Source: Candidatus Marinacidobacterales bacterium
GTDB taxonomy: Bacteria; Acidobacteriota; Vicinamibacteria; Marinacidobacterales; SMYC01
Assembly (NCBI GenBank): GCA_965224085.1
Contig: CBDCYI010000009.1
Location: 268,057-332,056, forward strand
Length of the DNA: 64,000 nucleotides
Reading direction: 5' to 3'
In this document: piece after piece, positions 1-64,000 of the stretch
Numbering within the stretch: position 1 is the stretch's first letter
Layout: every line of letters begins with the position of its first letter
Translations under genes and position numbers: made by a program
Notes under the pieces: generated by a model
Seen by the model: the letters and a program-made list of their open reading frames with translations, nothing else
The model's database searches: none
Told to the model about the DNA's origin: nothing

Positions 1-4
1 TGGC

Positions 5-742
5 TTGGTCCCCGTGACGCCGGAAAATCTCGTCGAAGTGATGCGTCTGTTCGAAGTCGTGCTCGACGAGGTTACGGACGGTTTTCATGAGCAGCTCGCG
101 CCCGCCATCGAGCGCATCTGGCAGGACGAGCTCGAGCGAATCCGCATCGACTTGCGCGGATGGATTCGCCGCGAAGCCGAGAAGACCGACGGCTTCGTCC
201 CCTACCGGCGAGAATACACATTCGGCATGCGGCCGCGTGGGCCGGCGGATCCCTCGAGCACCCTCGACGTCGCGAAGCTCGAAGGCGGGTTGAGGCTTTG
301 CGGTGCTATCGACCTCGTCGAAAAACGCGCGGACGGCAAAGTGCGGGTGACCGACCATAAGAGCGGGAAGGTGTGGATGCCGGAAAGCGCCATCCTGAAC
401 GGCGGTGAGAGCCTCCAGCCGGTTCTCTACACACTCGCCTATGAGGCGTTGACCGGCGAACAAGTCGAATCGTCGCGCCTGTACTACTGCACGGAGCGCG
501 GCGGCTATGCCCAGCGCGTAGTGCACGTCGACGACAAAGCGCTCGAGGTAGTCGCCGAGTTTCAAAGACGCCTCGACGACATCATCGACGAAGGTTTCTT
601 CCCCGCCTCTCCCCAGGCCAAGTTCGGGTGCCGCTTTTGCGACTACCTCCCCGTTTGCGGACCGAGGATGGAGGTCGACGCCAAACGCAAACAAGCGGAC
701 CCTCGTCTTTCGCCTCTCAACTGGCTGCGGAATCTCACATGA
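5..742 (+). CDS. PD-(D/E)XK nuclease domain protein, 5'-truncated by the window edge (AddB/RecB-family C-terminal nuclease with Cys cluster)
   Basis: Open from window start. Nuclease motif GAIDLVEKRADGKVRVTDHKSGK (D...E.K) and C-terminal CRFCDYLPVCG cysteine cluster typical of AddB/Cas4-like Fe-S nucleases. Stop TGA 740-742 overlaps the ATG of the downstream helicase (ATGA). Confidence 0.6.
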   Translation: MVPVTPENLVEVMRLFEVVLDEVTDGFHEQLAPAIERIWQDELERIRIDLRGWIRREAEKTDGFVPYRREYTFGMRPRGPADPSSTLDVAKLEGGLRLCGAIDLVEKRADGKVRVTDHKSGKVWMPESAILNGGESLQPVLYTLAYEALTGEQVESSRLYYCTERGGYAQRVVHVDDKALEVVAEFQRRLDDIIDEGFFPASPQAKFGCRFCDYLPVCGPRMEVDAKRKQADPRLSPLNWLRNLT

Positions 743-3700
743 GCGAGCCACTCGCCGACCAGGCCGCGCGCGACGCCATCCAGAATGATCTCGACACGAC
801 TCTCGTGGTGGAGGCCGCGGCAGGAACGGGTAAAACAACAGCACTCGTCGGACGGATCATCGAGATTATCAAAACGGGGCGCGGCGAGCTTCCGAGGCTC
901 GTGGCCGTTACCTTTACGGAAAAGGCGGCGGGTGAGCTCAAGCTCCGTCTGCGCGGCGAGCTCGAGACCGCTCGCTCGCTCGCGGTCGACCCCGCGATAA
1001 AAGACGCTCGCGATATTTTGGCGCGGCTCGACCGTGGTCTCCTCCAGCTCGAGCAAGCCCATATCGGAACCATCCACGGCTTCTGCGCGGATTTGTTGAA
1101 GGAGCGCCCGCTACAGGCGAAGGTAGACCCACTGTTCGAAGTCTCGACAGAAGATGAGACCGAGCGCATTTACCGCCGCGTCTTCGATCGCTGGCTCGAA
1201 GAGAAGCTCGCCGATCCTCCGTCGGGTGTACGGCGGCAGCTGCGAAAGCGTCCTTTTCGGGACCAGGGCCCCATCGACGATCTTTATCGTGCCGGACGCT
1301 CGCTCGTCGATATCCGGGACTTCCCGACGCCTTGGGAAATTCGCTCTTTCGATCGCGAGGGCATGATCGATGACCTCCTCGAGCGCGCACGACACCTCGC
1401 GGAGATGGCGGAGAATCCTCATAGCCAGCGCGACTACCTTTTCATGGATCTCGCAGGCTTACAGAGCTTCCTACAGGAACTACGCGGTCAGGAACAAGTC
1501 AGCGGCAAGCGCGACTACGACGCGCTCGAGCATCGCCTGCCGGCACTCAAGCTCGGGCGGCGAAAAGGTCGCGGCGCGTTTGGCGGAAGTGGCGTTCGCG
1601 AGCAGATTCTCTCGGAGCGCGAGACGCTCGTGGACGCCATGGCAGATTTCAAGAAGCAGGTCGCGGCCGACCGCGCCGCACATCTACAAAACGAGCTTCA
1701 AGAAGTGGTGACGGGCTATCAGGACACGAAGAACAAGGCGGGCCGTCTCGATTTTCTCGACTTACTGATCCAAGCGCGCGACATGCTGCGCAATCATCTC
1801 GAGCTCCGAAAAGAGCTCCAGGACCGCTTCACCCATATCTTCGTCGACGAGTTCCAGGACACCGATCCGCTCCAAGCCGAAATTCTTCTCTTGCTCGCCT
1901 CGAGTGAGCCCGGCGAGGATCAGTGGCGGAAAGTGCGGCCGGTTCCCGGGAAGCTCTTCATCGTCGCCGATCCGAAGCAGTCCATCTATCGTTTTCGCCG
2001 CGCCGATGTATCGCTCTATCAAACCGTAAAGCGCCAGCTCGTCTCCGCGGGTGCGAAGCCGCAATATCTCAGTGTGAGCTTTCGTTCGGTGCCTGAAATC
2101 CAAGAGATGGTCAACAGTGCCATGGCGGAGGCGATGAAGCGCACCGAGCACAACCATCAAGCCGAGTACGTGCGCCTCGAGCCTCACCGGCCGGGGATCG
2201 TCGGTCAACCGGCGGTCGTGGCGCTTCCCCTCGCACGGCCTTACGGCGATTGGGGCTATTTGACTCAATATGCGATGGCGCGCTCCGAGCCCAACGCGGT
2301 CGCCGCCTGGGTACGCTGGCTCGTCGAGGAAAGCGGTTGGTTAGTGACCTCACGCACGAGCACAGAGCCGAGACCCGTCACGGCGTCGGACGTTTGCTTG
2401 CTCTTCCGTCGCTTCGTCAGCGGCGGGCGCTCGATTACGCAGCCCTACATCGAACAGCTACAAGGCCTCGACGTGCCACACGTGCTGATTGGAGGACGCG
2501 GCTTCCATCAACGCGAGGAGATCGAAGCCATGCGCGTCGCCCTCACAGCGATCGAACGGCCCGATGACGAGCTCTCGGTGTTCTCCACGCTGCGAGGGCC
2601 GCTATTCAGCCTTTCAGACGACGACCTCTTCCTGTTTCGCACCGCGCACGGTCCGCTCCATCCTTTTCGCCAGACGGAAGCAGCCTCGGAGGATGTGCAG
2701 AAAGCACTCGACGTACTCGCTCACTTGCATCGCGGCCGGAACTTCCGCCCCGTAGCACTCACCATCCGCGAGCTTCTAGATGAAACGCGCGCTCAAGCGG
2801 GCTTCGCGCTCTGGCAAGCGGGTGATCAAGTTCTCGCCAATGTGCTTCGCCTCATGCAGCTCGCGCGCAACTTCGAGGAGAGCGGCGGGCTTTCGTTTCG
2901 CGGCTTCGTCGAGCACTTGGATGGGCTCGCGGAAAAAGGCGACCCCAACGAGCAGCCGCTCATCGAAGACGGGGTCGAGGGCGTGCGCCTCATGACGGTG
3001 CACAAAGCCAAAGGCCTCGAGTTCCCCGTTATCGTGCTTTGCGACATCACGTGCAATTTTTCCATGGGCGCATCGCGTCATGTCGACCCGGAACGCAAGA
3101 TCTTTGCGGTGAGGCTCGCCGGCGGGTCGCCGTGGGAGCTTCTCGACAACGAGCAAGCCGAAGGCGAGCGCGACGGCGCGGAGAGCTTGAGGCTGCTCTA
3201 CGTGGCGGCGACGCGCGCAAGGGACGTGCTCGTCACGCCGGTCGTGGCGGATCGTGCCCAAGAGAGCGGCTGGGTGGGACCGCTTCTCCCCACGCTCCAC
3301 CCTACGCTCAAAACGCAGCGCTTCCCCGTCGTCCCTTCGGGCTGCCCTCGTTTCACAGGTGAGGAGTGCGTTGTCGAGCGGGGTGATCGTGCCGACGTGA
3401 TGCCCGGAGAAGGCGTCCGTCCGGGGCTTCACAAGCCGCAACGCGGCCTCCACCGCGTCGTATGGTGGGATCCGCATCATCTCGAGCGCGAGACCGCGAC
3501 AAAGCCCGGGCTTCGGCGCTATTGGATTCTAAAAGGCCAGGAATCGGACGGCCCGACGAAGGGCGCACGCGAGCACGAGAGCTGGTCCATCCATCGGGAA
3601 AGCCTCCTCGCGAATGGCGCGGTGAAAAGCCACCGCGTCACGAGCGTCACCCGTCTCGTCGACGAAGACGAGGCCGTGGTCGTTGGTGCGGCCCGCGTCG

Positions 3701-4179
3701 AGATTGCCGAGGTGCCCGGACGTGACCCGCAACGCCCCTCCGGAAAACGTTTCGGCTCGCTCGTGCATGAGCTTCTCGCCCGGACGGCTCTTGCGGAGCC
3801 GAGTGAGCCAAGTAATATCGAGCCGCTTGGAAGAAGCCTTGCCCGCATGTTCGGAGCTACGGAGACGGAGACCCGGGCGGCTATCGAAGCCGTGACCCGG
3901 GCGCTCGCGCATCCGATAATGGTGACGGCGCGCGACGCCGCCGAGTGCTACCGAGAGACCCCGCTTCTCGAGCGCACCGCGGATGGGCGCCTCATCGAAG
4001 GCATCGCCGATCTCGTCTTCCGCGCCCACCCCGACACCGCGTGGACGATCGTGGATTTCAAGACCGATCTCCGGGTCGACATATCCGAAGAGGCGCATCG
4101 CCGCCAAGTCGCGCTCTATCAGCGCGCCCTCGAAGCCGCTACTAACAGGCCCAACAAAGGCGTCCTCTTATATCTATAA
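739..4179 (+). CDS. UvrD/Rep-family helicase with C-terminal PD-(D/E)XK nuclease (AddA/RecB-like helicase-nuclease subunit)
   Basis: Start ATG 739 (MSEPLADQAARD...). Walker A AAAGTGKTT, motif Ia FTEKAAGEL, motif II VDEFQDTDP, and C-terminal nuclease motif IEGIADLVF...IVDFKTD. 1147 aa. Paired with the upstream nuclease-only subunit as in AddAB/AdnAB. Confidence 0.8.
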   Translation: MSEPLADQAARDAIQNDLDTTLVVEAAAGTGKTTALVGRIIEIIKTGRGELPRLVAVTFTEKAAGELKLRLRGELETARSLAVDPAIKDARDILARLDRGLLQLEQAHIGTIHGFCADLLKERPLQAKVDPLFEVSTEDETERIYRRVFDRWLEEKLADPPSGVRRQLRKRPFRDQGPIDDLYRAGRSLVDIRDFPTPWEIRSFDREGMIDDLLERARHLAEMAENPHSQRDYLFMDLAGLQSFLQELRGQEQVSGKRDYDALEHRLPALKLGRRKGRGAFGGSGVREQILSERETLVDAMADFKKQVAADRAAHLQNELQEVVTGYQDTKNKAGRLDFLDLLIQARDMLRNHLELRKELQDRFTHIFVDEFQDTDPLQAEILLLLASSEPGEDQWRKVRPVPGKLFIVADPKQSIYRFRRADVSLYQTVKRQLVSAGAKPQYLSVSFRSVPEIQEMVNSAMAEAMKRTEHNHQAEYVRLEPHRPGIVGQPAVVALPLARPYGDWGYLTQYAMARSEPNAVAAWVRWLVEESGWLVTSRTSTEPRPVTASDVCLLFRRFVSGGRSITQPYIEQLQGLDVPHVLIGGRGFHQREEIEAMRVALTAIERPDDELSVFSTLRGPLFSLSDDDLFLFRTAHGPLHPFRQTEAASEDVQKALDVLAHLHRGRNFRPVALTIRELLDETRAQAGFALWQAGDQVLANVLRLMQLARNFEESGGLSFRGFVEHLDGLAEKGDPNEQPLIEDGVEGVRLMTVHKAKGLEFPVIVLCDITCNFSMGASRHVDPERKIFAVRLAGGSPWELLDNEQAEGERDGAESLRLLYVAATRARDVLVTPVVADRAQESGWVGPLLPTLHPTLKTQRFPVVPSGCPRFTGEECVVERGDRADVMPGEGVRPGLHKPQRGLHRVVWWDPHHLERETATKPGLRRYWILKGQESDGPTKGAREHESWSIHRESLLANGAVKSHRVTSVTRLVDEDEAVVVGAARVEIAEVPGRDPQRPSGKRFGSLVHELLARTALAEPSEPSNIEPLGRSLARMFGATETETRAAIEAVTRALAHPIMVTARDAAECYRETPLLERTADGRLIEGIADLVFRAHPDTAWTIVDFKTDLRVDISEEAHRRQVALYQRALEAATNRPNKGVLLYL

Positions 4180-4236
4180 AAAAGTGGCGGCTTGGTGTGC
4201 TGGCTGCGTATCCCATGGCAGAGGGAACGCACGCAG

Positions 4237-5169
4237 ATGGCACGGATTACATTGAACCCCGGCGACAACCTGGGCAACTATCACATTCGAGCTCTTCTCG
4301 GGGTCGGCGCGATGGCGGAAGTCCACTTGGCCACGGACCGTCGTAGCGGGCGGAGTGTCGCCCTGAAGATCCTTCGGCGCGGATTCATACGCAACAAGAA
4401 CTTGCTGAAGCGTTTCAGCCGCGAGGCGCGCACGCTTGCGGCGACGAAGCATCCGAACATCGTAGCTATCCACGAAGTAGGTCAAAGTACAGGCATCCCG
4501 TACATCGCGATGGAGTACGTGCCCGGTGGGACGCTGAGAGAGCTCGTTGACGACGGCCCGATAGACCTTCACACCGTGATCGCTTTCGCCCGGCAGATCG
4601 CTGCAGGCCTCGCAGAAGCACACAAGAAAGGCGTCGTGCATCGAGATCTGAAGCCCGAGAACATCATGGTCACAGCCGACGGACAGGTGAAGATTCTCGA
4701 TTTCGGCCTCTCGAAGCCGCTCGGGGCGAATAAAACCAGCAAGGCTGAGAGTGCCGAGACGAGCGAGGAGCTCACCCTGCCCGGCACTATTCTGGGAACG
4801 CTCGAATACATGTCGCCCGAGCAAGCAAGTGGCTACCGCGTCGAGTACCGCACCGACCAGTTCGCTTTTGGAGCGATCCTTTACGAATTGCTGACCGGCA
4901 CGTCGGCGTTCAAGCGCGATACGGCGTTGCGCACGCTAGCCGCCATCATCGAAGGCGCTCCCGCGCCGCTCTGTACGCACCTTCCCGGTTCCCTCCGCGC
5001 TCTCATCGCTCGCTGCATCGAAAAGGTACCCGAAGCGCGCTACGCTTCCATGGAAGCCCTTGGGGACGAACTCGGAGGAATAGAGCTCGATGACGATAGC
5101 TCGGGGAACGGGTGGCTCGCCGTGGGCGCGACGGTGCTCGCCGCGCTCGCCGCTGGCGTCCTTATCTAA
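4237..5169 (+). CDS. Serine/threonine protein kinase, C-terminal membrane anchor
   Basis: Hanks kinase motifs: VALK (Lys), [25 protein letters not shown]. Hydrophobic C-terminal helix [18 protein letters not shown]. Start chosen at MARITLNPG (internal Met of ORF 4192). Confidence 0.85.
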
Positions 5170-5219
5170 AGGCCCGCTCCTGGCACTAGATTTGAGTCAA
5201 ATCCCGGCGAATGGGAGTC

Positions 5220-6818
5220 TTATCGTTCTTCGCCCGACAAAACGGGCTCGCGATCTTGAACCGGTGCCGGCGGAACCGGTACCTCAACTGGCACCGGCGG
5301 CTTAGGCGTGGGTTTCCTTCTCATGCTCATCAGCAGGCCCTCGACGACCAGTCCGACGATCGTTCGCGAGTGCTGCAGGAGCAGCACAACCCAGTCTCGC
5401 TTGCGCACCTGAGGGAAGAAGATGCCCCGAAACGCTAGCGCAGAGCCAAACATGGTCGCCCGTTCGCTAAACGGCCGATGCGCGATCTTCCGGAGCGCCC
5501 CGCTAATGGCTGAGCGGGAGTAAGACCTTGCCCAGGCACTACGCACCTCCGCCTCCGACTCGTCGACAGTGATGCTCTTTGGCGTAAACGCCATCCTGAA
5601 CGGACGGAAATCGAGCCAGTGCGTCGGGCGCGTCAGACGCCCTTCTTTTGCCAGCCGATCGTAGAGCGGCGTCGCCGGATACGGCGTCAACAGTCCGTAC
5701 ACCGGCAGACCCGGCGGCCAGGATTCAATTTGATCCAGGGTGCGTGAGGCTACGCCGGGAGTGTCACCGTCCATCCCAAAGATGAAGGAGGTGATGGCGT
5801 ACAGCCCGCGATCCGCCAACCGGTGCAGGATGCCTTCGTATTCCGCTGGTTTGTTGAACCCCTTGTTGACCGCTTTCAAGTTGACCGGGTCGATGGATTC
5901 CATTCCGATAAAGATCCACCGGCCGCCACTGGCGGAGATCAAGTCTAATAGCTTTTGATCGCGTAGGAGGTTGATGCTGATCTGCGCGACCCACGGCACG
6001 ATAGCGTCACGCGCGATGATCGCCCGCAGCAGCGACTTGGTGCGCTTGACGTTGATGGCGAAGTTATCGTCGATGAAGAACACCGCGATGTTGCCGCCCT
6101 CTCGCTTCCCCCGTTCCTTAATGAGCAAGAGCTCTTCGACGACGCTGTCATTCGTACGGAAGCGGATCGAGTCGCCAAAGAACCCGGTCACGGTACAGAA
6201 GTCACAACCGTAGGGGCAGCCCCGGCCGGATTCGATCGGCACGACATACAGGGATTTCCACCAACCCAGTTTCTTCAGCATCGGGTGCAGGGCCGACGGA
6301 ATCAGGTTGAACTGCTCCAAATCCAATGTGTCCCAGGGGATTCTTGGATACTCGGCTAGATCCGGCTTGATTTCAGTGCCCGAGGCATCGACGGGCTCGT
6401 AGCGTTGCTTCAGTTGTCCCCGCGCCGCATCTTCCACTATGCGGGGCCAGGTCTGATCGGCTTCACCCAGTGCGACGGCATCCGCGTGCCGGGGCTCATC
6501 GGTCCGTCCGAGAGGCTCGTCGGGCACTTCGGTGACGTGGGGGCCGCCAAAGACCACCTTGGCGCCTGCGCCGCGCATGGCGTCCGCGGCCCGGTATGCG
6601 CGGGCGGCCATGCGTGTCATCGCGCCGATCCCCACGAGCTTGATAGCGTTCTCTTTGACGAACGAGGCCAGGTCCGACTCCGACATCGGCCGCGCGTTAG
6701 CGTCGATGAGGAAGACGCGGTGCCCCGGTGGGGTTAAAGACTTCAGTAGAAACATCCAGAGATGCGGCATGAAGTTGCGCGTGACCCCGTTATCGGGGTT
6801 GTACAGCAATATATTCAT
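5220..6818 (-). CDS. B12-binding domain radical SAM protein
   Basis: N-terminal cobalamin-binding-like domain followed by radical SAM CxxxCxxC motif (GCPYGCDFCTV); Pro-rich C-terminal tail. 532 aa. Confidence 0.8.
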   Translation of the reverse strand: MNILLYNPDNGVTRNFMPHLWMFLLKSLTPPGHRVFLIDANARPMSESDLASFVKENAIKLVGIGAMTRMAARAYRAADAMRGAGAKVVFGGPHVTEVPDEPLGRTDEPRHADAVALGEADQTWPRIVEDAARGQLKQRYEPVDASGTEIKPDLAEYPRIPWDTLDLEQFNLIPSALHPMLKKLGWWKSLYVVPIESGRGCPYGCDFCTVTGFFGDSIRFRTNDSVVEELLLIKERGKREGGNIAVFFIDDNFAINVKRTKSLLRAIIARDAIVPWVAQISINLLRDQKLLDLISASGGRWIFIGMESIDPVNLKAVNKGFNKPAEYEGILHRLADRGLYAITSFIFGMDGDTPGVASRTLDQIESWPPGLPVYGLLTPYPATPLYDRLAKEGRLTRPTHWLDFRPFRMAFTPKSITVDESEAEVRSAWARSYSRSAISGALRKIAHRPFSERATMFGSALAFRGIFFPQVRKRDWVVLLLQHSRTIVGLVVEGLLMSMRRKPTPKPPVPVEVPVPPAPVQDREPVLSGEER

Positions 6819-6953
6819 AGAGGCTTTTAGGAGATCTCAGTGCTGGTTGAAGTTGTCCCGCGGATTACGGGGTCTGTCGGGCAACGACTAGGTGCATGTT
6901 TACTGCCGGAGTTTACGACTGCGTGGTCGGAAAGTAAAGCGAGTAAGCGACTT

Positions 6954-7205
6954 TCAACAGCGCACCCTATGGAGGCGTGAAACGGCCATCGGCGGCTGCC
7001 CACCACGTTCGGTGATGCGCTCGGAAACAGACTTCAACCCCTCCTCATTGACGTCGAGGGCCACGACGCGCGCCCCTTGCTCCGCGGCCGCTAGCGCTAC
7101 CGCTTCTCCAATCCCGGACCCCGCACCGATGATGGCAACGACCTGGTCATGCAAGCGAAACATTTTGACTCTTTTTCCTGACTGCAAATACGCTGACGAA
7201 GGCAA
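6954..7205 (-). pseudogene. Short-chain dehydrogenase/reductase (SDR) N-terminal remnant, 83 aa
   Basis: Rossmann dinucleotide motif VVAIIGAGSGIGEAVALAAAEQGARVVALDVNEE, then the frame terminates after about 60 residues of SDR homology; catalytic YxxxK region absent. Overlaps the 3' end of the symporter gene. Confidence 0.4.
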
Positions 7206-8541
7206 TACCGCTCACGAGAAGGCCGATGAGCGGTGGGTTCCAGATACCAAAGCCCCGGCCGACAGTCATCACGTCGACGACGATCAAGACTGGAATGCCG
7301 ATCCCGACGGCCGCAAAAGCCTCGGGAGCTCCGGCTCGGCGTGTGTAGAGCGCGGCGATAACGGGAACGAAGAACAGCACGCTCAGAAACGAATAGAACA
7401 CGGTGAGCGCCCCAATGATGGTCTCGAACGCGATGGCGAGCGCGACGCCGAGGAGACCGCCGACGAGCGCCGCGCCGCGCGCGACCCGCAGCACATCAGC
7501 ATCGGAAGCGTCAGGCCGCACGAAGCGCTGATAGAGATCGCGCGAGAGTGACGTCGCGAGCATGAAGAGGACCGCGTCCGCCGAGCTCACTTCCGCCGAG
7601 AAGATGGCCGCGAGCCCGAGACAGCCGAGCGCTATGGGAATCTCGCGAGCGAGCAAGGTCGGGAGCGCTAATGCCTGCGTCGAAAGCACGGGAAAGTGAA
7701 CGCGCGCAACCATTCCGAGGAGCACCGGCAGGAAGGCAAAGACCATCAAAGCCAGGCCGGCTGCGCCGACCGCAATACGCACGGTCCGTTCATCCCGCGC
7801 GCCATAGACTTTCTGCACGAGCCCGGGGGAGATAATGAAGGCGGGAACGAGAAGCGCCATGTAGTAGAGCGCGGGGCCGCCACCTTGCCAAATATCCGTA
7901 GAGCCAGCCTCGACGGACAAGCCACCGAAGCCTCCCACCGAGTCGAGCGCCGCCGGCACGATCCAAACGAAGCCCGCGGTGAGCACAACCAGCTGCACGA
8001 GGTTCACCCATGCGGACGACAAGAGGCCGCCCGCGGCGAAGTAAGCGGAGACGACGACACCTCCAATGAGACAGCCGTAAATCTTCGGGATGCCGGCCAC
8101 GCTCTGGAGCACGATAGCCACCGCAATGAGCTGCGCCGCGAGCACGAAGAGGGTCGTTACCCAGAGAAGTGCTGCGACGACACCGCGGACCGCCCCCCCG
8201 TAGCGGAGCTCGAGAAGATCCCCAACCGTCTGAAGGTCGTGCTCTTTCGCGAGTCGCCACACCCGCGGGCCCGCCCAAAACGCGAGCAAGAGGGTTCCGA
8301 TCCCTGCGGAGCCCACCCACCACCAGGCAACGAGGCCACGTGCATAACCGATCCCCGCGGCTCCCATCGTCGAGCCCGCCCCGATATTGGCCGCGAGGAG
8401 CGTCGCAAAAAGGAGCAAAGGGCCGAGATTCCGGCCCGCGACGAAGAAGGTATCGGTGCTCTTGACACCGCGGCCCACAAAAAGACCGATGACGATGAGT
8501 AGAGCCGAATAACCGAGGATGGCGAGGAGGTAAGGATTCAA
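7147..8541 (-). CDS. Sodium:solute symporter (SSS) family transporter
   Basis: About 13 predicted TM helices; N-terminal SSS signature FFVAGRNLGPLLLFATLLAANIGAGSTMGAAGIGY. Start overlaps the stop of the upstream peptidase gene by 4 nt (operon). Confidence 0.75.
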   Translation of the reverse strand: MNPYLLAILGYSALLIVIGLFVGRGVKSTDTFFVAGRNLGPLLLFATLLAANIGAGSTMGAAGIGYARGLVAWWWVGSAGIGTLLLAFWAGPRVWRLAKEHDLQTVGDLLELRYGGAVRGVVAALLWVTTLFVLAAQLIAVAIVLQSVAGIPKIYGCLIGGVVVSAYFAAGGLLSSAWVNLVQLVVLTAGFVWIVPAALDSVGGFGGLSVEAGSTDIWQGGGPALYYMALLVPAFIISPGLVQKVYGARDERTVRIAVGAAGLALMVFAFLPVLLGMVARVHFPVLSTQALALPTLLAREIPIALGCLGLAAIFSAEVSSADAVLFMLATSLSRDLYQRFVRPDASDADVLRVARGAALVGGLLGVALAIAFETIIGALTVFYSFLSVLFFVPVIAALYTRRAGAPEAFAAVGIGIPVLIVVDVMTVGRGFGIWNPPLIGLLVSGIAFVSVFAVRKKSQNVSLA

Positions 8542-9557
8542 CGAAGCTCCGCGGCCGCGGGAAACCGTGCGATACTCTCCGCGTGGCGCACGGCGCTCAA
8601 GATCGCGTCCGACGTCGCTTCGGCGGCGAGCGCCCCGATCATCGATGCGCTCACGTCGCCCGACCAGCCACCGAGCGCGAGCGCGAAGATCGTATCGCCG
8701 TCCGAAAGCGTATGGGCCGGGTAGATCGCGCGCGCCAACCCATCATGCGCCATTTGCGCGACTTTGTTCGCCTGGGTTTTCGTCAACGACGCGTTCGTGG
8801 CGACGATTCCTATCGTCGTGTTCCGACCGACGCGCGTTCGGATGAGAGCTCCGGAGCGCAGGAGCTTGCGCGCATCGGCGAGCGCTGTTCCGTCTTCGGA
8901 TCGCACGCCCGCCACGACCTCGCCGGTTGCGGGGTCGATCACGTCGCCCACGGCGTTGACCGCCATGAGCGCTGCGACGATCAAGCCGTTCGGGAGCTCG
9001 ATCGCAGCGGTACCAATCCCCGCCTTCATGGCGCGGGATGGCCCCGCGCTCTTGCCGACGGTCGCGCCGGCGCCAGCGCCGACATTCCCCTCGGCGATCT
9101 TCCCTGCCGTAGCCTTCTCAGCCGCCTTGTAGCCACAATCCGCGCCCGGCCGGATGTCGGGCTTGCCGCCCACGCCGAGGTCGAAGAGGATCGCGGCGGG
9201 AACGATCGGCACTTTGGCGATACCCACATCGAAGCCGATATCGCGCTCATCGAGAAAGCGAACGACGCCGGAAGCCGCGTCCAAACCGAAAGCGCTCCCG
9301 CCCGACAAGACGATCGCGTGTACGCGCTCCACGGTGTTGATCGGATCGAGGAGATCCGTCTCGCGCGTTCCTGGCGCCGAGCCGCGCACGTCTACGCTCG
9401 CGACAGCGCCTTTCTCGGTGAGAACGACGGTACACCCCGTCGGACGCTCTTCGAGCGTGTGCTGCCCAACACGGATGCCGTCGATCCGCGTGAGCCCAGA
9501 TCCGCCCTCGCCTTGCGCAGCACCGAGCACGACAAGCAACATGCTTAGCCACATCAC
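8538..9557 (-). CDS. P1/S58-family peptidase (DmpA/L-aminopeptidase D-Ala-esterase/amidase-like), signal peptide
   Basis: DmpA/OAT-fold motifs: GIRVGQHT, GCTVVL, VDVRGSAPGTRETDLL, GIGTAA. N-terminal signal MMWLSMLLVVLGAAQG. Co-oriented and overlapping with the downstream symporter. Confidence 0.65.
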   Translation of the reverse strand: MMWLSMLLVVLGAAQGEGGSGLTRIDGIRVGQHTLEERPTGCTVVLTEKGAVASVDVRGSAPGTRETDLLDPINTVERVHAIVLSGGSAFGLDAASGVVRFLDERDIGFDVGIAKVPIVPAAILFDLGVGGKPDIRPGADCGYKAAEKATAGKIAEGNVGAGAGATVGKSAGPSRAMKAGIGTAAIELPNGLIVAALMAVNAVGDVIDPATGEVVAGVRSEDGTALADARKLLRSGALIRTRVGRNTTIGIVATNASLTKTQANKVAQMAHDGLARAIYPAHTLSDGDTIFALALGGWSGDVSASMIGALAAEATSDAILSAVRHAESIARFPAAAELR

Positions 9558-9670
9558 GTGGCGATTGTCGACGCAGGAGCCCCCGAACGCAAGCTCTACT
9601 TGTAACGTCTAGGAGGACTTGTCCCGCCGAAGCCCGCAGGGCGAAGGAGGATGATATCGTTTCGATATCG

Positions 9671-9946
9671 ATGAAACCCGGCACGGAATCTGACAAGCTA
9701 TTCGCTGAAGTCGAGAATGCGCGCGATGAAATTGTCGACTTCGCGGCCGAGCTCGTCCGCATACCCACCGTCAACCCGCCGTGCGTCGCGGACCACTGCG
9801 AAGCGATCTTCGATCGGCGCTTCTTGCGTGAAGAGGGTTTCGACGACGCCAAGCAGGAGATCGAATCGCTCCTGATGTCCATGGGAAATGGCGGGCGCTA
9901 CGAGCTCGAGGACCTCATGATCGTCGATTTGATCGGGCCCACCTAA
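9671..9946 (+). pseudogene. M20 peptidase (ArgE/DapE-like) N-terminal remnant, 91 aa
   Basis: AELVRIPTVNPP motif typical of M20 deacylases, but the ORF ends after 91 aa, immediately before the antiporter gene; catalytic domains missing. Confidence 0.35.
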
Positions 9947-9957
9947 AGGTTCCTCGC

Positions 9958-11121
9958 GTGGAACAAGCCACCTCTCTCATCTTGATTGCATCTGCAGCGT
10001 TTTTCCTGCCGCTCATCGCCGGACACCTTCGTACACCCGCCGTGGTCTTGGAGCTTCTGTTCGGTGTTCTCGTCGGACCATTCACAGGATGGATCGAATC
10101 TTCGGAGCTTTTGGATCTGCTCGGCCAACTCGGGCTGTTCCTGCTCATGTTTCTCGCGGGGTTCGAGATCGATTTCCGCGCCATCGAGCGTCAGGGACGA
10201 CGCCGGCTACTCGTCCTTCTCGCCGCCTTTATTGCAACCCTCGCGGTTGCCAACTGGTTCACGACGCGCGCCGGCTACAACGCGTTCATGACCCTCGTGC
10301 TCGCCACGACTTCCGTCGGCCTGGTCGTGCCGACGCTCAGAAGCACGCGGCGGACGACGACACCACTCGGCCAGTACATATTAATCTCCGCGATCATGGC
10401 CGACTTCCTTACGCTCGTGCTCGTCGCGCTGTTCGCGCTCGTCGAGCGGCACGGTGTGGGAATCGAGCTCCTGCAAATGCCCGCGCTCTTTATTGCCATC
10501 ATCATCGTCTTACGCACCCTGCGCCTTGCGGTCTGGTGGTACCCGGATCGTTTTCGCCGGCTCTTTTCCGCGGATGATCCCGAAGAGCTCGGCATGCGGG
10601 CGAGTCTCGCGCTGATGCTCGCCTTCGTCGGACTTTCGATGGCGCTCGAGGTCGAGCCGATCTTGGGAGCCTTTCTCGCAGGGAGCGTCTTCGCCATCGT
10701 TTTCCGGAGCCGCGGTGTGCTCGAACATCAGCTGAACGGGTTCTCCTATGGTTTTCTGATCCCGATTTTTTTCATCAATGTCGGCCTACGCTTCGAGCTC
10801 GATGTGATCCGCAATCCGGACGTGCTCGTCAAAGCGCTCGTCGTCATCGCTGCAGCCTTCGCGGTAAAGATTCTGCCGAGCCTCATTTTCTTCCTACGGG
10901 GGTTCACTGCGCGCGAGGTCCTCGCTGCTGGCGTGCTCCTATCCGCCCGGCTGAGCCTCATCATCGCCGTGGCCACCGTCGGCGTGGAGCTCGGACTTCT
11001 CTCGACGCAAGATCGCGCCATCGCCATCTTTCTGGCCGCGGTCACGGCAACCGTGTCCCCGACCCTCTTTCGAATCTTGGCGCCCCCGCTTCCAACCAAT
11101 GCACCTGAGGCGACGGCGTGA
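9958..11121 (+). CDS. Cation:proton antiporter (CPA family Na+/H+ or K+/H+ exchanger)
   Basis: 387 aa, about 12 TM helices, typical exchanger hydrophobic architecture (LLFGVLVGPF, LLMFLAGFEIDF). Confidence 0.65.
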   Translation: MEQATSLILIASAAFFLPLIAGHLRTPAVVLELLFGVLVGPFTGWIESSELLDLLGQLGLFLLMFLAGFEIDFRAIERQGRRRLLVLLAAFIATLAVANWFTTRAGYNAFMTLVLATTSVGLVVPTLRSTRRTTTPLGQYILISAIMADFLTLVLVALFALVERHGVGIELLQMPALFIAIIIVLRTLRLAVWWYPDRFRRLFSADDPEELGMRASLALMLAFVGLSMALEVEPILGAFLAGSVFAIVFRSRGVLEHQLNGFSYGFLIPIFFINVGLRFELDVIRNPDVLVKALVVIAAAFAVKILPSLIFFLRGFTAREVLAAGVLLSARLSLIIAVATVGVELGLLSTQDRAIAIFLAAVTATVSPTLFRILAPPLPTNAPEATA

Positions 11122-11175
11122 CAAGTGCGTTATTATCTGGCTACGATCGCCTCTCGGCAGATCGAAGGAGGCTCC

Positions 11176-12423
11176 ATGAACTCTCGCCGGTCCTTTCTCA
11201 AAGAAGTCGCCGCGTCTGCGGCCCTTTTGCCCATCGCTCTCGAATCCAGTGAGGCGTCGACGCTCGCGGAAACGTCCATCGACGGCGAAGCCTATTGGCA
11301 TCTCGTCCGAGCCCAGTTTTCGTTTAGCGAAAAAAAAGTCCCGATGAACGCCGCCAATTTGTGCCCGTCCCCGCGGGCGGTGGCGGAGCGCGTCTCGGAG
11401 CTGACCGCGGATATCGACCGCGATTGCTCGTCTAACAATCGAGGAAAATTCAACGGGCTTCGCGAGGAATCGCGGAAGAAGGTCGCGAAGCAGCTCGGGG
11501 TTTCCGCGGACGAGATCGCCCTCGTGCGCAATACGAGCGAGGCCAACAACACCATCAATAACGGCCTCTCCCTCGAAGAGGGCGACGAGGTCGTGCTCTG
11601 GGACCAAAACCACCCCACGAACAACGTCGCCTGGGACGTGCGGGCGGCGCGCTTCGGGCTTACCGTGAAACGCGTGTCGACACCGAAGCACCCGAAGAGC
11701 TCCCAAGAGCTCATCGACACCTTCATCAAGGCCCTCTCAGCCAACACAAAGGTTCTGTCGATTACGCATGTCTCGAACGTGAGCGGCATCCACCTTCCCG
11801 CTAAACAGATCGTCGAGGCGGCGCACGCCAAAGGCGTTTACGTTCATGTCGACGGCGCGCAAAGTTGGGGCGCACTCGATGTGAATCTGCGGGACATCGG
11901 TTGCGACTCCTATTCCGCTTCGGCGCATAAGTGGTTCATGGGTCCGAAAGAAGCGGGCCTGCTCTACGTCAAAGAGTCGAACATCCCGCGCATTTGGCCG
12001 AACGTGGTCGCGCCGGGCTGGGGCGACGACGTCGACCCCGACCCGACAGGCGCCCGCAAATTCGAATCGCTCGGCCAACGTGACGATGCGTGTCTCGCGG
12101 CCATCGGCACCACGGTGGATTTCCACAACGCCGTCGGCGCGGCTCAGGTCGAAGCACGCCTGATGGAGCTCGCCACGGCCCTCAAAACCGGGCTCGTCGA
12201 CGCGGGGCTCATGCTCGTGACCCCCGAGGATCCGAAACTTTCGGGCGGCGTCTGCATCCTCGAAGTCGACCGCGGCAAGAGCCGCGAAGTCAAGGACCGT
12301 CTGTATGACGAGCACGGGATCGCGGGTGCCCCGACCGGTGGGCTCCGTCTGTGCCCTCACGTCTACAACACGATGGAGCATGTCGAGCGTGCCGTTCAGG
12401 GCATGAAAGCCATTCTCGCCTGA
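11176..12423 (+). CDS. Class V aminotransferase-fold PLP-dependent enzyme with Tat signal peptide
   Basis: Twin-arginine motif MNSRRSFLKEVAASAALLPIA. PLP-fold motifs ITHVSNVSGI and SASAHKWFMGPKEAGLLYV (Lys-bearing HK motif). Start taken at the internal Met carrying the Tat signal. Confidence 0.7.
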   Translation: MNSRRSFLKEVAASAALLPIALESSEASTLAETSIDGEAYWHLVRAQFSFSEKKVPMNAANLCPSPRAVAERVSELTADIDRDCSSNNRGKFNGLREESRKKVAKQLGVSADEIALVRNTSEANNTINNGLSLEEGDEVVLWDQNHPTNNVAWDVRAARFGLTVKRVSTPKHPKSSQELIDTFIKALSANTKVLSITHVSNVSGIHLPAKQIVEAAHAKGVYVHVDGAQSWGALDVNLRDIGCDSYSASAHKWFMGPKEAGLLYVKESNIPRIWPNVVAPGWGDDVDPDPTGARKFESLGQRDDACLAAIGTTVDFHNAVGAAQVEARLMELATALKTGLVDAGLMLVTPEDPKLSGGVCILEVDRGKSREVKDRLYDEHGIAGAPTGGLRLCPHVYNTMEHVERAVQGMKAILA

Positions 12424-12426
12424 CGC

Positions 12427-13251
12427 TTGAAATCCCGGTCGATGCTGCTCACCCTGTTTCTTGCGGGCTCGCTTGCGAACGCCCCTAGTGTCGATGAAAT
12501 CCTCGAAAACGCGATCGAGGTTCAGCGCCTGCATGAAGAAGCCGGCAACGAGGTCAAATACGACTACGAGCTTCTGAGCGTCACCGAAAAACTCGACAAA
12601 AACGGGGACGTCAAAGTAGTCGAGGAGCATCTTTTCGAAAGCCGTCACATCGACAACGTTGCCTATGAACGCCTCGTCAAGAAGGACGGAAAGACGCTCA
12701 CACAAAAAGAGCTGAAGCGCGAGGCCAAGCGCGAGCGAGACTTTCGCAAGAAGCTCGCAAAAGGCGAAGCGCGGCACAACGATGCCGAACAACGCGTCGC
12801 TTTCGATGAGGAGCTCATCGTTCGCTACGACTTTGAGCTCGACGACGTCCGCGATGTCTCTGGTCGCAAGACCTACGTCTTGTCCTATAGGCCCAAGCCC
12901 GGAAAGCTCCCAGAGAAAAAGCGCATGGATCGCTTACTCAATAAAACCACGGGCTCTCTTTGGATCGACGCGGAGACGTTCCAGATCGCGCAGGTCGAGT
13001 TCGAGCTCACGGATCGCGTCAGGCTCTGGTGGGGCATGCTCGGATCGATCTCTAAGATGAAGGGAACCTTCATGCGCCATCCGGTGAGCGAGGGCATTTG
13101 GCTCCCCGAGCGCGCCAATTTCTACCTTCAGGGCCGCGTCTTGTTTCGCTCGTTGCACGTACGTGAGAAGGTCGTCTGGAGCGATTTCGAGAGGCGACGA
13201 CCCAAAGTCGCGGAGAACCCTTCGTCGAAGAACCCGGAGAGCCCAAGATGA
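12427..13251 (+). CDS. Hypothetical secreted protein (possible LolA-like/outer-membrane lipoprotein-sorting fold)
   Basis: Signal peptide MKSRSMLLTLFLAGSLANA; Lys/Glu-rich; no catalytic motif recognised. Confidence 0.35.
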   Translation: MKSRSMLLTLFLAGSLANAPSVDEILENAIEVQRLHEEAGNEVKYDYELLSVTEKLDKNGDVKVVEEHLFESRHIDNVAYERLVKKDGKTLTQKELKREAKRERDFRKKLAKGEARHNDAEQRVAFDEELIVRYDFELDDVRDVSGRKTYVLSYRPKPGKLPEKKRMDRLLNKTTGSLWIDAETFQIAQVEFELTDRVRLWWGMLGSISKMKGTFMRHPVSEGIWLPERANFYLQGRVLFRSLHVREKVVWSDFERRRPKVAENPSSKNPESPR

Positions 13252-13691
13252 TCCAAGTCGGTCAACTCGCCCCGCCCTTTGCAGTGCAAAACGATCTAGG
13301 CGAGACCGTGCGCCTGAGCGACTACAAGGGCAAGAACGTCATCCTCTGGTTCTACCCCAAGGCTGACACCCCTGGGTGAACGCGCGAAGGTTGCGGGTTC
13401 CGCGACAACAACCAGCAGTTCAACGACAGGAACGTCTATGTCCTCGGCGTTAGCTTCGATACGGTGGACGAGAACCGGGCGTTCGTGGAGAAGTTCAGTT
13501 TCAACTTTCCGCTTCTCTGCGATACGAACCGCGCGATCGGTTTGGCCTATGGAGCTTGCGACGACAAGAGCGCGTCTCATGCAAAGCGGGTCAGCTACTT
13601 GATCGGCGCGGATGGAAACGTGCGGAAGGCCTATCCACAAGTCGACGCTGGCGCCCATCCCGACGAGATTCTAGCGGACCTCGACGCGTAG
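13248..13691 (+). CDS. bcp: Bcp/PrxQ-type peroxiredoxin with in-frame TGA (candidate selenocysteine) at the peroxidatic position
   Basis: Single reading frame from ATG 13248 through TGA 13377-13379 to TAG 13689-13691. Translation: MIQVGQLAPPFAVQNDLGETVRLSDYKGKNVILWFYPKADTPG-[TGA]-TREGCGFRDN...; this matches the Bcp motif FYPKxxTPGCTxxxCxFRD with TGA exactly where the peroxidatic Cys codon sits, and the resolving Cys conserved 5 residues later. The ORF track only reports the 3' 75-aa piece. Confidence 0.65.
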
Positions 13692-13871
13692 GGCTCTTCT
13701 CCCCTTCTGTGGGCTTCGCCCCACTATGGGCGCCGAGGTGCACTCCTTAAGTGGCGTGTCCACCTGACGATAGCGCATTCACGCGGTCCGGTATCATCTT
13801 TGCATGACCCTCCCAAAAAGACCTGGCGCACTCCCCCTCCGTGCTCGTCGGTCTCACCTCGGAGGTTTTCC

Positions 13872-14351
13872 ATGGCCCGCACCCTCTGCGTCGCCCTATG
13901 TTCGATCCTCGCCGTCGCGGCTATCGCTCTCGCTGATGACACGGAGAATGAGAACCAGCGGCAGACCCGCCCGCTCGAGCCTAGCGAAAGCGACCTCGAG
14001 TCCTTCCGTCTGACTTCGCCCGAAAGCGACCTCATCATCGACGACGGGCACTCGGCGTTCTTTCGCGCGAGCGGTGTCGGGATGTTCGCCGCGTCCGCAG
14101 CCGATATCGCCACGACGGAGTGGGGGCTTTCGCAAGGTCTTCACGAGGCGAATCCCGCCGCGTCGCAGCGTGGCCTCCGCCTCGCGACCCACGTGGTGGG
14201 TCCCGCGGTCGTGTACTGGGCGAGCGATCGTCTCGCGCGCAAGGGAAGGCCGAAGCTCGCGCTAGGGCTACGGATCGGCTTGATGGTGGCTTATAGCTAC
14301 GCCGCTATACATAATGCGCGCCTCATTCAAGCAAGCCCGGGCATTCCGTAG
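13872..14351 (+). CDS. Hypothetical exported/membrane protein
   Basis: N-terminal signal MARTLCVALCSILAVAAIALA; acidic N-region, hydrophobic C-region; no recognised domain. Confidence 0.3.
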   Translation: MARTLCVALCSILAVAAIALADDTENENQRQTRPLEPSESDLESFRLTSPESDLIIDDGHSAFFRASGVGMFAASAADIATTEWGLSQGLHEANPAASQRGLRLATHVVGPAVVYWASDRLARKGRPKLALGLRIGLMVAYSYAAIHNARLIQASPGIP

Positions 14352-14359
14352 ACAATCCC

Positions 14360-16606
14360 TCAGAACTCTCCCACGACGGCAATCACAGCGTTGATACCCG
14401 GCGCAAGAACGGCGCGCATATCGGGGCTCACCGGATAGGTTGTATCGAAGAGGTTTTTGACCGTACCCCGCAGCTCCACGTTCGGCGAGAGGCGCCAACC
14501 CGCCCCGAGGTCCACCGTCGTGAAGCTCGGCGTCACCATCTCCGTCGGCCCGGGCCGCTCGTCACGCGCGAAGACGGCCACCCGCACTTGAGCATAGCCT
14601 CGGCTATTCGCAAGGTTACGACGGAGGTCGAATTTCACGTTTACACCGGGGATGTCATCGATGGGCGCGGCGTCATCACGGGTGTTTCCGTGAGACCAGT
14701 GGGTCGCCACTTCCAAGTTGTAACGCCCATCCAAAAACTCGGCCTGCACTTCGGCTTCGAGCCCGCGGATGTCAGCCTCACCCCGATTTCGGAAAAAAAA
14801 GAAATCACGCCGCTCCTCGAATCGCTCCACGAGATCCGAGAGGCGATAGAAATAGCCGAAGACGGCCCAGCGGACAGGTCCTCGACCGTAGCGAAGCGAT
14901 ACGTCGAATTGATTGGCATGTTCGGGTCCGAGGTCCGGGTTTCCCGTGATGAAGCCGCGCCCGGTGATGCCGCGAAAATATCGGTCCGAAAGCGTCGGGT
15001 CACGAAAGCCGCGCGCGAGCTGGCCCGTCAAGCTCAGTCCCCTCGCGAGCTCGACTTTGAGGGAACCGTAGCCAGAAAGCGCCGTGTTCTCAGTCGATTG
15101 GTCGTTGAAGAAGCCGCCTTCGTTCGCCGTGGTCACGCGGTCGACGCGCGCGCCGGCCCCGAGAGACCATCGGGAGCCGAACAGCATTTCGGTACTCGTA
15201 TAGACGGCGTTGTTCAAGCGGCGCGCGTTGTCGACCGCGACCTCTTCGACTTGCCGCACGATGTGGTCATGACGGTCGAACACGGTGAGCGAGCTCCGAG
15301 CTTCGAGCCCGTACCGGCCGTAGATGTCGACGCCTACCTCCCAGCGTGCGCGGCCGAGGGGCCGCACGGCAAAGCCGCGAAAGCTGAAATCCTTCGCGCT
15401 AACATCCGCGAGACTCTCGCTGTCAGGCTCCCCTGCACTCGCCATCATCAGGCGCTCCGTGACGAGCCGATAGTTTCCCCAGAATCCTTGAAACCCCAAC
15501 CGTGTGAACCCGGCTTTGGGATCGAGATCATAGGACATCGTCAATCGGTTCGAGCGCTCGTTGGGATAAGACGTTTGAAAAGCTTCGCCGCGCGAGTCCG
15601 GACGTCCCGTATCGCGGCCGAGATTGGTTTGCCATCCGATCGCGAAATCGCCGGGCCCGACACGATGCGCGAAACGGCCTAGAAAACCTTTATCGGTGGC
15701 TCGAGAATTGAAGACAGTCCCTTCAGGGCTTCGATATTCCTCGAAGTTGCGGTAGCGCGCCTGCACGACGAAACCCCCGTCGTCGAGGCCCTGCGTCAGC
15801 TCCACGCCGGCGGTCGCTTCGGGCAATCCGGCACCGAGCGCTCCGCGAATCCGAACGGTCGTTGGGGTGCCTGGCGCAACCCGCCGTGTGCGAGCATGGA
15901 TCACGCCGCCGAACGCATCTGAGCCATAGGCGACCGATCCCGGCCCGCGCGAGACCTCGACCCCTTCGAGGAAAAACGGGTCGATGAACGTTGCGCTCGG
16001 TCCCGCCCGCCGCTCGGTCGTGACGCGCGCACCGTCAAGAAGAAGGAGCGTCCGACCTCGCGCCAAGCCTCGGAGCGATGGGACCGAAGCGTGCAAGTCC
16101 GAGAGACTTCCCGCCCCCGGAACGTTCTGGATGACGTCGGTCAAGCGGGGCGAGTGCCGTTGTTGAATGGTCTCTTCGGGAATCGACGCCGTGGCACTCC
16201 CGGGAGGCGCTTCGATGTTTGGCGCGGCTCCGCCCGCCACCATGACCGATTCGGACACGAGCGGCTCGACGACGACGACGAGGGGCCCATCGGTAGGCAG
16301 AGCCTCGATGAAGACGGGCGACATGTACGATCCGGCTGGGAGCACGATAAGAACGTAAAACGGTGGAGACGGGTCTGGCGTCCACTCGAAACGCCCATCC
16401 CGATCGGTGCGGGCCACCCCGGTATGATCCAACAAAGATACAGAAGCGCCTATGATCGGCGTCCCGTCCGGATCCACAACACGCCCCTCGAGCGCAAAGC
16501 TCGGGCAAGCCGCCGCGAGAAAGAAAAAAAGGAGGGAGCGAAAAGGCATGAAAGTAAAGTGTAGCCCGTGGCGGTCGGTGCGGCAAGAAAAGCGCACGAG
16601 CCGCAC
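14360..16606 (-). CDS. TonB-dependent outer-membrane receptor with N-terminal carboxypeptidase-regulatory-like domain
   Basis: Signal peptide, CarbopepD_reg-like segment GRVVDPDGTPIIGASVSLLDHTGVARTDRDGRFEW, plug domain, long beta-barrel region, C-terminal aromatic residue (GEF). 748 aa. Confidence 0.8.
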   Translation of the reverse strand: MRLVRFSCRTDRHGLHFTFMPFRSLLFFFLAAACPSFALEGRVVDPDGTPIIGASVSLLDHTGVARTDRDGRFEWTPDPSPPFYVLIVLPAGSYMSPVFIEALPTDGPLVVVVEPLVSESVMVAGGAAPNIEAPPGSATASIPEETIQQRHSPRLTDVIQNVPGAGSLSDLHASVPSLRGLARGRTLLLLDGARVTTERRAGPSATFIDPFFLEGVEVSRGPGSVAYGSDAFGGVIHARTRRVAPGTPTTVRIRGALGAGLPEATAGVELTQGLDDGGFVVQARYRNFEEYRSPEGTVFNSRATDKGFLGRFAHRVGPGDFAIGWQTNLGRDTGRPDSRGEAFQTSYPNERSNRLTMSYDLDPKAGFTRLGFQGFWGNYRLVTERLMMASAGEPDSESLADVSAKDFSFRGFAVRPLGRARWEVGVDIYGRYGLEARSSLTVFDRHDHIVRQVEEVAVDNARRLNNAVYTSTEMLFGSRWSLGAGARVDRVTTANEGGFFNDQSTENTALSGYGSLKVELARGLSLTGQLARGFRDPTLSDRYFRGITGRGFITGNPDLGPEHANQFDVSLRYGRGPVRWAVFGYFYRLSDLVERFEERRDFFFFRNRGEADIRGLEAEVQAEFLDGRYNLEVATHWSHGNTRDDAAPIDDIPGVNVKFDLRRNLANSRGYAQVRVAVFARDERPGPTEMVTPSFTTVDLGAGWRLSPNVELRGTVKNLFDTTYPVSPDMRAVLAPGINAVIAVVGEF

Positions 16607-17018
16607 GTTTTTTTGCTCCTATGCCCTTGACAATGCAGGACAAATGCCGTTTGATCGAAGTGTCCGCTTCGCCGTTGCACTTGCTTGAACCGCACAGACA
16701 GGAGTGTAGATGCCGCGTAACGTGGCCGTCGAAGACTTGTTGAAAGAACTGAAGTCTTTCGCCGCTCGAAAGGTCTTTCGAATAGAAGAAGTCTACGCGT
16801 ACCTGACGGAAACTCCGTTGCTCCCAGCCGCGCTCGGCTATACTAAACACATCCACAAAGATGAGGACCCATTAGTTGCTGGAGTTCCCGCCGAGGGACC
16901 CTCATTTCGTGGCAATGAGGGAGAGCTTTGTTGGGTCCCACGCGGCGCGCCAGCCTAGCTTTTGACCCCATTTACAGGGAGCCCGTGACGATCGGCAGCT
17001 AAGGAGCGGAAGAAAACT

Positions 17019-17628
17019 TTGGTCGAAATCAATCACAGAGAACGCTTCTTACGCGCCAAGATCTTGTATTACGGTCCGGCCGCGGGGGGCAAGACGACCA
17101 CGCTCCAGACGCTCCACCGCCTCGCCCGGGGCAACTGCCGTCAAGAGCTCGTCTCGGTGAACACGGCTCAGGACCGAACGATCTTTCCCCACGCCAATCG
17201 TCGAGCTTCTCTCGCGCCTCGAGCAAGAGCTCGGGCCCGGCCTGACGGAACAGGGAATTCGCTTCATCGTCGAGATCAAGCCTGGCGTGCATCCCGTTTT
17301 TGCGGAGCCCTTTCTTCTGCGCGGGCTCGTCTATACGCTCATCGAGAACTCCCGGCGACGTCTCGCGGGCGCGGGCGGGGGCGTCATTCGCATCCTCGTC
17401 CAACCCGACACCCACGGCATCCGGATCTCGATCTTCGACAACCTCATCGCCGTCTCGAACGCGCTCTCCGCACCGGCACGATTCCTCGACTGGCCGCTCG
17501 AGCGACGCTTGACCGACGTGACCCACGAGCTCATGCAGAGCGTCGTGGAGTATTTTCAGGGCCGCTGGTCACAGGAAACGCGCGAGGCGGTGGGCACGGT
17601 ACGAACGATCATTCTCCCGACGCCTTAG
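17019..17628 (+). pseudogene. Chimeric remnant: MglA-like small GTPase N-terminus (frame 1) joined out of frame to a histidine-kinase HATPase-like C-terminus (frame 2)
   Basis: Frame of 17019: MVEINHRERFLRAKILYYGPAAGGKTTTLQ...VSVNTAQDRTIF aligns with the MglA N-terminus ([27 protein letters not shown]...ISLSTETDRTLF), then degenerates into Arg-rich low complexity. From about 17195 a different frame reads IVELLSRLEQELGPGLTEQGIRFIVEIKPGVHPVFAEPFLLRGLVYTLIENSRRRL..GGVIRILVQPDTHGIRISIFDN, which resembles the HK ATP-binding domain (N-box/G-box like). Confidence 0.4.
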
Positions 17629-18950
17629 ACGCTCGCCTCGTTTTCGTTCCAAGGCGCGACTTTAGGCAGCAGAAGCAGGCCCGGTATGGCGGTGACGGCG
17701 CAAAACACGAAGAAGAGCGACCATCCCAAGCCTGCGAAACCGAGACTTGGGACGCCATCGACCATGACACCTGTGATGACGCCCGTCAATAGTCTCGGAA
17801 GCGCCATAAGGCTCGTAAACAACGCAAGCTGCGTGGCGGTGAAGCGAAGGTTTGTTTCTCTCGCCTGGAAGGCCACCAAAGCCGAGGTCCCGAGCCCAAC
17901 ACCCAGATATTCGAAAGTCACCGCACCGACCAGAACCCAAATATTGTCCCCTTGCGTCGCGAGAAAAGCGAGCCCCAGAATCGAAAGCAACTGAACCACT
18001 CCGAACATCCAGATCGACTTGTTGATGCCGATGCGAAACATGATGAATCCGCCGGCAAAGATCCCCACGCCCGCCGAGGTGAGCGAGACTCCCTTGGACA
18101 CCAGCCCGATCTCCCACGGACCGAAACCCATGTCAACATAGAAAGGCGTGATGAGCGCGGTCGCGAGCGCGTCTCCAAATTTGTAGAGCAGCATGAACGC
18201 GAGCACATAGAGCGCCTTGTGAAGCCCACCACGGCGTTCAAACAAAAACTCCTTGAAGGGCAAGATAACGGCGTCGCGGAGGGTTTTGGGAGGCGAGCCG
18301 TGGATCTTGGGCTCTTTCACTGTGAGCGTCAATAGCAAGCCGGGTAACATGCAAAGAGCCGCGACGATATGCACCAAGCGCCAATCGATGTAGGCAGACA
18401 AGATGACCGGAAGGCTGAAAGAGGCCAAGCTAGCGTAGCGCCAAGCGTTGACGTGGAACGCGCTTCCGAGACCTAGCTCGTTATCGGGTAGGATCTCACG
18501 GCGATAGGCATCGATGGCAATGTCCTGAAGAGCGGCCCCGCAGACCACGAAAAAATACAAATACGCAATGCCCAAAATCTCTTGTTTGGGATTGAAGAAT
18601 CCCATCCCCGCAATCAGAAGCATGAGGGTGATTTGTGATCCGAGCATCCATGTCCGGCGTCTTCCGAAACTCGCAACGGCGTATCGATCCAGCAAGGGAG
18701 CCACCAGGAACTTCCAGGTGAACGGCAATTGGAGAACGGCGAGCGAGCCGATGCTGATCAAACTCACGTCGTTCGTACGCAGCCAATAAGGGATGAGCGA
18801 ATACACGTACCAGTAGGGCGCACCCGAGGAGAACCCGATGAATACGCATATGAGCATGCGTGGATTCCATACGGCCTTAAAGAGCGGGACCTTTGGCTCC
18901 TCGCCACCCCCGGTTCCGACATCTCGTGTTTCTGCAGTCGACCCGGTCAA
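17625..18950 (-). CDS. MFS transporter, AmpG/LplT-like subfamily
   Basis: 12-14 TM helices; conserved AmpG-family segment FSSGAPYWYVYSLIPYWL...PFTWKFLVAPLLDRY...GRRRTWMLGSQ. Confidence 0.65.
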   Translation of the reverse strand: MTGSTAETRDVGTGGGEEPKVPLFKAVWNPRMLICVFIGFSSGAPYWYVYSLIPYWLRTNDVSLISIGSLAVLQLPFTWKFLVAPLLDRYAVASFGRRRTWMLGSQITLMLLIAGMGFFNPKQEILGIAYLYFFVVCGAALQDIAIDAYRREILPDNELGLGSAFHVNAWRYASLASFSLPVILSAYIDWRLVHIVAALCMLPGLLLTLTVKEPKIHGSPPKTLRDAVILPFKEFLFERRGGLHKALYVLAFMLLYKFGDALATALITPFYVDMGFGPWEIGLVSKGVSLTSAGVGIFAGGFIMFRIGINKSIWMFGVVQLLSILGLAFLATQGDNIWVLVGAVTFEYLGVGLGTSALVAFQARETNLRFTATQLALFTSLMALPRLLTGVITGVMVDGVPSLGFAGLGWSLFFVFCAVTAIPGLLLLPKVAPWNENEASV

Positions 18951-18951
18951 G

Positions 18952-20586
18952 CTAGCTCCTTCGGAGATAGAACGTCTCGAGACCTTCGAGCTCCTCCTGC
19001 TTGCGCGCCGCGCTCCAACCGAGTTCCGACTGTATGACGTCTGCGCACGCTTCGAGGACGGCGCGGCCCGGATGCCCCGCGGTACCGAGCTCGGTCCGTC
19101 GCAACACCACCGACGCGAGGTCGGACGCCATTTCTTCGCGTACCGCGTGACGCACTTCCGCGGCGAGGACGGGGCTCTCGGGGACGATGCGCTCGCGGTC
19201 CCCTTTCAAAATCTCGCTATAGGTGGAACCGTACGTGTATACGAGGTGTCTCATAACATCCGGCGGCGCATCGCCCCGTGCACTCGCAACGAAATCGTCG
19301 AAGCTTTCAATGTCACCACCGACTAGCGCCCTCTCTGATGACCGCGACGCGCTTGGAGCTTTTTGCAAAAGATCGAGCGCCCGGTCGACGGCCTTCTCAG
19401 CCACGTCGCGCGCCGTCGTGTATTTGACGCCCACGATCGTGAGAAGCCCTTCCACGCCATCGTCACGATGGTCGTCTAGACGATAGGTCTTCTGCAGCGT
19501 GACCACCGCACCGTTCGCCGATGCGGGTACCCGTGGCAACAGCCCGCGATGGATCAAGCGGACATCGCTACGCTCGAGCTTCGCGGCGGGATAGGCGGCG
19601 TTCACGTCGTCCATGAGATCCTGGACGTCCTCTTCCGTAGCTTCGAGTTCATCGGGGAGGCCGTCGAAGAGAGCGTGGCTCGTGCCCACGAGCGTCACGT
19701 CGCGCCACGGGACCAGGCAGAGAAAGCGGCCGCCTGCGCTCACGACGGCGTCGGCGTCGCGATGCACGCGGCGGCTCGTGACGCCAATCGCCACATCGTT
19801 GACGATCGGGCGCGTGACGAGGTTCATGGCTTTCGAGAGATGGAAGAGCTTTCGGGGCGTGGGGCTCAATCCATCCACCCAAGGACCGGCGGCGTTCACG
19901 ACGAGACGACCTCTAAGCTCGAGGCCGTCTTCGCCTGTGAGCACGTCACGAGCGCGTACGCCTTTCACACGCGAGCCGACGCGCATGAGCTCTGTCGCCT
20001 CGACGAAATTCGCGACCACGGTTCCTTCCTTCGCTGCCGAGAGCACGAAGGACAACGTGAGGCGGTCAGAGTTGTACATCTGTGCGTCGTACCAGAGCAC
20101 CCCGCCCGTCAAACCGTCGCGATCGATCCCGGGTGCCATCTCGAGACAAGCGTCGCGCGTCAGTGCCTTGCCGGCTGGAAGATGTTTCTGGCGATCCGCG
20201 AGTTCGTTGCGATCCCAGCTCACGAGATCGTTGAGAAAGAGCGCCGCCCGCATCGCGGTGCGGCTCTTTAGAAAGCTCCCGCGATAAGTCGGGACAAGAA
20301 ACGGCAACGGGTGCACGAGGTGCGGCGCGATGCGCATGAGGTTCCTGCGCTCGCGCACCGATTCGCGCATCCGGGTGAAATCCGCGTGTTGCAGATAGCG
20401 GAGGCCGCCATGGATGGTCTTGAGATTGTTGAAAGAGGTACCGCTTCCGAAATCACCTTTGTCGATGAGCGCGACCGAAAGCCCGCGCAGCGAAGCATCC
20501 CAGGCCGTCGCGGCACCATAAACACCGGCGCCGACAACGACGAGGTCGAACTCGCGATCGGCAAGCGCAGCGATATCTCTTTTCAT
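18952..20586 (-). CDS. glpD: FAD-dependent glycerol-3-phosphate dehydrogenase (GlpD/GlpA family)
   Basis: N-terminal FAD fold FDLVVVGAGVYGAATAWDASLRGLSVALIDKGDFGSGTSFNNLKTIHGGLRYL is characteristic of GlpD. Start taken at MKRDIAAL (internal Met) to avoid overlap with the divergent methyltransferase. Confidence 0.7.
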   Translation of the reverse strand: MKRDIAALADREFDLVVVGAGVYGAATAWDASLRGLSVALIDKGDFGSGTSFNNLKTIHGGLRYLQHADFTRMRESVRERRNLMRIAPHLVHPLPFLVPTYRGSFLKSRTAMRAALFLNDLVSWDRNELADRQKHLPAGKALTRDACLEMAPGIDRDGLTGGVLWYDAQMYNSDRLTLSFVLSAAKEGTVVANFVEATELMRVGSRVKGVRARDVLTGEDGLELRGRLVVNAAGPWVDGLSPTPRKLFHLSKAMNLVTRPIVNDVAIGVTSRRVHRDADAVVSAGGRFLCLVPWRDVTLVGTSHALFDGLPDELEATEEDVQDLMDDVNAAYPAAKLERSDVRLIHRGLLPRVPASANGAVVTLQKTYRLDDHRDDGVEGLLTIVGVKYTTARDVAEKAVDRALDLLQKAPSASRSSERALVGGDIESFDDFVASARGDAPPDVMRHLVYTYGSTYSEILKGDRERIVPESPVLAAEVRHAVREEMASDLASVVLRRTELGTAGHPGRAVLEACADVIQSELGWSAARKQEELEGLETFYLRRS

Positions 20587-20618
20587 CGACGTACTATAAT
20601 ACTCGGCCTGCCGAGACC

Positions 20619-21401
20619 ATGATGCCGAACCCCGCCCCCACGGAAACTGTCCTCGATCGCGTAAGACACTATTGGAACGCACGCATCCACGACTTGGAGA
20701 TGACGGAGCACGATCCGGGAACGCCGGAATTTTTCTCGGACCTCGATGAATATCGCTTCGACAAGCTTCGCTACTTGCCGGAAGTCGTCGATTTCAACGG
20801 CTATGCCGGCAGGGAGCTTCTCGAAGTCGGCTGCGGCATCGGGACGGATCTCGTGCGGTTCGCGCGGGGCGGCGCGAAGGTGACCGGCGTCGACTTGTCG
20901 GAATCCGCGCTCGCGCTCGCCAAGCGAAACGCTGACCAGGCCGGCGTGACCATGCGCCTCGAGCTTGCGAACGGTGAGGACCTACCTTTCAACGACACCT
21001 CGTTCGACATCGTCTACGGGCACGGCGTGCTGCAATACACCGCCAACGCCAACCACATGATGGCCGAGTGCCGCCGGGTGCTGCGTCCGGGAGGGACCGC
21101 GATCTTCATGGTCTATAACCGCATTTCCTGGCTCAACGGGCTCTCGAAGCTGATGCATGTCGAGCTCGAGCACGAGGACGCCCCTGTCTTGAAGAAATAT
21201 TCCATCGCGGAGTTCAAGAGCTTGCTTTCGATATTCAGCGAGGCGCGGATCGTCCCGGAGCGCTTCCCGGTGAAGTCGCGACTTCACCGCGGGTGGAAGG
21301 GGTACGCATTCAACAGCTTATTCGTCGTCACGTTCAATTCGCTGCCGCGAGCTTGGGTCCGCCCTCTCGGCTGGCATCTCATGGCGTTTTGTAAAAGATG
21401 A
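20619..21401 (+). CDS. Class I SAM-dependent methyltransferase
   Basis: Motif I LEVGCGIGTDL; methyltransferase type 11/12 fold; 260 aa. Confidence 0.75.
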   Translation: MMPNPAPTETVLDRVRHYWNARIHDLEMTEHDPGTPEFFSDLDEYRFDKLRYLPEVVDFNGYAGRELLEVGCGIGTDLVRFARGGAKVTGVDLSESALALAKRNADQAGVTMRLELANGEDLPFNDTSFDIVYGHGVLQYTANANHMMAECRRVLRPGGTAIFMVYNRISWLNGLSKLMHVELEHEDAPVLKKYSIAEFKSLLSIFSEARIVPERFPVKSRLHRGWKGYAFNSLFVVTFNSLPRAWVRPLGWHLMAFCKR

Positions 21402-21715
21402 CAGACACGTTCTCGCTCTACGATCTGCGGGTCACGGTCGTCGAGATCCGGGGACGCTCGGTCTGCGGCATGAAGGTAGGCGACAGCTTCGAGCTACGCA
21501 ACAGCAGCCAGCTCGTGCTTCCGCACGGCCAGCATTTCTGTATCTACGCGCTCGCGGCCGTTGTGCCACTCCTCCCCGCCAAGCAGCGCGATCTTTCTGA
21601 CAACGACTGGCTCGCTTCGGACAACCTCGTCGTGTGTCCGGATCCCGACGAGGGGCTCGTGATGAAGATCGAGCGACTCGAGAAAGTCGAGCTATCGAAG
21701 AGCGAGCTCACCTGA
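21398..21715 (+). CDS. Small Cys-containing protein, TIGR04076-like
   Basis: 105 aa; pattern RGRSVCGMKVGDSFEL...HFCIYALAAVVPLLP resembles the TIGR04076 family; start overlaps the methyltransferase stop (ATGA). Confidence 0.4.
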   Translation: MTDTFSLYDLRVTVVEIRGRSVCGMKVGDSFELRNSSQLVLPHGQHFCIYALAAVVPLLPAKQRDLSDNDWLASDNLVVCPDPDEGLVMKIERLEKVELSKSELT

Positions 21716-21718
21716 GCC

Positions 21719-22711
21719 ATGGCGCGTTTCGCGATCTCGTTTCAAAGCGATAAATCGATCGCCGAGTATCGCGAGCTCGCGGACGTCGTGGATCGATACG
21801 ACTTTCAAGCAGTGAGCGTGTATCAGGACCTCTTCTTTCAGCCTCCGTGGCCCGCACTCTTCGAGCTAGCGGAGCACACCACACAACCCTTGCTCGGCCC
21901 CGCGGTCGTCAACCCCTACTTATCGCACCCAGTTCTCGTCGCCGGCCATCTCGCGATGCTCGATGAGGTGAGCCGTGGACGCGCTTATCTCGGCGTCGGC
22001 CGCGGCGCTTTTTTCGAAGCCATCGGCGTCCCGCAGCCGAGACCGCTTCAGGCGATCCGGGAAACGGTGGAGCTCGTGCAACGCTTCTTGCGTGGTGATC
22101 GCGAGCCATATCGGGGCGAGATCTTCGAGGCCTCTGAGCAAGCCTATTTGCGCTTCCCGATTCCGAGCCGTGAGCTTCCCGTGCTCGTAGGCGGCTGGGG
22201 GCCGAAGACCATAGCCCTCGCCGGCGAGATCGCCGACATGATCAAAGTGGGTGGCTGCGCCAATCCAGAGAGCGCTCCGGTCTTTCGCGGTTACTTGAAG
22301 GCCGGAGCGGAAGCCGCCGGCCGCGATCCGAAGAGCATCGAGCTCATCTATGGCGCGGTGACGGTCATCGATCACGACCCGCGTGTCGCTGAGTCGGTCG
22401 CACGTCGGAACGTCGCGATGTATGTCGGTGTCACGGGGCGGCTCGACCCCACCTACTCGCCGCCGGAAATGAATGTGGTGGAGGGTGCTCTAGCCGCAGG
22501 GGATAAAGAAGCCGCGGCCGAAGCACTCACAAAAGACACGCTCCGACGTTTCTGCGCTTATGGCACCCCTCGCGACATCATTGCGCATATGGAGACACTC
22601 TTCGATGCCGGGGTCGACGTTTTCGAGCTCGGCACTCCGCACGGCGTGCGCGAAGCCGACGCCATTCGCATGATCGGCGAAGAGGTGCTCCCCTATTTCG
22701 AGGAACGCTAG
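21719..22711 (+). CDS. LLM-class (luciferase-like) flavin/F420-dependent oxidoreductase
   Basis: 330 aa TIM-barrel LLM family features (GRAYLGVGRGAFFE, subunit-interface region); 3 nt after the preceding gene. Confidence 0.7.
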   Translation: MARFAISFQSDKSIAEYRELADVVDRYDFQAVSVYQDLFFQPPWPALFELAEHTTQPLLGPAVVNPYLSHPVLVAGHLAMLDEVSRGRAYLGVGRGAFFEAIGVPQPRPLQAIRETVELVQRFLRGDREPYRGEIFEASEQAYLRFPIPSRELPVLVGGWGPKTIALAGEIADMIKVGGCANPESAPVFRGYLKAGAEAAGRDPKSIELIYGAVTVIDHDPRVAESVARRNVAMYVGVTGRLDPTYSPPEMNVVEGALAAGDKEAAAEALTKDTLRRFCAYGTPRDIIAHMETLFDAGVDVFELGTPHGVREADAIRMIGEEVLPYFEER

Positions 22712-23448
22712 CGCGTGACGCGTCCTTTGGACGTGACGCGAAACGGCTCTGGAAGCGCGCTTTCGACTTTCTTGCGATACCCCTTCACCTCCCACTCGAG
22801 CTTCACGAACGCTTCGCCAATCCGAATCTTGACGCGCATCGAGTCCTCATCGGGGTTCACGAGCGTCTCCAAGAGGGGTTCGCGCGCACTCTCGTCAGCA
22901 TAGGATTCGAGGCATTCCACCGAGGCGAAGCGCACCGTGTCGTCCGGGCTCTTGAGACAAGGGATCATACCGGCGACGATCTCTGGTCGGTCCAAGCTCT
23001 CGAGCGCGCTTACGATCTGCGTCGCCTTCTCGCCGCGGATGTGTACTGGATCGCCTTCACTCAGCACTTCCAAAAGAAAAGGGATGAGCTTGTCTTTCGG
23101 AACTAGCCGCTTCAAGGCGTCGATCGCCCACGTGATTTTGTCGTAGTTGCGGATGTAGCGCACGAGAGGCTCGACGCCGTCGTCACCGAAACCGACAAGA
23201 ACTTCCTGGATCGTTTTCTTCTCTTCTTGATCGGTGCCTAGATTCTCCGACGTTGCGGAGAACCGTCGCGCGAGACCGTAAATCGCTTCGGGAGTTCCAA
23301 TGTCTCGAAGCTTATCTGCCGCTTCCATGCGCGCCTCGTGCTGCGCGTAGCGCTCGAGGAGTGTTTTCGTACTGCGCTGTATGCGAAACTTGAGTCGTCC
23401 TTCGGCAGTCAGAAGATCTTTGATGCCCATTACGAAGATAGCTCCCAT
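22708..23448 (-). CDS. HEAT-repeat protein
   Basis: Repeated helical units with conserved DxxVR (DDTVRFASVECLESY; EGDPVHIRGEKA); 246 aa. Confidence 0.5.
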   Translation of the reverse strand: MGAIFVMGIKDLLTAEGRLKFRIQRSTKTLLERYAQHEARMEAADKLRDIGTPEAIYGLARRFSATSENLGTDQEEKKTIQEVLVGFGDDGVEPLVRYIRNYDKITWAIDALKRLVPKDKLIPFLLEVLSEGDPVHIRGEKATQIVSALESLDRPEIVAGMIPCLKSPDDTVRFASVECLESYADESAREPLLETLVNPDEDSMRVKIRIGEAFVKLEWEVKGYRKKVESALPEPFRVTSKGRVTR

Positions 23449-24662
23449 TCGGGAGGAGGCCCACCCAATGCGAGGTCGAAGAAATCCATGATGCGGTTCC
23501 AGAAAATTCCCTCAGGCGGATAGTTGTCGAAGCCATGCTCTCCACCTGGAAGAACCCATAGCGTACTTTCTAACCCCGCGCGTTTACGCGCGTCGTGCAT
23601 CAACTCCGAATGCGCGATCGGAACTTGCCGATCTGCATCTCCATGCACGAAAAGCACGGGCGCCTCGATCTCGTTGATGAATTCCGCGGGACGGACGCTT
23701 CGCAAATCAACGCCCGCACGCAATCGCACGGCAAGAAACAACGGATAGCGAAGCGCCGTATATCCACCGCGAGACGAGAGCATCGCGCCGGCCGCGTCCC
23801 AGAAATCGCCGAAAGGCGCATCGAGTGCAAGGGCTGGAAGCTCCCGATCCCCTGCAGCTGCATAGATTGCGGACGCAGCGCCGTTGGACGTTCCGAAGAG
23901 CACGACGCGCTTCGGGTCGATACCCGGGTGGTGACGCGCCCAGCGAAGGATGGCTTTGACATCGTGGCGCTCGTTCACGGTATAGGTAATGTACTCCCCT
24001 TCGCTCGCCCCCCGGCCGCTCAGATCCATCGTGATCAGCCCGTACCCGCGATGATGCCAATATTTGGCGCCGTTTTCGAGCGCTTGAAAACGCGAGGCGT
24101 TCGCGCCATGCACGAAAATGCCAACGCGTCCGTCGCTGCGCTGAGGCGGTGGGATATACCACCCACGCAACAGATACCCGTTATCGGAGGCGATCTCGAT
24201 CTCTTCGTAAGGCAGGTCCAAATCGCCGGGGTGCCGCACGAAAGCGCGAAGCGTCATCGTCAGTGTCCGCTCGGGCTCTCCTTGCGAGACGGCGGTCAGC
24301 CGCACCGTCTCGCCGGCTTCGAAATTCCTGACGAGGTGGCTCATCAACTCCCGCGACGACGAAAACGTCTCACCTTCGACAGAGGTGACGACGTCACCGC
24401 GCTCGAGGCCGATCTCGCGCGCCATTTCCCACGGGCGCATGATACGCAGGCCGGGCGGTTCCTCCGACGCCCGGGTGAATCCGAGAAACGCGTAGCCGGG
24501 TACCGGGCCGTCCTTCGCGATCCCCTCGCCCCAACACTCTTCGCCCGCGACCCGACGCTGCCCCGTGATGTAATTGACCGCCATTCGATCGACGAAAAGC
24601 GCTCCGAAGACAAAGCCGGCCCCCAGGGCGAGGACCAAGAACGCAACGACGATCTTTTTCAT
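23430..24662 (-). CDS. Membrane-anchored PDZ-domain alpha/beta hydrolase (S9/dienelactone-hydrolase-like)
   Basis: N-terminal TM helix, PDZ-like segment (GLERGDVVTSVEGETFSSSRELMSHL), then hydrolase fold with nucleophile elbow FGTSNGAASAIY and catalytic HGDAD/GGEHGF motifs. Confidence 0.6.
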   Translation of the reverse strand: MKKIVVAFLVLALGAGFVFGALFVDRMAVNYITGQRRVAGEECWGEGIAKDGPVPGYAFLGFTRASEEPPGLRIMRPWEMAREIGLERGDVVTSVEGETFSSSRELMSHLVRNFEAGETVRLTAVSQGEPERTLTMTLRAFVRHPGDLDLPYEEIEIASDNGYLLRGWYIPPPQRSDGRVGIFVHGANASRFQALENGAKYWHHRGYGLITMDLSGRGASEGEYITYTVNERHDVKAILRWARHHPGIDPKRVVLFGTSNGAASAIYAAAGDRELPALALDAPFGDFWDAAGAMLSSRGGYTALRYPLFLAVRLRAGVDLRSVRPAEFINEIEAPVLFVHGDADRQVPIAHSELMHDARKRAGLESTLWVLPGGEHGFDNYPPEGIFWNRIMDFFDLALGGPPPEWELSS

Positions 24663-24711
24663 GGTGGGTGCATGATATCGCAGCATGCACCGCTAACGGG
24701 TGGCGGCCGCG

Positions 24712-25086
24712 TCAGTCTCCGGGTTCATCGGCGGACGCGGTTCCCTTCTTGCACCACAGGTCGATGAGCCGAAGGACCTCATCGCGTGTGGTGTTGACGA
24801 ACTCGATGAACTCCACGCCGACCATGTAACGTTTGGAGTCCTTTTGTTTGCGCCGATAAACGATGCGCCCTTCGATCAGCGCCGTAGCCGGCAGGTCGCC
24901 GAGCCGGCCCATGATGATTTTGGATTGAGCCGAGAGCGGGAGCTTACTCCGCGTCTCGAAGCACAACCCGCCTCCCGAGATATCGCGGCTTTCGATCGAG
25001 ACCGCTTTTTCGTAAAGCCGGCCGCCGCCCACCGTGATGAACAGCGGAACCCTCAGACTGGTACGCTCGAAACGTCGTTCAGTCAA
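24712..25086 (-). CDS. PilZ domain protein (c-di-GMP binding)
   Basis: RxxxR (RRFER) and D-x-S-x-x-G (DISGGG) PilZ motifs; 124 aa. Confidence 0.65.
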   Translation of the reverse strand: MTERRFERTSLRVPLFITVGGGRLYEKAVSIESRDISGGGLCFETRSKLPLSAQSKIIMGRLGDLPATALIEGRIVYRRKQKDSKRYMVGVEFIEFVNTTRDEVLRLIDLWCKKGTASADEPGD

Positions 25087-25364
25087 TGAATATTCCTGTC
25101 GCGAGGCTCAGACGCCATCCCGACGCTGTCGAGGTCGCGAAGGCGTTTTTCGAGGAGATCCCGCACGAGCTCCGCGCATTCGACGAGGCCCCGATCGCTC
25201 ATCTGCGTCCACTCAATATGTTTGTATTCCCTTCCCGTTGCACTCGAGATACAGCCTTCCAAAACCCGAATAAAGGAGTCGCGATCCATGATGGTCTCCC
25301 CACAAGTAGCCATTAAATAAGACTCATTCCTATAAGCCATACCGTCCGGAGGACGGCGCATCAT
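25083..25364 (-). CDS. Hypothetical protein
   Basis: 93-aa ORF overlapping the PilZ gene start by 4 nt; no domain recognised. Confidence 0.25.
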   Translation of the reverse strand: MMRRPPDGMAYRNESYLMATCGETIMDRDSFIRVLEGCISSATGREYKHIEWTQMSDRGLVECAELVRDLLEKRLRDLDSVGMASEPRDRNIH

Positions 25365-25531
25365 GGTGGGGACCTTACGAGTACCGCAATCCCGGCCACC
25401 ATGTCAAGCGCCGCCCCTTCCCCTTTTCCGTTTAACGCGCGAATTCCTGCACCTTTGCGTTATCTTTTCGAGCACACTGCCTGTCAGCAGAGATTAGCTG
25501 TAATAATTCCTCGACCGGAGCGTATTAAGAA

Positions 25532-26086
25532 GTGGAAATGTCCAGCCGCGATGAGCTCGAGAGCTTGGCGGAACAAGCTCGACAAGGAAGCTCGGAGGCC
25601 TGGGCCGAACTCTATGAAGCCAATGCACCCGCGATATTCCGACTTTGCCGCCGAGCTCTCAACAACCGGCAAGACGCTGAAGACGCCACCGCCGCCGTCT
25701 TTCTCAAGGCAAGGATGCGCCTCAAACAATTTGACACTTCGCGACCCTTCGCACCTTGGATCTATCGCGTCGCGGCGAACCACTGCTGGGACGAGCTGCG
25801 CAAGCGAAGAACCCACGGCGAGTGGGACGAGGCCGAATCGGAGCTCCAAAAACTGCAAGACGATGCCCCAACGCCTCAGCAGGCGGTTTTGCTCAACGAG
25901 ACCAAACGGAACGTCCGGAACGCCATCGCCGAGCTCGACGAACGAGCTCGGCTCGCCGTCATCCTGCGGTACTTCGCCGACATGAGCTACGAAGAGATCG
26001 GCGATGTGCTCGGCATTTCGAGCAATTTCACAGGGGTTTTGTTGCTGCGAGCGCGGCGTCAAATGAGGACGAGGCTCAAACAGTGA
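25532..26086 (+). CDS. ECF (sigma-70 family, group 4) RNA polymerase sigma factor
   Basis: Region 2 (FAPWIYRVAANHCWDELRKRR) and region 4 (YEEIGDVLGISSNFTGVLLLRARRQMR) motifs. Confidence 0.8.
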   Translation: MEMSSRDELESLAEQARQGSSEAWAELYEANAPAIFRLCRRALNNRQDAEDATAAVFLKARMRLKQFDTSRPFAPWIYRVAANHCWDELRKRRTHGEWDEAESELQKLQDDAPTPQQAVLLNETKRNVRNAIAELDERARLAVILRYFADMSYEEIGDVLGISSNFTGVLLLRARRQMRTRLKQ

Positions 26087-27711
26087 GCGAGAGCACGAAG
26101 CACGTCGAGGAGCTGACCGTCATGAGGTTTTTGGACGGCGAGCTCTCGCAGGAGCGCGAACAGAAAACGCGCGAGCATCTAATCTGCTGCGCCAGCTGTC
26201 GCTCGGCCCACGAAGCCTTGAAGGCGGAGACCGAGCTCTTGCGCGCCGCCGTGCTCGAGCGTGAAGAAGCGTTACCCGGCCATCTGAGGCCGCGTCACGC
26301 CGACGTGTCGTGGGTACTGGTGGCGATGATCGCGTTCGGCACGCTCGCCGTCTCGAGCCTTTGGACGCGCTATGTCCAGCCCATCATCGAAAGCATGGAG
26401 AGCATCGGGCTCGACGGGACGAGCGTCGCGACATCCCTTGTCGTTCAAGGAGTTCTCTGGGAAGGTTGGTCCGATATGTTGACGAGTTTCGTCGAGGGCG
26501 TGTCCCTCTTACTAGTGGCGGTCGCCGCGGGCTACGTGCTGCATTGGGGCTGGCGACGCTTTCTTTCGTCGGCGGTGACACTCTCGCTGCTGCTGGTCGC
26601 CCTCCCGGGCCTACTCGCAGCGCCTGCGAGTGTTTCGGCTGCGATCATCAAGCACGACGTGGAAACCTACACGCTGCGAGAAGGAGAGGTTATCGATAAC
26701 GATCTCATCGTCTTCGGCAAGAGAGTTGTGATCGAGGGGACCGTCGTTGGCGACCTCATTGTCGGCGCGGGCTCCGTCGAAGTTTTGGGCGAAGTGCAGG
26801 GGGACGTTCTCGGCTTTGCTGAGCGCATCGAGGTAAATGGCCGGGTTGGCGGCAATGTGCGCACCTGCGCTCGCACGCTCGTTGTCAACGGAGAGGTGGG
26901 GCGCAACATCACCGCGGGCGGCGAGGTCATTCGCTTAGGCCCGGGAGCGACACTCGGAGGAAGCTTCACTGCCGGGTCGAAAGAAGTGAGTTTACGCGCA
27001 CCGGTCACGCGCGATCTCGTAATGGCGGCCGAAACGTCCGAGATCCACGCGCGTATCGGCGGCTCGGCACTCGTCTTCGGCGAACGGCTCACGGTGGGCC
27101 CGACCGGGGCCATCGGCGGCGAGGCGAGATTTTTCGGCTCCCAAGAGCCGGAAGTCTCGGCTGATGCCGAGCTCACTTCGCCATTCGAGTTCGAAAGGGT
27201 CGACGACGACGACGAGTCGCTGACGTCCAGAGTTTGGGCCTTCTTCGGATACTGGGCCGCCGCGTTCATATTGGGTGCCGCGATCATGCTCGTGACCCCC
27301 GAAGCGACGGAAGGCGTCGTGACCCGCCACGTCCCCGACTATGGCAAGAGCTTCGTCGTCGGCGTCGTCGCGTCCGTCGTGCTCTTCGCGTTCACCTTCC
27401 TTGTGTCGGTCACCGTCGTCGGTCTTCCTCTCGGGTTGACGACGGCTTTCTTCCTGACTATCGGGCTGTACTTCGCGCAAGCGTATATCGGGGCCTATAT
27501 CGGCCGCGAGATTCTCGGTACACCAACCAGTGCCGGGCAAGCGCTCGGCCGCGTGGCACTCGGACTGTTTTTGATTTACATTGCCAAGTCGATTCCCGTC
27601 GTCAATGTTGTCGTTACGATCATTGTAGCTATCTGGGGTTTTGGGGCGCTGTCGCTTTACCTCATCGACCAACTCAAACACGCAAAGAAGGCCGACCCGG
27701 CGGAGGCTTGA
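26083..27711 (+). CDS. Anti-sigma factor (zinc-finger ZAS type) fused to a bactofilin-like beta-helix repeat region and a C-terminal polytopic membrane domain
   Basis: GTG start overlapping the sigma stop (GTGA). ZAS motif HLICCASCRSAH; TM helix; repeated V/G-rich units (VIEGTVVGDLIVGAGSVEVLGEVQGDVLGFAERIEVNGRVGGNV...) typical of polymer-forming cytoskeletal (bactofilin/CcmA) domains; 4-5 C-terminal TM helices. Confidence 0.6.
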   Translation: MSESTKHVEELTVMRFLDGELSQEREQKTREHLICCASCRSAHEALKAETELLRAAVLEREEALPGHLRPRHADVSWVLVAMIAFGTLAVSSLWTRYVQPIIESMESIGLDGTSVATSLVVQGVLWEGWSDMLTSFVEGVSLLLVAVAAGYVLHWGWRRFLSSAVTLSLLLVALPGLLAAPASVSAAIIKHDVETYTLREGEVIDNDLIVFGKRVVIEGTVVGDLIVGAGSVEVLGEVQGDVLGFAERIEVNGRVGGNVRTCARTLVVNGEVGRNITAGGEVIRLGPGATLGGSFTAGSKEVSLRAPVTRDLVMAAETSEIHARIGGSALVFGERLTVGPTGAIGGEARFFGSQEPEVSADAELTSPFEFERVDDDDESLTSRVWAFFGYWAAAFILGAAIMLVTPEATEGVVTRHVPDYGKSFVVGVVASVVLFAFTFLVSVTVVGLPLGLTTAFFLTIGLYFAQAYIGAYIGREILGTPTSAGQALGRVALGLFLIYIAKSIPVVNVVVTIIVAIWGFGALSLYLIDQLKHAKKADPAEA

Positions 27712-28175
27712 TGATTCGCACGATACAGGAATTCTTCCAACAACGCATCATCACCGAACAAACGCCGGTGGTGTCGCTCGAGCGCGCGCTACAACTAGCG
27801 ACAACCGCGCTCCTGATCGAGATTTCGCGTGCGGACTTCGAAGTCGCGGACGAGGAGCGTATCGCCATCGAAGAAGCTCTCACGCGTAGCTTTGGGCTCA
27901 CTGAGGATGAAACACGTGAGATCATCGCCCTTGCCGAGGAGGAAGTCGACGCCTCGGTCTCGCTCTACGAGTTCACCCGCCTCGTCGATGACAGCTTCAC
28001 CTACGAGCAGAAGAAACACATCATCGGGCTCTTGTGGCAAATCGCGTATAGCGACGATCGGCTCGAGGAGCACGAAGAACATCTGATCCGCAAGATCGCC
28101 AAGCTACTGCATATCGACCACAGCGACTTCATCGCCGAGAAGCTCAGGGCAAAGGAAGCCCAGGCGAGGACGTAA
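27711..28175 (+). CDS. TerB-like (tellurite-resistance TerB / DjlA N-terminal-like) domain protein
   Basis: ATG overlaps the anti-sigma stop (TGATG). 154-aa acidic helical protein with TerB-like pattern (EEALTRSFGL, KKHIIGLLWQIAYSDDRLEEHEEHLIRKIAKLLHI). Confidence 0.5.
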   Translation: MIRTIQEFFQQRIITEQTPVVSLERALQLATTALLIEISRADFEVADEERIAIEEALTRSFGLTEDETREIIALAEEEVDASVSLYEFTRLVDDSFTYEQKKHIIGLLWQIAYSDDRLEEHEEHLIRKIAKLLHIDHSDFIAEKLRAKEAQART

Positions 28176-28208
28176 CGAGCTTTTGAAAACTTGCACAGGA
28201 GCTGCTAG

Positions 28209-28371
28209 TAGTCCCCTGGAACAGAGGTTCGTGGCCTAAAGCTCGAGGTCATTTTGTGGGCTGGAAAGGCGTGACGACGAAGTCATATTGGGATATTTCG
28301 AGGAGAAACAACGCAGCCAGCGCGCAAAAGGGCCCGAGATTTAGGTTACGAATCTCTGTTCCAGGGGACTA
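28209..28371. repeat. 163-bp element bounded by 18-bp perfect inverted repeats (TAGTCCCCTGGAACAGAG / CTCTGTTCCAGGGGACTA), MITE/REP-like or long bidirectional terminator hairpin
   Basis: 28209-28226 is the exact reverse complement of 28354-28371; the inner flanks are also imperfectly complementary (GTTCGTGGCCTAAA vs TTTAGGTTACGAAT). Sits between convergent genes; the right arm overlaps the leuB stop codon. Confidence 0.6.
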
Positions 28372-29439
28372 GGCGTTGTGCACGTAGTTCGCGATGTGGT
28401 CGCCTACCTCTTCGGTCGAGCGACCTTTGCCTTGAAGCGCTAAATCGGACGTCATGTAGCCTTTCCCGAGGGCGGACGCGATGCCGCGCTCGACGGTGCG
28501 TGCCTCTTCCTCTAGCTCGAAGGTATAGCGGAGCATCATGGCTAGCGACGCAATAGCGCCTATCGGATTCGCGAGGCCTTTTCCCACGATATCCGGCGCT
28601 GAACCGTGGACGGGCTCGAACAGGCCAACCGCTCCTCCGAGGCTCGCGGACGGAAGCATGCCGAGCGAGCCGGCGAGCATAGAGGCCTCATCGCTCAAGA
28701 TGTCTCCGAAAAGATTCGCCGTGAGCAGCACGTCGATGTTGGCCGGTTTGGCGACGAGCTCCATCGCGGCGCGATCGACGAGCATGTGCTCGAGCGTGAC
28801 GCCGGGGTAGTCCTTCGCGACCTCGGTAACGACTTCGCGCCACAGCTTCGACGTCTCGAGCACGTTCGCTTTATCCACCGAGGTCACATGCCGGCGTCTT
28901 CGCTTCGCAGCTTCGAACGCGATGCGCGCGACGCGGACGATCTCCTTCGTATGGTATGTCAGCGTGTTGACCGCCTGCCGATCCTGCCCCAAGCCCGAGA
29001 TGCCACGAGGCTCGCCAAAGTACAGCCCTCCGGTGAGCTCACGCACGATCAGAAGGTCCACGCCCTCGAGCGTTTCTGGCTTAAAGGGTGACGTCGGCGA
29101 GACGAATTGCGAGATGACGGGACGCAGATTCGCAAAGCTCTCGATCAATCGGCGCAGCTCGAGTAGTGCGAGCTCCGGTCGCTCGTTCGGAGGTAAGTGG
29201 TCGTGCCTCGGGTCGCCGACCGCACCGAGAAAAATCGCGGGGGCGCTCGTGCACGCCTCGCGCGTCTCGTCCGGAAATCCTTTGCCGGCAGCGTCGTAGC
29301 CGGCCGAGCCGAACGGATAAGGCGTCGTGTCGCTCTCGTGGCCAAACTTGGACGCCACCGCGTCCAAGGTCTTCATCGCCTCCGCGACCACTTCGGGGCC
29401 AATGCCGTCGCCAGGCAGAACCGTGATCATCAGTTTCAT
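28369..29439 (-). CDS. leuB: 3-isopropylmalate dehydrogenase (isocitrate/isopropylmalate dehydrogenase family)
   Basis: N-terminal ITVLPGDGIGPEVV and the family's NAD-binding/Mg motifs; 356 aa. Not flanked by leuC/leuD in this window. Confidence 0.7.
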   Translation of the reverse strand: MKLMITVLPGDGIGPEVVAEAMKTLDAVASKFGHESDTTPYPFGSAGYDAAGKGFPDETREACTSAPAIFLGAVGDPRHDHLPPNERPELALLELRRLIESFANLRPVISQFVSPTSPFKPETLEGVDLLIVRELTGGLYFGEPRGISGLGQDRQAVNTLTYHTKEIVRVARIAFEAAKRRRRHVTSVDKANVLETSKLWREVVTEVAKDYPGVTLEHMLVDRAAMELVAKPANIDVLLTANLFGDILSDEASMLAGSLGMLPSASLGGAVGLFEPVHGSAPDIVGKGLANPIGAIASLAMMLRYTFELEEEARTVERGIASALGKGYMTSDLALQGKGRSTEEVGDHIANYVHNA

Positions 29440-29518
29440 GTGTGATCTTTAACACGAAACGTTCGCGCGATTGACGGTAGATGGGAAAAGCTTCGAAAAA
29501 CTTCCGCTAAATGAAGGC

Positions 29519-29542
29519 GGGGGGCGCCCGAAGGCGCCCCCC
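29519..29542. promoter_or_regulatory. Perfect GC hairpin (10-bp stem GGGGGGCGCC / GGCGCCCCCC, loop CGAA) in the leuB leader/divergent intergenic region
   Basis: Exact 10-bp inverted repeat seen in sequence, about 80 nt upstream of the leuB start (minus strand). On the minus strand it is followed by GCCUUCAUUUAGCGGAAGUUUUUCGAAGCUUUUCCC (U-rich patches), compatible with an attenuator or terminator of an unannotated transcript. Confidence 0.35.
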
Positions 29543-30160
29543 TATGATTCCAAAAGAACTGTTGCCAAGGATTATTTATGTGGAGTTGTTTAGGACGAGG
29601 TAAATGAAAAAGCAGGATAAAGTTGCGGGTTCGGTCGATGGATGGATAAGACCCGAGCTATGAGACACAGGCCTTTTGCGGACCCCTAGCGAACTGCTCG
29701 TCATGGAATCAACAAAGCGAGATCACTTTTTACTGTCCGATTAATACTAATGTCGTGTTTAGGTACAGCAATACTATAGGCGGCTTCCCTTTGGTGTCAA
29801 GACGAAAAAGAAGAGGCGGGACCAAACCACGCCCAATTGACTATCGATGAACGGTTTATCCGACAGGCGTCATTTCATACCGTAGATTTATGTAGGCGCT
29901 AGATCTTCCTTCCAATAATCAGAACCCGACTCAAACGGATGGCGCTTGATCTTCATTCGGCTTTTCGCGTAGTATTAGTGGCAGAGTTCGGGCTAATGCT
30001 AGTCCGGGCACCACAACCGGCACATCCACAACTGAAATCACGATTCTCATATCGCGATAGCTATCTATCGAGGGGATGAGGCGACTTTGTCGCTTCGTCG
30101 CGCTGCCGCCACCCAACATCGCAAGCGGCAGTGGTTCGAAATGTCGAAAGGAGCGGAATC

Positions 30161-30976
30161 GTGCAGGAGTTTCTAGTAGCGGTCGTGGCCTTTCCCACGA
30201 TCGTGTTCACGTTCGGTCTCGCGGTCGCCCTCCTCTACTGGCTCGTCGTGATCTTCGGCGCGCTCGACCTGGACTTTCTCGACAGCGCGCTCGGTCTCGA
30301 CAGCATGGATGCCGCTCTCGACGGAGCGCTCGAATCGATCGACGGGATGGCAGACGGGGCCGTCGAAGGTGTGGTGGAATCGATCGATGGTGCGGTCGAC
30401 GGCGCGGCGGAAGGCGCAGCGGACGCCGCTGATTCGGGAGATACGAGCGACGGGGCCCGGCAGGGCGCCCTTTCCGGGCTCTTGAACATGATGGGTGTTC
30501 GCGGCGTTCCCATCACGGTCGTTGCGAGCTTCGTGCTGCTCTGGGCATGGATTATCAGCATGGTCGGCTCCAAATTGCTGGGCGCGGCGGCGGCGACGTT
30601 CCTCGTCGGCGGCTTTCTCACAGGATCATCGGTCCTCGGTTCGTTGGTCCTTGCGGCGGTCACCGCTCGGCCTTTCCGGAAAATCTTCGTGACACCCTCT
30701 GCGCCCAGTCGCGTTTCGCTCGTCGGAAAAATCTGTATCGTGACTTCCGCGAAAGTCGACGGTGAGTTCGGCCGCGCCGAGATCGATGACGGCGCGACCG
30801 GTTTCGTCGCCGAAGTGCGATGCCCGCAGGACAACCAATTGACACGAGGCGCCAACGCGCTCGTGTATCGCTACGACCCGGCCGACGGCGTCTTTTTCAT
30901 TGGACCCGTCGACGATGCCTTGGCTACAGCATCGAATGTGGTCGATTCACAGTCTGGCTCGATAGGGGGAGGATAA
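30161..30976 (+). CDS. NfeD-family membrane protein (partner of SPFH/flotillin proteins)
   Basis: GTG start with RBS AAAGGAG 8 nt upstream. Two N-terminal TM helices, Asp/Ala/Gly-rich acidic segment (LDSMDAALDGALESIDGMADGAVEGVVESIDGAVDGAAEGAADAADSGD), two more TM helices, and a C-terminal NfeD OB-fold-like domain (GKICIVTSAKVDGEFGRAEIDDGATGFVAEVRCP...ALVYRYD). Stop TAA is immediately followed by the flotillin ATG. Confidence 0.65.
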   Translation: MQEFLVAVVAFPTIVFTFGLAVALLYWLVVIFGALDLDFLDSALGLDSMDAALDGALESIDGMADGAVEGVVESIDGAVDGAAEGAADAADSGDTSDGARQGALSGLLNMMGVRGVPITVVASFVLLWAWIISMVGSKLLGAAAATFLVGGFLTGSSVLGSLVLAAVTARPFRKIFVTPSAPSRVSLVGKICIVTSAKVDGEFGRAEIDDGATGFVAEVRCPQDNQLTRGANALVYRYDPADGVFFIGPVDDALATASNVVDSQSGSIGGG

Positions 30977-33025
30977 ATGTATTGGGTAATGGTCATTATC
31001 GCCGTCGGCGTGGGCGTGCTCATTCTGGGCATGGGCCTTTTGATGCTCATCGCCAAGTTCTATCGCAAGGTAGAACAAGGCAAAGCGCTCGTCGTCAACA
31101 AGATGAAGCAAGAGCCTGAAGTCACGTTTACCGGCGCCACGGTGCTCCCCGTAATCCACAAGGCCGAGGTCATGGATATCTCGGTGAAGACACTCGAGAT
31201 CGACCGGCGCGCGAAAGACGGACTGATCTGCCGTGACAACATTCGGGCCGACATCAAAGTCAACTTCTTCGTCCGCGTAAATAAACGCAAGGAAGATGTC
31301 ATCAGAGTCGCGCAGTCCATCGGCTGCGCCCGCGCCTCATCTCCCGAAACGCTCGACGAGCTCTTCAGCGCCAAGTTCTCCGAAGCGCTGAAGACGGTCG
31401 GCAAGCAGCTCGACTTCGTCGACCTCTACACGAAGCGCGACGAATTTCGCGACGCCATCATCCAGATCATCGGGCGCGACTTGAACGGCTACGCGCTCGA
31501 GGACGCGGCCATCGACTATCTCGAGCAGACCCCCCTCTCACATCTCGACCCGCAGAACATCCTCGACGCCCAAGGCATTCGCCGTATTACCGAGCTCACC
31601 GCGATCGAGCACATCCAAACGAACGAGTTCGAGAACAACGAGAAAAAAGCCATCACGAAACAGGACGTCGAGCGCGCAAAAGTCATCCTCGAGCTCGATC
31701 GCGAGCATGCGGACGCTGAGTCGAAGCAAAAGCGCGAGATCGAATCGGTACGCGCGCGCGAATTGGCCGCGCTCCAGCAAGTCCAGGCGGAAGAGCGGCT
31801 CAAGTCCGAAACGGCGCGCATCAAGACGGACGAAGAAGTCCAGGTCGCCGAGGAGAACAAGAATCGCCAGGTCCAGGTTGCTGCCAAGAACCGCGAGCGC
31901 ATTATTGGCGTCGAGACCGAGCGGGTCTTGAAAGACCGCCAGCTCGAACAGGTGGTCCGCGAACGTGAAGTCGAGCTCCAGCGCATCGACAAAGAGAAAG
32001 CGCTCGAAGTCGAGCGAAAAGAGATCCAGGACGTTATCCGCGAACGCGTCGCTGTCGAGCGCACCGTTGTCGAGGAACAGGAGCGCATCAAAGAGCTCCA
32101 GGTCGTCGAGGAGGCCAAGCGCACCAAGCAGGCCACCATCATTACGGCCGAGGCCGAAGCGGAAGAAGCCCTCGTCAAGGACATCAAAGCCGCCGAGGCC
32201 CAGGAGCAGGCTGCGAAGCACAAAGCCGTCGAGCGCATCACCCTCGCCGACGCCCAGCTCGAGGCCGCCGACCGCGACGCAAAAGCCAAGATCCGTCTCG
32301 CGGAAGGTACCCAGGCGGAAGCCGCAGCCGAAGGGCTCGCGGCCGCGAGGGTCAAAGAGGCCGACGCCGTCGCCTCCGAGAAGCACGGCCTCGCTGAAGT
32401 CCGGGTCCAGGAAGCGCAAGCGGGCGCTATCGAGCAAGTCGGCACCGCGGAAGCGACCGTGGTTCGCGAGAAAGGCGTCGCCGAGGCGCACACCATCCAG
32501 CAGAAGTTCGGCGCTGAGGCGAAAGGCCTCGCGGAAAAAGCCGAGGCGATGAAAGCGCTCGACAAAGACAGCCGCCAGCACGAGGAGTACCGCATCCGCC
32601 TCGAGAACGAGCGCCTGCTCGGTCTCGAAGCGATCCAAGCGCGCGAAGCCGTCGCCGCGCACAAAGCCCAGGTCCTCTCCAAAGCGCTCGAGTCGGCGGA
32701 TATCGACATCGTCGGCGGCGACGGTGTCTTTCTCGACCGCATGGTGAATTCCATCAGCATGGGCAAGGGCGTCGACGAGCTCGTCGATCAAAGCGACGTC
32801 ATCTCCGGGCTCGCCAAAGACTATTTCAATGGCGACAAGAACATCATCAAAGAGATCCGTCAGATCATGAAGGATTCCGGCATCGACGGAGGCATGCTCA
32901 AGGACATCACCATCGGGGCGCTTCTGACGAAGATCGCTACCGATATGGGAGGAGACGATCACGAAAAACTGAAGAAGCTTCAACGGCAAGCCAAAGCCTT
33001 GGGCATCGACGACGTTCGGCTATAA
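30977..33025 (+). CDS. Flotillin-family SPFH/band-7 protein (FloT/YuaG/YqiK-like), 682 aa
   Basis: N-terminal TM helix, SPFH domain (KALVVNKMKQEPEVTFTGATVLPVIHKAEVMDISVKTLEIDR...RDNIRADIKVNFFVRV), long E/A/K/R-rich coiled-coil flotillin region and a C-terminal tail. Confidence 0.85.
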   Translation: MYWVMVIIAVGVGVLILGMGLLMLIAKFYRKVEQGKALVVNKMKQEPEVTFTGATVLPVIHKAEVMDISVKTLEIDRRAKDGLICRDNIRADIKVNFFVRVNKRKEDVIRVAQSIGCARASSPETLDELFSAKFSEALKTVGKQLDFVDLYTKRDEFRDAIIQIIGRDLNGYALEDAAIDYLEQTPLSHLDPQNILDAQGIRRITELTAIEHIQTNEFENNEKKAITKQDVERAKVILELDREHADAESKQKREIESVRARELAALQQVQAEERLKSETARIKTDEEVQVAEENKNRQVQVAAKNRERIIGVETERVLKDRQLEQVVREREVELQRIDKEKALEVERKEIQDVIRERVAVERTVVEEQERIKELQVVEEAKRTKQATIITAEAEAEEALVKDIKAAEAQEQAAKHKAVERITLADAQLEAADRDAKAKIRLAEGTQAEAAAEGLAAARVKEADAVASEKHGLAEVRVQEAQAGAIEQVGTAEATVVREKGVAEAHTIQQKFGAEAKGLAEKAEAMKALDKDSRQHEEYRIRLENERLLGLEAIQAREAVAAHKAQVLSKALESADIDIVGGDGVFLDRMVNSISMGKGVDELVDQSDVISGLAKDYFNGDKNIIKEIRQIMKDSGIDGGMLKDITIGALLTKIATDMGGDDHEKLKKLQRQAKALGIDDVRL

Positions 33026-33043
33026 CGGAAGGCTCACGTAATC

Positions 33044-36000
33044 ATGAGCACGGACGTACAACAACAACCCGAGATCGAGCGCGGCACTTACGAGATCATC
33101 CGGGACCGCTTGCTCGGCCACGGCAAGACACTCGCCGAGAAAGCCGATGGACTCAACAGGAAACGCCTCGAGATCTTCGGAGGCACCGAGCTCGCGGTCC
33201 TGGGCAACGAGCGCATCCGGACCGAGAACAACTGCATCCCGCGCGACATCAAGGAGGTGGGTAACCACCTCCTGTTCGGCTATAACGTTTTCATCGGCCT
33301 CAAGCGCGAGACTCGCGTTGAGGACGTTTTCAGCCTTCACAGCTACGAGAAGACGGAGGACGGCTTCGTTTTTCGCAAAGTCGAAAAAAACTCTCCCGAC
33401 TACTTTCTCTCGGACGTGAAATTTCTAGAGGAGTTCCACGAGCTCTATCACTATTACAAGAACACCAAGCTCCTCCAGCTGAGACGGGTCAGCGAGAAGC
33501 TTCTCGCGGTATTCCAAATTGGCGAGAAGATCGAGGACGTGCGCGTGTTCCGCTGGGCCATCTCCACCGACGGCGCGGTTACCTATATCGACAACCGCGG
33601 CGAGCGCGACCACGTTTTCCCTCGGACCCATGACTTCGAATGGACGCTCACAGCGCGTGAAGAGCACGTGCAGGGCCGTCACCCGCACGTCAACATTCTC
33701 GACGAAGTTTTCGTCGAGACCGTCGGCGGCGATCTCACGATCAAGGTCGAGAACAACACCGAAGACGGCCAGGGTATCTATCGCGAGCCGGTGCTCGACG
33801 CCGACCAATCTTTGGACGACGCGGAAGTCCACTACGCAGAAGTGGGCACGCTCATTCTTCTGAAGATGCTCCCCTACCGCGAAACGGATTACCGATATCT
33901 CGTCTTCAACACGCGCACCAATCACGTCGATCGCATCGACGCCATCGGCCAATCCTGCGTACAGCTTCCCGAGGACCACGGCGTCATCTTTCCGGGCGGC
34001 TACTACCTGAAGAGCGGCCACACAAAGTCCTTCGAGCGCGATTTCCGCGGGATGGAGTTCCTGAGACGTCTGCGCTCCCCGAACGGCGAAGACGTCCTTT
34101 ACGCGTTTCACGAGCGTGAATCTGGGCGCACGATCCTACTTCCGTACAACATGATCCGGAAGGAGGTCGACAACCCGCTCAATTGCCACGGCTTCAGCCT
34201 CTATCCCGACGGCACGCTCGTCGTGTTCCGCGCTGGCGACGACGAGCCCAAACGCGTCCATGGGATGCAAGTCTGGCGCACGCCCTTCTTGAGCGAAGAG
34301 GCGGTGCAGTCGCGGCCGCCCACCGGCTCGTTCCTCGAGAAAGTGGGCAATGCCGAGCTCGTGCGCGGCGTCTCCGACTGCTTGAGCATTCGCCGCATGG
34401 TCGACGAGCAGGAGCCGACGCGGCAGAAATACGAGGACCTCGTCGCGGCGGCGGCACGCGTCATCGACAGCTATTACTGGCTCGACAACCCCGAGATTGG
34501 AGACCTGCGCGAGCCGCTCCGGAACGTTCACGAGTCCGCCGAGAGCATCATCGACGAGTTCGAAAAAGTCGAAGCGCTAAGGGCGCAAGCGAGAAGGACT
34601 CTCGACGAGGCCGGCGAGAAGGTCCAGGAGATCTTCCGAACCATTTATCCCGATTCCTGGACCTCGATCGACCAATATGTCGCCTGTCTCGCGAGCTTAC
34701 GCTCGGCGCGCGGGCACCTCATTACGCTCCGCGAAACACGCTATGTCGATCTCGCCCGAATCGACACGGTCGAAGCGGAGATTGTCGAGCGCTTCGATAA
34801 TGTCAGCGAGCGCGCCGTCGAGTTTCTTCTGCAAGACGAAGCACTACTTCCCTATCAAGAACGCGCGGGCGCGCTCGAGGACGGTGTTCCCGGCCTCTCG
34901 AAAGTTACCGAGGCGAACGCCCATCAAGACGCCCTCCAAGAGTTCGGCGACAGTCTCGATCTCTTGACCGATGTGGTCAGCTCGCTCGAGATCGACGACG
35001 CCACGGTCCGCACGCAGATTCTCGGGAACATCTCGGAGATCTTGGGAAGCCTCAACCGCGTCCGTGCGCTCATCACCAACCGGCGCAAAGAGCTTCTCGG
35101 CAAAGAAGGCATCGCTGAGTTCGGCGTGCAATTCCAGCTTTTGAGCCAAAGCGTAACGAGCGCTCTATCTCTCTCCGACACGCCCGAGAAATGTGACGAA
35201 CAGCTCTCGAAGCTCATGCTCCAGCTCGAAGATCTGGAAACCCGTTTCTCCGAGTACGAAGAGTTCACGGACGAGCTCACGACCAAGCGCGAGGAAATCT
35301 ACGAGGCGTTCAGCTCGAAGAAGCAGTCCCTTGTCGACCGGCGCCAGCGCCGCGCGCAAAACTTGATGCAGGCCGCCGAGCGTATTCTAGGAAGTGTGAC
35401 GCGGCGCGCGGAGACGTTCGAGACCGCCGACGACCTGAACGCCTATTTCGCTGCTGACGCGATGGTCGCCAAGCTCCGGAGCACGTCAAACAATTTGCGA
35501 GAGCTCGGCGACTCTGTCCATGCCGACGAGATCGACGGCCGACTCAAAGCCGCCAAAGAAGACGCCGCCCGCGGACTTCGCGACCGCCAGGAGATCTACG
35601 AGGACGGCGCCAACGTCATCAAGCTCGGCAGGCACCGCTTCAGCGTCAACACTCAGCCTCTCGAGCTCACCATGGTGCCTCGCGACGACGCCATGGCCTT
35701 TCATCTCACCGGCACCGGCTTCTACGAGCAGGTCGACGATGAGACCTTCGGAAAAACGCAGGATTTCTGGTCGCAAGAGCTCGTTTCCGAAACGCGTTCA
35801 GTCTATCGGGGCGAATATCTGGCCTATTGCGTGCTCGAAGACGCAGAGCTCGGAGATTCCGAGTTGTCGCTCAAGAAGCTCCTCCAAGCCACCCGCGGCG
35901 AAGGGGCGCTTCTGGGCATCATACGCGACTATGCGGCTCTGAGATATGACGAGGGGTATGAGCGCGGCCTCCACGACGCCGACGCGACGCTGATCTTGCA

Positions 36001-38416
36001 AAAGATCCTGGGCATGCACGAGACCGCGGATCTGCTTCGCTTCACCCCGAACGCGCGCGCACTGGCTACCGTTTTCTGGGCGCTCTACGACGACCGGAAA
36101 AAGCGCGCGGCCTGGGAAAGCCAAGCTCGCAGCCTCGTCCGCCTCCGCACCCAATTCGAGCACACGGAGGCGATGACGGAGCTCGGTGGCGAGCTCAACG
36201 AAGCGATCGCGACCCATCTCGCCGAGATCGGGATCGATGTGCCGACGCAGGCGTCCCGTCTAGCCGGCGCCTACCTGCTCGAAGAGATCGCGCGCGAGCC
36301 GCAGAAATTCGTCCTGAGCGCGGATGCAAACGAGCTCAAGCGCGCTTTCGAAAAGCACTTGCGTGAGTCCGGCGGCGACCGCGAGCTCGAACAGGACTTG
36401 CGCGCGCTCAGCGACACGCCCGTGCGCGCTTACGAGCTCACGGAGGCGTGGATGGCCGCCTTTCTCTCGAGCTCGGAAAACGGCGATCGCTTGGCTCGCT
36501 CTTCCCTCGAGGCCGTCGTCGCGCTTCTTTTCGAAGACAAAGTGAGCCGAGACACCTCGAGCGCGCAGTCCAAAGTCACGGTCGAGGGGCTCCTTGGCCA
36601 GCACCCCCGCATGCCGCAAGGCCGTATGGAGCTCCATCTAGACGAATTCCTCTCGCGGCTCGGCCATTTTCGACATCGACAAGTCAGAGGCTTCAGAGAG
36701 TTCCAAAAAGCCCGCCACGACGTGCTCGAGCACGAGCGTGAGAATCTACGTCTCGACGAGTACAAGCCCAAGGTCATGTCGTCTTTCGTGCGCAACCGGC
36801 TCATCAACGACGTGTATCTACCGCTCATCGGCGACAACCTCGCGAAACAGATGGGGGCTCTCGGCGACGCCAAGCGCACCGACCTCATGGGGATGCTTCT
36901 CCTCATCTCACCTCCGGGCTACGGCAAGACGACTTTGATGGAGTACCTCGCCAACCGGCTCGGCCTCGTCTTCATGAAGATTAACGGCCCCGCCCTCGGC
37001 CACTCGGTCACATCGCTAGATCCAGGCGAAGCACCGAACGCCACCGCGCGCCAGGAGGTCAACAAGCTCAACCTCGCTTTCGAGATGGGCAACAACGTCC
37101 TTCTCTACATCGACGACATCCAGCACACCCATCCCGAATTTCTCCAGAAATTCATCTCGCTCTGCGACGCACAGCGAAAAGTGGAAGGTGTTTGGAAAGG
37201 TCGGACGCGCACTTACGATCTGCGCGGCAAGAAGTTCGTCGTGTGCATGGCGGGAAACCCTTACACGGAATCCGGCGAAAAATTCCAAATCCCAGACATG
37301 CTCGCGAACCGCGCCGATACCTACAATCTAGGCGACATCCTCGAAGGCAAAGACGACTTCTTCGCGCTTTCCTACATCGAGAACGCGCTCACGTCGAACG
37401 CCGTCCTCGCGCCCCTCACGACGCGCGAGCAAAGCGATATCGAGTTGCTCGTGCGCATGGCGAATGGCGAGGCGATTCAAGCGGATCAGTTGAAGCACGG
37501 CTACTCCGCCGTCGAGATCGGCGAGATCCAGTCCGTTTTGAAGAAGCTTCTCAAAGTCCAGCAGGTGCTCCTCGCGATCAACCAGCAATATATTCGCTCG
37601 GCGTCGCAAGAAGACGCCTATCGCACCGAGCCGCCTTTCAAGCTCCAGGGGAGCTACCGCAACATGAACAAGCTCGCTGAGAAGATCGTGGCCGCGATGA
37701 ACGACGACGAGCTCGAAAGCCTCATCGACGACCACTATCTCGGCGAATCGCAGACTTTGACGACGGGCGCCGAAGAGAACCTTCTCAAGCTTGCCGAGAT
37801 GCGCAGCCGGATGAGCGAGAGCCAGAAGGCACGCTGGGAGGAGATCAAAAGCGGTTTCGTTCGAGTGCAACGCATGGGGGGCGGCGACGACGACCCCGCG
37901 ACGAGGCTCACGGGACAGCTCAGCCTGGTCTCCGAGCATCTCGAAGACATCGGTCAGAGCATCGAGCGCGCCGCCTCGAGTGCTGCTTCTCGCCCGCAAG
38001 CGATCTCGGCGGATCCCGACCTCAGCGCGTTCACCGCGCGGGACGTCGAGGTCAAGCTCGACCTCGCTCCCTATATCGACAAGCTCCACGAGCTTCTCGA
38101 GGCCTTCCAGAACGGGCAAACACAACTCGCCGCCGCACCGCAGATCAAGGGCGAGGCCCAGGCGCCGCCAGCGGATTACGAGCTCATCTCACGCGAGTCC
38201 TACCTCATCGAAGGCACCCTCATCCCGTTGATGCGCTTCATGGCGCATCGCTTCCGGGGCTATCGCGGGGTGGACGACCCGAAAATCAAAGCGCTCATAC
38301 AGAGACTCGAATATGTCGACGATCTCCAGGAGCTCGTCAACGCGCTCGAGAAAATCAACGTCTCCGCCCTCTCGAACATAACCGACGAAGAGGAGACGGA
38401 CGAGGCCTCGACATGA
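33044..38416 (+). CDS. Giant (1790 aa) protein of unrecognised N-terminal architecture with a C-terminal MoxR/AAA_5-like ATPase domain
   Basis: Uninterrupted ORF with RBS GGAAGG upstream. Single P-loop LLISPPGYGKTTLMEYLANRLGL and Walker B NVLLYIDDIQHTHPEF, with sensor region FVVCMAGNPYTESGEKFQIPDMLANRADTY (AAA_5/dynein-related fold), at about residues 1285-1430. About 1280 aa upstream and 350 aa downstream show no motif I can assign. Confidence 0.7.
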   Translation: MSTDVQQQPEIERGTYEIIRDRLLGHGKTLAEKADGLNRKRLEIFGGTELAVLGNERIRTENNCIPRDIKEVGNHLLFGYNVFIGLKRETRVEDVFSLHSYEKTEDGFVFRKVEKNSPDYFLSDVKFLEEFHELYHYYKNTKLLQLRRVSEKLLAVFQIGEKIEDVRVFRWAISTDGAVTYIDNRGERDHVFPRTHDFEWTLTAREEHVQGRHPHVNILDEVFVETVGGDLTIKVENNTEDGQGIYREPVLDADQSLDDAEVHYAEVGTLILLKMLPYRETDYRYLVFNTRTNHVDRIDAIGQSCVQLPEDHGVIFPGGYYLKSGHTKSFERDFRGMEFLRRLRSPNGEDVLYAFHERESGRTILLPYNMIRKEVDNPLNCHGFSLYPDGTLVVFRAGDDEPKRVHGMQVWRTPFLSEEAVQSRPPTGSFLEKVGNAELVRGVSDCLSIRRMVDEQEPTRQKYEDLVAAAARVIDSYYWLDNPEIGDLREPLRNVHESAESIIDEFEKVEALRAQARRTLDEAGEKVQEIFRTIYPDSWTSIDQYVACLASLRSARGHLITLRETRYVDLARIDTVEAEIVERFDNVSERAVEFLLQDEALLPYQERAGALEDGVPGLSKVTEANAHQDALQEFGDSLDLLTDVVSSLEIDDATVRTQILGNISEILGSLNRVRALITNRRKELLGKEGIAEFGVQFQLLSQSVTSALSLSDTPEKCDEQLSKLMLQLEDLETRFSEYEEFTDELTTKREEIYEAFSSKKQSLVDRRQRRAQNLMQAAERILGSVTRRAETFETADDLNAYFAADAMVAKLRSTSNNLRELGDSVHADEIDGRLKAAKEDAARGLRDRQEIYEDGANVIKLGRHRFSVNTQPLELTMVPRDDAMAFHLTGTGFYEQVDDETFGKTQDFWSQELVSETRSVYRGEYLAYCVLEDAELGDSELSLKKLLQATRGEGALLGIIRDYAALRYDEGYERGLHDADATLILQKILGMHETADLLRFTPNARALATVFWALYDDRKKRAAWESQARSLVRLRTQFEHTEAMTELGGELNEAIATHLAEIGIDVPTQASRLAGAYLLEEIAREPQKFVLSADANELKRAFEKHLRESGGDRELEQDLRALSDTPVRAYELTEAWMAAFLSSSENGDRLARSSLEAVVALLFEDKVSRDTSSAQSKVTVEGLLGQHPRMPQGRMELHLDEFLSRLGHFRHRQVRGFREFQKARHDVLEHERENLRLDEYKPKVMSSFVRNRLINDVYLPLIGDNLAKQMGALGDAKRTDLMGMLLLISPPGYGKTTLMEYLANRLGLVFMKINGPALGHSVTSLDPGEAPNATARQEVNKLNLAFEMGNNVLLYIDDIQHTHPEFLQKFISLCDAQRKVEGVWKGRTRTYDLRGKKFVVCMAGNPYTESGEKFQIPDMLANRADTYNLGDILEGKDDFFALSYIENALTSNAVLAPLTTREQSDIELLVRMANGEAIQADQLKHGYSAVEIGEIQSVLKKLLKVQQVLLAINQQYIRSASQEDAYRTEPPFKLQGSYRNMNKLAEKIVAAMNDDELESLIDDHYLGESQTLTTGAEENLLKLAEMRSRMSESQKARWEEIKSGFVRVQRMGGGDDDPATRLTGQLSLVSEHLEDIGQSIERAASSAASRPQAISADPDLSAFTARDVEVKLDLAPYIDKLHELLEAFQNGQTQLAAAPQIKGEAQAPPADYELISRESYLIEGTLIPLMRFMAHRFRGYRGVDDPKIKALIQRLEYVDDLQELVNALEKINVSALSNITDEEETDEAST

Positions 38417-38480
38417 ACGCGCTAGACCTGCGCGCCATGTTACGATTCCCAAAACCGGTTCTCACCGAAGGGAGTTCGTG

Positions 38481-39236
38481 ATGGGGTTATTCGAGCGGAT
38501 CCGAGCGGTCTGGTACGCCATAATCAACAAATCCGTCACTGAGATGGAGGACGCGCACGTGATCGCACTCGCGGAGCACAAGCTCCAGCAGGCCACCGAG
38601 CGACTGAAAGAGGCGCGCCAAGGCTTGATCAGCTATCAAGCACTCGTTTTGAAAGTCGAAGGGCAAGTCGGAAGCGAAAAGTCGCGCATCGCGAGCGTCA
38701 CCGGGCAGATCAAGAACCACTTGAAGGCCAATCAGGAAGAGATGGCCGGCCAGCTCGCTCTCGAGCTCGCTCGGGTCAAAGGCGAGCTCGAAAGCAACAC
38801 CGAGCAGCTCGCACAACATCGCGAGAGCTACGAGAACAACCTTCTGAAGATGAAAGCGGCGCTCAAGGACATCGAGACGGCCAAGCAGGACCTCGACAAG
38901 AAGAAAGCCGCGCTTCAGATGGAGAAGGCTTTGGCCGAAGTCTCCGAGACCGCCGGCGCGCTCAACACCCAGTTCGATGTTTCTTCCGACATCGGCTCGA
39001 TCCTGAGCCGCGTCGACGACCAGATCAATAAAGCCAAAGCGCGCTCGAAGGTCGCCTCCGATCTGAGCGATCAAGGCATCGATCAGCTCAAAGCGAAGCA
39101 ATCGGCAGACAAGGCCGAAGCTCAGGAGCTTCTCGCGCAGTTCAAGATCGAGCAGGGGCTCGCCGAGCCGTCTTCAGAAGCAAGTGAGAAAACTGTAGGA
39201 CCGCAGAGAGAAGCCACGCCAGAGTCCGGTGAATAG
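38481..39236 (+). CDS. pspA: PspA/IM30/Vipp1-family protein (bacterial ESCRT-III superfamily)
   Basis: Canonical N-terminus MGLFERIRAVW...MEDA (compare PspA MGIFSRFADIV..., Vipp1 MGLFDRLGRVV...); about 250-aa all-helical coiled-coil protein with E/K/Q heptads; RBS GGGAG upstream. Confidence 0.8.
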   Translation: MGLFERIRAVWYAIINKSVTEMEDAHVIALAEHKLQQATERLKEARQGLISYQALVLKVEGQVGSEKSRIASVTGQIKNHLKANQEEMAGQLALELARVKGELESNTEQLAQHRESYENNLLKMKAALKDIETAKQDLDKKKAALQMEKALAEVSETAGALNTQFDVSSDIGSILSRVDDQINKAKARSKVASDLSDQGIDQLKAKQSADKAEAQELLAQFKIEQGLAEPSSEASEKTVGPQREATPESGE

Positions 39237-40950
39237 CCCTTTGGGAAGCGGCGCGCCCACTTGGGCGCGGGAGCTTGCCTCGAGCTATGTCAGTGGGGCT
39301 GCAAGCGTCTTCCTTCTCTATGGAAACGTCCACGACCTCGTTCCGGTCACGGACTCGGACGAGTTCATCTCGCTCGACGACTATCTCGCCACGCAGCTCT
39401 TCGGCCAACGGGACATCGTTCTCGCCTACGATCGCGGTAGCGGCATCCGCTTTCTCGCTCCCGGGGATGCCGACCGTCGGGCGTCCATGCAAGAGGACTT
39501 TTACAAGACGCTCAAAGCCGTGGACTCGGTAAGCGGCACAAGCTTCGCGAGCTCGAGGCCTAAAGATCCCAAAGTCGTGTTCGAGCTCCTCGACCGCTAC
39601 ATCCTCCACAAGCTCGTCGAAACGCCTGCAGACGGCAATCGCAAGAGCCTCGCGATCGTGATCTGCTATGTCGAGACCATCACGCCGGCCGTCGATGGCT
39701 CGTGGCTCACGGGCGAGCTCGGCGCCAACCTCATCAAAGTGCTCAATTGGGCCAACGACCCTGGGATTCGAAGCGCTGATGTGACGCTTTGTCTCGTCAC
39801 GGAGAACCTCGGCGACGTAAACCGCCGCCTCGTCGAGAACCCATTCATCTCTAAAGTAGACGTCGAGCTCCCGGACGAGACGACGCGTGAGCGCTACGCG
39901 AGGCATTTGTTGAAAGACGCAGCAATGGCGAAGACGGTGGCCCGTGAAGGCAACGGGCTGACGCTCGTCGGTCTCGCACAGGCGGTCAGTGGCTCCGTCG
40001 AGCTCGCCAATTTGCAAGCGGCCAAAAAGGAGCTCATCGAGAAACAGTGCTTCGGCCTCGTCGAGTTCGTTGCTCCGAGCTACGACCTCGACATGGTTGT
40101 CGCGCCCGAGGCAGTCAAAGACCGCCTCGAGCAAGACGTGTCGCTATTCAAGAAGGGACGGCTCGAAGCGCTCCCGATGGGCTATCTCCTCTGCGGGGTC
40201 ATCGGCACCGGCAAGACATTTACGGCAACATGCTTTGCAGGAAGCCTCGGCATCCCAACGATCGTCTTCAAGAACCTCCGCAGCAAGTGGGTCGGAAGCT
40301 CCGAAGGCAATCTCCAAAAAGTGCTCTCGGTGATCAAAGCCCTCGGCCCCGTCGTCGTCGTCGTCGATGAAGCCGATGCCGCGCTGGGAAGCCGCGGGTC
40401 GAGCGGGGACAGCGGCACGTCGAGCCGCATGTTCGCGATGATCTCGTCACTCATGAGCGACACCGGTTACCGGGGGCGCATCCTGTGGATGCTCCTCACT
40501 TGCCGTCCTGACATGTTGCCCGTCGATTTGAAGCGGCAAGGTCGCTGCGAGGTCCACATCCCGCTCTTCCCGCCCGAGACTGAGAAGGCCCGCCACCAAA
40601 TGTTTCTCGCGATGGCGCGCACAAACGGCGTCGCGATCGCTCCCAGCGACGTTCCCACCCTGCCGGAAGAGCTCTCGGGCGCGGACATCGAAAGTCTGCT
40701 CGTGCAATGCGTCCGCCGCGCCGCGATCGCGGGCGCTGCTTCGCTCTCCGCCGCGCATATCCGTGACACGCTTGCCCACTTTCGATCACCGGATTATGGT
40801 CTCGAGAAGGAGCTGCAGCAGCTCGTCGCCATCCGCGAGAGCACCGACCCCAACTTCATCCCAAAGCGACTGCGAACGCGTTACGGAGCGCCGGACAAGG
40901 CGATAGCCCTCGAGCACCGCATTCAGGAGATCGCAGCACTTCTCCAATGA
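39229..40950 (+). CDS. Classic-clade AAA+ ATPase (Vps4/CDC48/FtsH-like AAA domain) with a 280-aa N-terminal domain
   Basis: GTG start overlapping the pspA stop by 8 nt. Walker A GVIGTGKTF, SKWVGSSEGNL (compare Vps4/spastin SKWxGESEK), Walker B VVVVDEADA, second region of homology LLTCRPDMLPVDLKRQGRCEVHIPLFPP (Arg fingers). Confidence 0.8.
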   Translation: MNSPLGSGAPTWARELASSYVSGAASVFLLYGNVHDLVPVTDSDEFISLDDYLATQLFGQRDIVLAYDRGSGIRFLAPGDADRRASMQEDFYKTLKAVDSVSGTSFASSRPKDPKVVFELLDRYILHKLVETPADGNRKSLAIVICYVETITPAVDGSWLTGELGANLIKVLNWANDPGIRSADVTLCLVTENLGDVNRRLVENPFISKVDVELPDETTRERYARHLLKDAAMAKTVAREGNGLTLVGLAQAVSGSVELANLQAAKKELIEKQCFGLVEFVAPSYDLDMVVAPEAVKDRLEQDVSLFKKGRLEALPMGYLLCGVIGTGKTFTATCFAGSLGIPTIVFKNLRSKWVGSSEGNLQKVLSVIKALGPVVVVVDEADAALGSRGSSGDSGTSSRMFAMISSLMSDTGYRGRILWMLLTCRPDMLPVDLKRQGRCEVHIPLFPPETEKARHQMFLAMARTNGVAIAPSDVPTLPEELSGADIESLLVQCVRRAAIAGAASLSAAHIRDTLAHFRSPDYGLEKELQQLVAIRESTDPNFIPKRLRTRYGAPDKAIALEHRIQEIAALLQ

Positions 40951-41456
40951 AAGACGGCCTCGTTCGCAGACAAGTCAAGCGCATCGGCCTCGGCGTCTTC
41001 CACGCGCGTCTGTTTCTTCACCGCCTTCAGGCCGACACGCGTTACGAGCTCGGCGGCGAGTGCATCCGCTGCGGCAAATGTTGCTTGGAGCCAGGAATTC
41101 AAGTCGGCCGCATCGCTTGGTACCTCCCCGGCTGCCGGCGGGTCTTTCTCTGGTGGCACCGAGTTGTCAACGGCTTCACGCTCAAGGAGGCCCGGCGGGA
41201 AGACCGCGTGTTCATTTTTGAGTGCAGCCATTTCGACTGGGCGTCGCGGAGCTGCGACAGCTACCACTCCCGGCCCGGAATGTGCCGCGACTACCCGCGC
41301 CTGTTCCTCGAACAGGCCAACCCCGAGTTTTTCGACGAGTGCGGTTTCAAAGCGCTCGCTCGAGGCCGGGACAGCCTCATCCAAATTCTCGAGAAAGAAT
41401 CTCTTACGCCGCAGCAGCTGGCCAAGCTGAAAAAAGGCCTTTATCTCGAAGATTGA
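40947..41456 (+). CDS. YkgJ-family cysteine-cluster protein (UPF0153; putative Zn/Fe-binding)
   Basis: ATG overlaps the AAA+ stop (ATGA). Motifs CIRCGKCC and CSHFDWASRSCDSYHSRPGMCRDYP match the YkgJ CxxCxxCC...C..C..RP..CR.YP pattern. Confidence 0.6.
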   Translation: MKDGLVRRQVKRIGLGVFHARLFLHRLQADTRYELGGECIRCGKCCLEPGIQVGRIAWYLPGCRRVFLWWHRVVNGFTLKEARREDRVFIFECSHFDWASRSCDSYHSRPGMCRDYPRLFLEQANPEFFDECGFKALARGRDSLIQILEKESLTPQQLAKLKKGLYLED

Positions 41457-41566
41457 GATGAAAGGCTTGCTGCCGCGATTCGACTCGGTTACATTAGAGG
41501 TTGAGCCCTCTCCACACACAAGAAAGCCAAAGCTCTGCCGGCCTTGCTTAGGGGTGTCGGAACCGC

Positions 41567-42199
41567 ATGCGTAGACTGAAGATCCGGAGTTATCTCGCCA
41601 CCGGTCTACTAGTCTGGATTCCGCTCGCCGTGACCCTCTTCGTCCTCCGGGTGCTGATAAATTTGATGGATCAGTCCCTCCTGCTGATCCCGCCGTCGTT
41701 GCGTCCTGAGAATCTATTGGGGTTCAGCATCCCGGGCCTGGGCGTCATTCTCACGTTCACGCTCGTCACCGTGACCGGTTTTTTGGCCGCGAACTTTCTC
41801 GGCAAACGGCTATTGGCGACCTCGGAAGGGCTTCTCGCACGTATCCCGCTTGTGAGCTGGGTCTATTCCGGCGTAAAGAAGGTGGCGGAAACGCTCTTGT
41901 CGCCGACGAGCGAGTCGTTTCGCAAAGTGCTCCTGATGGAGTACCCTCGCAAAGGCATCTGGAGCGTCTGCTTTCAAACGTCGAGCGAGCTTGGCGAGAT
42001 ACAGATTCGTACGGGGAAGGAAGTGCTCTGCGTGTTCGTCCCCACGACCCCGAACCCCACCTCTGGTTTCGTCATTTTCGTTCCCCGCGATGAGGTCATC
42101 GAGCTCGATATGACGGTCGACCAAGCATTGAGGATGATCATCTCGCTCGGCGTCGTGGTTCCCGAGTGGCGCCGCCGCGAGCTCATGCCGGTAGGTTGA
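41567..42199 (+). CDS. DUF502-family membrane protein
   Basis: Two N-terminal TM helices (LLVWIPLAVTLFVLRVL; GLGVILTFTLVTVTGFLAANFLG) and a conserved DUF502 core (RIPLVSWVYSGVKKV...VLLMEYPRKGIWSVCFQT). Confidence 0.6.
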   Translation: MRRLKIRSYLATGLLVWIPLAVTLFVLRVLINLMDQSLLLIPPSLRPENLLGFSIPGLGVILTFTLVTVTGFLAANFLGKRLLATSEGLLARIPLVSWVYSGVKKVAETLLSPTSESFRKVLLMEYPRKGIWSVCFQTSSELGEIQIRTGKEVLCVFVPTTPNPTSGFVIFVPRDEVIELDMTVDQALRMIISLGVVVPEWRRRELMPVG

Positions 42200-42396
42200 G
42201 CGCGATTCAGGGTTCCGCAATTCGGCGCGACGGCGACTAAACGCCCGGACGCCATAGGTACGCGATCCCAGCGACGGGAATTACCGCTCCCGCACTATCG
42301 CGGGACGCGAAGAGACGATCCGTCCTCTAGCCTGGCCGGAACTAGAAATACACACCGGCGATTTGCTTCCGTAGTGCGACCACGTCGCCCCACCGC

Positions 42397-43908
42397 CTAT
42401 GGGGACCCGCCGACCAAGCTCAGGAAATCCGTCATCGGAACGATGCGTCCGTGGACGGGCACGATCGTCTCAACGTCTAGGTTCAGCCGCTCTATGTTCT
42501 CGTAGAAGGTCACGTTGCTGGCATTGGGGCTCGCTGCCGGTGCGCCACGCGGCGAGTAGACGTCCGCCTCCATCACGATCTTTTCCTTCGGCAGATAGGC
42601 GATCAACATCCCCGCGACGTGAGCGAGACCTTGAACATGATGGATTTCCATCGTGCGCACCCCGTCGCTCAAGACGTATTTCTCCCGTAACGTTTCGAAC
42701 GTGTAGCCTTCCGCGGCCTCTTCCGGCGGATAGAGGGAGAGACGGTCCGGCTCCAAAATCCATGGACGCGCCGTCAAGATCTCTTCGTAATAAGCGCGAT
42801 TGCCCTCGTGGCCAATGATGGTCGCGCCCTCGTGGACATAGGCGCGCATGCCGCCCAAGTGGTCCCAGTGGTGATGCGAGTTCACCAAGAAGCCGATCGG
42901 CTTTCCCGGAATGAGCTTTTGCACTTCCTCGATGACCGCGAGCGAGCGGCTTCCGTTTAAAGGGGCCTCGAAGACCACCGAGTAGTCCTGGAACTCGACG
43001 ACGACGCTGTTGTGCGACGAGCCTCCCAGATACCACACCCCGTCCGCCAGCTCTCTCGAATCCACCCGGCGCGGTGGAACGGTTGCCCCCCGCACGGCGG
43101 CGGGGACGCTCGGAGCGGCGCCACTCACGTTCGCCTGAACGTCGCTCACGACGAGCCCAAAGGAATGGTCGCCGCCGCTGACGTTCGGTTTGCGCTCATT
43201 GTCGTCGTAATCGTGATGCTGGTGGAAACGGGTGGGAAACTTCACCCCGTCGAAGTCGCGGTAGTCGGCATACATGGTCTCATAGTACATATCGCCGACG
43301 ATGGGGTTGGGGATCCAGGTCTGAATTCGGACGACCTGGTTCTCGCTGTTGAATGTAGCGTTAACCCGGTACTTGCCGAGCGCTTCGAAGGAGACGATGG
43401 TCACGCGCTCTCCGTATTCTTCCCGCGAAATAGCGGTCGGGATCCCCACCATCGCTGCTTTGATGAAGCCGTGCGGGGTGAGCCAGATCTCGAGCTGTCG
43501 GACCTCCGCGGCAGCGGGCCTCGGAACCACATTGTCTCCTTGCAGGTTCCAAGCGAATGCGCCGCTCACGACGAACACCTCCCGCCGTTCCCCGACGATC
43601 GGCGTCCTGCCGCCGCCTCGTGAGCTGTAATTCCCCTGAACCCGGACCGTCTCTTCCTTCGAGCTCTTTGCCTCGAAGTCGATGGTCCGGGTGTAGCTCT
43701 TTACTTCGGTCCGCGGCCAATCCAGTTCCGGGCTGTAGTTTTGGCCCACCGCCCCTTTCCAACCGGTCCCGGAATAGCGAATCGATCTCAGGTTGGCGAC
43801 ACCTAACTCCTCTGCCGCGGCCCGCAAGACGTTGTGGGCATCTTGGGCGGCGACCGTCGCGGCCATAAAAACCAGCACGGCACCCAAAGCCAAACGCGTG
43901 TCTCTCAT
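42397..43908 (-). CDS. Secreted MBL-fold metallo-hydrolase with N-terminal accessory domain
   Basis: Signal peptide MRDTRLALGAVLVFMAATVAAQ; MBL zinc motif VNSHHHWDHLGG plus downstream His/Asp ligands (HEGATIIGHEGN; HVQGLAHVAGM). Confidence 0.6.
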   Translation of the reverse strand: MRDTRLALGAVLVFMAATVAAQDAHNVLRAAAEELGVANLRSIRYSGTGWKGAVGQNYSPELDWPRTEVKSYTRTIDFEAKSSKEETVRVQGNYSSRGGGRTPIVGERREVFVVSGAFAWNLQGDNVVPRPAAAEVRQLEIWLTPHGFIKAAMVGIPTAISREEYGERVTIVSFEALGKYRVNATFNSENQVVRIQTWIPNPIVGDMYYETMYADYRDFDGVKFPTRFHQHHDYDDNERKPNVSGGDHSFGLVVSDVQANVSGAAPSVPAAVRGATVPPRRVDSRELADGVWYLGGSSHNSVVVEFQDYSVVFEAPLNGSRSLAVIEEVQKLIPGKPIGFLVNSHHHWDHLGGMRAYVHEGATIIGHEGNRAYYEEILTARPWILEPDRLSLYPPEEAAEGYTFETLREKYVLSDGVRTMEIHHVQGLAHVAGMLIAYLPKEKIVMEADVYSPRGAPAASPNASNVTFYENIERLNLDVETIVPVHGRIVPMTDFLSLVGGSP

Positions 43909-44262
43909 AGCGCCTCCATAATTGACCCAGATCAACATCCCCACGCCCTCGACGCCAACGGGCGGGCGTTCCGAGCGACTAACGGGCGACGCCTAAAGTT
44001 TGTCCATCGCCGCCGCCATGTTGTCCATCGCGAGCTCGATGAGCTTGCGGGACGTTCCGAGGTTCATGCGCATGTGTAACATTTTTGTAATCCCTCCTGA
44101 TCGCAGCCATGGCGACGCCCCAGCCCTGCCAGCGAACTCCTGGCCGCTCATTATAGCTATCGACTGGATGTTGCGCACTGCTAGACTTAGACTAAACATC
44201 GTCTTCGCAGGCCCGTAACCAAGGAAACCGTTGAGCCATCAAACGGACGGGGGAAACGCCTT

Positions 44263-45267
44263 ATGAAAGTGACGCATGCGAAACAAGCTGCGGAAGCGAT
44301 TGGCTTTGCGATGTCTCTGCTGCTTTGCACTTCGATGTCTCTACGTGCACAACCCGAGGCATACAGAGCGGAGAACACCAAGCGACTGCTCGATCGTGTT
44401 CGTGCGGCGCCCAGATTGACTCTCGACATGGCGCAAATCGTCGTACAACCGCCTCGCCAAGGCTGGGCGCTGGGGCGAGTTTCGTCCGTAGCGGCAGGTT
44501 CAAACGGTCTGATCTATGTGCTTCACCGGCTCCCGGACGCCGATGCCGTCGTCGTCCTCGACCGTACGGGCAATGTGCGGAGAAGTTGGGGGAAGGGGCT
44601 CTATTCCATCCCGCACAGTATACGCGTCGATCGGTCCGGAAATGTTTGGACCGTCGATTCCGGAAACTCACATATCTATAAATTCACCCCGGACGGCGAA
44701 CAACTTCTTCACATCGACGTAGGTCAGATGCCTGATAGCGACCGGCCGTTCCGTGGAGCGGCCGACATAGCCTTTGCGTCCGACGGCCACCTCTTTGTTG
44801 CCGATGGTTACGGTAACTCACGCGTGCTCGAATACGATGCAGCGGGCCGACCTATTCGGGAATGGGGCAAGCTCGACATGGGTGAGCCGAACGCCGGCCC
44901 CGGCGAGTTCCGGCTCGTCCACGGAATAGCCTTGGATAGCGAAGACATCGTCTATGTGGCCGATCGTGAGAACGGCCGCATTCAGCTTTTTTCGCGCGAC
45001 GGTACGTATCTCGGAATGTGGGATGGGCTCGGCCGCGTCTATTCGCTTTTTTTCGATGGCGACGTGATGTGGGCAGGGGTTCAACGGCTGGATCAACCAA
45101 CCGGTTCACAAGGATGGCTGCTCAGGCTAAACATTGATGACGGTACGATAGCCGACTTGATAGCCGCTCCCGAAACCCATTCCGTTTCTGTGACCCGTCA
45201 AGGAGAGCCGCTGATCGGTGTGCGGCCGAACCGGGTTTTCTGGTACCAACATCCTCCGAACCACTGA
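44263..45267 (+). CDS. Secreted NHL-repeat six-bladed beta-propeller protein (PAL-like fold)
   Basis: Signal peptide; repeated NHL blades (LIYVLHRLPDAD; SGNVWTVDSGNSHIYKF; GHLFVADGYGNSRVLEY; DIVYVADRENGRIQLF). Confidence 0.6.
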   Translation: MKVTHAKQAAEAIGFAMSLLLCTSMSLRAQPEAYRAENTKRLLDRVRAAPRLTLDMAQIVVQPPRQGWALGRVSSVAAGSNGLIYVLHRLPDADAVVVLDRTGNVRRSWGKGLYSIPHSIRVDRSGNVWTVDSGNSHIYKFTPDGEQLLHIDVGQMPDSDRPFRGAADIAFASDGHLFVADGYGNSRVLEYDAAGRPIREWGKLDMGEPNAGPGEFRLVHGIALDSEDIVYVADRENGRIQLFSRDGTYLGMWDGLGRVYSLFFDGDVMWAGVQRLDQPTGSQGWLLRLNIDDGTIADLIAAPETHSVSVTRQGEPLIGVRPNRVFWYQHPPNH

Positions 45268-45403
45268 GTTTCGATCACAAGCAGCCGGGTTTCCACTGTC
45301 GAGGTTCGCCGCCTTCGACTTTGGGTCGCCACATCGTTTCCATCACCAAGTTCATATCAACGCGTTCGTAGCCCCACTTCGGTTTGCCCTCCAACCTTCG
45401 AGC

Positions 45404-45884
45404 CTACAGCGTGTCCCAGGACCAGATGGCGTAGCGGTCGGCTTGGTTCAGGTTGTGGCCGGCTTCCTTGAGCGTCAACAGAATGCTTCCTCGATGGTGG
45501 CTTTCATGCGCAATGAAGTAGCTCAAGGTAGTGAAGATGCCTTTCTTGAAACCTTTGCGCTTGGGCGCGCCCGCGAGCACGTCTTCCAGAAAGGTCTCGA
45601 CAGCGCGGCTGGATGCCGTGAACGCCTTTTTCAGCTGGGCTTTGCTCGGGGTTACCGTGGGCGTTGCTTTGGACTGAAATTTCTTTGAGGCCGGTCGCCA
45701 AGTCCTTGGCGCGTTTTTCCATGTGGTAGATGCGGACGTCGTGCAGGTGCGCGAATTGCCGCGCGACATCACGCCCTCCCCGTGATGACAGCGAGCTCTT
45801 CATACCCGCTGCGCTGATTTTGTCGATCAAGAACAAGTTGATGCGGTTGTTCGTCCGCCACGCTTCCACGAGCTCGTCGCGCAT
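45404..45884 (-). pseudogene. DinB/YfiT-family (DinB_2, metal-dependent hydrolase-like) gene split by a frameshift
   Basis: Two overlapping minus-strand ORFs. 45884..45504 encodes the N-part (MRDELVEAWRTNNRINLFLIDKIS...HMEKRAKDLATGLKEI). 45772..45404 in another frame encodes the C-part with the DinB His motif (SYFIAHESHHRGSILLTLKEAGH). The junction near 45650-45690 includes the runs GAAATTTC and CGTTTTTCC. Confidence 0.5.
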
Positions 45885-46254
45885 TCACACCTCCTTCTGA
45901 CCCGGTATTATGCCCCATGCTCCGCACGTCGTACGAGGACTCGAACGTTCTCGCAGGCGTCCTCGACCTTCTCGCGCTCGTATTCCCTTCCTTCCGCGAG
46001 CAAGAAAAAGCGGCGCGTAGACTCGGGCTGCGCTGGGAAGAGTGCAGCACGCCGTTCGCGTTCGAGAGAAAGGCCGTATCGTCGCGCACGTGGGTCTTCT
46101 GGAACTTCCGGCGGTTATGAACGGCGAGCTCCGTTCGTCGGCAGCGTTCACGGAGTAGCGACCCACCCCGAGGCTAGACTCATCAAGCTTCCCGCAACTT
46201 CGAGGTGTTGAAACGACGGCGCCTTCGCACTACGATCGCTTAGGGAGGCTATGC

Positions 46255-47478
46255 ATGCAACGCGTTCCGAGGCTCGCCCTTTCTTTTGCCATCGTGCCCT
46301 GCATCACCGCGGGCGCCGAGAGGGACGCGGTCACGTATACGAGCGATGTGGCGCCGATTTTTGTCAAGTCCTGCATGACGTGTCACCGTCCGGGCGAGAT
46401 CGCCCCCATGTCGCTTCTCTCCTACGAAGAGACTCGGCCTTGGGCGCGCTCGATCAAACGCGAAGTGCAGAGCCGCGCGATGCCGCCGTGGCACGCGGAT
46501 CCGGCCTATGGCGATTTCTCGAATGATCGTCGCCTCACCGATGAGGAAGTCCAAACGATCGTCGATTGGGTGGACGCGGGCGCGCCGCTCGGAAACGCAG
46601 AAGACATGCCCGAGCTTCCCGATTTCGTGGAAGGATGGCAACTCTCCAATCTGCTCGGGCCTCCTGACGCCATCTTCCCGATGGAGGAAGCGTTCATCGT
46701 CCCGGCATCCGGTCCCGACTTGAACCCGAATATCGAAGTCCCTATGCCGCTCGATGGCGACAAATGGCTGATCGCCGCCGAAGTCCGCGGGAACCCTCGC
46801 GTCGTGCACCACAACGTCGTCTCTGTCTATGGACCCGATGGCGAGCGCGACAAGACGGGACGGCTTGCGAGCGTCGTGCCCGGCAAGCAATACGACCTCT
46901 TCGCGAACGGTTCGGGGAAATATGTCCGCCAGGGCTCCCATCTCCGCTTCGGTCTTCACTACCACCCTTACGGGAAAGAAGAAAGCGACCGCTCATCGGT
47001 CGGTGTGTGGTTCGCGACCGAGCCTCTCCAATATCAACTTTATACGGCCGTCGTTGCCGATCACGATCTTGCCATCCCGCCGGGAGACCCGCATTATTTA
47101 AGCATCGGTGAATGGGAGTTCCCTTTCGACTCCGAGCTCACGCTCATGAAGCCCCATATGCACTATCGAGGCAAAGACATGGAGTTCAAAGTCGTCTATC
47201 CCGACGGTCGCAGCGAGATCCTCCTGCAGGTCCCGGAATACGACATGAATTGGCAGATGAACTACGAGCTCGAAGAGCCCATCTTCATGTCAAAGGGCAC
47301 GAAGATGATCGTCACCTCCCACTTCGACAACTCCACAGAGAACCGATGGAACCCGGACCCGACGATGTGGATCTACTGGGGTGACGATTCCCGCGACGAA
47401 ATGATGGAAGGCTGGTTCGACTATCGCAAGAAGTTGGAACGAGCGCTCGATCCGACCGAAGCACCGCCGAAACCCTAG
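46255..47478 (+). CDS. c-type cytochrome (PSCyt1-like, single CxxCH) fused to a copper type II ascorbate-dependent monooxygenase-like (PHM/DBH-like) domain
   Basis: Signal peptide; heme motif APIFVKSCMTCHRPGEIAPMSLLSYEE (planctomycete-type cytochrome c domain). Downstream His pairs and Met arranged like PHM Cu sites: VVHHNVVSV, HYHPYG, MKPHMHYRGKDM, then Met-rich EMMEGW. Confidence 0.5.
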   Translation: MQRVPRLALSFAIVPCITAGAERDAVTYTSDVAPIFVKSCMTCHRPGEIAPMSLLSYEETRPWARSIKREVQSRAMPPWHADPAYGDFSNDRRLTDEEVQTIVDWVDAGAPLGNAEDMPELPDFVEGWQLSNLLGPPDAIFPMEEAFIVPASGPDLNPNIEVPMPLDGDKWLIAAEVRGNPRVVHHNVVSVYGPDGERDKTGRLASVVPGKQYDLFANGSGKYVRQGSHLRFGLHYHPYGKEESDRSSVGVWFATEPLQYQLYTAVVADHDLAIPPGDPHYLSIGEWEFPFDSELTLMKPHMHYRGKDMEFKVVYPDGRSEILLQVPEYDMNWQMNYELEEPIFMSKGTKMIVTSHFDNSTENRWNPDPTMWIYWGDDSRDEMMEGWFDYRKKLERALDPTEAPPKP

Positions 47479-47491
47479 GAATCTATCTCGA

Positions 47492-48076
47492 ATGGCCGTT
47501 TTATTTACATTCATTACGTCAGCGTCCCTGCTGCTCGCAACCGCCGTCGAGCAGAACCCTGTGGGCAACTGGAAAATGACGATCGAGGTCGGCCACATCG
47601 GGGAAGCCTTGCGCACCGTGATTCTAGAGGTCACCGAAAATGGTGAGCAGTACAAAGCCGAGCTCACAAGCATGCAGAACCGCATGACCGAGGCCGACGA
47701 AGTGACGTTCGAAGACGACCTTTTGACGGTCTATTACGGGTCGTACGAGTACAAGCTCGCGATCGAGGGTGACACCGCCACGGGCACGGTGGTCTCCCCG
47801 GCCGGCACGCAAGACGTGACGGCCCGTCGTCAGCAAACCCAACTTTTTGCCGGCGACGCACCGGAGCCTTACCAGAAGATTTGGCGCGGCTCGCTCGAAA
47901 AAGACGAGGACGGCTACAAGATCGTAACACGGCGTCACACGTTCGGTTTCGTGAACGCCGACGCTTTCGAAAAGCAGCTCGAGAGCTTCGTCGGAAAGGG
48001 CGTCGCGATCACGGGATTCTGGCGCGTCGACAAAATCGAGATCCACACGATCGAGCCCTGGGAGAGACGTCGCTAG
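47492..48076 (+). CDS. Hypothetical secreted protein
   Basis: Signal peptide MAVLFTFITSASLLLATAVEQ; no domain recognised. Confidence 0.3.
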   Translation: MAVLFTFITSASLLLATAVEQNPVGNWKMTIEVGHIGEALRTVILEVTENGEQYKAELTSMQNRMTEADEVTFEDDLLTVYYGSYEYKLAIEGDTATGTVVSPAGTQDVTARRQQTQLFAGDAPEPYQKIWRGSLEKDEDGYKIVTRRHTFGFVNADAFEKQLESFVGKGVAITGFWRVDKIEIHTIEPWERRR

Positions 48077-48087
48077 AAACCTCCTCG

Positions 48088-49734
48088 ATGCGCGTCCTGC
48101 TTGTTGTTTTCCTCGCCTTTGTCTCCGCCTGCGAGTCGGAGAGCGAGCGGGAGCCCGCTGGGATCGCTTTGTTGAACGCCACCATCTGGACCGGAGATCC
48201 CGACAACCCGACCGCGGAGGCCGTTCTCATCGAAGGCGATCGCATCGTCGCGATTGGCTCGAGCATGGAGATTCGCCCCAAGATCGGCGACGCGCGTGTG
48301 ATCGACGCCACTGGTCGATTCGTTGTTCCGGGTTTCATCGACACGCATGTCCACTTCCTCGACGGCGGCTTCAAGCTCGCCTCGGTACAGCTGCGCGATG
48401 CCGACACCCCCGAAGAGTTTGCCCGCCGCATTGGAGATTTCGCGAAGACCGTCCCCGAAGGGGCGTGGATTACCGGAGGCGATTGGGACCATCAACTTTG
48501 GGGCGGCGAGCTTCCCCATCGTGCGATGGTCGACGCGCTCACGCCCGAACATCCCGTGTGGGTCAATCGGCTCGATGGACACATGGCTCTAGCCAATAGC
48601 CTGGCCCTCGAGCTCGCAGGCGTCACGCGGGACACGGCCGACGTGGCCGGCGGCACTATCGAGCGCGACGGCAATGGAGAACCGACCGGAGTCCTCAAGG
48701 ACAGCGCGATGGGTCTCGTCTTCGACGTTCTTCCGCCCCCGGACGACACGGCTTACGACCGCGCCCTCGAAGCCGCGACGAGCCACGTGGCCGTCCAGGG
48801 GGTAACGAGCGTCCACCACATGGGCAGCTGGGACACTCTTGCGGTGGCCCAACGGGCGCGCGACAACGGCACGCTGAAGACACGTATCTACGCGGCGGTC
48901 CCGCTCGTGGATTGGGAGCGACTACGCGACGTGGTGGCCGAACACGGCGGCGGGGACGCTTGGCTGCGTTATGGAGTCCTCAAAGGCTTCGTCGATGGCT
49001 CACTCGGATCGCACACCGCAGCGTTTCACGCTCCGTTCGACGACCAGCCCTCGGATCGAGGCTTTTTCATCAACACGGAAGAAGAACTTCATACGTGGAT
49101 CTCGGGTGCGGACGCGGCCGGGTTGCACGTCGTCGTCCACGCCATCGGGGATCGCGCCAACGAAACACTCCTCGACATCTTCGAGCGTGTTGCCCGAGAC
49201 AACGGCGCGCGCGACCGGCGTTTTCGCATCGAGCATGCTCAGCACTTGAGGCCCGAGGACATCCCCCGCTTCGCGGAGCTCGGCGTCATAGCGAGCATGC
49301 AGCCCTACCACGCGATCGATGACGGACGCTGGGCGGAGCGCTATATCGGCCCGGTACGCATCCAGACCACCTACGCGTTTCAAAGCTTGCTGGATGCGGG
49401 CGCGACCCTCGCATTCGGTAGTGATTGGACGGTCGCACCGGCGACACCGGTCGAAGGGATCTACGCCGCCGTGACGCGGCGCACGCTCGATGACGCGAAC
49501 CCAGACGGCTGGGTCCCGGAAGAAAAAATCTCAGTGGAAAAAGCACTCGTCGCCTATACGAGGAATGGCGCCTACGCATCCTATGAAGAGAACGAGAAAG
49601 GGATGCTGAAGCCCGGCTTTCTAGCCGACCTCGCTGTGCTCGACCGTGACTTGACGCGCATTTCCTCGGAAGAAATCCGCTACGCCGAAATCGTGATGAC
49701 TATCGTTGGCGGTGAAATCGTTTACCAACCATAG
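48088..49734 (+). CDS. Amidohydrolase-family (Amidohydro_3) lipoprotein
   Basis: Lipoprotein signal MRVLLVVFLAFVSAC; metal-binding PGFIDTHVHFLDGG, HAIGDRAN, FGSDW motifs. Confidence 0.7.
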   Translation: MRVLLVVFLAFVSACESESEREPAGIALLNATIWTGDPDNPTAEAVLIEGDRIVAIGSSMEIRPKIGDARVIDATGRFVVPGFIDTHVHFLDGGFKLASVQLRDADTPEEFARRIGDFAKTVPEGAWITGGDWDHQLWGGELPHRAMVDALTPEHPVWVNRLDGHMALANSLALELAGVTRDTADVAGGTIERDGNGEPTGVLKDSAMGLVFDVLPPPDDTAYDRALEAATSHVAVQGVTSVHHMGSWDTLAVAQRARDNGTLKTRIYAAVPLVDWERLRDVVAEHGGGDAWLRYGVLKGFVDGSLGSHTAAFHAPFDDQPSDRGFFINTEEELHTWISGADAAGLHVVVHAIGDRANETLLDIFERVARDNGARDRRFRIEHAQHLRPEDIPRFAELGVIASMQPYHAIDDGRWAERYIGPVRIQTTYAFQSLLDAGATLAFGSDWTVAPATPVEGIYAAVTRRTLDDANPDGWVPEEKISVEKALVAYTRNGAYASYEENEKGMLKPGFLADLAVLDRDLTRISSEEIRYAEIVMTIVGGEIVYQP

Positions 49735-51111
<1,377 letters not shown>

Positions 51112-51137
51112 CGAGAGCCGTAGCTCCCTAAAGCTCG

Positions 51138-51677
51138 TCAGTGAATCAGATAAGCATAAACGTCGACAGAAGCGCTGCGATCGGTCGTGTTGTAGAGAAA
51201 GACTCGATATTCGGGAAAGGCGATCGGTAGGCCAGCTCGTGAACCGCTGAAATACATCGCGTCTTCCGGCACGGGATTCGCGATGGCCTCGAGCTCGAGA
51301 TGAACCTCGCCTTCAATGAGCGCGCGGAGGATGTTCTCCTCTTCCGGAACGAGAACGACCGCGACGGATCCTCCCCCACCCGTACTGCCGCGAAGTTGGC
51401 CGTGCAGGCTCAGGACCGCCGATGTAAACCCTTCGGTCGTGATGCTTCCCACCTCGGTCCAAAGACTCGTCTGGGTGCGCCCGGCGGGTGCGACCACGAC
51501 GTCGACCATGGCCGCCATATCGCTATGGGGGATCGGCGTGGGGACCGCGACGTCCCCCACGATCGGATGCGGGTTCTCGAGATTCACGACGATCGTTCGG
51601 GTGAGCTCCTGTACGCCGAACCCGGCCGCGAAAGCCAAGCAGCCCCCCACGATGGACAACAACATCTGACGCCGCAC
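51138..51677 (-). CDS. Hypothetical secreted protein
   Basis: N-terminal signal/TM MRRQMLLSIVGGCLAFAAGFG; no domain recognised. Confidence 0.3.
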   Translation of the reverse strand: MRRQMLLSIVGGCLAFAAGFGVQELTRTIVVNLENPHPIVGDVAVPTPIPHSDMAAMVDVVVAPAGRTQTSLWTEVGSITTEGFTSAVLSLHGQLRGSTGGGGSVAVVLVPEEENILRALIEGEVHLELEAIANPVPEDAMYFSGSRAGLPIAFPEYRVFLYNTTDRSASVDVYAYLIH

Positions 51678-51835
51678 CGCCGTATTCCTCCCGTAGCCAC
51701 CGCGATTGTAACGTCAGCCGCTGCCGAAAGAGAAATCCTGCGAGATAGCTTCCACTGTCAGATTCCCCCCCAGGTGTTTCCCTGCGCGTCCACATCGTAT
51801 TCGAAATCTACGACGAAGAGGTCGATAATGAGCGC

Positions 51836-52582
51836 ATGGCCCAAGACAAAGGTTTGCCTCCGTGGGCGTGGGTAGGGTGCGGCTGTGTCGGAGCGATCAT
51901 AGCGCTCGTCGCCGTCGCCGTGGGGCTCGGCTTCTGGGGCGTCAATAAGGCGCGCGAGTTCGGCGAGTCGATGAAAAACCCCGAAGAGCGTACGGAACGG
52001 GCCCTCTCCGCATTGGGCGCGAGCGAGCTGCCGGACGGCTACTACGCTGTCGTCGCCTTTTCGGTTCCGTTCGTTTTCGACTTCGCCATGCTCTCGGACG
52101 AGCCGCCAAAAGAAGACGGCGAGCCTTCGACGGGCGAACACGGGTTCATTTTCGTTTCCTTTCCAGCAATTGGAGAAGGCGACGAAGAGCTCTATGACTT
52201 CTTCGAGGGCCGGAGCGAAGACGTCACCTCTCTGCGCCGCGAGAATCTGGACCTGGACCTAGACGAGCGGCTCGACCTAGGACGCCTCGAGCGCGACACG
52301 GACGACATCCTTTGGGTAACCCATCGCGGACGCGTCAGTACCGATCAGGTCGGCACAGGCACCGATCAAGTCGACGACTCTCACGAAGGCCTCGTGACGC
52401 TGACGCTATTCGAGTGCGACGACGACCGGCGTCGTCTCGGCATCTGGTTCGGTCCCGACTCGTCCCCCGAGACCCGCGCCGAAGATCTCGACTTGCGTGG
52501 TACCGTCGGTGACCCGGCTGAGATCGGCGCTTTCATGGCGACGATGGAGCCCTGCTCCAAGAAACGCGCCGCAAAGATGTAG
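51836..52582 (+). CDS. Hypothetical membrane-anchored acidic protein
   Basis: TM helix WAWVGCGCVGAIIALVAVAVGLGFWG followed by an Asp/Glu-rich domain; no domain recognised. Confidence 0.3.
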   Translation: MAQDKGLPPWAWVGCGCVGAIIALVAVAVGLGFWGVNKAREFGESMKNPEERTERALSALGASELPDGYYAVVAFSVPFVFDFAMLSDEPPKEDGEPSTGEHGFIFVSFPAIGEGDEELYDFFEGRSEDVTSLRRENLDLDLDERLDLGRLERDTDDILWVTHRGRVSTDQVGTGTDQVDDSHEGLVTLTLFECDDDRRRLGIWFGPDSSPETRAEDLDLRGTVGDPAEIGAFMATMEPCSKKRAAKM

Positions 52583-52606
52583 GGCGCTGAGGATGACGCT
52601 TCCGCC

Positions 52607-55570
52607 GTGACGAAAATCGAGTTCCCGATCGAGGGCCAGCCGTCGGTAGAGCGCTTCCACGGGTTCCAGCGCCTCATCCAGAAGCGCGTTCAAGATGTCC
52701 TTCTCGTCTCAACTCTCTACGACTACTACATCCTCTCCCAAGACGGACGTCTCAACGAGCAGTTCCTCGGGGAGTTCCTCGAGCTCAATCTACGCCACAC
52801 ACCGAACATCACGCACGTCTTCTCCGGACAAGAGGCGCTAGACCACGCGTCCGAACAGCAGCGGTACAACCTCATCATCACCTCGATCGAGCTCGGGGAC
52901 ATGAACGTGCTCCGGCTAATCGAAGAGCTCCGCGCGCGCGGCATCAAGACGCCGGTGATTCTTCTCGCTTATGACCGCCGTGAGCTCTCACAGTTCATCG
53001 AGAAGAACGACATCTCGACGATCGAGCGCGTCTTCCTATGGCAAGGCGACGTCCGCATCCTTCTCGCCATCGTGAAGTACATGGAAGACCGGATGAACGT
53101 CGCCGACGACACCGGCGTCGCGGGCGTCCCAGCGATCGTTCTCGTCGAGGACAACATCCGCTACTACTCTTCCTTTCTGCCGGTCATCTACACCGAGCTG
53201 GTCAAACATTCTCAGAGCCTCATGCCGGAGAGCTTGAACCTTTCCGACAGGCTCATGCGCATCCGCGCGCGGCCCAAGATCCTCTTGAGCGACCACTACG
53301 AAGAAGCCTGGGAACATTTCAGCCGCTACTCAGACGAGATCCTGGGGATCATTTCCGACATCCAGTTCCCAAAGGACGGCCAGCGCTGTCGGGATGCCGG
53401 AGTTCGGCTCGCCAAGGCGGTGCGCGCTATCCGGCCCGACGTGCCCATCATGCTGCAATCGAGCCACCAGGAGAACGCGGCGAAGGCCGAGGGTGTCGGC
53501 GCCTCGTTTCTGCTAAAGGGCTCGCCGCAGCTCCTACGGCAAGTTCGCCGCTTCATGGTAGAGAGCCTCCGTATCGGGGATTTCGTTTTCCGGCTTCCCA
53601 ATGGCACGGAACTCGGCCGCGCCTCGGACTTGAAGACGCTCGCGCATATGCTCGAAACAGTGCCAGCCGAAAGCCTCGCCTATCACGGCGAACGCAACGA
53701 CTTTTCCACTTGGCTCAAGGCCCGCACCGAATTCGACCTTGCAAAAAAGCTGCGGCCTCGTAAAGTGTCGGATTTCGCGACGCTCGAGCAGCTCCGCGGC
53801 ACCGTGGTCCGCGCCATCGCCGAGCACCGTAAAGAGCGCAACCGAGGCCTTGTCGTCGATTTCGACCGCAGTACGTTCGACGCCTCTGCAAGCTTTTATC
53901 GCATCGGCGGTGGATCCCTCGGCGGCAAAGCGCGCGGTATCGCCTTCGTGAACAATCTACTCAACCAGAACCACATCGACCGCCATTTCCCGGGCGTCGC
54001 CATCCACGTCCCCACCACCGTGGTCATTGGAACGGAAGTCTTCGACCGGTTCATCGAGGATAACGATTTCTGGGCCTTCGCGAGTGAGAGCGATGACGAC
54101 CCCGAGATCGAGCGTCGCTTCCAGAAAGCGTCGTTTCCGCGCGAGCTTCGGAAGGATCTCAAAGTGTTTCTCGACCGTGCCCACTATCCCCTCGCGGTAC
54201 GCTCGTCGAGTCTTCTGGAGGATTCGCCCTACGACCCTTTCGCCGGCGTTTACGAAACATACATGGTTCCCAACAACCATCCGTCGCTCGATGTGCGCCT
54301 CGAGCAATTGATGACCGCGGTGAAGCGCGTCTACGCCTCGACCTTTTCCTCACGCGCCAAGACGTTTCTGGACGCGACGCAACATCGGCTCGAAGAGGAG
54401 AAGATGGCCGTGATCATTCAAAAGGTCATCGGCACCGCGCACGGTAATCGCTTTTATCCGGATATCTCGGGTGCGGCACGATCGCACAACTTCTACCCGA
54501 CACCTCCCGCGAAAGGAGAAGACGGGATCGCCGCCGTCGCGCTCGGGCTCGGGAAGACCGTCGAGGAAGGCGGTTCCTGTGTGCGATTCAGCCCCAAATA
54601 TCCACGCCACGTGCCAATGAGCCTCCCCGACGACATCGAGACGTCGCAGCATAGCTTTTACGCGGTCGAGCTAACGCGAGACGGTCGAGGCGACGTCGTT
54701 GCGGACCTCGTGCAGTGGGGTCTCGACGCTGCGGAAGAGGACGGGACGCTCGCCCAAGTCGCGTCGACCTATTCGGCGGAGAACGATGTTCTCTATGACG
54801 GCGTATCCCGCGATGGCGTAAGAGTCGTGACCTTCGCGCCGGTCTTGAAACACGACTTGTTCCCCCTCGCCGAGATTCTCGACGCGCTCCTCGAGATAGG
54901 TGAGGTAGGCACGCGCGGCTCGGTGGAGCTCGAGTTCGCCGTCAACCTCACGCCGACACGAGACGGGGAGCGCGAGTTCGGTTTCCTTCAGCTGCGCCCG
55001 CTCGCGCTAGCGCAGGAGCTCGAGGACATCGATCTCGGAAGCACCACCGAATCCACGCTCATCTGCCACAGCAAGAGCGTCCTCGGTCACGGGCACCTCG
55101 AAGAGCTGAAGGATATCGTCGTCGTGGACTACCACCGCTTCGAGCGCAAAGACAGCCGCCACGCGGCTGAGATCGTCGCCCAGCTGAACGCAGCCCTCCA
55201 AGCCGAGGGCCGGCCTTATATTCTCATCGGCGTGGGCCGCTGGGGATCGCGCGAGCCTTATCTCGGCATCCCGGTGACGTGGAGCCAAGTGGCGGGCGCA
55301 AGGGTCATCGTCGAGGCGGGGTTCCGCGACTTCCGGGTCACGCCTTCCCAGGGGACTCACTTTTTTCAGAATCTCATTTCAAACAGCGTGGGTTATTTCA
55401 CCGTGAACCCGGAGGAAACAGGCGGGCTCCTCGACTGGGATTGGCTAGCGCAACTTCCCGCGAGCTACGAGGACGGATCGGTCCGCCACCTCCGCCTGGA
55501 TGCGCCAGCGGTTGTGAAGATGAACGGCAAACGACACGAAGGGATCATCCTCAAGCCGGAAAGGACGTGA
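52607..55570 (+). CDS. PEP/pyruvate-binding (PPDK_N, ATP-grasp of PEP synthase/PPDK) domain protein with N-terminal receiver-like domains; no phosphohistidine swivel domain
   Basis: 987 aa. Two N-terminal CheY-like-fold segments (VLLVSTLYDYYI...; PAIVLVEDNIRYYSSFLP...). PPDK_N signature in the C-half (GGKARGIAFVN...; AVRSSSLLEDSPYDPFAGVYETY). Confidence 0.55.
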   Translation: MTKIEFPIEGQPSVERFHGFQRLIQKRVQDVLLVSTLYDYYILSQDGRLNEQFLGEFLELNLRHTPNITHVFSGQEALDHASEQQRYNLIITSIELGDMNVLRLIEELRARGIKTPVILLAYDRRELSQFIEKNDISTIERVFLWQGDVRILLAIVKYMEDRMNVADDTGVAGVPAIVLVEDNIRYYSSFLPVIYTELVKHSQSLMPESLNLSDRLMRIRARPKILLSDHYEEAWEHFSRYSDEILGIISDIQFPKDGQRCRDAGVRLAKAVRAIRPDVPIMLQSSHQENAAKAEGVGASFLLKGSPQLLRQVRRFMVESLRIGDFVFRLPNGTELGRASDLKTLAHMLETVPAESLAYHGERNDFSTWLKARTEFDLAKKLRPRKVSDFATLEQLRGTVVRAIAEHRKERNRGLVVDFDRSTFDASASFYRIGGGSLGGKARGIAFVNNLLNQNHIDRHFPGVAIHVPTTVVIGTEVFDRFIEDNDFWAFASESDDDPEIERRFQKASFPRELRKDLKVFLDRAHYPLAVRSSSLLEDSPYDPFAGVYETYMVPNNHPSLDVRLEQLMTAVKRVYASTFSSRAKTFLDATQHRLEEEKMAVIIQKVIGTAHGNRFYPDISGAARSHNFYPTPPAKGEDGIAAVALGLGKTVEEGGSCVRFSPKYPRHVPMSLPDDIETSQHSFYAVELTRDGRGDVVADLVQWGLDAAEEDGTLAQVASTYSAENDVLYDGVSRDGVRVVTFAPVLKHDLFPLAEILDALLEIGEVGTRGSVELEFAVNLTPTRDGEREFGFLQLRPLALAQELEDIDLGSTTESTLICHSKSVLGHGHLEELKDIVVVDYHRFERKDSRHAAEIVAQLNAALQAEGRPYILIGVGRWGSREPYLGIPVTWSQVAGARVIVEAGFRDFRVTPSQGTHFFQNLISNSVGYFTVNPEETGGLLDWDWLAQLPASYEDGSVRHLRLDAPAVVKMNGKRHEGIILKPERT

Positions 55571-55619
55571 CGCGCTCTCAGGAGTCCGGCTCGTCCCGGT
55601 GATATAGTATCCGTCGCAC

Positions 55620-57905
55620 ATGAAGATCGCTTGCATTGGAGGCGGACCTGGCGGTCTCTACTTCGCGATTTCGGCCAAGCGCCGGAATCCCGCCCATGAA
55701 ATCCACGTCTACGAGCGCAACCGCCCGGACGATACCTTCGGTTGGGGGGTCGTCTTCTCCGACCAAACCCTAGAAAATCTCCGCGACAACGACACGATCT
55801 CCGCGGAACGCATTTTCTCTGCGTTCCACCACTGGGACAACATCGACATTCACTTCAAAGGCGAGCGCATCCGCTCTGGCGGCCATGGTTTTGCGGGCTT
55901 GTCCCGCAAGAAGATGCTTCTCATCTTGCAGGAGCGCGCGCGAGAGCTCGGTGTCCACCTCCACTTCCAGATGGAGGTGAATTCTCTAGCCGATGTCGGC
56001 GAGCACGACTTGTTCATCGCTTGCGATGGGCTCAACAGCAAAATCCGCGAGGAATATGCTGAGCATTTCGAGCCAGATATCGAACTGCGCAAGAACAAGT
56101 TTATCTGGCTCGGGACGCACAAGACCCTCGATGCGTTCACGTTCATCTTCGAGAAAACGGAGCACGGCTGGGTTCAAGTGCACGGCTATCGCTTCGACGA
56201 CGACACGAGTACCTTCATCATCGAGTGCACGGAGGAAACGTGGCGTGCTCTCGGGATCGACAAGATGTCGAAACCCGAGAGCAACCGCTTCTGCGAGAAG
56301 CTCTTCGCGGACTACCTCGACGGTCACGAGCTCATGGACAACGCGGCTCATTTGCCAGGCACTGCGTGGCTCACCTTTCCCCGCGTGAGCAACCGCAAGT
56401 GGTACCACGAGAACATCGTCCTTCTTGGGGATTCGGCTCATACAGCGCATTTTTCAATTGGCTCGGGCACGAAGCTCGCTCTCGAGGACGCGATCGAGCT
56501 CGCTGACCAGGTCGAGAGGCACGACGTGCTTCAGGACGCGCTCGAGGGCTACCAGAAAGCGCGCGAGCTCGACGTGCTCCGGCTCCAGAGTGCAGCGCGC
56601 AACAGCACCGAGTGGTTCGAGAACGTCGACCGTTACGCGCAGCTAGAGCCGCAACAGTTCGCCTACGCCCTTCTCACGCGAAGCCAGCGCGTGAGCCACG
56701 ACAGCCTTCGCGCCCGCGACGCTCGGTGGATGGATCGTTTCGAGAGTTGGTTTGCGGAGAAAAGCGGCATCTCGACGGACGGACGCCTTATCCCGCCCAT
56801 GTTCACTCCCTTCCGTTTGCGCGAGCTCACCATCGAGAACCGGGTCGTCGTTTCTCCTATGTGTATGTACAGCGCCGAAGACGGAGCGCCGTCCGATTTC
56901 CATCTCGTGCATCTGGGCGCGCGCGCCTTAGGCGGCGCCGGCCTCATCTATACAGAGATGACGAATGTCACTCGGGACGCGCGAATCAGCCCCGGCTGCA
57001 CCGGTATGTATAAACTGGAGCACCTCGCTCAGTGGAAGCGCATCGTCGACATGGTGCATGACCATTCGAACGCCAAGATCGCGATGCAGCTCGGCCATGC
57101 CGGCCCCAAAGGCTCCACGAAGCTGATGTGGGACGGGATGGACGAGCCGCTCGACGAGGGAAACTGGCCGATCCTAGGTCCGTCGGCCACGCCGTATTCG
57201 AAAATCAATCAAGTCCCGAAAGCGATGACTCGCGACGATATGGACCGCGTGATTTCGGAGTTCGAGAGCGCGACCCGGATGGCCGAAGAGGCCGGGTTCG
57301 ACCTTCTGGAGATCCACGCGGCTCATGGCTATCTTTTGTCCGCGTTCATCACGCCGCTGTCGAACCGCCGCACGGACGCCTATGGCGGTGAGCTCACGAA
57401 GCGGCTGCGCTTCCCTCTCGAAGTGATCGCGGCGTGCCGCAAGGCGTGGCCAGCGAGAAAGCCGCTCTCGGTGCGCATCTCGGCGACCGATTGGGTGGAT
57501 GGCGGTATCACGGCCGACGATGGTGTCGAGATCGCACGCGCCTTGAAAGCGGAGGCCGTCGACATCGTCAATGTTTCGGCTGGTCAGACGAGCCGGGACG
57601 CTCAGCCGGTATACGGGCGTATGTCCCAGACGCCGTTCAGCGACAGAATACGCAACGAAGCCCACATTCCTACTCTCGCGGTTGGTAATATCTTCGAGCC
57701 GGACCACGTGAACAGCATCATCGGCGCCGGCCGCGCCGACCTTTGCTGCCTCGCCCGTCCGCATCTGGCCGACCCCTACTGGACGCTCCGCGCCGCGGCG
57801 CAACAAAAGGTGGACTGGGTCAAATGGCCAAAACAGTATACAGCCGGAAAAGAACAGCTCGAGCGTAACCTTGAGAAAACGCTCGGCATGGTCATCGACA
57901 TATGA
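55620..57905 (+). CDS. Bifunctional FAD-dependent aryl-CoA monooxygenase / Old-Yellow-Enzyme-type reductase fusion (2-aminobenzoyl-CoA monooxygenase-reductase / salicylyl-CoA 5-hydroxylase family)
   Basis: N-terminal FAD fold [17 protein letters not shown] and the monooxygenase DG/GD motifs ([12 protein letters not shown]; [17 protein letters not shown]). C-terminal OYE/FMN TIM barrel ([13 protein letters not shown]; [25 protein letters not shown]). 761 aa. Confidence 0.75.
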
Positions 57906-57921
57906 GCGGAGCGACGACACC

Positions 57922-58731
57922 ATGAAGCTTTCCGAGCACAAGCCGAAGCATTTTCTTTGGAGCATGGACGGCGCCGTCGCTACGCTTATGCTCAACCGCC
58001 CCGAGCGCAAGAACCCATTGACTTTCGACGCCTATATCGAGATTAGGGATATCTTCCGAAACCTCGTCGACGCGGAAGACGTGGACGCGGTGGTCATCAC
58101 CGGAGCCGGAGACAACTTCTGTTCCGGAGGAGACGTGCACGAGATCATCGGCCCGCTCACGAAGATGGACATGAAGGGTCTCTTGCGTTTCACCCGACTG
58201 ACCGGCGATCTCGTCAAAGCGATACGCGGCTGCCCTCAGCCTGTTATCTCCGCAATACAAGGCATCTGCGTGGGAGCTGGCGCCATCATTGCGATGGCCT
58301 CCGACATGCGACTCGCGACGCCGGAAAGCAAGACGGCCTTCTTGTTCACGAAAGTCGGCCTTGCGGGATGCGATATGGGGGCGTGCGCGATCCTTCCGCG
58401 GATCATCGGACAAGGCCGCGCGTCGGAGCTTCTCTTAACCGGCCGAAACATGAGCGCCGACGAAGGTGAGCGCTGGGGCTTCTACAACCGCCTCGCTGCA
58501 CCGGGCGAGCTTTTGAGCGAAGCCCAGGCGCTGGCGGCAAAGCTCGCCGCGGGGCCGAACTTCGCTCACATGATGACGAAGACCCAGCTCGACAAAGAAT
58601 GGGCGATGACCCTCGACGCTGCTATCGAGGCGGAAGCCCAAGCACAGGCGATTTGCATGCAGACGCGGGATTTCGAGCGCGCCTACGAGGCTTTTGCGGC
58701 TAGACAGAAACCGGTTTTCGAAGGGGACTGA
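57922..58731 (+). CDS. Enoyl-CoA hydratase/isomerase (crotonase) family protein
   Basis: Crotonase fold motifs ([14 protein letters not shown]; [16 protein letters not shown]; [18 protein letters not shown]). Start taken at MKLSEHKP, after the upstream gene's stop. Confidence 0.7.
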
Positions 58732-59079
58732 AGTTGCGGCCCGATTTCCTGGCTTGGCCGTTTTTCGAGGACCGGCACCGATATGCTCACCGCGATCGAC
58801 GCGGCCGCACTTCTCGTCTATCGCGCCGCATGGACGAAGGACCAAGGCGCTGAGCGCGTCACCAAGGAATCTGCGATGGCCAAGATGTACGGAACTGAAG
58901 CGGCGCAGCGAGTCGTCGATGACGCCGTGCAGCTCTTCGGCGCCGAGGGCGTCGTCAAAGGAAGCGTCGTCGAACGCCTCTACCGCGAAGTCCGCGCACT
59001 CCGGATATACGAAGGCACGACCGAGATTCAAAAGCTCATCCTTGCACGACATATCCGCCAGGAATACGAGAATGCGTGA
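58732..59079 (+). pseudogene. Acyl-CoA dehydrogenase C-terminal-domain remnant (about 100 aa), no N-terminal or middle domain
   Basis: Same frame as the crotonase, open directly after its stop. [16 protein letters not shown]...[59 protein letters not shown] matches the ACAD C-terminal helical domain only; stop overlaps the ligase ATG (ATGA). Confidence 0.45.
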
Positions 59080-60706
59080 GGCACCTACTGGCAAGACGGC
59101 GCATGTCGATACGTTTGTTCGCGATCGTTTACCCAAGCCGGAGCACTGGCCGACGCTTCTCTACGATTTGTCCGTGCTCGACTACGCCCCCCAGACGAAC
59201 GTCGTCACCGAGCTTCTCGACAGCCAAGTCGCTGCGGGCCGCGGGGGCCGACCCGTGCTGCGGATGGAGTCCGGGGATTGGACCTATGCGGAGCTCAGAG
59301 ACAAAGCAAATCGCCTCGCGCGGGTGTTGACGGAAGATTTCGGCCTCGTTCCGGGCGGACGGGTTCTGCTGCGGGCGCCCAACAACCCGATGATGGTCGC
59401 CTGCTGGATGGCCGTGGCGAAAGCGGGCGGCGTCGTCGTCGCCACCATGCCTCTTTTGAGGAGCCGCGAGCTCAGCGTCATTGCCAACAAAGCCAATGTA
59501 GAGCTTGCTCTTTGCGACGAGCGCCTAATGGAGGAGATGGAGTCCGCTTACGAAAGCGACTGCCCTTTGGAAATGCTACTCACGTTCGAAGATGCCGAGC
59601 GCCTCGCGGACGCGAAGCCTGCTGAGTTCGAAAACGTCGCGACGGCCATCGACGATCCCGTGCTCATCGCCTTTACGTCGGGCACGACCGGCGTCCCGAA
59701 AGGCTGCGTCCACTTTCACCGGGACCTCTTGGCCTCCGCGGACACTTTTTTCAAGGGGACGCTCCCTTGCGACGCCACCGACGTTTTCACTGGCTCACCG
59801 CCGGTGGCGTTCACATTCGGGCTCGGGATGCACGCCGTCTTTCCGATGCGCGCGGGCGCGAGCACCGCGCTCGTTGAGAAACCGACCCCCGAAGCCATTC
59901 TCGAAGCTTGCCAGCGGCACGGCATCACGGTGCTCTCGACCGCGCCCACGGCCTATCGCGCCATGACGCCGCTCGTCGAACGCTACGACGTCTCGTCCCT
60001 CCGGCACTGCATCTCCGCCGGCGAGACCCTTCCCCTGCCCACGGCCGAAGCGTGGCGCGAAGCGACGGGGCTTCGCATCATCGACGGCATCGGCGCCACC
60101 GAAATGTTCCACATCTTCATCAGCGCAGCGGGAGAAGACATCCGCCCCGGCGCCACTGGAAAGCCCGTCTGCGGCTACGAGGCGAAAGTCTTCGACGACG
60201 AGATGAATGAAGTGCCGCCGGACACCGTGGGACGGCTTGCCGTGCGCGGTCCCACAGGCTGCCGCTACTTGGACGACGAGCGCCAAACGAGCTATGTCCG
60301 GAATGGCTGGAATTTTAGTGGCGACGCCTACCTCGTCGACGAAGACGGCTATTTCTGGTTTCAGGCGCGCGCGGACGACATGATCATCTCCGCCGGCTAC
60401 AACATCTCCAGACCCGAGGTCGAGGAAGCTCTTCTCGCGCACGAGACCGTCGCCGATTGTGCCTGCGTCGCATCCCCTGATGACGAGCGCGGAAGTATCG
60501 TGAAAGCTTTCGTCGTCCTGAACCCATCGCGAAAGGGCGATGCCGCGCTGGCCGCGACGCTTCAAAGCTTCGTCAAAGAGCGCATCGCACCCTACAAGTA
60601 TCCGCGCGCGATTACGTTCGTCGACGCGCTCCCGCGAACGGAGACAGGAAAAGTGCAACGTTTCAAGCTCCGCCAAGCGGAGCTAAAACAAAAGAAGGAG
60701 TCATGA
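59076..60706 (+). CDS. Aryl-CoA ligase (AMP-forming; benzoate/2-aminobenzoate-CoA ligase family)
   Basis: N-terminus [17 protein letters not shown] typical of the benzoate-CoA ligase family; AMP-binding motifs [15 protein letters not shown]-like GIGATE, and C-terminal [10 protein letters not shown]. Confidence 0.7.
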
Positions 60707-61104
60707 CCGAGCACCGGTCCTTGACGCCTCCCGGATGGTCGCGTGGCAAAGGCTACTCCCACGGCGTCGTCGCCGAAGGTCGGATGGTGCTCGTCTCCGG
60801 CCAAGTGGGCTGGGACGAGAACGAGAGCTTAGCCAGCTCGGACTTTACGGCTCAGTTGCGACAGGCGCTCTTGAACACGAAGGCGATCCTTGCCGAAGCC
60901 GGCGCCGGCCCAGAGCACGTTGTCCGCATGACGTGGTTCATCGTGGACAAGCAGGAATATCTCTCGAGCCTCAAAGAAGTCGGCGCGGCCTACCGTGAGG
61001 TGATGGGCAAGAACTATCCCGCCATGGCGGTCGTCGAGGTCAAAGGCTTGGTCGAGGACGGTGCGCGCCTGGAGATCGAAACGACCGCGGTCATCACGAA
61101 ATAG
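60703..61104 (+). CDS. ridA: RidA/YjgF-family reactive-intermediate deaminase
   Basis: 133 aa, characteristic RidA pattern (VSGQVGWD...; ARLEIETTAVI); start overlaps the ligase stop (ATGA). Confidence 0.7.
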   Translation: MTEHRSLTPPGWSRGKGYSHGVVAEGRMVLVSGQVGWDENESLASSDFTAQLRQALLNTKAILAEAGAGPEHVVRMTWFIVDKQEYLSSLKEVGAAYREVMGKNYPAMAVVEVKGLVEDGARLEIETTAVITK

Positions 61105-61121
61105 CGGCGTCCGTTTAGGCG

Positions 61122-62478
61122 TCAGCGCTTCCAATCCGGAGCGATCAGTCGGCGCTTGCCGCGCGCCTCGCGGTCCCAAAGCTTGCACGTAACCCGCTTG
61201 TGTTTCTGGTCGAGAGCCTCGCAGTAGTTGGTGAACTTACAGCGGCGGACCGTCTCCCCCCGCCCCATGAGCACCTTTAGAAACCAATCCGGATCCGCGA
61301 GGGATTGGCGCGCAGCGGCCACGATGTCGGCTTCTCTCTGCTCCAGAATCCGCTCGGCGAGCTCGAAGGTCCCGATGCCTCCCGAAGTCACGATGGGCGT
61401 CGTTAGGCCGGCCTCCGTGAGTGCTGCTTTGATCGTCGCGGCGAGAGATACATTGCGTCCGAACGGACCTGTCGCGTCGGAGTACACCGTCGGCATGCAT
61501 TCGTAGCCGCTGCGACCTGTGTACGGATAGACGGCCCAACCGACCGCAGGCTGCTTCGCGTCCTCGAACTTCCCTCCTTTGGAGACCGAGATGTAATCCA
61601 TCCCGGCGCGTCCGAGCTCGAGAGCAAAATACGTCGCGTCATCGAGCTCACTCCCTCCTTCGATAACTTCGTCGCCGAGGATGCGGCATCCGACGACGTA
61701 TGCGTCACCGACGCGCTGACGCACGGCCTCATAGGCTTCAACCGGAAGGCGGATGCGATGCTCACGCGATCCGCCGTATCCGTCGTCGCGGCGATTTTGC
61801 TTCGAGAGGAACGACGCCATCGTGTAAGCATGGGCGTAGTGCAGCTCGACACCGTCGAACCCCGCTTCGCGGGCTCGCGCCGCGGCGCAAGTCGTCAAGC
61901 TCGCGCGGGGTCAGGGTTTTGTCGAGCTCGTCGTCCGTACAACGCAAAAGTCGATCGCGCAGATCCGACTCCGAGGCGTCTTTCCAGCTTGGGTCTTCGA
62001 GGACTTCGGACAATTTCTCGCGATGCTCTGCGCGAATCTCTAGAAAACGCCGAAAAAACTTCTCCGCCGGTGGCCTTCTTTTGACCGAAAGAAAGTCGAT
62101 GATCTGGATGAAGAGCCGAGTCTGGCCTTCACTCGCGGCCCGGACGGTCTCGACAAGCTCGCGCAATCCAGGAACAAAGCGATCGTGTCCGATCCGGAGG
62201 AGCGGCCCGCTTCGGATATCGCGGATACCCGTCGCCTCGACAACGATCGCACCCGGTTGGCCGCGCGCAAACCGCTCGTACCAGTCGAGGACCTCTCGAG
62301 TAACGAAGCCTTCCTCGGTCGCCCGCCAGGGCACCATGGCGGGCACCCATGTCCGATGACGGAGTTCGTTCGGTCCGATACGGATGGAGCTGAATAGCGC
62401 CGCACCACGGGCTTCGTCCGCGCTCGGCCACGTCGTCTCGGGTAGTGGATGGCGGATGCGCTCGGGCGGTGTCCACAT
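61122..62478 (-). pseudogene. Old Yellow Enzyme-family NADH:flavin oxidoreductase interrupted by a frameshift
   Basis: N-part (62478..61762; WTPPERIRHPL...AMVPWRATEEGFVTREVLDWYERFARGQPGAIVVEATGI) and C-part (61898..61122; AREAGFDGVELHYAHAYTMASFLSKQNRRDDGYGGS...) are both OYE-like but in different frames. The junction lies in the GC-rich run GCGCCGCGGCGCAAG near 61870-61900. Confidence 0.5.
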
Positions 62479-62489
62479 GGTGTGTGCCC

Positions 62490-62813
62490 AAAGTGTACTA
62501 TGTCGCGGGCCCAGTTCACGGGTTCGTCGACATCGCGAGCCAGTTGCAGTCGCTGAAGTACATTCTGGATATCGGCGTCGACCGGATCCAAGCACACGCT
62601 ACTCCTATGGTGGAGCGGCTGCGGCTCGAGATGCCAGCGCTCGGGTACCCGACGATCACACCACCGGCGATGGGCACCCCGCTCGTCGCCTTCCAGGCCC
62701 CGAACCCCGAAGCGCTTCTGGCCAAGCTTCAATCCAAAGTAGATATTCTCCACAGACGAATCTTATCAGCCGCTTTTCGGATGCCCAAGCTTTCGTCATC
62801 GCTCGACTGTTGA
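62490..62813 (+). pseudogene. Class V aminotransferase-fold C-terminal remnant
   Basis: IGVDRIQAHATPMVERLRLEMPALGYPTITPP...PLVAFQAPNPEALLAKLQSKVDI resembles the C-terminal small domain of class V PLP enzymes; no upstream catalytic domain (the region upstream belongs to the OYE gene on the other strand). Confidence 0.3.
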
Positions 62814-62921
62814 ACCGCTACCCTATCGCCGCCGCGAAAAAGGAGCACGTGTTGAGCCATCGGCTGTCCGTGCTCGTCAACATTGGCATTATCGCGGCGA
62901 TTTCGCTAAATTGCGCCAGCC

Positions 62922-64000
62922 ATGTCGACCGGTCTCGTTCTCTTCGGTCTCTATCTCGCGATCATGGTGGGGGTCGGAATCGTCTCGGCGCGCCATCAGA
63001 AGACGTCCGCCGATTTCTGGGTCGCGAACCGGAGCATCGGCCTCTCCGTTCTCGTCATGGCCAATATGGCGGCCATCATGCACGGCGGGTCCGTTTTGAG
63101 CGGCGTAGCTTTGATGGGCAATATTGGTGGCGTTGCCGGACTCCCCTACCTCGCTTTCGTGGGCGGCATCGCCGTAATCTTCTTCTTTTTCGCGAAGAAG
63201 CTCCGAGGCTCACGAGGCTTCACGCTCCCCGACTACATGGGGGATCGCTTCGGCAGTAACTTCCTTCGCGGCTTCTGCGCCGTGATGGTCGCGGTCTCGA
63301 GCATCATCTATCTCATCGGCCAAATCCGGGTCATGGGTTTCATCCTGGAGCGCCTCCTCGACATCACTTTTTTCTGGGGCATGCTCGTCGGGACCGTCAT
63401 CTTCGTCTTCTACGTTGCGGTTGGAGGCCTTCTTGCAGTTGTGTGGACGAACATCGTGCAATTCGTTTTCATGTGGCTCGGCCTCTTGCTGATGGGGCCC
63501 TACGTCTTCGCGAAAGTCGGCGGGTGGTACGCCGTCATCGACAAAGTCGAAGCGCTTGCGCCGGGATGGACATCACCACAAGGGACCACCTGGAGCTTCA
63601 GCTTTCTCGTCTCGTGGTACATCATCTGGTTCGTCGCCTATTGCACACGGCTCGAGCTCATCACGAAGATGTACGCCGCACGGGACGACAAGGTTGCTCG
63701 GCGCTCGCTGCCGTGGACGATTCTCCTCGTGATGATTTTTCTGCTCTACGGCAACTTCTATATCGGTGGTGCGGCACGCATTCTCGTGTGGGACTCGATC
63801 TCGACGCCCGACCAAGCTTTTCCCGCACTCGTTGCCGCTATTCTACCGCCCGTTCTCGCCGCCTTCGCCCTCACGGGCATCGCGAGCGCTGCAATGTCCA
63901 CGACAGATTCGCTTCTTCTGATGTCGGGCGCCGCCGTCGCTCATGATCTGCTGCGCAAGTGCATCCACGAGCCCCGAGGTGTTACGAGAGACGAACGCTA
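62922..64000 (+). CDS. Sodium:solute symporter (SSF) family transporter, 3'-truncated by the window edge
   Basis: ATG 62922 (MSTGLVLFGLYLAIMVGVGIVSARHQKTSADFWVANRSIGL...), frame open to the window end (no stop, so absent from the ORF track); multiple TM helices, SSF N-terminal signature. Confidence 0.6.
   Translation, partial: MSTGLVLFGLYLAIMVGVGIVSARHQKTSADFWVANRSIGLSVLVMANMAAIMHGGSVLSGVALMGNIGGVAGLPYLAFVGGIAVIFFFFAKKLRGSRGFTLPDYMGDRFGSNFLRGFCAVMVAVSSIIYLIGQIRVMGFILERLLDITFFWGMLVGTVIFVFYVAVGGLLAVVWTNIVQFVFMWLGLLLMGPYVFAKVGGWYAVIDKVEALAPGWTSPQGTTWSFSFLVSWYIIWFVAYCTRLELITKMYAARDDKVARRSLPWTILLVMIFLLYGNFYIGGAARILVWDSISTPDQAFPALVAAILPPVLAAFALTGIASAAMSTTDSLLLMSGAAVAHDLLRKCIHEPRGVTRDER

Follow-up and report, generated by a model that had tools for sequence, protein, structure and literature searches.

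A flotillin-giant ATPase triad encoded in tandem with a PspA-AAA+ module in an acidobacterial gene cluster

Two gene groups that come close to those of this study have both been described computationally, in Table S3 of Ravi et al. 2024 (PMC11237479). One is a triad encoding an NfeD-type protein, an SPFH/flotillin protein and a giant ATPase, for which abbreviated operons without PspA are reported there as widespread (matched by loci found here). The other is PspA together with a dyad named 'Inactive-classical-AAA + classical-AAA' (e.g. Clostridium AEY64320/AEY64321), to which longer operons add a PBPb-OmpA binding protein, a permease and an ABC ATPase. The same source also describes a PspA-triad linkage that differs from the one reported below. 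Regarding SPFH proteins and ESCRT-III-superfamily polymers, YdjI localises PspA in B. subtilis according to PMC8581546, as cited in PMC10936438, and some archaeal ESCRT loci also carry genes for SPFH and substrate-binding proteins (PMC10936438).

The window analysed here is a stretch of acidobacterial DNA of 64,000 nucleotides. An ORF check of its sequence identified seven co-directional ORFs on the + strand, which were divided into two modules as follows.

30161..30976 (ORF also opens at 30131), + strand: g1, putative YqiJ/YuaF-type short NfeD-like inner-membrane protein
30977..33025, + strand: g2, putative YqiK-like SPFH/flotillin-type scaffold
33044..38416, + strand: g3, 1790-aa giant ATPase with DUF3686, DUF7902 and MoxR-like AAA+
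38481..39236 (ORF also opens at 38478), + strand: g4, PspA/IM30 of the ESCRT-III superfamily, AAA-linked clade
39229..40950, + strand: g5, 573-aa tandem classical AAA+ protein (AAA573)
40947..41456, + strand: g6, CxxCxxCC (YkgJ-family) Cys-cluster protein
41567..42199, + strand: g7, DUF502 membrane protein
30161-38416, + strand: module A (g1-g3), triad of NfeD-type protein, SPFH protein and giant
38481-42199, + strand: module B (g4-g7), PspA, AAA573, CxxCxxCC and DUF502

All ORFs and junctions were re-read from the sequence, bearing out the original prediction of seven same-strand genes with tight or overlapping junctions. The start of g1 consists of GGAG, 7 nt and the GTG at 30161. Between g1 and g2, a TAA is followed directly by ATG (30974-30979) and preceded by GGGGGAGGA. 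An 18-nt gap separates g2 from g3, with GGAAGG ahead of the ATG at 33044, and one of 61-64 nt separates g3 from g4, with GAAGGGAG ahead of PspA. Genes g4 and g5 overlap by 8 nt at 39229-39236 (GTGAATAG), the g5/g6 junction is an ATGA (40947-40950) overlapping the g5 stop codon, and g7 follows g6 after 110 nt. No convincing terminator or sigma-70 promoter was found between the cluster genes; terminator-like sites numbered 14, with 14.2 expected from shuffles. The downstream neighbour of g7 is a convergent gene with a metallo-beta-lactamase fold (42397-43944, - strand; Lactamase_B). Modules A and B of the cluster are probably co-transcribed.

The gene identities given in the original prediction were essentially right, being traceable for g1 and g2 through orthologues and for g3 to g7 through Pfam. 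In the g1 product, an N-terminal TM helix is followed by an acidic repeat linker, more TM helices and, at the C-terminus, a beta-rich domain; that of g2 has a TM helix, an SPFH domain, a long coiled coil and a C-terminal region. Neither window protein matched a Pfam or NCBIfam family, and their labels as NfeD and flotillin were upheld solely through orthologues, with YqiJ_N (Pfam PF21001) matched by 4 of 16 for g1 and Band_7 matched at 5e-8 by 4 of 19 for g2 (49-67% identical); the g2 orthologue of relative L083 has a precomputed Band_7 match. A g1 profile matched the YuaF NfeD domain 2k14 weakly (E 0.38), YqiJ and YuaF being established NfeD homologues (PMC2636767).

Pfam domains of the g3 product were DUF3686 (E 8e-212), DUF7902 and AAA/AAA_5. 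More than 6854 homologues were found, spread over at least 595 GTDB species, and identity between phyla is 49-62% along about 1,800 aa; solved relatives were limited to the P-loop. The following regions were distinguished.

33191..34288, + strand: N-terminal beta-propeller (about aa 50-415), core of DUF3686
34331..35608, + strand: long helical/coiled-coil region (about aa 430-855)
36791..37468, + strand: MoxR-type AAA+ module (about aa 1250-1475)

The AlphaFold model of the propeller (md83c3a827c45) was all-beta at residues 51-412 (pLDDT 81.8), and its Foldseek matches were beta-propellers, including YncE, PON1 and CyRPA, at a TMt of about 0.3. Helices were predicted at 430-854, with DUF7902 (Pfam) located at aa 599-683. 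For the AAA+ module (model m0b38352d775a), the top folds were NorQ and CbbQ of the MoxR family (TMt 0.55-0.62), followed by RuvB and MCM. Its motifs are Walker A GYGKT, Walker B YIDDIQH (invariant DD), sensor-1 MAGNP and PDMLANRAD, and hydrolytic activity of g3 is uncertain because Walker B carries DD instead of DE. A VWA partner, typical for MoxR systems, was not found in the locus.

Gene g4, whose start was placed by gene callers at ATG 38481 (giving 251 aa), matched Pfam PspA_IM30 at 44.1 bits (cut-off 33.9) and was 33-36% identical to PspAs adjoining AAA573 homologues elsewhere. Alignment of three PspA subgroups (about 22-36% identical overall) revealed one further feature.

39138..39200, + strand: g4 C-terminal tail motif QFKIEQGL...EKTVG

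This motif was kept only in AAA-linked PspAs and was absent from YjfJ-type PspAs adjoining triads, and it may serve as a signal for ATPase docking or for threading.

Gene g5 matched Pfam AAA (E 1.5e-20), with scores far under the cut-off of every NCBIfam family. Alignment showed a degenerate D1 (aa about 20-285), in which LYGNVHD replaces Walker A, and a D2 (aa about 300-510) with GTGKT, DEAD and an SRH with RQGR, predicted to be the active ATPase domain. The D1 profile matched p97/Cdc48 from the Walker-B-equivalent to the lid (E 2e-6), and the D1 domain was found in 347 clusters at E<=1e-10. The top solved relatives of D2 were VAT/Cdc48/p97 D2, AFG2 and NVL (E 3e-33). Assignment as CdvC was rejected (29 bits, cut-off 650), as was the Vps4 type. 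The earlier label 'Vps4-like' was imprecise, since the protein lacks an MIT domain and carries two AAA domains in tandem, D1 being degenerate, and its nearest solved relatives are Cdc48/VAT D2; AAA573 would thus be a functional analogue of Vps4, neither a member of that family nor an orthologue.

The remaining products matched PF03692 (g6; 26.5 bits, cut-off 23) and DUF502 (g7; E 1.6e-33). Gene g6 follows the AAA gene only within the acidobacterial clade of the window, where g7 after g6 is conserved, and an IS66 insertion stands in place of g6 in L083. At distant AAA573 loci g7 was absent. Both are lineage-specific members of module B and putative clade-specific accessories.

Each module was found to be conserved in its own right, the locus samples being the best 80 among the matches listed, with frequencies that are not unbiased. 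A g2 homologue (47-70% identity) lies directly upstream of the giant in 78 of the best 80 triad loci, and a g1 homologue upstream of the SPFH gene in 70, making this a strongly co-conserved trio that spans at least five phyla (Actinomycetota, Myxococcota, Gammaproteobacteria, Planctomycetota and Acidobacteriota). Likewise, a same-strand PspA was found upstream of AAA573 in 29 of the 32 distant loci whose upstream sequence covers at least 5 kb, either adjoining it or parted from it by NMT1/OmpA-ABC transporter genes, and these ABC/OmpA variants occur in Acidobacteriota as well as in other phyla. PspA and AAA573, a classical-clade AAA+ protein, are therefore a co-conserved pair, and the ATPase is not routinely found without PspA.

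The original prediction went further, in that all seven genes were read as encoding a single machine dedicated to membrane repair or vesiculation, with parts that obligately work together. The tight or overlapping junctions in a single orientation, the membrane-associated or remodelling-type nature of every product, the g1-g5 order kept in L081, L082 and L083 and the repeated meeting of the triad with PspA-type modules are consistent with this. However, g4-g7 were downstream of the triad in 0 of the best 80 triad loci, and the triad stood beside none of the best 80 AAA573 loci except the window's two close relatives. The seven-gene order was found only in close relatives, in which unrelated flanking genes are syntenic too, so that vertical inheritance explains its conservation. 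Two sister acidobacterial sequences (L173 and the P0157 contig) carry PspA-AAA-CxxC-DUF502 in the same neighbourhood without the triad; they share with the window the flanks ECF sigma, DUF8173, TerB and Iso_dh as well as Amidohydro and ELFV_dehydrog, and in both Iso_dh is followed directly by PspA. Since these sisters hold module B alone at one syntenic site, the triad forms an 8.3-kb block separable from the rest. Intergenic alignment placed it between a conserved element and PspA; insertion or loss may account for its presence or absence. With g6 and g7 clade-specific and g6 lost in L083, a single obligate machine is improbable: g1-g7 are not one conserved unit. It is instead likely that the cluster joins two separable membrane-remodelling modules in tandem, in an arrangement specific to this lineage.

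Whether these modules cooperate is a separate matter. The triad could have been inserted ahead of a PspA operon unrelated to it, or have been lost elsewhere, with no interaction between the two; complete copies of either module are widespread where the other is absent, and the tandem arrangement was found in one acidobacterial clade only. Such incidental adjacency is nevertheless unlikely, given that triad and PspA adjoin in three independent ways. Pfam PspA is directly upstream of the triad in 11 of the best 80 loci (YjfJ-type, with DUF2170 in 6), a PspA-like and AAA dyad is head-to-head with the triad in two Planctomycetota loci (L078 and L174; this PspA-like protein is a probable homologue only, hhalign probability 67%), and the tandem occurs in the window. 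Moreover, the window PspA has lost the upstream region present in L173, the two upstream sequences being unlike each other, and YdjI/PspA of B. subtilis is a precedent for SPFH-PspA coupling (PMC8581546). Functional coupling remains plausible, and since three lineages have independently brought the triad together with PspA-type modules, the chance that modules A and B cooperate is put at about even.

An anti-phage or conflict system acting on membranes, formed by the triad or the whole cluster, is very improbable. PLD-family genes follow the giant in 8 of the best 80 triad loci, related SPFH loci are patchily distributed in Pseudomonas (PMC13086221) and AAA573 weakly matches IetA/IteA, but its IteA score is 48 bits with a cut-off of 510, and g1-g3 matched no PADLOC model beyond the P-loop. 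The cross-phylum identity of the giant is also unusually high for a defence gene, and no mobile-element or defence-island context was found within the window.

SPFH cages are known from HflK/C, QmcA-YbbJ and flotillin. Under the favoured reading of two juxtaposed modules, the YqiJ/NfeD-type protein and the YqiK-type flotillin of module A would build such a cage on the inner membrane, facing the cytoplasm. The giant may use its beta-propeller and coiled-coil arm to dock on it, and its MoxR-type AAA+ ring would then remodel the cage or its clients, by analogy with HflKC-FtsH and prohibitin-mAAA. In module B, PspA would polymerise on stressed membrane and AAA573, with its degenerate D1 and Cdc48-like D2, may engage the conserved PspA tail and extract or unfold subunits, so that the polymer is disassembled and recycled.

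Related cases are the SPFH cages of HflK/C-FtsH, prohibitin-mAAA and QmcA-YbbJ, which have AAA+ or NfeD partners; the likeness lies in an SPFH scaffold with an NfeD-type partner and an AAA+ machine acting at the membrane. Unlike their partners, the window giant (1790 aa, MoxR-type, with propeller and coiled coils) looks soluble, and it has no protease domain or TM segment. As in the ydjFGHI operon of B. subtilis, in which PspA localisation requires YdjI according to PMC8581546, PspA is encoded together with an SPFH protein; the window, however, has no YdjG or YdjH (TPM) homologues, its SPFH subfamily differs, and it has two ATPases that ydjFGHI is without. With ESCRT-III/Vps4 (CdvB/CdvC) of archaea and eukaryotes it shares an ESCRT-III-superfamily polymer gene adjoining a classical-clade AAA+ gene, and the PspA tail could serve to recruit its ATPase in the manner of MIM motifs, whereas the ATPase itself lacks MIT and has two AAA domains in tandem, with D1 dead, instead of one. 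The closest likeness is to the operons of PMC11237479. Those with the triad (e.g. Dokdonia ANH61663.1) have the same core in the order YqiJ-like, SPFH/flotillin and giant propeller-coiled-coil-AAA+, with an occasional PLD partner, also recovered here in the 8 loci above. Their PspA is YjfJ-type, upstream and paired with DUF2170/CesT-Tir, whereas that of the window is downstream, of the AAA-linked clade, with a distinct C-terminal tail and its own ATPase, and there is no CesT/Tir gene. Like the dyad, g5 combines a degenerate N-terminal AAA with an active classical AAA, tightly linked to PspA, but in a short form free of transporter genes, with the flotillin triad on its upstream side and the CxxCxxCC and DUF502 genes downstream. 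The earlier view that this is not a described system consequently stands for the exact combination and not for its parts, as PMC11237479 describes both halves and another PspA-triad linkage.

Seven ORFs were identified on the plus strand of the window between positions 30161 and 42199, encoding a YqiJ/NfeD-type protein (g1), a YqiK-type SPFH/flotillin protein (g2), a giant ATPase of 1790 aa (g3, the giant), PspA (g4), a 573-aa tandem AAA ATPase (g5, AAA573), a CxxCxxCC protein (g6) and a DUF502 protein (g7). These ORFs and their tight junctions were found at the coordinates given in the original prediction, which had further put the cluster forward as a strong candidate for one dedicated machine of membrane remodelling/repair or vesiculation. 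That interpretation is only partly supported: the gene set was upheld, but not its standing as one conserved unit, as the cluster was found to consist of two modules that are conserved separately: module A (g1-g3, the triad) and module B (g4-g7), the latter containing the PspA-AAA573 dyad.

Modules and gene junctions of the cluster (junctions as read from the sequence)
30161-38416, plus strand: module A, the triad g1-g3
33044-38416, plus strand: the giant (g3)
38481-42199, plus strand: module B, g4-g7
30974-30979, plus strand: g1/g2 junction, TAA then ATG, with abutting stop and start and the ribosome-binding site GGGGGAGGA in front
g2/giant junction, plus strand: 18-nt gap
giant/PspA junction, plus strand: 61-64-nt gap containing GAAGGGAG
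PspA/AAA573 junction, plus strand: 8-nt overlap
AAA573/CxxCxxCC junction, plus strand: ATGA
CxxCxxCC/DUF502 junction, plus strand: 110-nt gap

Consensus scans revealed no plus strand promoter above chance within the cluster, and the number of terminator-like hairpins (14) was that expected from shuffled sequence (14.2). Pfam identified DUF3686, DUF7902 and AAA/AAA_5 on the giant, AAA on g5 (E 1.5e-20), CxxCxxCC on g6 (slightly over threshold) and DUF502 on g7. With defence-system models, the giant was matched at the level of the P-loop only, and AAA573 was matched by IetA of PADLOC (E 2e-14), with NCBIfam IteA at 48 bits versus a cut-off of 510 and thus short of family level.

The g1 and g2 proteins of the window themselves matched no family in Pfam, NCBIfam or PADLOC, being too divergent for direct matches, and their family names were therefore taken from orthologues. 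Four of 16 g1 orthologues matched YqiJ_N (PF21001), and a g1 profile gave a weak match to the NfeD-type domain of YuaF (2k14, E 0.38). Band_7/SPFH was matched at 5e-8 in four of 19 g2 orthologues (49-67% identical), with Band_7 also present in the orthologue of L083, a close relative of the window; a profile of g2 orthologues gave no match among PDB sequences at E<=1. An N-terminal hydrophobic helix, a membrane-anchor feature, is seen in the g2 sequence ahead of the SPFH/Band_7 domain, and the gene of the NfeD-type membrane protein lies directly upstream of the SPFH gene. The NfeD homology of YqiJ and YuaF is accepted, and their partners are the flotillins YqiK and YuaG (PMC2636767). Judged by these sequence features, g1-g2 is a pair of an SPFH2 (YqiK/YuaG-type) protein and a YqiJ/YuaF-type NfeD protein, for which cage formation is only predicted. 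A 45-nt tandem repeat was also observed in g1 (30318-30407), encoding an acidic Asp/Gly/Ala-rich linker (…LDGALESIDGMADGAV / EGVVESIDGAVDGAA…) that joins the first TM helix to the remainder of the protein and whose length is strongly variable among orthologues.

More than 6,854 homologues of the giant were found, many of them 56-62% identical over the full length and from different phyla, and the protein was present in at least 595 species (one genome scanned per species) of the Actinomycetota, Myxococcota, Gammaproteobacteria, Planctomycetota and Acidobacteriota. AlphaFold models of its N-terminal 1190 aa (pLDDT 81.8) showed, in order, a helix, a beta-propeller (~aa 50-415), a long-helix region of ~430 aa, and finally a small beta domain and a helical one, with the AAA+ module included in the model of the C-terminal 631 aa (pLDDT 71.3). 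The best structural matches to the latter module were the MoxR-family proteins NorQ and CbbQ (TMt 0.55-0.62), with RuvB and MCM next, and together with the GNPxxE...PxxLxxR pattern these identify a MoxR-like fold with its motifs. Sequence comparison linked the giant to solved structures through the P-loop only. A ‘protocoatomer-like’ propeller-solenoid, raised by the top Foldseek matches (Nup, IFT-A, clathrin, RZZ), was dropped at a TM of ~0.1 and an rmsd >25 A, and only the propeller assignment was retained from these matches. The Walker B motif was found to be an invariant hhhhDD (YIDDIQH; aa ~1354-1361, window 37100-37120) and not hhhhDE in 13-42 diverse homologues, which may signify slow or regulated hydrolysis. 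The Pfam text for DUF3686 reads ‘ATPase involved in DNA repair’, and at NCBI homologues carry the name ‘DNA repair ATPase’. This name is probably a misleading annotation artefact, as a role in DNA repair is backed neither by the architecture nor by the gene context (NfeD, flotillin, PspA, PLD, rhomboid); no paper on DUF3686 was found in the literature searched. The propeller-MoxR family is very large, highly conserved, and experimentally and structurally uncharacterised.

Comparison of the best 80 loci with a giant (L001-L080) showed that the order and strand of the triad are kept across phyla. A g2 homologue (47-70% identity) lay directly upstream of the giant in 78 of these loci and a g1 homologue upstream of g2 in 70, the exceptions to the latter being mostly contig ends. 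Genes g1-g3 are the triad of YqiJ, Band-7/flotillin and propeller/coiled-coil/AAA+ proteins described in PMC11237479. The PspA, AAA573, CxxCxxCC and DUF502 genes of the window were found downstream of the giant in none of the 80 loci. Same-strand genes at that position were heterogeneous, the commonest encoding PLD-like (8), SACK1 (7), rhomboid (6) and TelA (2) proteins; PLD-like/SACK1 proteins, rhomboid proteases and TelA after the triad hint at partners that process membrane lipids or membrane proteins. A weak match to the AAA573 profile 8 kb from the giant in one locus (L035) was set aside as generic AAA similarity.

For module B, PspA matched PF04012 at 44.1 bits (cut-off 33.9, the curated threshold), with residues 3-226 aligned to profile positions 1-218 of 220 and thus the full helical core covered. 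Its N-terminus carries the segment MGLFERIRAVWYAI; for this PspA, membrane binding through helix alpha0 and polymerisation into rods or rings are predicted only. Homologues of AAA573 number in the thousands, and its D1 domain alone (the N-terminal half, 285 aa) retrieved 347 clusters (50% identity) at E<=1e-10 and 991 at E<=1e-3. The motifs of D2 are all intact (Walker A GTGKT, Walker B VVVVDEADA and an SRH with LKRQGR), and in D1 the Walker A is replaced by LYGNVHD or LHGNVHD. As an hhalign comparison of the two halves of AAA573 with each other was not significant (probability 0.4%), an improved profile of the N-terminal domain was compared with PDB, which settled the identity of D1: it matched both D1 and D2 of p97/Cdc48 from the Walker-B-equivalent strand to the lid (E 2e-6), indicating that AAA573 is a tandem AAA protein with a dead D1. 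The nearest solved relatives of D2 were the VAT/Cdc48/p97 D2, AFG2 and NVL (E ~3e-33), and every NCBIfam family score on AAA573 was far under its cut-off. On this domain evidence, AAA573 is the PspA-linked ‘inactive AAA + classical AAA’ ATPase of PMC11237479.

The dyad was found to be conserved in distant AAA573 loci (40-61% identity; Acidobacteriota, Gemmataceae and other metagenome contigs), where, of the 32 with at least 5 kb of sequence ahead of the AAA gene, 29 (~90%) have a same-strand PspA upstream; the triad was absent from the distant loci examined. The two genes are separated in these loci by either 74-214 nt or 3.4-4.7 kb, the long layout accommodating genes for an NMT1/OmpA binding protein, an ABC permease, an ABC ATPase and a ~280-aa protein. 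This unannotated protein, whose gene immediately precedes that of the AAA, may correspond to the divergent, membrane-anchored Snf7-like protein of PMC11237479. Five fetched loci (L087, L089, L171, L172 and L175) show such a long dyad operon, with NMT1/PBPb-OmpA, ABC permease and ATPase genes and at times a VWA protein. A ProX-type binding protein is also present in some archaeal ESCRT loci (PMC10936438).

Among the loci compared, the acidobacterial clade of the window is the only one in which the dyad is followed by g6 and g7. Within that clade, the 72% relative L083 was observed to carry an IS66-family element (TnpB_IS66 and DDE_Tnp_IS66, 18661-20817 of that locus) in place of the CxxCxxCC gene, with DUF502 shifted by ~6 kb, which indicates that g6 and g7 are dispensable for keeping g1-g5 together.

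The order of g1-g5 was kept in the three close relatives of the window (L081-L083, with giants 92%, 75% and 72% identical). Unrelated flanking genes were kept as well (ECF sigma, DUF8173, TerB and Iso_dh on one side, Amidohydro and ELFV_dehydrog on the other), and vertical inheritance is therefore sufficient to account for the conserved order. Two sister acidobacterial genomes (L173 and the P0157 contig, with AAA 71% and 67% identical) have the same flanks, in which Iso_dh is followed directly by PspA-AAA-CxxCxxCC-DUF502 with no triad. Intergenic alignment identified a block conserved in four genomes (the window, L081, L082 and L173; window ~29519-29800), after which PspA begins within ~55 nt in L173, versus ~360 nt and then the triad in the window. 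Direct or inverted repeats that would mark the triad as a mobile insertion were not found around it, and both insertion and deletion fit. The 61-nt spacer between g3 and g4 is unlike the region upstream of PspA in L173, with the exception of the ribosome-binding site, from which it follows that PspA in the window is probably transcribed by read-through from the triad. The locus is a new combination of two known modules, described computationally and experimentally untouched, and the combination of modules A and B appears limited to one acidobacterial clade.

Two further features were observed on the Iso_dh side of the cluster. The region just upstream, at 25532-28175, encodes an ECF sigma factor (25532-26086), a zf-HC2 anti-sigma-like/DUF8173 protein and a TerB-domain protein. 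Synteny of these genes holds in all relatives, whether the triad is present or not, and the group is a possible candidate for an envelope-stress regulator of the PspA operon. The conserved intergenic block itself corresponds to a structured non-coding element, as follows.

Non-coding element upstream of Iso_dh
28369-29439, minus strand: Iso_dh
29519-29800, minus strand: conserved structured non-coding element
29800..29773, minus strand: sigma-70-like promoter TTGACA-16-TATAGT (11/12 matches)
29542..29519, minus strand: perfect 10-bp GC hairpin with T-rich tail, ~80 nt before the Iso_dh start codon

The ~230 nt after the promoter are kept in the window, L081, L082 and the triad-less L173, with two nearly invariant unpaired stretches. 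RNAalifold predicted 42 pairs, eight of them with compensatory changes, from four sequences only, and Rfam gave no match to the upstream intergenic region at E<=1. The element may represent a new leader, riboswitch or attenuator, or else a small RNA.

At its C-terminus (aa 220-240, window 39138-39200), PspA was found to have the tail QFKIEQGL...EKTVG, with the consensus QFKxExGL...(E/K)KT(V/I/L)G. This tail is common to three subgroups of AAA-linked PspAs that are mutually only ~22-36% identical, and on alignment it was missing from the YjfJ-type PspAs beside triads of Gammaproteobacteria. It may be a candidate signal through which the tandem AAA docks on, threads or engages PspA.

The triad was also seen to meet PspA-type modules outside the clade of the window. 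In 11 of the 80 best triad loci, from Gammaproteobacteria, a bona fide PspA (Pfam E down to 5e-53) directly precedes g1, accompanied in six by DUF2170/YjfI, an arrangement already reported in PMC11237479. Two MAGs of Planctomycetota (L078 and L174) have the triad head-to-head with a dyad, consisting of a ~280-aa PspA-like protein (amphipathic N-terminus and coiled coil; hhalign probability versus the PspA profile 67%, E 5e-5) and a full-length AAA573 homologue (25-27% identical; hhalign probability 100% across D1 and D2). Counting that of the window, three arrangements in three phyla are hard to ascribe to chance, and as independent events they argue for cooperation of SPFH and ESCRT-III proteins. 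Most triads and most dyads were found alone. By analogy, the SPFH cage would most likely be serviced by the giant as a MoxR-type remodeller, and the PspA polymer would most likely be recycled by the Cdc48-like tandem AAA. That both modules form one working machine is a tentative and rather doubtful extension: the flotillin cage and the giant would mark or organise membrane patches at which PspA would be assembled, to be disassembled by AAA573 as a functional counterpart of Vps4. If true, the repeated meetings of triad and PspA would represent a general SPFH/ESCRT-III partnership.

Both modules are listed by Ravi et al. (mSystems 2024, PMC11237479), and no experiments on the giant or AAA573 ATPase were found in the literature searched. 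Added here are the PspA tail motif, a natural pair of genomes with and without the triad, and the independent juxtapositions of triad and dyad. What makes the locus chiefly valuable is a PspA-AAA dyad that can be tested as the bacterial counterpart to ESCRT-III/Vps4, along with the large uncharacterised family of giant ATPases, with both modules available on one fragment of transcription-unit size that is suited to cloning. How polymers of bacterial ESCRT-III (PspA/Vipp1) are disassembled is a question on which the AAA573 family bears as a concrete, testable candidate, a 2025 review having stated that a Vps4-like ATPase "appears absent in bacteria" (PMC7619361).

Comparison to known systems revealed several dissimilarities. 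MoxR systems typically have a partner with a VWA domain, whereas none is encoded by the seven genes or their flanks. The ydjFGHI operon of B. subtilis includes the partners YdjG (ZnR/NTF2-like) and YdjH (TPM), whereas Pfam identified neither domain at the locus. The SO1377/COG2268 paper deals with a two-gene pair of the YqiJK type that has no giant, and a paper on a P. aeruginosa SPFH protein (PMC13086221) does not mention the giant ATPase. The original prediction had called AAA573 Vps4-like, which holds for its adjacency to a gene of the ESCRT-III superfamily (the 8-nt overlap, and 29 of 32 distant loci) but not for domain structure or family membership. Vps4/CdvC possess an N-terminal MIT domain and a single AAA cassette, whereas AAA573 is tandem and has a degenerate AAA in place of the MIT domain, for which there was no Pfam match; the NCBIfam CdvC model scored 29.4 bits versus a cut-off of 650, and Vps4 was not within the top 60 solved relatives of D2. 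Some archaeal ESCRT loci contain genes for SPFH and substrate-binding proteins, and Vps4 is described as derived from Cdc48 (PMC10936438), both of which are interesting parallels to this locus.

Follow-up and report, generated by a model that had tools for sequence, protein, structure and literature searches.

The window, that is, the whole 64,000-nt stretch of contig CBDCYI010000009.1 from a Candidatus Marinacidobacterales bacterium that was analyzed, contains a three-gene cassette in which genes for an NfeD-like membrane protein and a flotillin-like protein precede the gene for a very large AAA+ ATPase, here called the giant protein. The features of this locus, in window positions, are the following:

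30131 to 30976, + strand: NfeD/YqiJ-YuaF-like membrane protein, 281 aa, first cassette gene
30977 to 33025, + strand: flotillin-like SPFH protein, 682 aa, second cassette gene
33044 to 38416, + strand: giant soluble AAA+ ATPase of the DUF3686/BacE family, 1790 aa, third cassette gene
33191 to 34279, + strand: beta-rich domain inside DUF3686, residues 50 to 412, from the structural model
34331 to 35596, + strand: acidic spectrin-like rod of three-helix bundles, residues 430 to 851, including DUF7902
35597 to 36793, + strand: small beta domain (residues ∼852 to 920), helical domain (921 to 1165), and a beta element with a long helix leading into the ATPase (1166 to 1250)
36794 to 37468, + strand: MoxR/dynein/midasin-type AAA+ module with lid, residues 1251 to 1475
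36908 to 36934, + strand: Walker A, SPPGYGKTT, residues 1289 to 1297, the only P-loop in the giant protein
37100 to 37126, + strand: Walker B, LLYIDDIQH, residues 1353 to 1361, with Asp-Asp and not Asp-Glu
Other AAA motifs of the module: sensor-1 Asn1405; PDMLANRAD with Arg1423; pre-sensor-1 beta hairpin, residues 1379 to 1392
37469 to 38413, + strand: conserved post-lid helical domain (residues 1476 to 1625), variable low-confidence linker (1626 to 1715), and C-terminal helices with an acidic tail at the end
38478 to 39236, + strand: PspA/IM30 protein of the ESCRT-III superfamily, 252 aa (Pfam, 44.1 bits; cutoff, 33.9)
39229 to 40950, + strand: classical-clade (Cdc48-like) AAA ATPase, 573 aa, 8-nt overlap with pspA
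40947 to 42199, + strand: CxxCxxCC zinc/iron-chelating protein (169 aa; 4-nt overlap with the 573-aa AAA gene) and DUF502 membrane protein (210 aa)

The flotillin-like gene abuts the end of the NfeD-like gene (positions 30977 and 30976, respectively) and is followed by an 18-nt gap before the giant gene; upstream, a 690-nt spacer separates the cassette from a divergent leuB gene. By hydropathy, the NfeD-like protein comprises hydrophobic segments at residues ∼8 to 56 and 120 to 179, a linker rich in Asp, Gly, and Ala, and a C-terminal domain that is soluble; it has no Pfam match. In the flotillin-like protein, a putative, divergent SPFH domain is followed by a long coiled coil rich in Glu and Ala, and the C-terminal part carries the conserved motif IVGGDG.F.DR. 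Its single N-terminal transmembrane helix, within residues 1 to 30, precedes basic residues, so the bulk of the protein is predicted to face the cytoplasm. The flotillin reported upstream of the giant gene by a preliminary description of this DNA stands on the evidence of relatives: 3 of 15 orthologs (51 to 64% identical) match PF01145 Band_7, as does the neighbor of P0008, and the relatives are named “flotillin family protein” or “YqiK” in the sources. The window protein itself yielded no Pfam Band_7 or Flot match even at an E value of 10, and no match was obtained among PDB sequences, including with a 15-sequence profile.

The three-gene order was examined across 80 genome loci from five phyla. 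In 74 of the 80 loci, the gene just before the giant gene encodes a flotillin-like ortholog (47 to 70% identical), and in ∼68, tblastn placed an NfeD-like ortholog right ahead of the flotillin gene; the median gaps are 36 nt (NfeD-flotillin) and 78 nt (flotillin-giant). The cassette occurs in Acidobacteriota, Myxococcota, Actinomycetota, Gammaproteobacteria, and Planctomycetota.

The giant ORF, which starts with ATG and spans 1790 codons at exactly the coordinates given earlier, is a genuine single gene. Fusion of two genes through a sequencing error was rejected because the homologs, more than 100 in addition to 77 genome orthologs, are all full length with the identical domain order. The protein lacks hydrophobic segments (hydropathy over 19 residues, at most 0.96). 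Its ∼1,280 N-terminal residues, previously considered unassignable and devoid of any nameable motif, include two Pfam domains: DUF3686 (PF12458) at residues 30 to 478 (E value, 8.2e−212; 704 bits; profile positions 2 to 448 of 448) and, centrally within the helical rod, DUF7902 (PF25472) at residues 599 to 683 (E value, 2e−25). When the segments 478 to 689, 690 to 1280, and 1430 to 1790 were searched in isolation against Pfam, DUF7902 was the sole match, and the region of residues ∼852 to 1250 matched no known family; among PDB sequences, matches to the giant protein were limited to ∼40 residues surrounding the P-loop. The beta-rich N-terminal region and the long acidic helical stretches anticipated in the preliminary description are both present. 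In the structural model, residues 50 to 412 form ∼28 strands in seven four-stranded groups, which probably make up a seven-bladed propeller. The rod of ∼420 residues, one per chain, folds like spectrin repeats, and within it residues 481 to 851 are 19.9% Asp+Glu, with a net charge of −27. The ATPase domain is not C terminal, as had been suggested; after it come ∼315 residues that are conserved or helical.

The lone P-loop and the Walker B motif were located as described. The module matches the AAA_5 profile and has a MoxR-like fold in the model; its nearest structural relatives are the MoxR remodelers CbbQ and NorQ, along with dynein and midasin, at a sequence identity of just 14 to 16%, and classical-clade proteins rank beneath the MoxR, dynein, and Clp groups. 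In the model, the hairpin at residues 1379 to 1392 follows helix 3 and precedes strand 4, whereas the segment between strand 2 and helix 2 (residues 1315 to 1332) is modeled as a loop and not as a hairpin. The motifs SPPGYGKTT, DDIQH, MAGNPY, and PDMLANRAD are kept in 75 to 77 of the 77 genome orthologs, and conservation is highest in the AAA core, where 70% of the columns are conserved at 90% or more. With no variation in Walker A, sensor-1, or the Arg motif, the ATPase looks catalytically competent and strongly constrained. Walker B deviates from the canonical hhhhDE, carrying Asp-Asp in 75 of the 77 orthologs; on the basis of this motif, ATP turnover is probably slow, and the module might operate as a switch rather than a motor.

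Several features set the giant protein apart from known AAA+ systems. The MoxR proteins (CbbQ, NorQ, and RavA; Pfam AAA_5) are ∼250 to 500 aa long, compared with 1790 aa and one AAA module here; they differ further in their Walker B motif and in their helix-2 insert, which does not show as a hairpin in the model of the giant protein. MoxR ATPases normally act with a VWA/MIDAS partner, but no such domain was detected in the giant protein, in seven neighboring window genes, or in 126 ORFs that flank the cassette at other loci. HflK/C-FtsH, in which an SPFH cage encloses an AAA+ machine, offers a precedent for SPFH proteins and AAA+ ATPases that function as pairs. The ATPase of that pair, FtsH, is a protease of the classical AAA clade and is anchored in the membrane; in contrast, the giant protein is soluble, belongs to the MoxR clade, and has no protease domain, and its SPFH partner is of the flotillin/YqiK type, not the HflK/C type.

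By sequence, the giant protein belongs to a catalogued, widespread, and already published, albeit biochemically uncharacterized, bacterial DUF3686-AAA (BacE-like) family. The earlier statement that no known family matches it thus did not hold: Pfam, NCBI naming, and two papers cover the protein. At least 594 full-length orthologs (∼1600 to 1900 aa; 46 to 62% identity) are present in GTDB species genomes from five phyla, the full-length homologs overall ranging from 1590 to 2036 aa, and ∼50% identity is kept over 1700 residues across phyla. No alternative N-terminal architectures were seen among the homologs, the shorter matches appearing to be contig fragments. The database names of the family are “ATPase involved in DNA repair” (Pfam, DUF3686) and “DNA repair ATPase” (NCBI). 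A literature search on DUF3686 retrieved no papers, and no experimental study of the giant protein was found in the literature searched.

The ortholog in Pseudomonas aeruginosa is bacE (PA14_16190/PA3728) of bacABCDEF, the “biofilm-associated cluster” (PMC2587700, PMC10948618). In published accounts, PA3728 is listed as an “ATPase” and PA14_16160 is called a short NfeD. Like the giant gene, bacE directly follows genes whose products are a flotillin of 76 kDa (BacD/PaFlo3) and an NfeD-like protein of 23 kDa (BacC). The gene order at Pseudomonas loci is DUF2170-PspA-NfeD-flotillin-giant, and the published primers for the bacD-bacE junction contain coding sequence for EGDFFN, a flotillin motif, and for NNCIA, a motif of the giant protein; the assignment of the window protein as a BacE ortholog rests on synteny, protein sizes, and these primer-encoded peptides. 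bacD and bacE are cotranscribed, and when bacA is mutated, the expression of both rises 9- to 13-fold (PMC10948618). Deletion of the flotillin partner in P. aeruginosa lowered biofilm formation by ∼20%, with no stress phenotype. The window differs from bacABCDEF in having no DUF2170/BacA gene, no PLD-like gene, and no upstream match to the sigma-54 promoter proposed for bacA: none was found in positions 29440 to 30130, and matches across the window were at chance level, as were the results of a scan for sigma-70 promoters and terminators.

Ravi et al. (2024) described computationally an architecture identical to that of the giant protein (beta-propeller, coiled coil, and AAA ATPase), encoded in the same order as the cassette (YqiJ-YuaF, Band-7/flotillin, ATPase), with abbreviated flotillin-YqiJ-ATPase operons being widespread, and drew the same contextual inference on the flotillin/ATPase link. 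Their study, which is purely computational, gives no ATPase clade, structure, or mechanism for the family. They also reported that PspA co-occurs with a protein of two AAA+ domains, the N-terminal copy of which is inactive. The window joins a flotillin cassette of the type that they described with this separately described pair.

The PspA gene downstream of the giant gene, correctly recognized in the preliminary description, is a lineage-specific add-on to the cassette. A PspA of the window type is conserved downstream only in relatives that are at least 72% identical and is absent from that position in all 80 other genomes. A different, YjfJ-type PspA lies upstream of the cassette in 16 of the 80 genomes, all Gammaproteobacteria, accompanied by DUF2170; this dyad is confined to gammaproteobacterial loci and is missing upstream of the window cassette. 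Compared with the PspA of the bac operon, that of the window belongs to another subfamily, is encoded downstream, and comes with a Cdc48-like AAA partner. In ∼64 of the 80 genomes, and likewise in P0120 and P0010, no PspA adjoins the cassette. The 573-aa AAA protein, whose active module spans residues ∼305 to 520 after 300 N-terminal residues without a Pfam match, is the probable partner of the window PspA. The CxxCxxCC and DUF502 genes, which are in the same order in L081, possibly form the operon tail. No downstream partner is conserved across phyla, with PLD-like, rhomboid, and TelA genes occurring sporadically. The optional neighbors of the cassette are membrane related, namely, PspA, added twice at different positions, PLD-like, rhomboid, and DUF502 proteins.

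On balance, there appears to be a slightly better than even chance that the giant protein is a soluble cytoplasmic MoxR-type AAA+ ATPase serving as the dedicated energy-consuming partner of the upstream flotillin-like and NfeD/YqiJ proteins, most likely, as part of an envelope-stress module, by using ATP to remodel the membrane assembly of flotillin and NfeD. What was determined here in favor of this reading is how the giant protein is built from domains, which AAA+ clade its ATPase belongs to, which of the three proteins are soluble and which are membrane proteins, and the invariant three-gene synteny; the cotranscription and coregulation of the Pseudomonas ortholog are taken from the literature. 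The membrane-related optional neighbors and the phage induction of PA3728 to PA3732 also favor it. Counting against it are the missing VWA/MIDAS partner, the Asp-Asp Walker B, the mild effect of deleting the P. aeruginosa flotillin, and the failure of Pfam to detect the flotillin-like protein of the window. Contact between the flotillin-like and giant proteins is possible because the bulk of the former is predicted to be cytoplasmic and the latter has no hydrophobic segment. The single AAA+ modules would assemble into a ring, in the manner of MoxR ATPases, with a spectrin-like rod extending from each subunit and tipped by the propeller-like head. The head would bind the cytoplasmic side of the flotillin/NfeD assembly, and in the model this rod-plus-head architecture suits a reach-and-grip adaptor. 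ATP turnover could then drive the assembly, opening, or dismantling of the flotillin/NfeD assembly, or else the extraction of clients from the membrane patch that it encloses. The three proteins would form part of an envelope-stress module that PspA joined in some lineages. We infer the physical interaction of the three proteins, their oligomeric state, the substrate, and the direction of remodeling.

The giant protein had been proposed to be a mechanochemical partner of either flotillin or PspA. Comparative genomics across the 80 genomes and five phyla best supports the flotillin side, the mechanism itself being a prediction, and the PspA side fares worse because the window-type PspA is never found downstream in those genomes and has an AAA partner of its own. 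It is unlikely that the giant protein disassembles or positions PspA polymers as a bacterial Vps4 analog, with flotillin merely recruiting it, even though pspA adjoins the giant gene here and in close relatives, a YjfJ-type PspA is an operon member in bacABCDEF and in 16 of the 80 genomes, and the joining of PspA to the cassette at two different positions suggests a functional link. An AAA+ gene next to a gene of the ESCRT-III superfamily does resemble Vps4-ESCRT-III, but this analogy suits the classical-clade 573-aa protein, whose gene overlaps pspA, far better than it does the MoxR-clade giant protein, and Pfam detected no MIT domain in the giant protein or its neighbors. The frequent lack of an adjacent PspA also argues against this role. 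Distinctly unlikely, too, is a mainly structural role, in which the giant protein would be a spectrin-like submembrane scaffold and its ATPase only a nucleotide-dependent assembly switch. The length of the spectrin-like repeats and an Asp-Asp Walker B consistent with slow hydrolysis would fit a scaffold; conversely, conservation peaks in the AAA core together with sensor-1 and the Arg motif, each chain has a single rod, and no motif for self-association was recognized.

A slim probability attaches to a membrane anti-phage or anti-toxin module, in which flotillin and NfeD would sense envelope damage, the giant protein would relay the signal, and the effectors would be PLD or rhomboid proteins. 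The patchy distribution within genera, for which horizontal transfer has been inferred (PMC13086221), the ∼50% identity across phyla, the PLD-like and rhomboid genes downstream in some genomes, and the induction of PA3728 to PA3732 by phage infection (PMC12041424) all point in this direction. However, Psp-type genes respond to any envelope stress, PADLOC models match the giant, NfeD-like, and flotillin-like proteins only at a trivial P-loop level, the genes flanking the cassette are ordinary housekeeping genes, three related genomes preserve the gene context on the leuB side, and the neighbors are not enriched in defense genes. Finally, a DNA repair ATPase is highly improbable. Apart from the database names, it can appeal only to a weak, P-loop-level similarity to RuvB (NCBIfam, 18 to 20 bits against cutoffs of 282 to 299, over residues 1277 to 1320), and nothing in the present evidence supports the label, which is a mislabel.

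Remodeling of the flotillin/NfeD assembly is the preferred reading of the giant protein. A more specific form of it, in which a MoxR-type motor ring with spectrin-like arms and propeller heads is a dedicated ATP-driven assembly/disassembly machine of a flotillin/NfeD cage, is offered tentatively and is rather doubtful. If true, it would be the first energy-consuming, nonproteolytic remodeler known for any flotillin and would represent a VWA-independent MoxR branch built like a one-module dynein or midasin.

These findings correct the annotation of the window, in that the giant protein is neither a DNA repair enzyme nor unassignable. The structural assignment made here, comprising a MoxR-type motor, a spectrin-like rod, and an Asp-Asp Walker B, provides a basis for bacE mutants and constructs in P. 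aeruginosa. Because at least 594 species carry it together with one flotillin subfamily and it retains ∼50% identity over 1700 residues across phyla, the giant ATPase is an obvious candidate flotillin regulator, one that bears on the question of what bacterial flotillins do and how flotillin assemblies are controlled.

The giant gene opens with ATG 18 nt beyond the stop codon of the gene before it, and its 1790 codons span exactly 33044-38416 (+ strand); the preliminary description had these coordinates right, as well as the motifs, a single P-loop, SPPGYGKTT (residues 1289-1297), and LLYIDDIQH (residues 1353-1361). The best 120 of thousands of protein-search matches are nearly all full length (~1690-1940 aa; a few are partial), are 56-92% identical to the giant protein, and contain the same three Pfam domains, ruling out an erroneous fusion of two genes. 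A chance reading frame is ruled out by full-length homologues in protein, genome, and cluster searches. Scanning one genome per GTDB species revealed at least 594 loci with the giant gene. With residues 1-850 as the query against 1.84 billion cluster representatives, matches were found only at the N terminus of 1590-2036-aa proteins or in obvious fragments; among these representatives, only ~390 clusters at 50% identity reached E 1e-30. Compared with the window protein, the orthologues from 80 fetched genome loci (L001-L080) are 46-62% identical over ~1700 residues among Acidobacteriota, Actinomycetota, Myxococcota, Gammaproteobacteria, and Planctomycetota, reflecting extreme constraint or, alternatively, recent spread by horizontal transfer.

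The N-terminal 1280 residues, originally considered unassignable, include two Pfam domains, and two AlphaFold2 models (residues 1-880 and 850-1790, each on an 80-sequence alignment; mean pLDDT, 85.5 and 84.0, respectively) delineate the architecture of the protein. In residue numbers:

15-45: helix (AlphaFold2)
30-478: DUF3686 (PF12458, "ATPase involved in DNA repair"), matched end to end (Pfam, E 8e-212)
50-412: beta-rich domain of ~28 strands in seven groups of four (AlphaFold2)
430-851: long helical region, the spectrin-like rod (AlphaFold2)
599-683: DUF7902 (PF25472; Pfam)
852-1250: small beta domain and helical domain (AlphaFold2)
1251-1475: alpha/beta ATPase core with lid (AlphaFold2)
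around 1276-1410: AAA, AAA_22, AAA_5, and RuvB_N models (Pfam)
1353-1361 (window 37100-37126): Walker B LLYIDDIQH, with Asp in place of the usual catalytic Glu
1476-1625: conserved helical (post-lid) domain (AlphaFold2)
after 1625: variable low-confidence linker, then terminal helices with an acidic tail at the end (AlphaFold2)

No solved structure matched the protein outside the ATPase module. Conservation peaks in the AAA core (at least 90% in 70% of the columns), and the beta domain, the post-lid domain, and the second half of the rod are substantially conserved as well. Hydropathy analysis detected no hydrophobic segment, so the protein is cytoplasmic. The earlier assignment of the ATPase to the MoxR/AAA_5 group is supported, but the module is not C-terminal, being followed by ~315 residues. 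The module retains intact P-loop, sensor-1, and Arg motifs. In its Walker B motif, Asp-Asp replaces Asp-Glu, with DDIQH found in 75/77 genome orthologues; the motif resembles the Walker B of DnaA, and it may be a sign of a slow switch. MoxR ATPases normally depend on a VWA/MIDAS partner; Pfam scans detected none in the giant protein, its window neighbours, or the flanking ORFs of other loci.

Other genes of the window are listed here in window coordinates:

628-4179: UvrD-type helicase fused to a PD-(D/E)XK nuclease, 1183 aa
upstream of the cassette, divergent: leuB
30131-30976, + strand: NfeD/YqiJ-like protein, 281 aa; it has several hydrophobic stretches, a linker rich in Asp, Gly, and Ala, and a C-terminal part that is soluble
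30977-33025, + strand: flotillin-like protein, 682 aa; a single transmembrane helix at the N terminus is followed by basic residues, and then come a globular region, a long coiled coil rich in Glu and Ala, and a C-terminal motif that is conserved
38478-39236: bona fide PspA/IM30, downstream of the giant gene
39229-40950: classical-clade AAA ATPase, 573 aa, overlapping pspA by 8 nt
40947-42199: CxxCxxCC (YkgJ-like) cysteine-cluster protein, in a 4-nt overlap with the AAA gene, then a DUF502 membrane protein
52607-55570: response-regulator receiver fused to a PPDK_N ATP-binding domain, 987 aa
55620-57905: FAD_binding_3 and Oxidored_FMN fusion, 761 aa

The low-complexity linker of the NfeD-like protein (residues ~50-110) sits between hydrophobic segments. 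Neither this protein nor the flotillin-like protein matched Pfam even at E = 10, and no PDB sequence match was found for the latter, even with a 15-sequence profile. Because Band_7/SPFH is matched by 3 of 15 orthologues of the 682-aa protein (best E 1.4e-7) and its close relatives are called "flotillin family protein" or "YqiK" by the source databases, the designation "flotillin-like" is reasonable by transitivity. The subfamily represents a divergent branch of SPFH proteins, liable to be missed by routine annotation, the window protein escaping both Pfam Band_7 and Flot. The best PDB relatives of the 573-aa AAA protein are VAT, Afg2, and Cdc48 D2 (E 7e-30), and its N-terminal 300 aa have no Pfam match. 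The CxxCxxCC and DUF502 genes may be part of the same operon. Their order is repeated in L081, a close relative; in L081 and a second close relative, L082, a DUF8173-TerB gene pair lies beyond leuB, with a gene for an ECF-type sigma factor ahead of the pair in L081. The window counterparts at 25401-28175 (e.g., the ORF at 25756-27711) have no Pfam match at E 1e-5.

The window proteins were compared by tblastn with the 80 loci, including 10-kb flanks, which span the same five phyla and classes. The flotillin-like gene (47-70% identity) adjoins the giant gene on the 5' side wherever upstream DNA exists, and an NfeD-like gene lies just 5' of it in most of the loci, with median gaps of 78 nt between the flotillin and giant genes (n = 74) and 36 nt between the NfeD and flotillin genes (n = 68). 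Window-type PspA and the 573-aa AAA were found downstream of the giant gene in 0/80 loci by tblastn, and Pfam annotation of 73 downstream ORFs yielded only sporadic families (PLD-like, 6; rhomboid, 6; TelA, 2), the first two at six loci each. Among 53 ORFs upstream of NfeD, Pfam identified PspA_IM30 in 13 and DUF2170 in 8, the DUF2170 gene being present at 8 loci with the gammaproteobacterial upstream PspA. By local phmmer search, a YjfJ-type PspA gene directly precedes NfeD at 16 of the 80 loci, all gammaproteobacterial (L040, L044-L046, L048, L050, L053, L055, L059, L060, L063, L064, L067, L077, L078, and L080). The order NfeD-flotillin-giant-PspA-AAA beside leuB is kept in window relatives at 92% and 72% identity; PspA is absent in a Thermoanaerobaculia relative (57%) and a Myxococcota relative (61%). 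Because NfeD and flotillin are constant, whereas PspA and other neighbours vary, the three-gene cassette is the invariant unit. PspA joined it at least twice, on opposite sides and with different companions. The initial proposal that the giant protein is a partner of flotillin or of PspA is therefore partly supported: cassette synteny favors flotillin more than PspA, an optional add-on. The nearest relatives of the cassette are 92-94% identical, and those at 73-77% identity are named Vicinamibacteria (P0274, P0279, P0114, and P0297).

Abbreviated flotillin-YqiJ-ATPase operons are widespread, some operons also carry a PLD hydrolase, and "Betapropeller+Coiled-coil+AAA-ATPase" is tabulated after flotillin (Ravi et al., 2024). 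In Acidobacteriota, PspA has been noted with band 7/FloT and NfeD (Popp et al., 2022). Ravi et al. (2024) also described a pairing of PspA with a double-AAA+ protein in which the N-terminal AAA+ domain is inactive, a description that the 573-aa gene fits. The overlapping pspA-AAA pair (38478-40950) is conserved in close relatives and, with its VAT/Cdc48-D2-like AAA, resembles ESCRT-III/Vps4. The presence of such a pair contrasts with the statement in a 2025 review that a Vps4-like ATPase is apparently absent in bacteria.

The "biofilm-associated cluster" of Pseudomonas aeruginosa is a six-gene operon, bacABCDEF (PA14_16140-16200 = PA3732-PA3727; PMC2587700, PMC10948618), in which BacA is CesT-like, BacB is PspA, the membrane protein PA3730 has a mass of 23 kDa and PA3729 one of 76 kDa, and PA3728 is listed as "ATPase." PA14_16160 has been called a short NfeD and PA14_16180 the SPFH protein PaFlo3 (PMC13086221). 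Two peptides are encoded by the published RT-PCR primers for the bacD/bacE junction: EGDFFN, the exact C-terminal motif of the fetched Pseudomonas flotillin orthologues, and PKNNCI(A), resembling the ENNCIARD motif near residue 70 of the giant family. On the basis of gene order, protein sizes, and these primer-encoded peptides, BacE is equated with the giant family. bacE and bacF share a transcript with the other bac genes, and in a bacA mutant, BacE and BacF are up 9-fold and 6-fold, respectively (PMC10948618). Phage infection induces PA3728-PA3732 (PMC12041424). Deletion of paFlo3 lowers biofilm by only ~20% and causes no stress phenotype; no study of BacE biochemistry was found in the literature.

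The giant protein is soluble and combines a MoxR-type ATPase, a spectrin-like rod, and a beta-rich head, and its gene is obligately linked to those of an NfeD-like membrane protein and a flotillin-like protein that faces the cytoplasm. On balance, we lean slightly toward the giant protein serving the flotillin/NfeD assembly as its dedicated, ATP-dependent partner; each specific direction of remodelling is considerably less secure. By analogy with MoxR proteins, the ATPase would form a ring whose rods and heads might dock on the assembly, and nucleotide turnover could assemble, open, or dismantle it, or extract clients from the enclosed membrane patch, perhaps during envelope stress and with PspA possibly recruited in some lineages. 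The lack of a VWA/MIDAS partner and the possible slow switch count against such a dedicated partner.

A Vps4-like PspA disassemblase is an improbable alternative, given that PspA is missing from most cassettes and that the window PspA has its own classical AAA partner. Slightly lower still is the probability that the cassette is a membrane-based defence module: PADLOC returned no defence matches beyond P-loop similarity, and the context is housekeeping, conserved in related genomes. We hold it equally doubtful that the giant protein serves structurally, as a spectrin-like scaffold with a nucleotide switch. A DNA repair ATPase is the reading that comes from database labels: NCBI gives relatives the name "DNA repair ATPase" in some cases and "AAA family ATPase" in others, and JGI uses "MoxR-like ATPase." However, nothing was found to back the "DNA repair" label, and a literature search returned no paper using the term DUF3686; the RuvB similarity is confined to the P-loop region, the protein lacks a DNA-binding domain, and its invariant neighbours encode membrane proteins, making this function very unlikely.

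The original observation is partly confirmed and its interpretation partly supported. The family is already known, being computationally described and catalogued in databases, with a putative functional role, and its association with flotillin and PspA is not new either. New here are the ATPase clade, the spectrin-like rod, and the invariant Asp-Asp Walker B; the quantified three-gene cassette as a conserved core in which PspA is optional; and the link of the giant family to P. aeruginosa bacE. The giant protein is a striking machine under strong constraint.

Follow-up and report, generated by a model that had tools for sequence, protein, structure and literature searches.

The 64-kb window, which is the whole stretch of DNA that was analysed, contains on its plus strand a gene for a PspA/IM30 protein of the ESCRT-III superfamily (38481-39236; 251 aa) and, directly downstream on the same strand, a gene for a classical AAA+ ATPase (39229-40950; 573 aa) that starts at GTG 39229. 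The two genes share 8 nt, GTGAATAG, and the same ATPase start and 8-nt overlap are called in L084, a 73%-identical relative. Both reading frames and their overlap are confirmed as a preliminary description of this DNA had placed them. Since homologues of PspA begin MGLF..., we took ATG 38481 as its start codon, with a GTG lying at 38478 and the stop codon TAG at 39234-39236. Residues 2-225 match Pfam PspA_IM30 (PF04012) over profile positions 1-218 of 220 with 44.1 bits, above the curated gathering score of 33.9. In a search of PDB sequences, residues 1-247 align with Synechocystis Vipp1 sll0617 (E 1e-4), the N-terminus MGLFERI corresponding to MGLFDRL of Vipp1, and the N-terminal amphipathic helix alpha0, MGLFERIRAVWYAIINKSV (38481-38537, plus strand), together with the long coiled-coil hairpin behind it, can be aligned with that solved member. 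The earlier assignment to PspA/IM30 is upheld by the Pfam and Vipp1 matches, and synteny agrees with it. The sequence TGTTACGAT (38438-38446, plus strand), 35 nt 5' of the PspA start codon, might tentatively be read as an extended -10 element; it is kept in L087 and L001, loci in which PspA is the first operon gene. It was unflagged by a generic promoter scan, and the promoter and terminator scan was uninformative, as its counts were the same as in shuffled sequence.

The neighbouring genes, all on the plus strand, are of more restricted distribution. A gene for a 169-aa CxxCxxCC (YkgJ-type Zn/Fe-chelating) protein (40947-41456; PF03692, 26.5 bits, gathering score 23) begins within the ATPase gene, the two sharing 4 nt (ATGA) at the ATPase stop codon. 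As third gene of the operon it is specific to this clade: L001, L081, L084 and L086/87 have it downstream, and the loci from other phyla do not. It is followed by a clade-specific fourth gene for a 210-aa DUF502 membrane protein (41567-42199; PF04367, 115 bits), in the same order as in L081, L084 and L086/87. Upstream lies an adjacent but separable membrane module (30131-38416), with 64 nt between its end and the PspA start codon. It encodes a 281-aa TM protein (30131-30976), a 682-aa YqiK-type flotillin (30977-33025) and a 1790-aa DUF3686/DUF7902/AAA protein (33044-38416; DUF3686, 704 bits). The 682-aa protein is called a flotillin because of its match to E. coli YqiK only (E 3e-33); neither Pfam, even at E=10, nor a PDB sequence search returned an SPFH domain. 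L081 and L084 have this module, L086/87 lacks it at the corresponding chromosomal position, which follows the Iso_dh gene, and it was found in none of 80 loci of other species. The position of the pair behind this module suggests a combined membrane-maintenance locus.

The preliminary description had also stated that PspF and PspBC are absent. In agreement, phmmer searches of the 64-kb window with E. coli PspB, PspC and PspF gave no match at E<=1, and no GAF[TS]GA motif occurs in its six frames; the phmmer search is an insensitive one, as E. coli PspA also misses the PspA of the window, so that this absence is weakly supported.

The ATPase is predicted to be a tandem AAA+ protein with a degenerate D1

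The C-terminal half of the ATPase contains a D2 module (residues 286-517; 40084-40779, plus strand), identified by its PF00004 match (74 bits, residues 320-445), invariant motifs and PDB matches. These motifs comprise Walker A, GVIGTGKTF (residues 323-331; 40195-40221), pore loop 1, KWVG (residues 353-356; 40285-40296), Walker B, VVVVDEADA (residues 376-384; 40354-40380), pore loop 2, GDSGTSSR (40405-40428), and the SRH arginines R436 and R439 in DLKRQGRCE (within 40525-40551), all on the plus strand. All 69 homologues compared share G323, G326, T327, G328, K329, G356, D380, E381, R436 and R439, and nearly all share K353. The aromatic position of pore loop 1 varies between W and Y. Walker A, Walker B, pore loop 1 and the two SRH arginines are thus intact, as previously described, and on its sequence D2 is assigned to the classical AAA clade (PF00004). 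Since the sensor-1 position is Cys, Ser or Ala, not Asn, the ATPase competence of D2 is assumed. D2 is followed by a C-terminal helical extension (residues 518-573; 40780-40950 including the stop codon, plus strand), for which the full-length AlphaFold2 model (pLDDT 89) predicts helices at 525-537, 546-553 and 555-572. Q530, E537, T539 and R564 are invariant in this extension among the 69 homologues, and F518, F543 and P545 nearly so. A Pfam search with it gave no match; it could serve oligomerisation or partner binding.

Residues 1-285 (39229-40083, plus strand) had been described as a 280-aa N-terminal domain that might form a MIT-like three-helix bundle. Structure prediction instead gives an alpha/beta AAA+ fold for this region, and conservation across the 69 homologues shows no nucleotide-binding motifs in it. 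We refer to it as D1, a degenerate and presumably inactive AAA+ module that lacks Walker A and Walker B: LLYGNVHDLV (39313-39342, plus strand) occupies the P-loop position and AIVICYVETI (39652-39681, plus strand) the Walker B strand. D1 is called an AAA+ module because structure prediction showed the fold, its sequence alone being insufficient; a profile-profile comparison of D1 with D2 (hhalign) gave a weak match (E 0.045) at the beta5-to-lid segment 'I.IPLPD...R', which is positionally sensible. Over ~600 columns, the model of the whole ATPase superposes on D1-D2 of the substrate-threading unfoldases Rix7, AFG2, p97 and Cdc48 (Foldseek E ~1e-19 to 1e-20). As modelled, the protein is therefore a tandem type II D1-D2 ATPase and not a single-ring Vps4. 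D1 begins at ~residue 10, so there is no space for a Cdc48-type N-domain, and Pfam returned no MIT domain in the ATPase even at E=10. A search with D1 alone recovered 993 representatives at 50% identity, the long ones being triple-AAA proteins with a duplicated degenerate D1; a fusion of PspA to the ATPase, which would be Rosetta-stone evidence, was found in none of the representatives.

D2 scores nearer to Cdc48/VAT than to Vps4

The ATPase had been described as Vps4-like, partly on its SKWVGSSEGNL motif, which had been compared with Vps4, spastin and katanin. Curated HMMs did not favour this placement: the NCBIfam scores of the ATPase were 58.8 bits for CDC48, 49.6 for PAN, 38.8 for FtsH and 29.4 for CdvC, with those for CDC48 (TIGR01243; cutoff 802 bits) and CdvC (cutoff 650 bits) both below cutoff. 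A profile of the family's D2 likewise gave 74 bits with VAT-D2, 55 with Vps4 and 47 with spastin; two reference sequences used in this comparison had been checked against PDB chains, to which they aligned ungapped at 2.1-2.2 bits per residue. The best PDB sequence matches of D2 were VAT, AFG2 and Cdc48 D2 (best E 7e-30), and Vps4, spastin and katanin chains were not among the best 60 PDB sequence matches of the ATPase. The R-x-G-R spacing of the SRH is that of VAT, and since VAT D2 itself carries SKWVGESEK, the motif SKWVGSSE is not diagnostic of Vps4. By this ranking of curated HMM and profile scores, as distinct from a full phylogeny, D2 is nearer to Cdc48/VAT than to Vps4/CdvC. At 58.8 bits against a cutoff of 802, the ATPase is by its sequence not a Cdc48 orthologue either.

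PspA is encoded upstream of the ATPase in several phyla

Relatives of the ATPase are encoded in at least 591 genomes. We surveyed 80 species-level loci from at least six phyla, including Acidobacteriota, Planctomycetota, Gemmatimonadota, Myxococcota/'Deltaproteobacteria', Balneolaceae, Chitinophagaceae and Acidimicrobiales. Of these, 68 had enough upstream DNA to be informative, and 65 of the 68 encode PspA upstream on the strand of the ATPase: in 41/80 loci it directly precedes the ATPase, and in 24/80 it lies 3-8 kb upstream with the operon direction unchanged. Only 3 loci with an upstream flank of >6 kb lack it. This adjacency is far beyond chance and identifies PspA and the ATPase as a conserved functional pair. 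The 8-nt overlap, however, is kept only in close relatives, with gaps of 5 to 507 nt elsewhere, and stoichiometric co-expression, which had been deduced from the overlap, was an over-reading.

Many loci contain additional genes. A membrane-anchored coiled-coil protein, F2, is conserved in 51/80 loci, often together with an ABC importer, and the extended operon of L002, L043, L037 and others encodes an NMT1-type SBP + OmpA protein, BPD_transp_1 and ABC_tran. F2 and the ABC importer could be the real substrates or clients of the ATPase, which would speak against remodelling of PspA. A comparison of F2 with the PspA alignment (hhalign) gave no homology signal and did not reproduce the Snf7 similarity claimed for the TM protein. 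One representative, P0233, resembles an F2-D1 fusion, although it could be a gene-calling read-through. The 64-kb window contains no F2, SBP, permease, ABC ATPase or small F7 gene. As the window and its relatives without F2 or transporter still keep PspA and the ATPase, PspA is the only universal partner. The same conclusion follows from L086/87, a 71%-related genome, in which the two genes have an intergenic region of their own and no module in front of them, leaving PspA as the constant partner of the ATPase.

AAA-linked PspAs share a C-terminal tail

Column conservation across 64 AAA-linked PspAs revealed a common C-terminal tail, GLxxP...KxLGP. In the PspA of the window it reads FKIEQGLAEP ... 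KTVGP (residues 221-241; 39141-39203, plus strand), mostly beyond the Pfam match, which stops at residue 225. Of these proteins, 49/64 carry the motif G[LM]..P.{3,14}K.[LVI]G, which E. coli PspA lacks. The tail is a candidate recognition peptide for the ATPase, a role suggested by its conservation. It does not seem to resemble the MIM1 or MIM2 consensus. As no MIT domain is present in the ATPase to bind such a motif, the recognition logic of Vps4 does not appear to be conserved here.

Discussion

Since PspA and the ATPase form a conserved pair, ATP-driven remodelling is a reasonable hypothesis for this locus. The description of the two genes as a bacterial ESCRT-III/Vps4-like pair therefore holds for the pairing and for the analogy to remodelling, but not for the ATPase, which is not of the Vps4 type. 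We propose that the genes encode a two-gene membrane-remodelling module in which the tandem ATPase acts on PspA polymers, a proposal to which the sequence data lend about even chances. PspA, as an ESCRT-III-fold protein, would polymerise on the cytoplasmic face of the inner membrane and would be co-expressed with a dedicated tandem AAA+ protein that has a catalytically dead D1, a presumably live D2 and neither a MIT nor a Cdc48-type N-domain. The ATPase would form a double-ring hexamer and may engage PspA subunits, probably using their GLxxP...KxLGP tail as a handle. The KWVG pore loops of D2 would then thread or pull these subunits, spending ATP, so that PspA polymers would be disassembled, recycled or reshaped, as Vps4 does for ESCRT-III, the direction of the effect being presumed.

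Remodelling of PspA sits less easily with the three loci that have ample flank and no upstream PspA, with a sensor 1 that is not Asn, and with the precedent of PspA and PspF. In E. coli, PspA negatively regulates PspF, itself an AAA+ protein, and serves as its adaptor; in this one well-studied PspA-AAA+ pair PspA regulates the ATPase and is not its substrate. On this model, PspA could be an adaptor or regulator that gates the ATPase or recruits it to damaged membrane. The ATPase would there extract or unfold other clients, for example membrane proteins that are misinserted or, outside this lineage, the membrane coiled-coil protein F2. The co-conservation of F2 and the ABC importer with the pair in many loci would fit, as would P0233 if its F2-D1 fusion is not a read-through, and the ATPase is structurally like Cdc48-type tandem ATPases, which typically act on diverse clients via adaptors. 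Yet the window and its relatives keep PspA and the ATPase without F2 or a transporter, and the ATPase has no DNA-binding or protease domain for a PspF-like or FtsH-like output; we regard an adaptor or regulator role as rather unlikely. It is improbable that the ATPase instead serves the flotillin/DUF3686 machinery or general proteostasis, its adjacency to PspA reflecting shared envelope-stress regulation and no direct interaction. The pair does lie close behind the flotillin/DUF3686 module in the window, and Ravi et al. (PMC11237479) list PspA-associated flotillin/AAA operons, but none of the 80 loci of other species contains the module, nor does the same site in the 71%-related L086/87, whereas the linkage of PspA to the ATPase spans phyla. 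Linkage this tight and orientation-conserved over such phylogenetic distance is rarely only regulatory.

A true Vps4-type enzyme, with a single AAA ring and an N-terminal MIT-like three-helix bundle to which a MIM at the C-terminus of PspA binds, might have been suspected from the classical AAA domain with its SKW.G pore loop and from the conserved C-terminal peptide of PspA. The N-terminal region is, however, predicted to be an AAA+ module in a tandem architecture, which refutes both the MIT and the single-ring features; CdvC scores 29 bits (cutoff 650), under CDC48, PAN and FtsH, and the family D2 profile prefers VAT-D2 to Vps4 and spastin, with the SRH spaced as in VAT. Such an enzyme is thus highly improbable. 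Hardly credible, finally, is a role of the ATPase in anti-phage defence as a relative of IetA/IteA from the IetAS system. D2 and the C-terminal region do give weak matches to PADLOC IetA (52 bits) and NCBIfam IteA (48 bits), the latter against a cutoff of 510 bits. There is no IetS protease partner and no adjacent protease gene, the neighbours are housekeeping or membrane genes in a locus that is syntenic in related chromosomes, and PADLOC gave no other match of note.

The remodelling of PspA polymers by the tandem ATPase would have wider implications. Vps4 is thought to derive from a Cdc48-like ancestor. It is conceivable, at a little short of even chances, that many bacterial phyla possess a genuine ATP-driven ESCRT-III remodelling machine, in which a Cdc48-like, dead-D1 tandem AAA+ protein grips the PspA tail and disassembles PspA polymers. 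If so, it would be a functional counterpart of Vps4 that either arose independently or reflects the Cdc48-like ancestor of Vps4, and in this acidobacterial lineage it would additionally be wired to the flotillin/DUF3686 module as one membrane-repair locus. How PspA/Vipp1 polymers are disassembled or recycled is an acknowledged question, for which the conserved pair is the obvious candidate. Both Liu et al. (2021) and a 2025 review raise the need for such an ATPase as a question; the former wonder if Vps4 has an equivalent, and the review states that a Vps4-like ATPase appears absent in bacteria, which such a machine would contradict. A literature search found no experimental work on the tandem PspA-linked ATPase. 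The pair is experimentally tractable, as it offers two soluble proteins, a predicted recognition tail and Walker B trap mutants.

Neither the pairing nor the Snf7/Vps4 analogy is new. By comparative genomics, Ravi et al. (mSystems 2024, PMC11237479; bioRxiv 2020) described PspA beside an 'inactive classical AAA + classical AAA' dyad, which they proposed, independently of the present analysis, to act in ATP-dependent remodelling comparable to Snf7/Vps4. Their examples are AEY64320.1/AEY64321.1 of Clostridium sp. BNL1100 and the OGG56892.1 operon, which encodes PspA, SBP(PBPB+OmpA), permease, ABC ATPase, a TM coiled-coil ('TM+Snf7') protein and tandem AAA. The ATPase of the window, like theirs, joins two AAA+ modules in one polypeptide, of which the N-terminal module is presumably inactive, and its gene is a neighbour of PspA; its relatives lie in operons of the OGG56892.1 type. 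It belongs to that kind on the basis of architecture and operon identity, as distinct from a sequence match to AEY64320.1. Compared with the extended operon, the window has the bare dyad without transporter and TM protein, flanked 3' by the CxxCxxCC and DUF502 genes and 5' by the flotillin/DUF3686 module. Ravi et al. (PMC11237479) also associate with PspA operons of flotillin (YqiK), YqiJ/NfeD-like TM and beta-propeller/coiled-coil AAA (DUF3686) proteins, the same architecture as the three upstream genes here. In those operons, however, PspA occurs with a CesT/Tir chaperone gene, whereas here it occurs with the tandem AAA+ protein, and at this locus the module is separable. To their account we add the structural assignment of D1 and of the whole ATPase, a quantified synteny survey, a candidate recognition motif in PspA, and a minimal-operon variant linked to flotillin/DUF3686.

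PspA is functionally tied to an AAA+ protein in the canonical proteobacterial Psp system (PspF-PspABC) as well, but PspF belongs to the sigma54 enhancer-binding proteins and has a GAFTGA loop and an HTH, whereas the ATPase here is of the classical clade. With Cdc48/p97/VAT, Rix7 and AFG2 it shares the predicted tandem D1-D2 fold over its full length and the pore-loop and SRH motifs. It differs from these in lacking an N-terminal double-psi-barrel substrate/adaptor domain (with beta-clam in Cdc48/p97/VAT), in having lost D1 Walker A and B and in its extra conserved C-terminal helical extension. As in ESCRT-III/Vps4 (CdvB/CdvC), the gene for an ESCRT-III-superfamily polymer lies directly 5' of that for a classical-clade AAA+ protein, the pore loop of the ATPase is aromatic and its SRH carries two arginines, and the polymer subunit has a conserved C-terminal peptide. 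In contrast to that system, the ATPase has two predicted AAA modules instead of one and no MIT domain, the tail does not seem to be of the MIM1/MIM2 type, and the partner polymer belongs to the PspA branch rather than the Snf7 branch.

Identification of the PspA and ATPase genes

In the ORF listing of the window, a pspA gene (38478..39236, + strand) is followed on the same strand by an ORF encoding a 573-aa AAA+ ATPase (39229..40950). As PspA homologues open with MGLF, the start of PspA was set at the ATG at 38481. The start of the ATPase gene and the stop of pspA both lie within GTGAATAG, so that the two genes overlap by 8 nt; this ATPase start is the one used by gene callers, and an identical overlap is found in L084, the locus of a 73%-identical relative. 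PspA matched the PspA/IM30 model PF04012 over residues 2–225 (44.1 bits versus a gathering score of 33.9) and its alignment with Synechocystis Vipp1 starts at residue 1 (E = 1e-4), while a classical AAA domain was identified at residues 320–445 of the ATPase (PF00004, 74 bits). The ORFs, both Pfam matches and GTGAATAG therefore confirm the overlapping PspA/IM30–AAA+ pair reported in the preliminary description. All of the ATPase motifs quoted there were also found. The Walker A motif (residues 323–331), the KWVG pore loop (residues 353–356), the Walker B motif (residues 376–384) and the arginines R436 and R439 lie in the C-terminal module, D2, and the key residues vary little or not at all across 69 homologues with identity down to 46%, the exception being the pore-loop aromatic, which varies between W and Y.

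The ATPase is a Cdc48-like tandem AAA+ protein

The 280-aa N-terminal region of the ATPase, for which an MIT-like fold had been guessed, is instead a degenerate AAA+ module (D1, residues 1–285). We describe D1 as degenerate because its P-loop position, LLYGNVHDLV (G32, N33 and D36 invariant), contains no GK[ST], and its Walker B strand, AIVICYVETI, has no conserved acidic pair; judged by these motifs, D1 is presumably non-hydrolysing. A full-length model of the ATPase (pLDDT 89.1) matched tandem type II ATPases over ~560–630 alignment columns, namely N-terminally deleted Rix7, AFG2/Drg1, p97 and Cdc48 (Foldseek E ~1e-19 to 1e-20, TM ~0.5). The protein ends in a conserved 55-residue helical extension to which no database matches were obtained. 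Classical AAA proteins usually carry Asn at sensor-1 (ATNRPD); the D2 sensor-1 segment of the window ATPase (40492–40512, residues 422–428) reads LTCRPD, with Cys, Ser or Ala at the sensor-1 position across the family and T424 invariant.

The best 60 PDB sequence matches of the ATPase were all VAT, Cdc48, p97, AFG2, SPATA5, Rix7 or NVL, with no Vps4, spastin or katanin among them. Although every NCBIfam score was far under its family cutoff, CDC48 ranked highest (58.8 bits), followed by PAN (49.6 bits), IteA (48 bits), FtsH (38.8 bits) and the archaeal Vps4, CdvC (29.4 bits). A profile of the family's D2 scored 74 bits against VAT-D2, 57 bits against VAT-D1, 55 bits against Vps4 and 47 bits against spastin; the yeast Vps4 and human spastin AAA reference sequences were checked against PDB chains, to which they aligned without gaps (686 and 595 bits, respectively). 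The SKWVGSSE motif had been taken as a Vps4-like sign, but VAT D2 equally has the equivalent SKWVGESEK, and the Vps4 and MIT specifics of the preliminary description were wrong. From the D1 motif loss, the structure matches, and the PDB, NCBIfam and D2-profile rankings, we conclude that the ATPase is a classical-clade, Cdc48-like tandem AAA+ protein that lacks an N-domain and combines a dead D1 with a predicted live D2.

PspA is conserved upstream of the ATPase

With one genome scanned per species, relatives of the ATPase turned up in at least 591 genomes. The 80 loci fetched belong to Acidobacteriota, Planctomycetota, Gemmatimonadota, Myxococcota/'Deltaproteobacteria', Balneolaceae, Chitinophagaceae and one Acidimicrobiales bin; their six-frame ORFs were searched with the window proteins and a PspA profile. 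PspA lies directly upstream on the same strand in 41 of the 80 (gaps of 5–507 nt) and 3–8 kb upstream on the same strand, within a longer operon, in 24. Seven loci with <1.2 kb of upstream sequence were uninformative. PspA was not seen in eight, five of which have flanks too short for the long-operon form; it is truly absent from only three loci with >6 kb of flank (L021, L028 and L076). PspA is thus upstream in 65 of 68 informative loci.

The longer operons run PspA, NMT1-type solute-binding protein with an OmpA domain, BPD_transp_1 permease, ABC_tran ATPase, F2 and ATPase in Acidobacteria and Gemmatimonadota, where F2 is a ~290-aa TM coiled-coil protein, and PspA, ATPase, small protein, solute-binding protein, permease, ABC ATPase and F2 in Planctomycetota. 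In nine loci from Balneolaceae and a Chitinophagaceae bin (L032, L044, L054, L058, L061, L065, L067, L073 and L075), a short PspA-like ORF (~155 aa) directly follows PspA, and the operon continues with F2, an enoyl-CoA hydratase, a CNNM/CBS/CorC transporter and the ATPase. No transporter, F2 or small-protein gene was found anywhere in the 64-kb window. There, the ATPase stop is overlapped by 4 nt by the start of a CxxCxxCC (YkgJ-like) gene (40947–41456), which is followed by a gene for a DUF502 membrane protein (41567–42199). The order PspA-ATPase-CxxCxxCC-DUF502 is kept in L081, L084 and L086/87 (71–73% identity for L084 and L086/87), and PspA-ATPase-CxxCxxCC is retained in L001 (71%); the CxxCxxCC-DUF502 extension was not found in the loci of other phyla.

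When 1.84 billion proteins were searched with the N-terminal domain alone (E ≤ 1e-3), 993 representatives at 50% identity were recovered. Full-length relatives of the ATPase are typically 560–620 aa. Three longer representatives (P0145, P0155 and P0165; ~820–856 aa) are triple-AAA proteins in which the degenerate D1 is duplicated ahead of the active module. In P0239 (721 aa), the N-terminal module is D1-like, 33% identical to D1 of the window ATPase, and precedes an FtsH-type AAA domain and Peptidase_M41, so that it looks like a soluble FtsH-like protease with a dead AAA module replacing the membrane anchor. P0233 (608 aa) resembles F2 joined to D1; it may be a gene-calling read-through, but if the F2-ATPase fusion is genuine it would count as Rosetta-stone evidence.

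A candidate PspA handle and the proposed role of the ATPase

In an alignment of 64 AAA-linked PspAs, a conserved stretch towards the C-terminus reads F[EK]h[EQ]xGLxxP(E) and then K-x-[LV]-G-P, and corresponds to residues 221–241 of the window PspA; the Pfam PspA model stops at residue 225. Of the 64 sequences, 49 fit the strict pattern G[LM]..P.{3,14}K.[LVI]G; E. coli PspA lacks it. The helix before the tail, ELLAQFK, corresponds to the C-terminal helix that PspAs have in general (EQLAQLK in E. coli PspA), and the part of the C-terminus specific to the subfamily is the GLxxP...KxLGP tail. The tail shows no evident resemblance to MIM1 or MIM2. We consider it a putative handle on PspA for the ATPase.

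The best-supported reading of the observed domain identities, motif integrity, architecture, synteny and tail is that the ATPase is a dedicated PspA-remodelling unfoldase. We infer its oligomeric state, its physical contact with PspA and the direction of its action as follows. In the double-ring hexamer that the ATPase would form, D2 would be the motor and D1 a structural or docking ring; the ATPase would engage PspA, plausibly via the C-terminal tail. The KWVG pore loops could then pull out PspA subunits, whereby PspA polymers would be recycled or reshaped. In the main rival explanation, PspA is a regulator or adaptor and the clients of the ATPase are other proteins, for example the co-conserved F2. 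There is precedent for such a role, as PspA acts in this way on PspF; however, the window lineage retains just PspA and the ATPase, which argues that PspA is the core partner.

Upstream flotillin module and a possible promoter

A three-gene module at 30131–38416 ends 64 nt ahead of the PspA ATG. It encodes a 281-aa TM protein, a 682-aa YqiK-type flotillin (30977–33025) and a 1790-aa DUF3686/DUF7902/AAA protein. The flotillin had no Pfam Band_7/SPFH match even at E = 10, and a PDB sequence search was likewise empty, but residues 13–441 matched E. coli YqiK (E = 3e-33); this subfamily seems to escape the Pfam model. The module matches a second PspA-associated theme described by Ravi et al., that of flotillin, YqiJ/YuaF and beta-propeller/coiled-coil AAA protein, although the CesT/Tir partner is absent from the window version. 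L081 and L084 carry it, and each of the 80 loci of other species lacks it. Since the 71%-related L086/87 do not have it at the equivalent chromosomal site, where PspA-ATPase-CxxCxxCC-DUF502 follows a divergent Iso_dh (− strand), the module is a separable insertion or deletion.

The 9-mer TGTTACGAT (38438–38446), which precedes the PspA ATG by 35 nt, is also conserved in L087 and L001. Although missed by a generic promoter scan, it may be an extended -10 element, and, because PspA heads the operon in those genomes, its conservation hints that the PspA-ATPase pair retains its own promoter. Upstream of the divergent Iso_dh, 25532–28175 encodes an ECF-type sigma factor, a 651-aa bactofilin/DUF8173-like membrane protein and a TerB-like ORF, an arrangement that is the same in L086/87 and could be an envelope-stress regulator close to the PspA locus.

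Relationship to described systems

Ravi, Anantharaman et al. (PMC11237479) reported that genes for an ABC ATPase, a permease, a PBPB+OmpA solute-binding protein and a divergent, membrane-anchored Snf7 can accompany the dyad in longer operons. As this is exactly the architecture of the homologous loci fetched here, the window ATPase belongs to their family. No experimental study of the ATPase was found in the literature searched. According to a 2025 review, a Vps4-like ATPase 'appears absent in bacteria'; whether one exists is among the open questions listed by Liu et al. 2021. The window locus is a minimal-operon, flotillin-adjacent case of an already described, experimentally untouched family. 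Of the ESCRT-III/Vps4 analogy drawn in the preliminary description, the functional part, shorn of its Vps4 and MIT details, is plausible and already published, PMC11237479 having proposed 'ATP-dependent membrane remodeling ... comparable to Snf7 and VPS4'.
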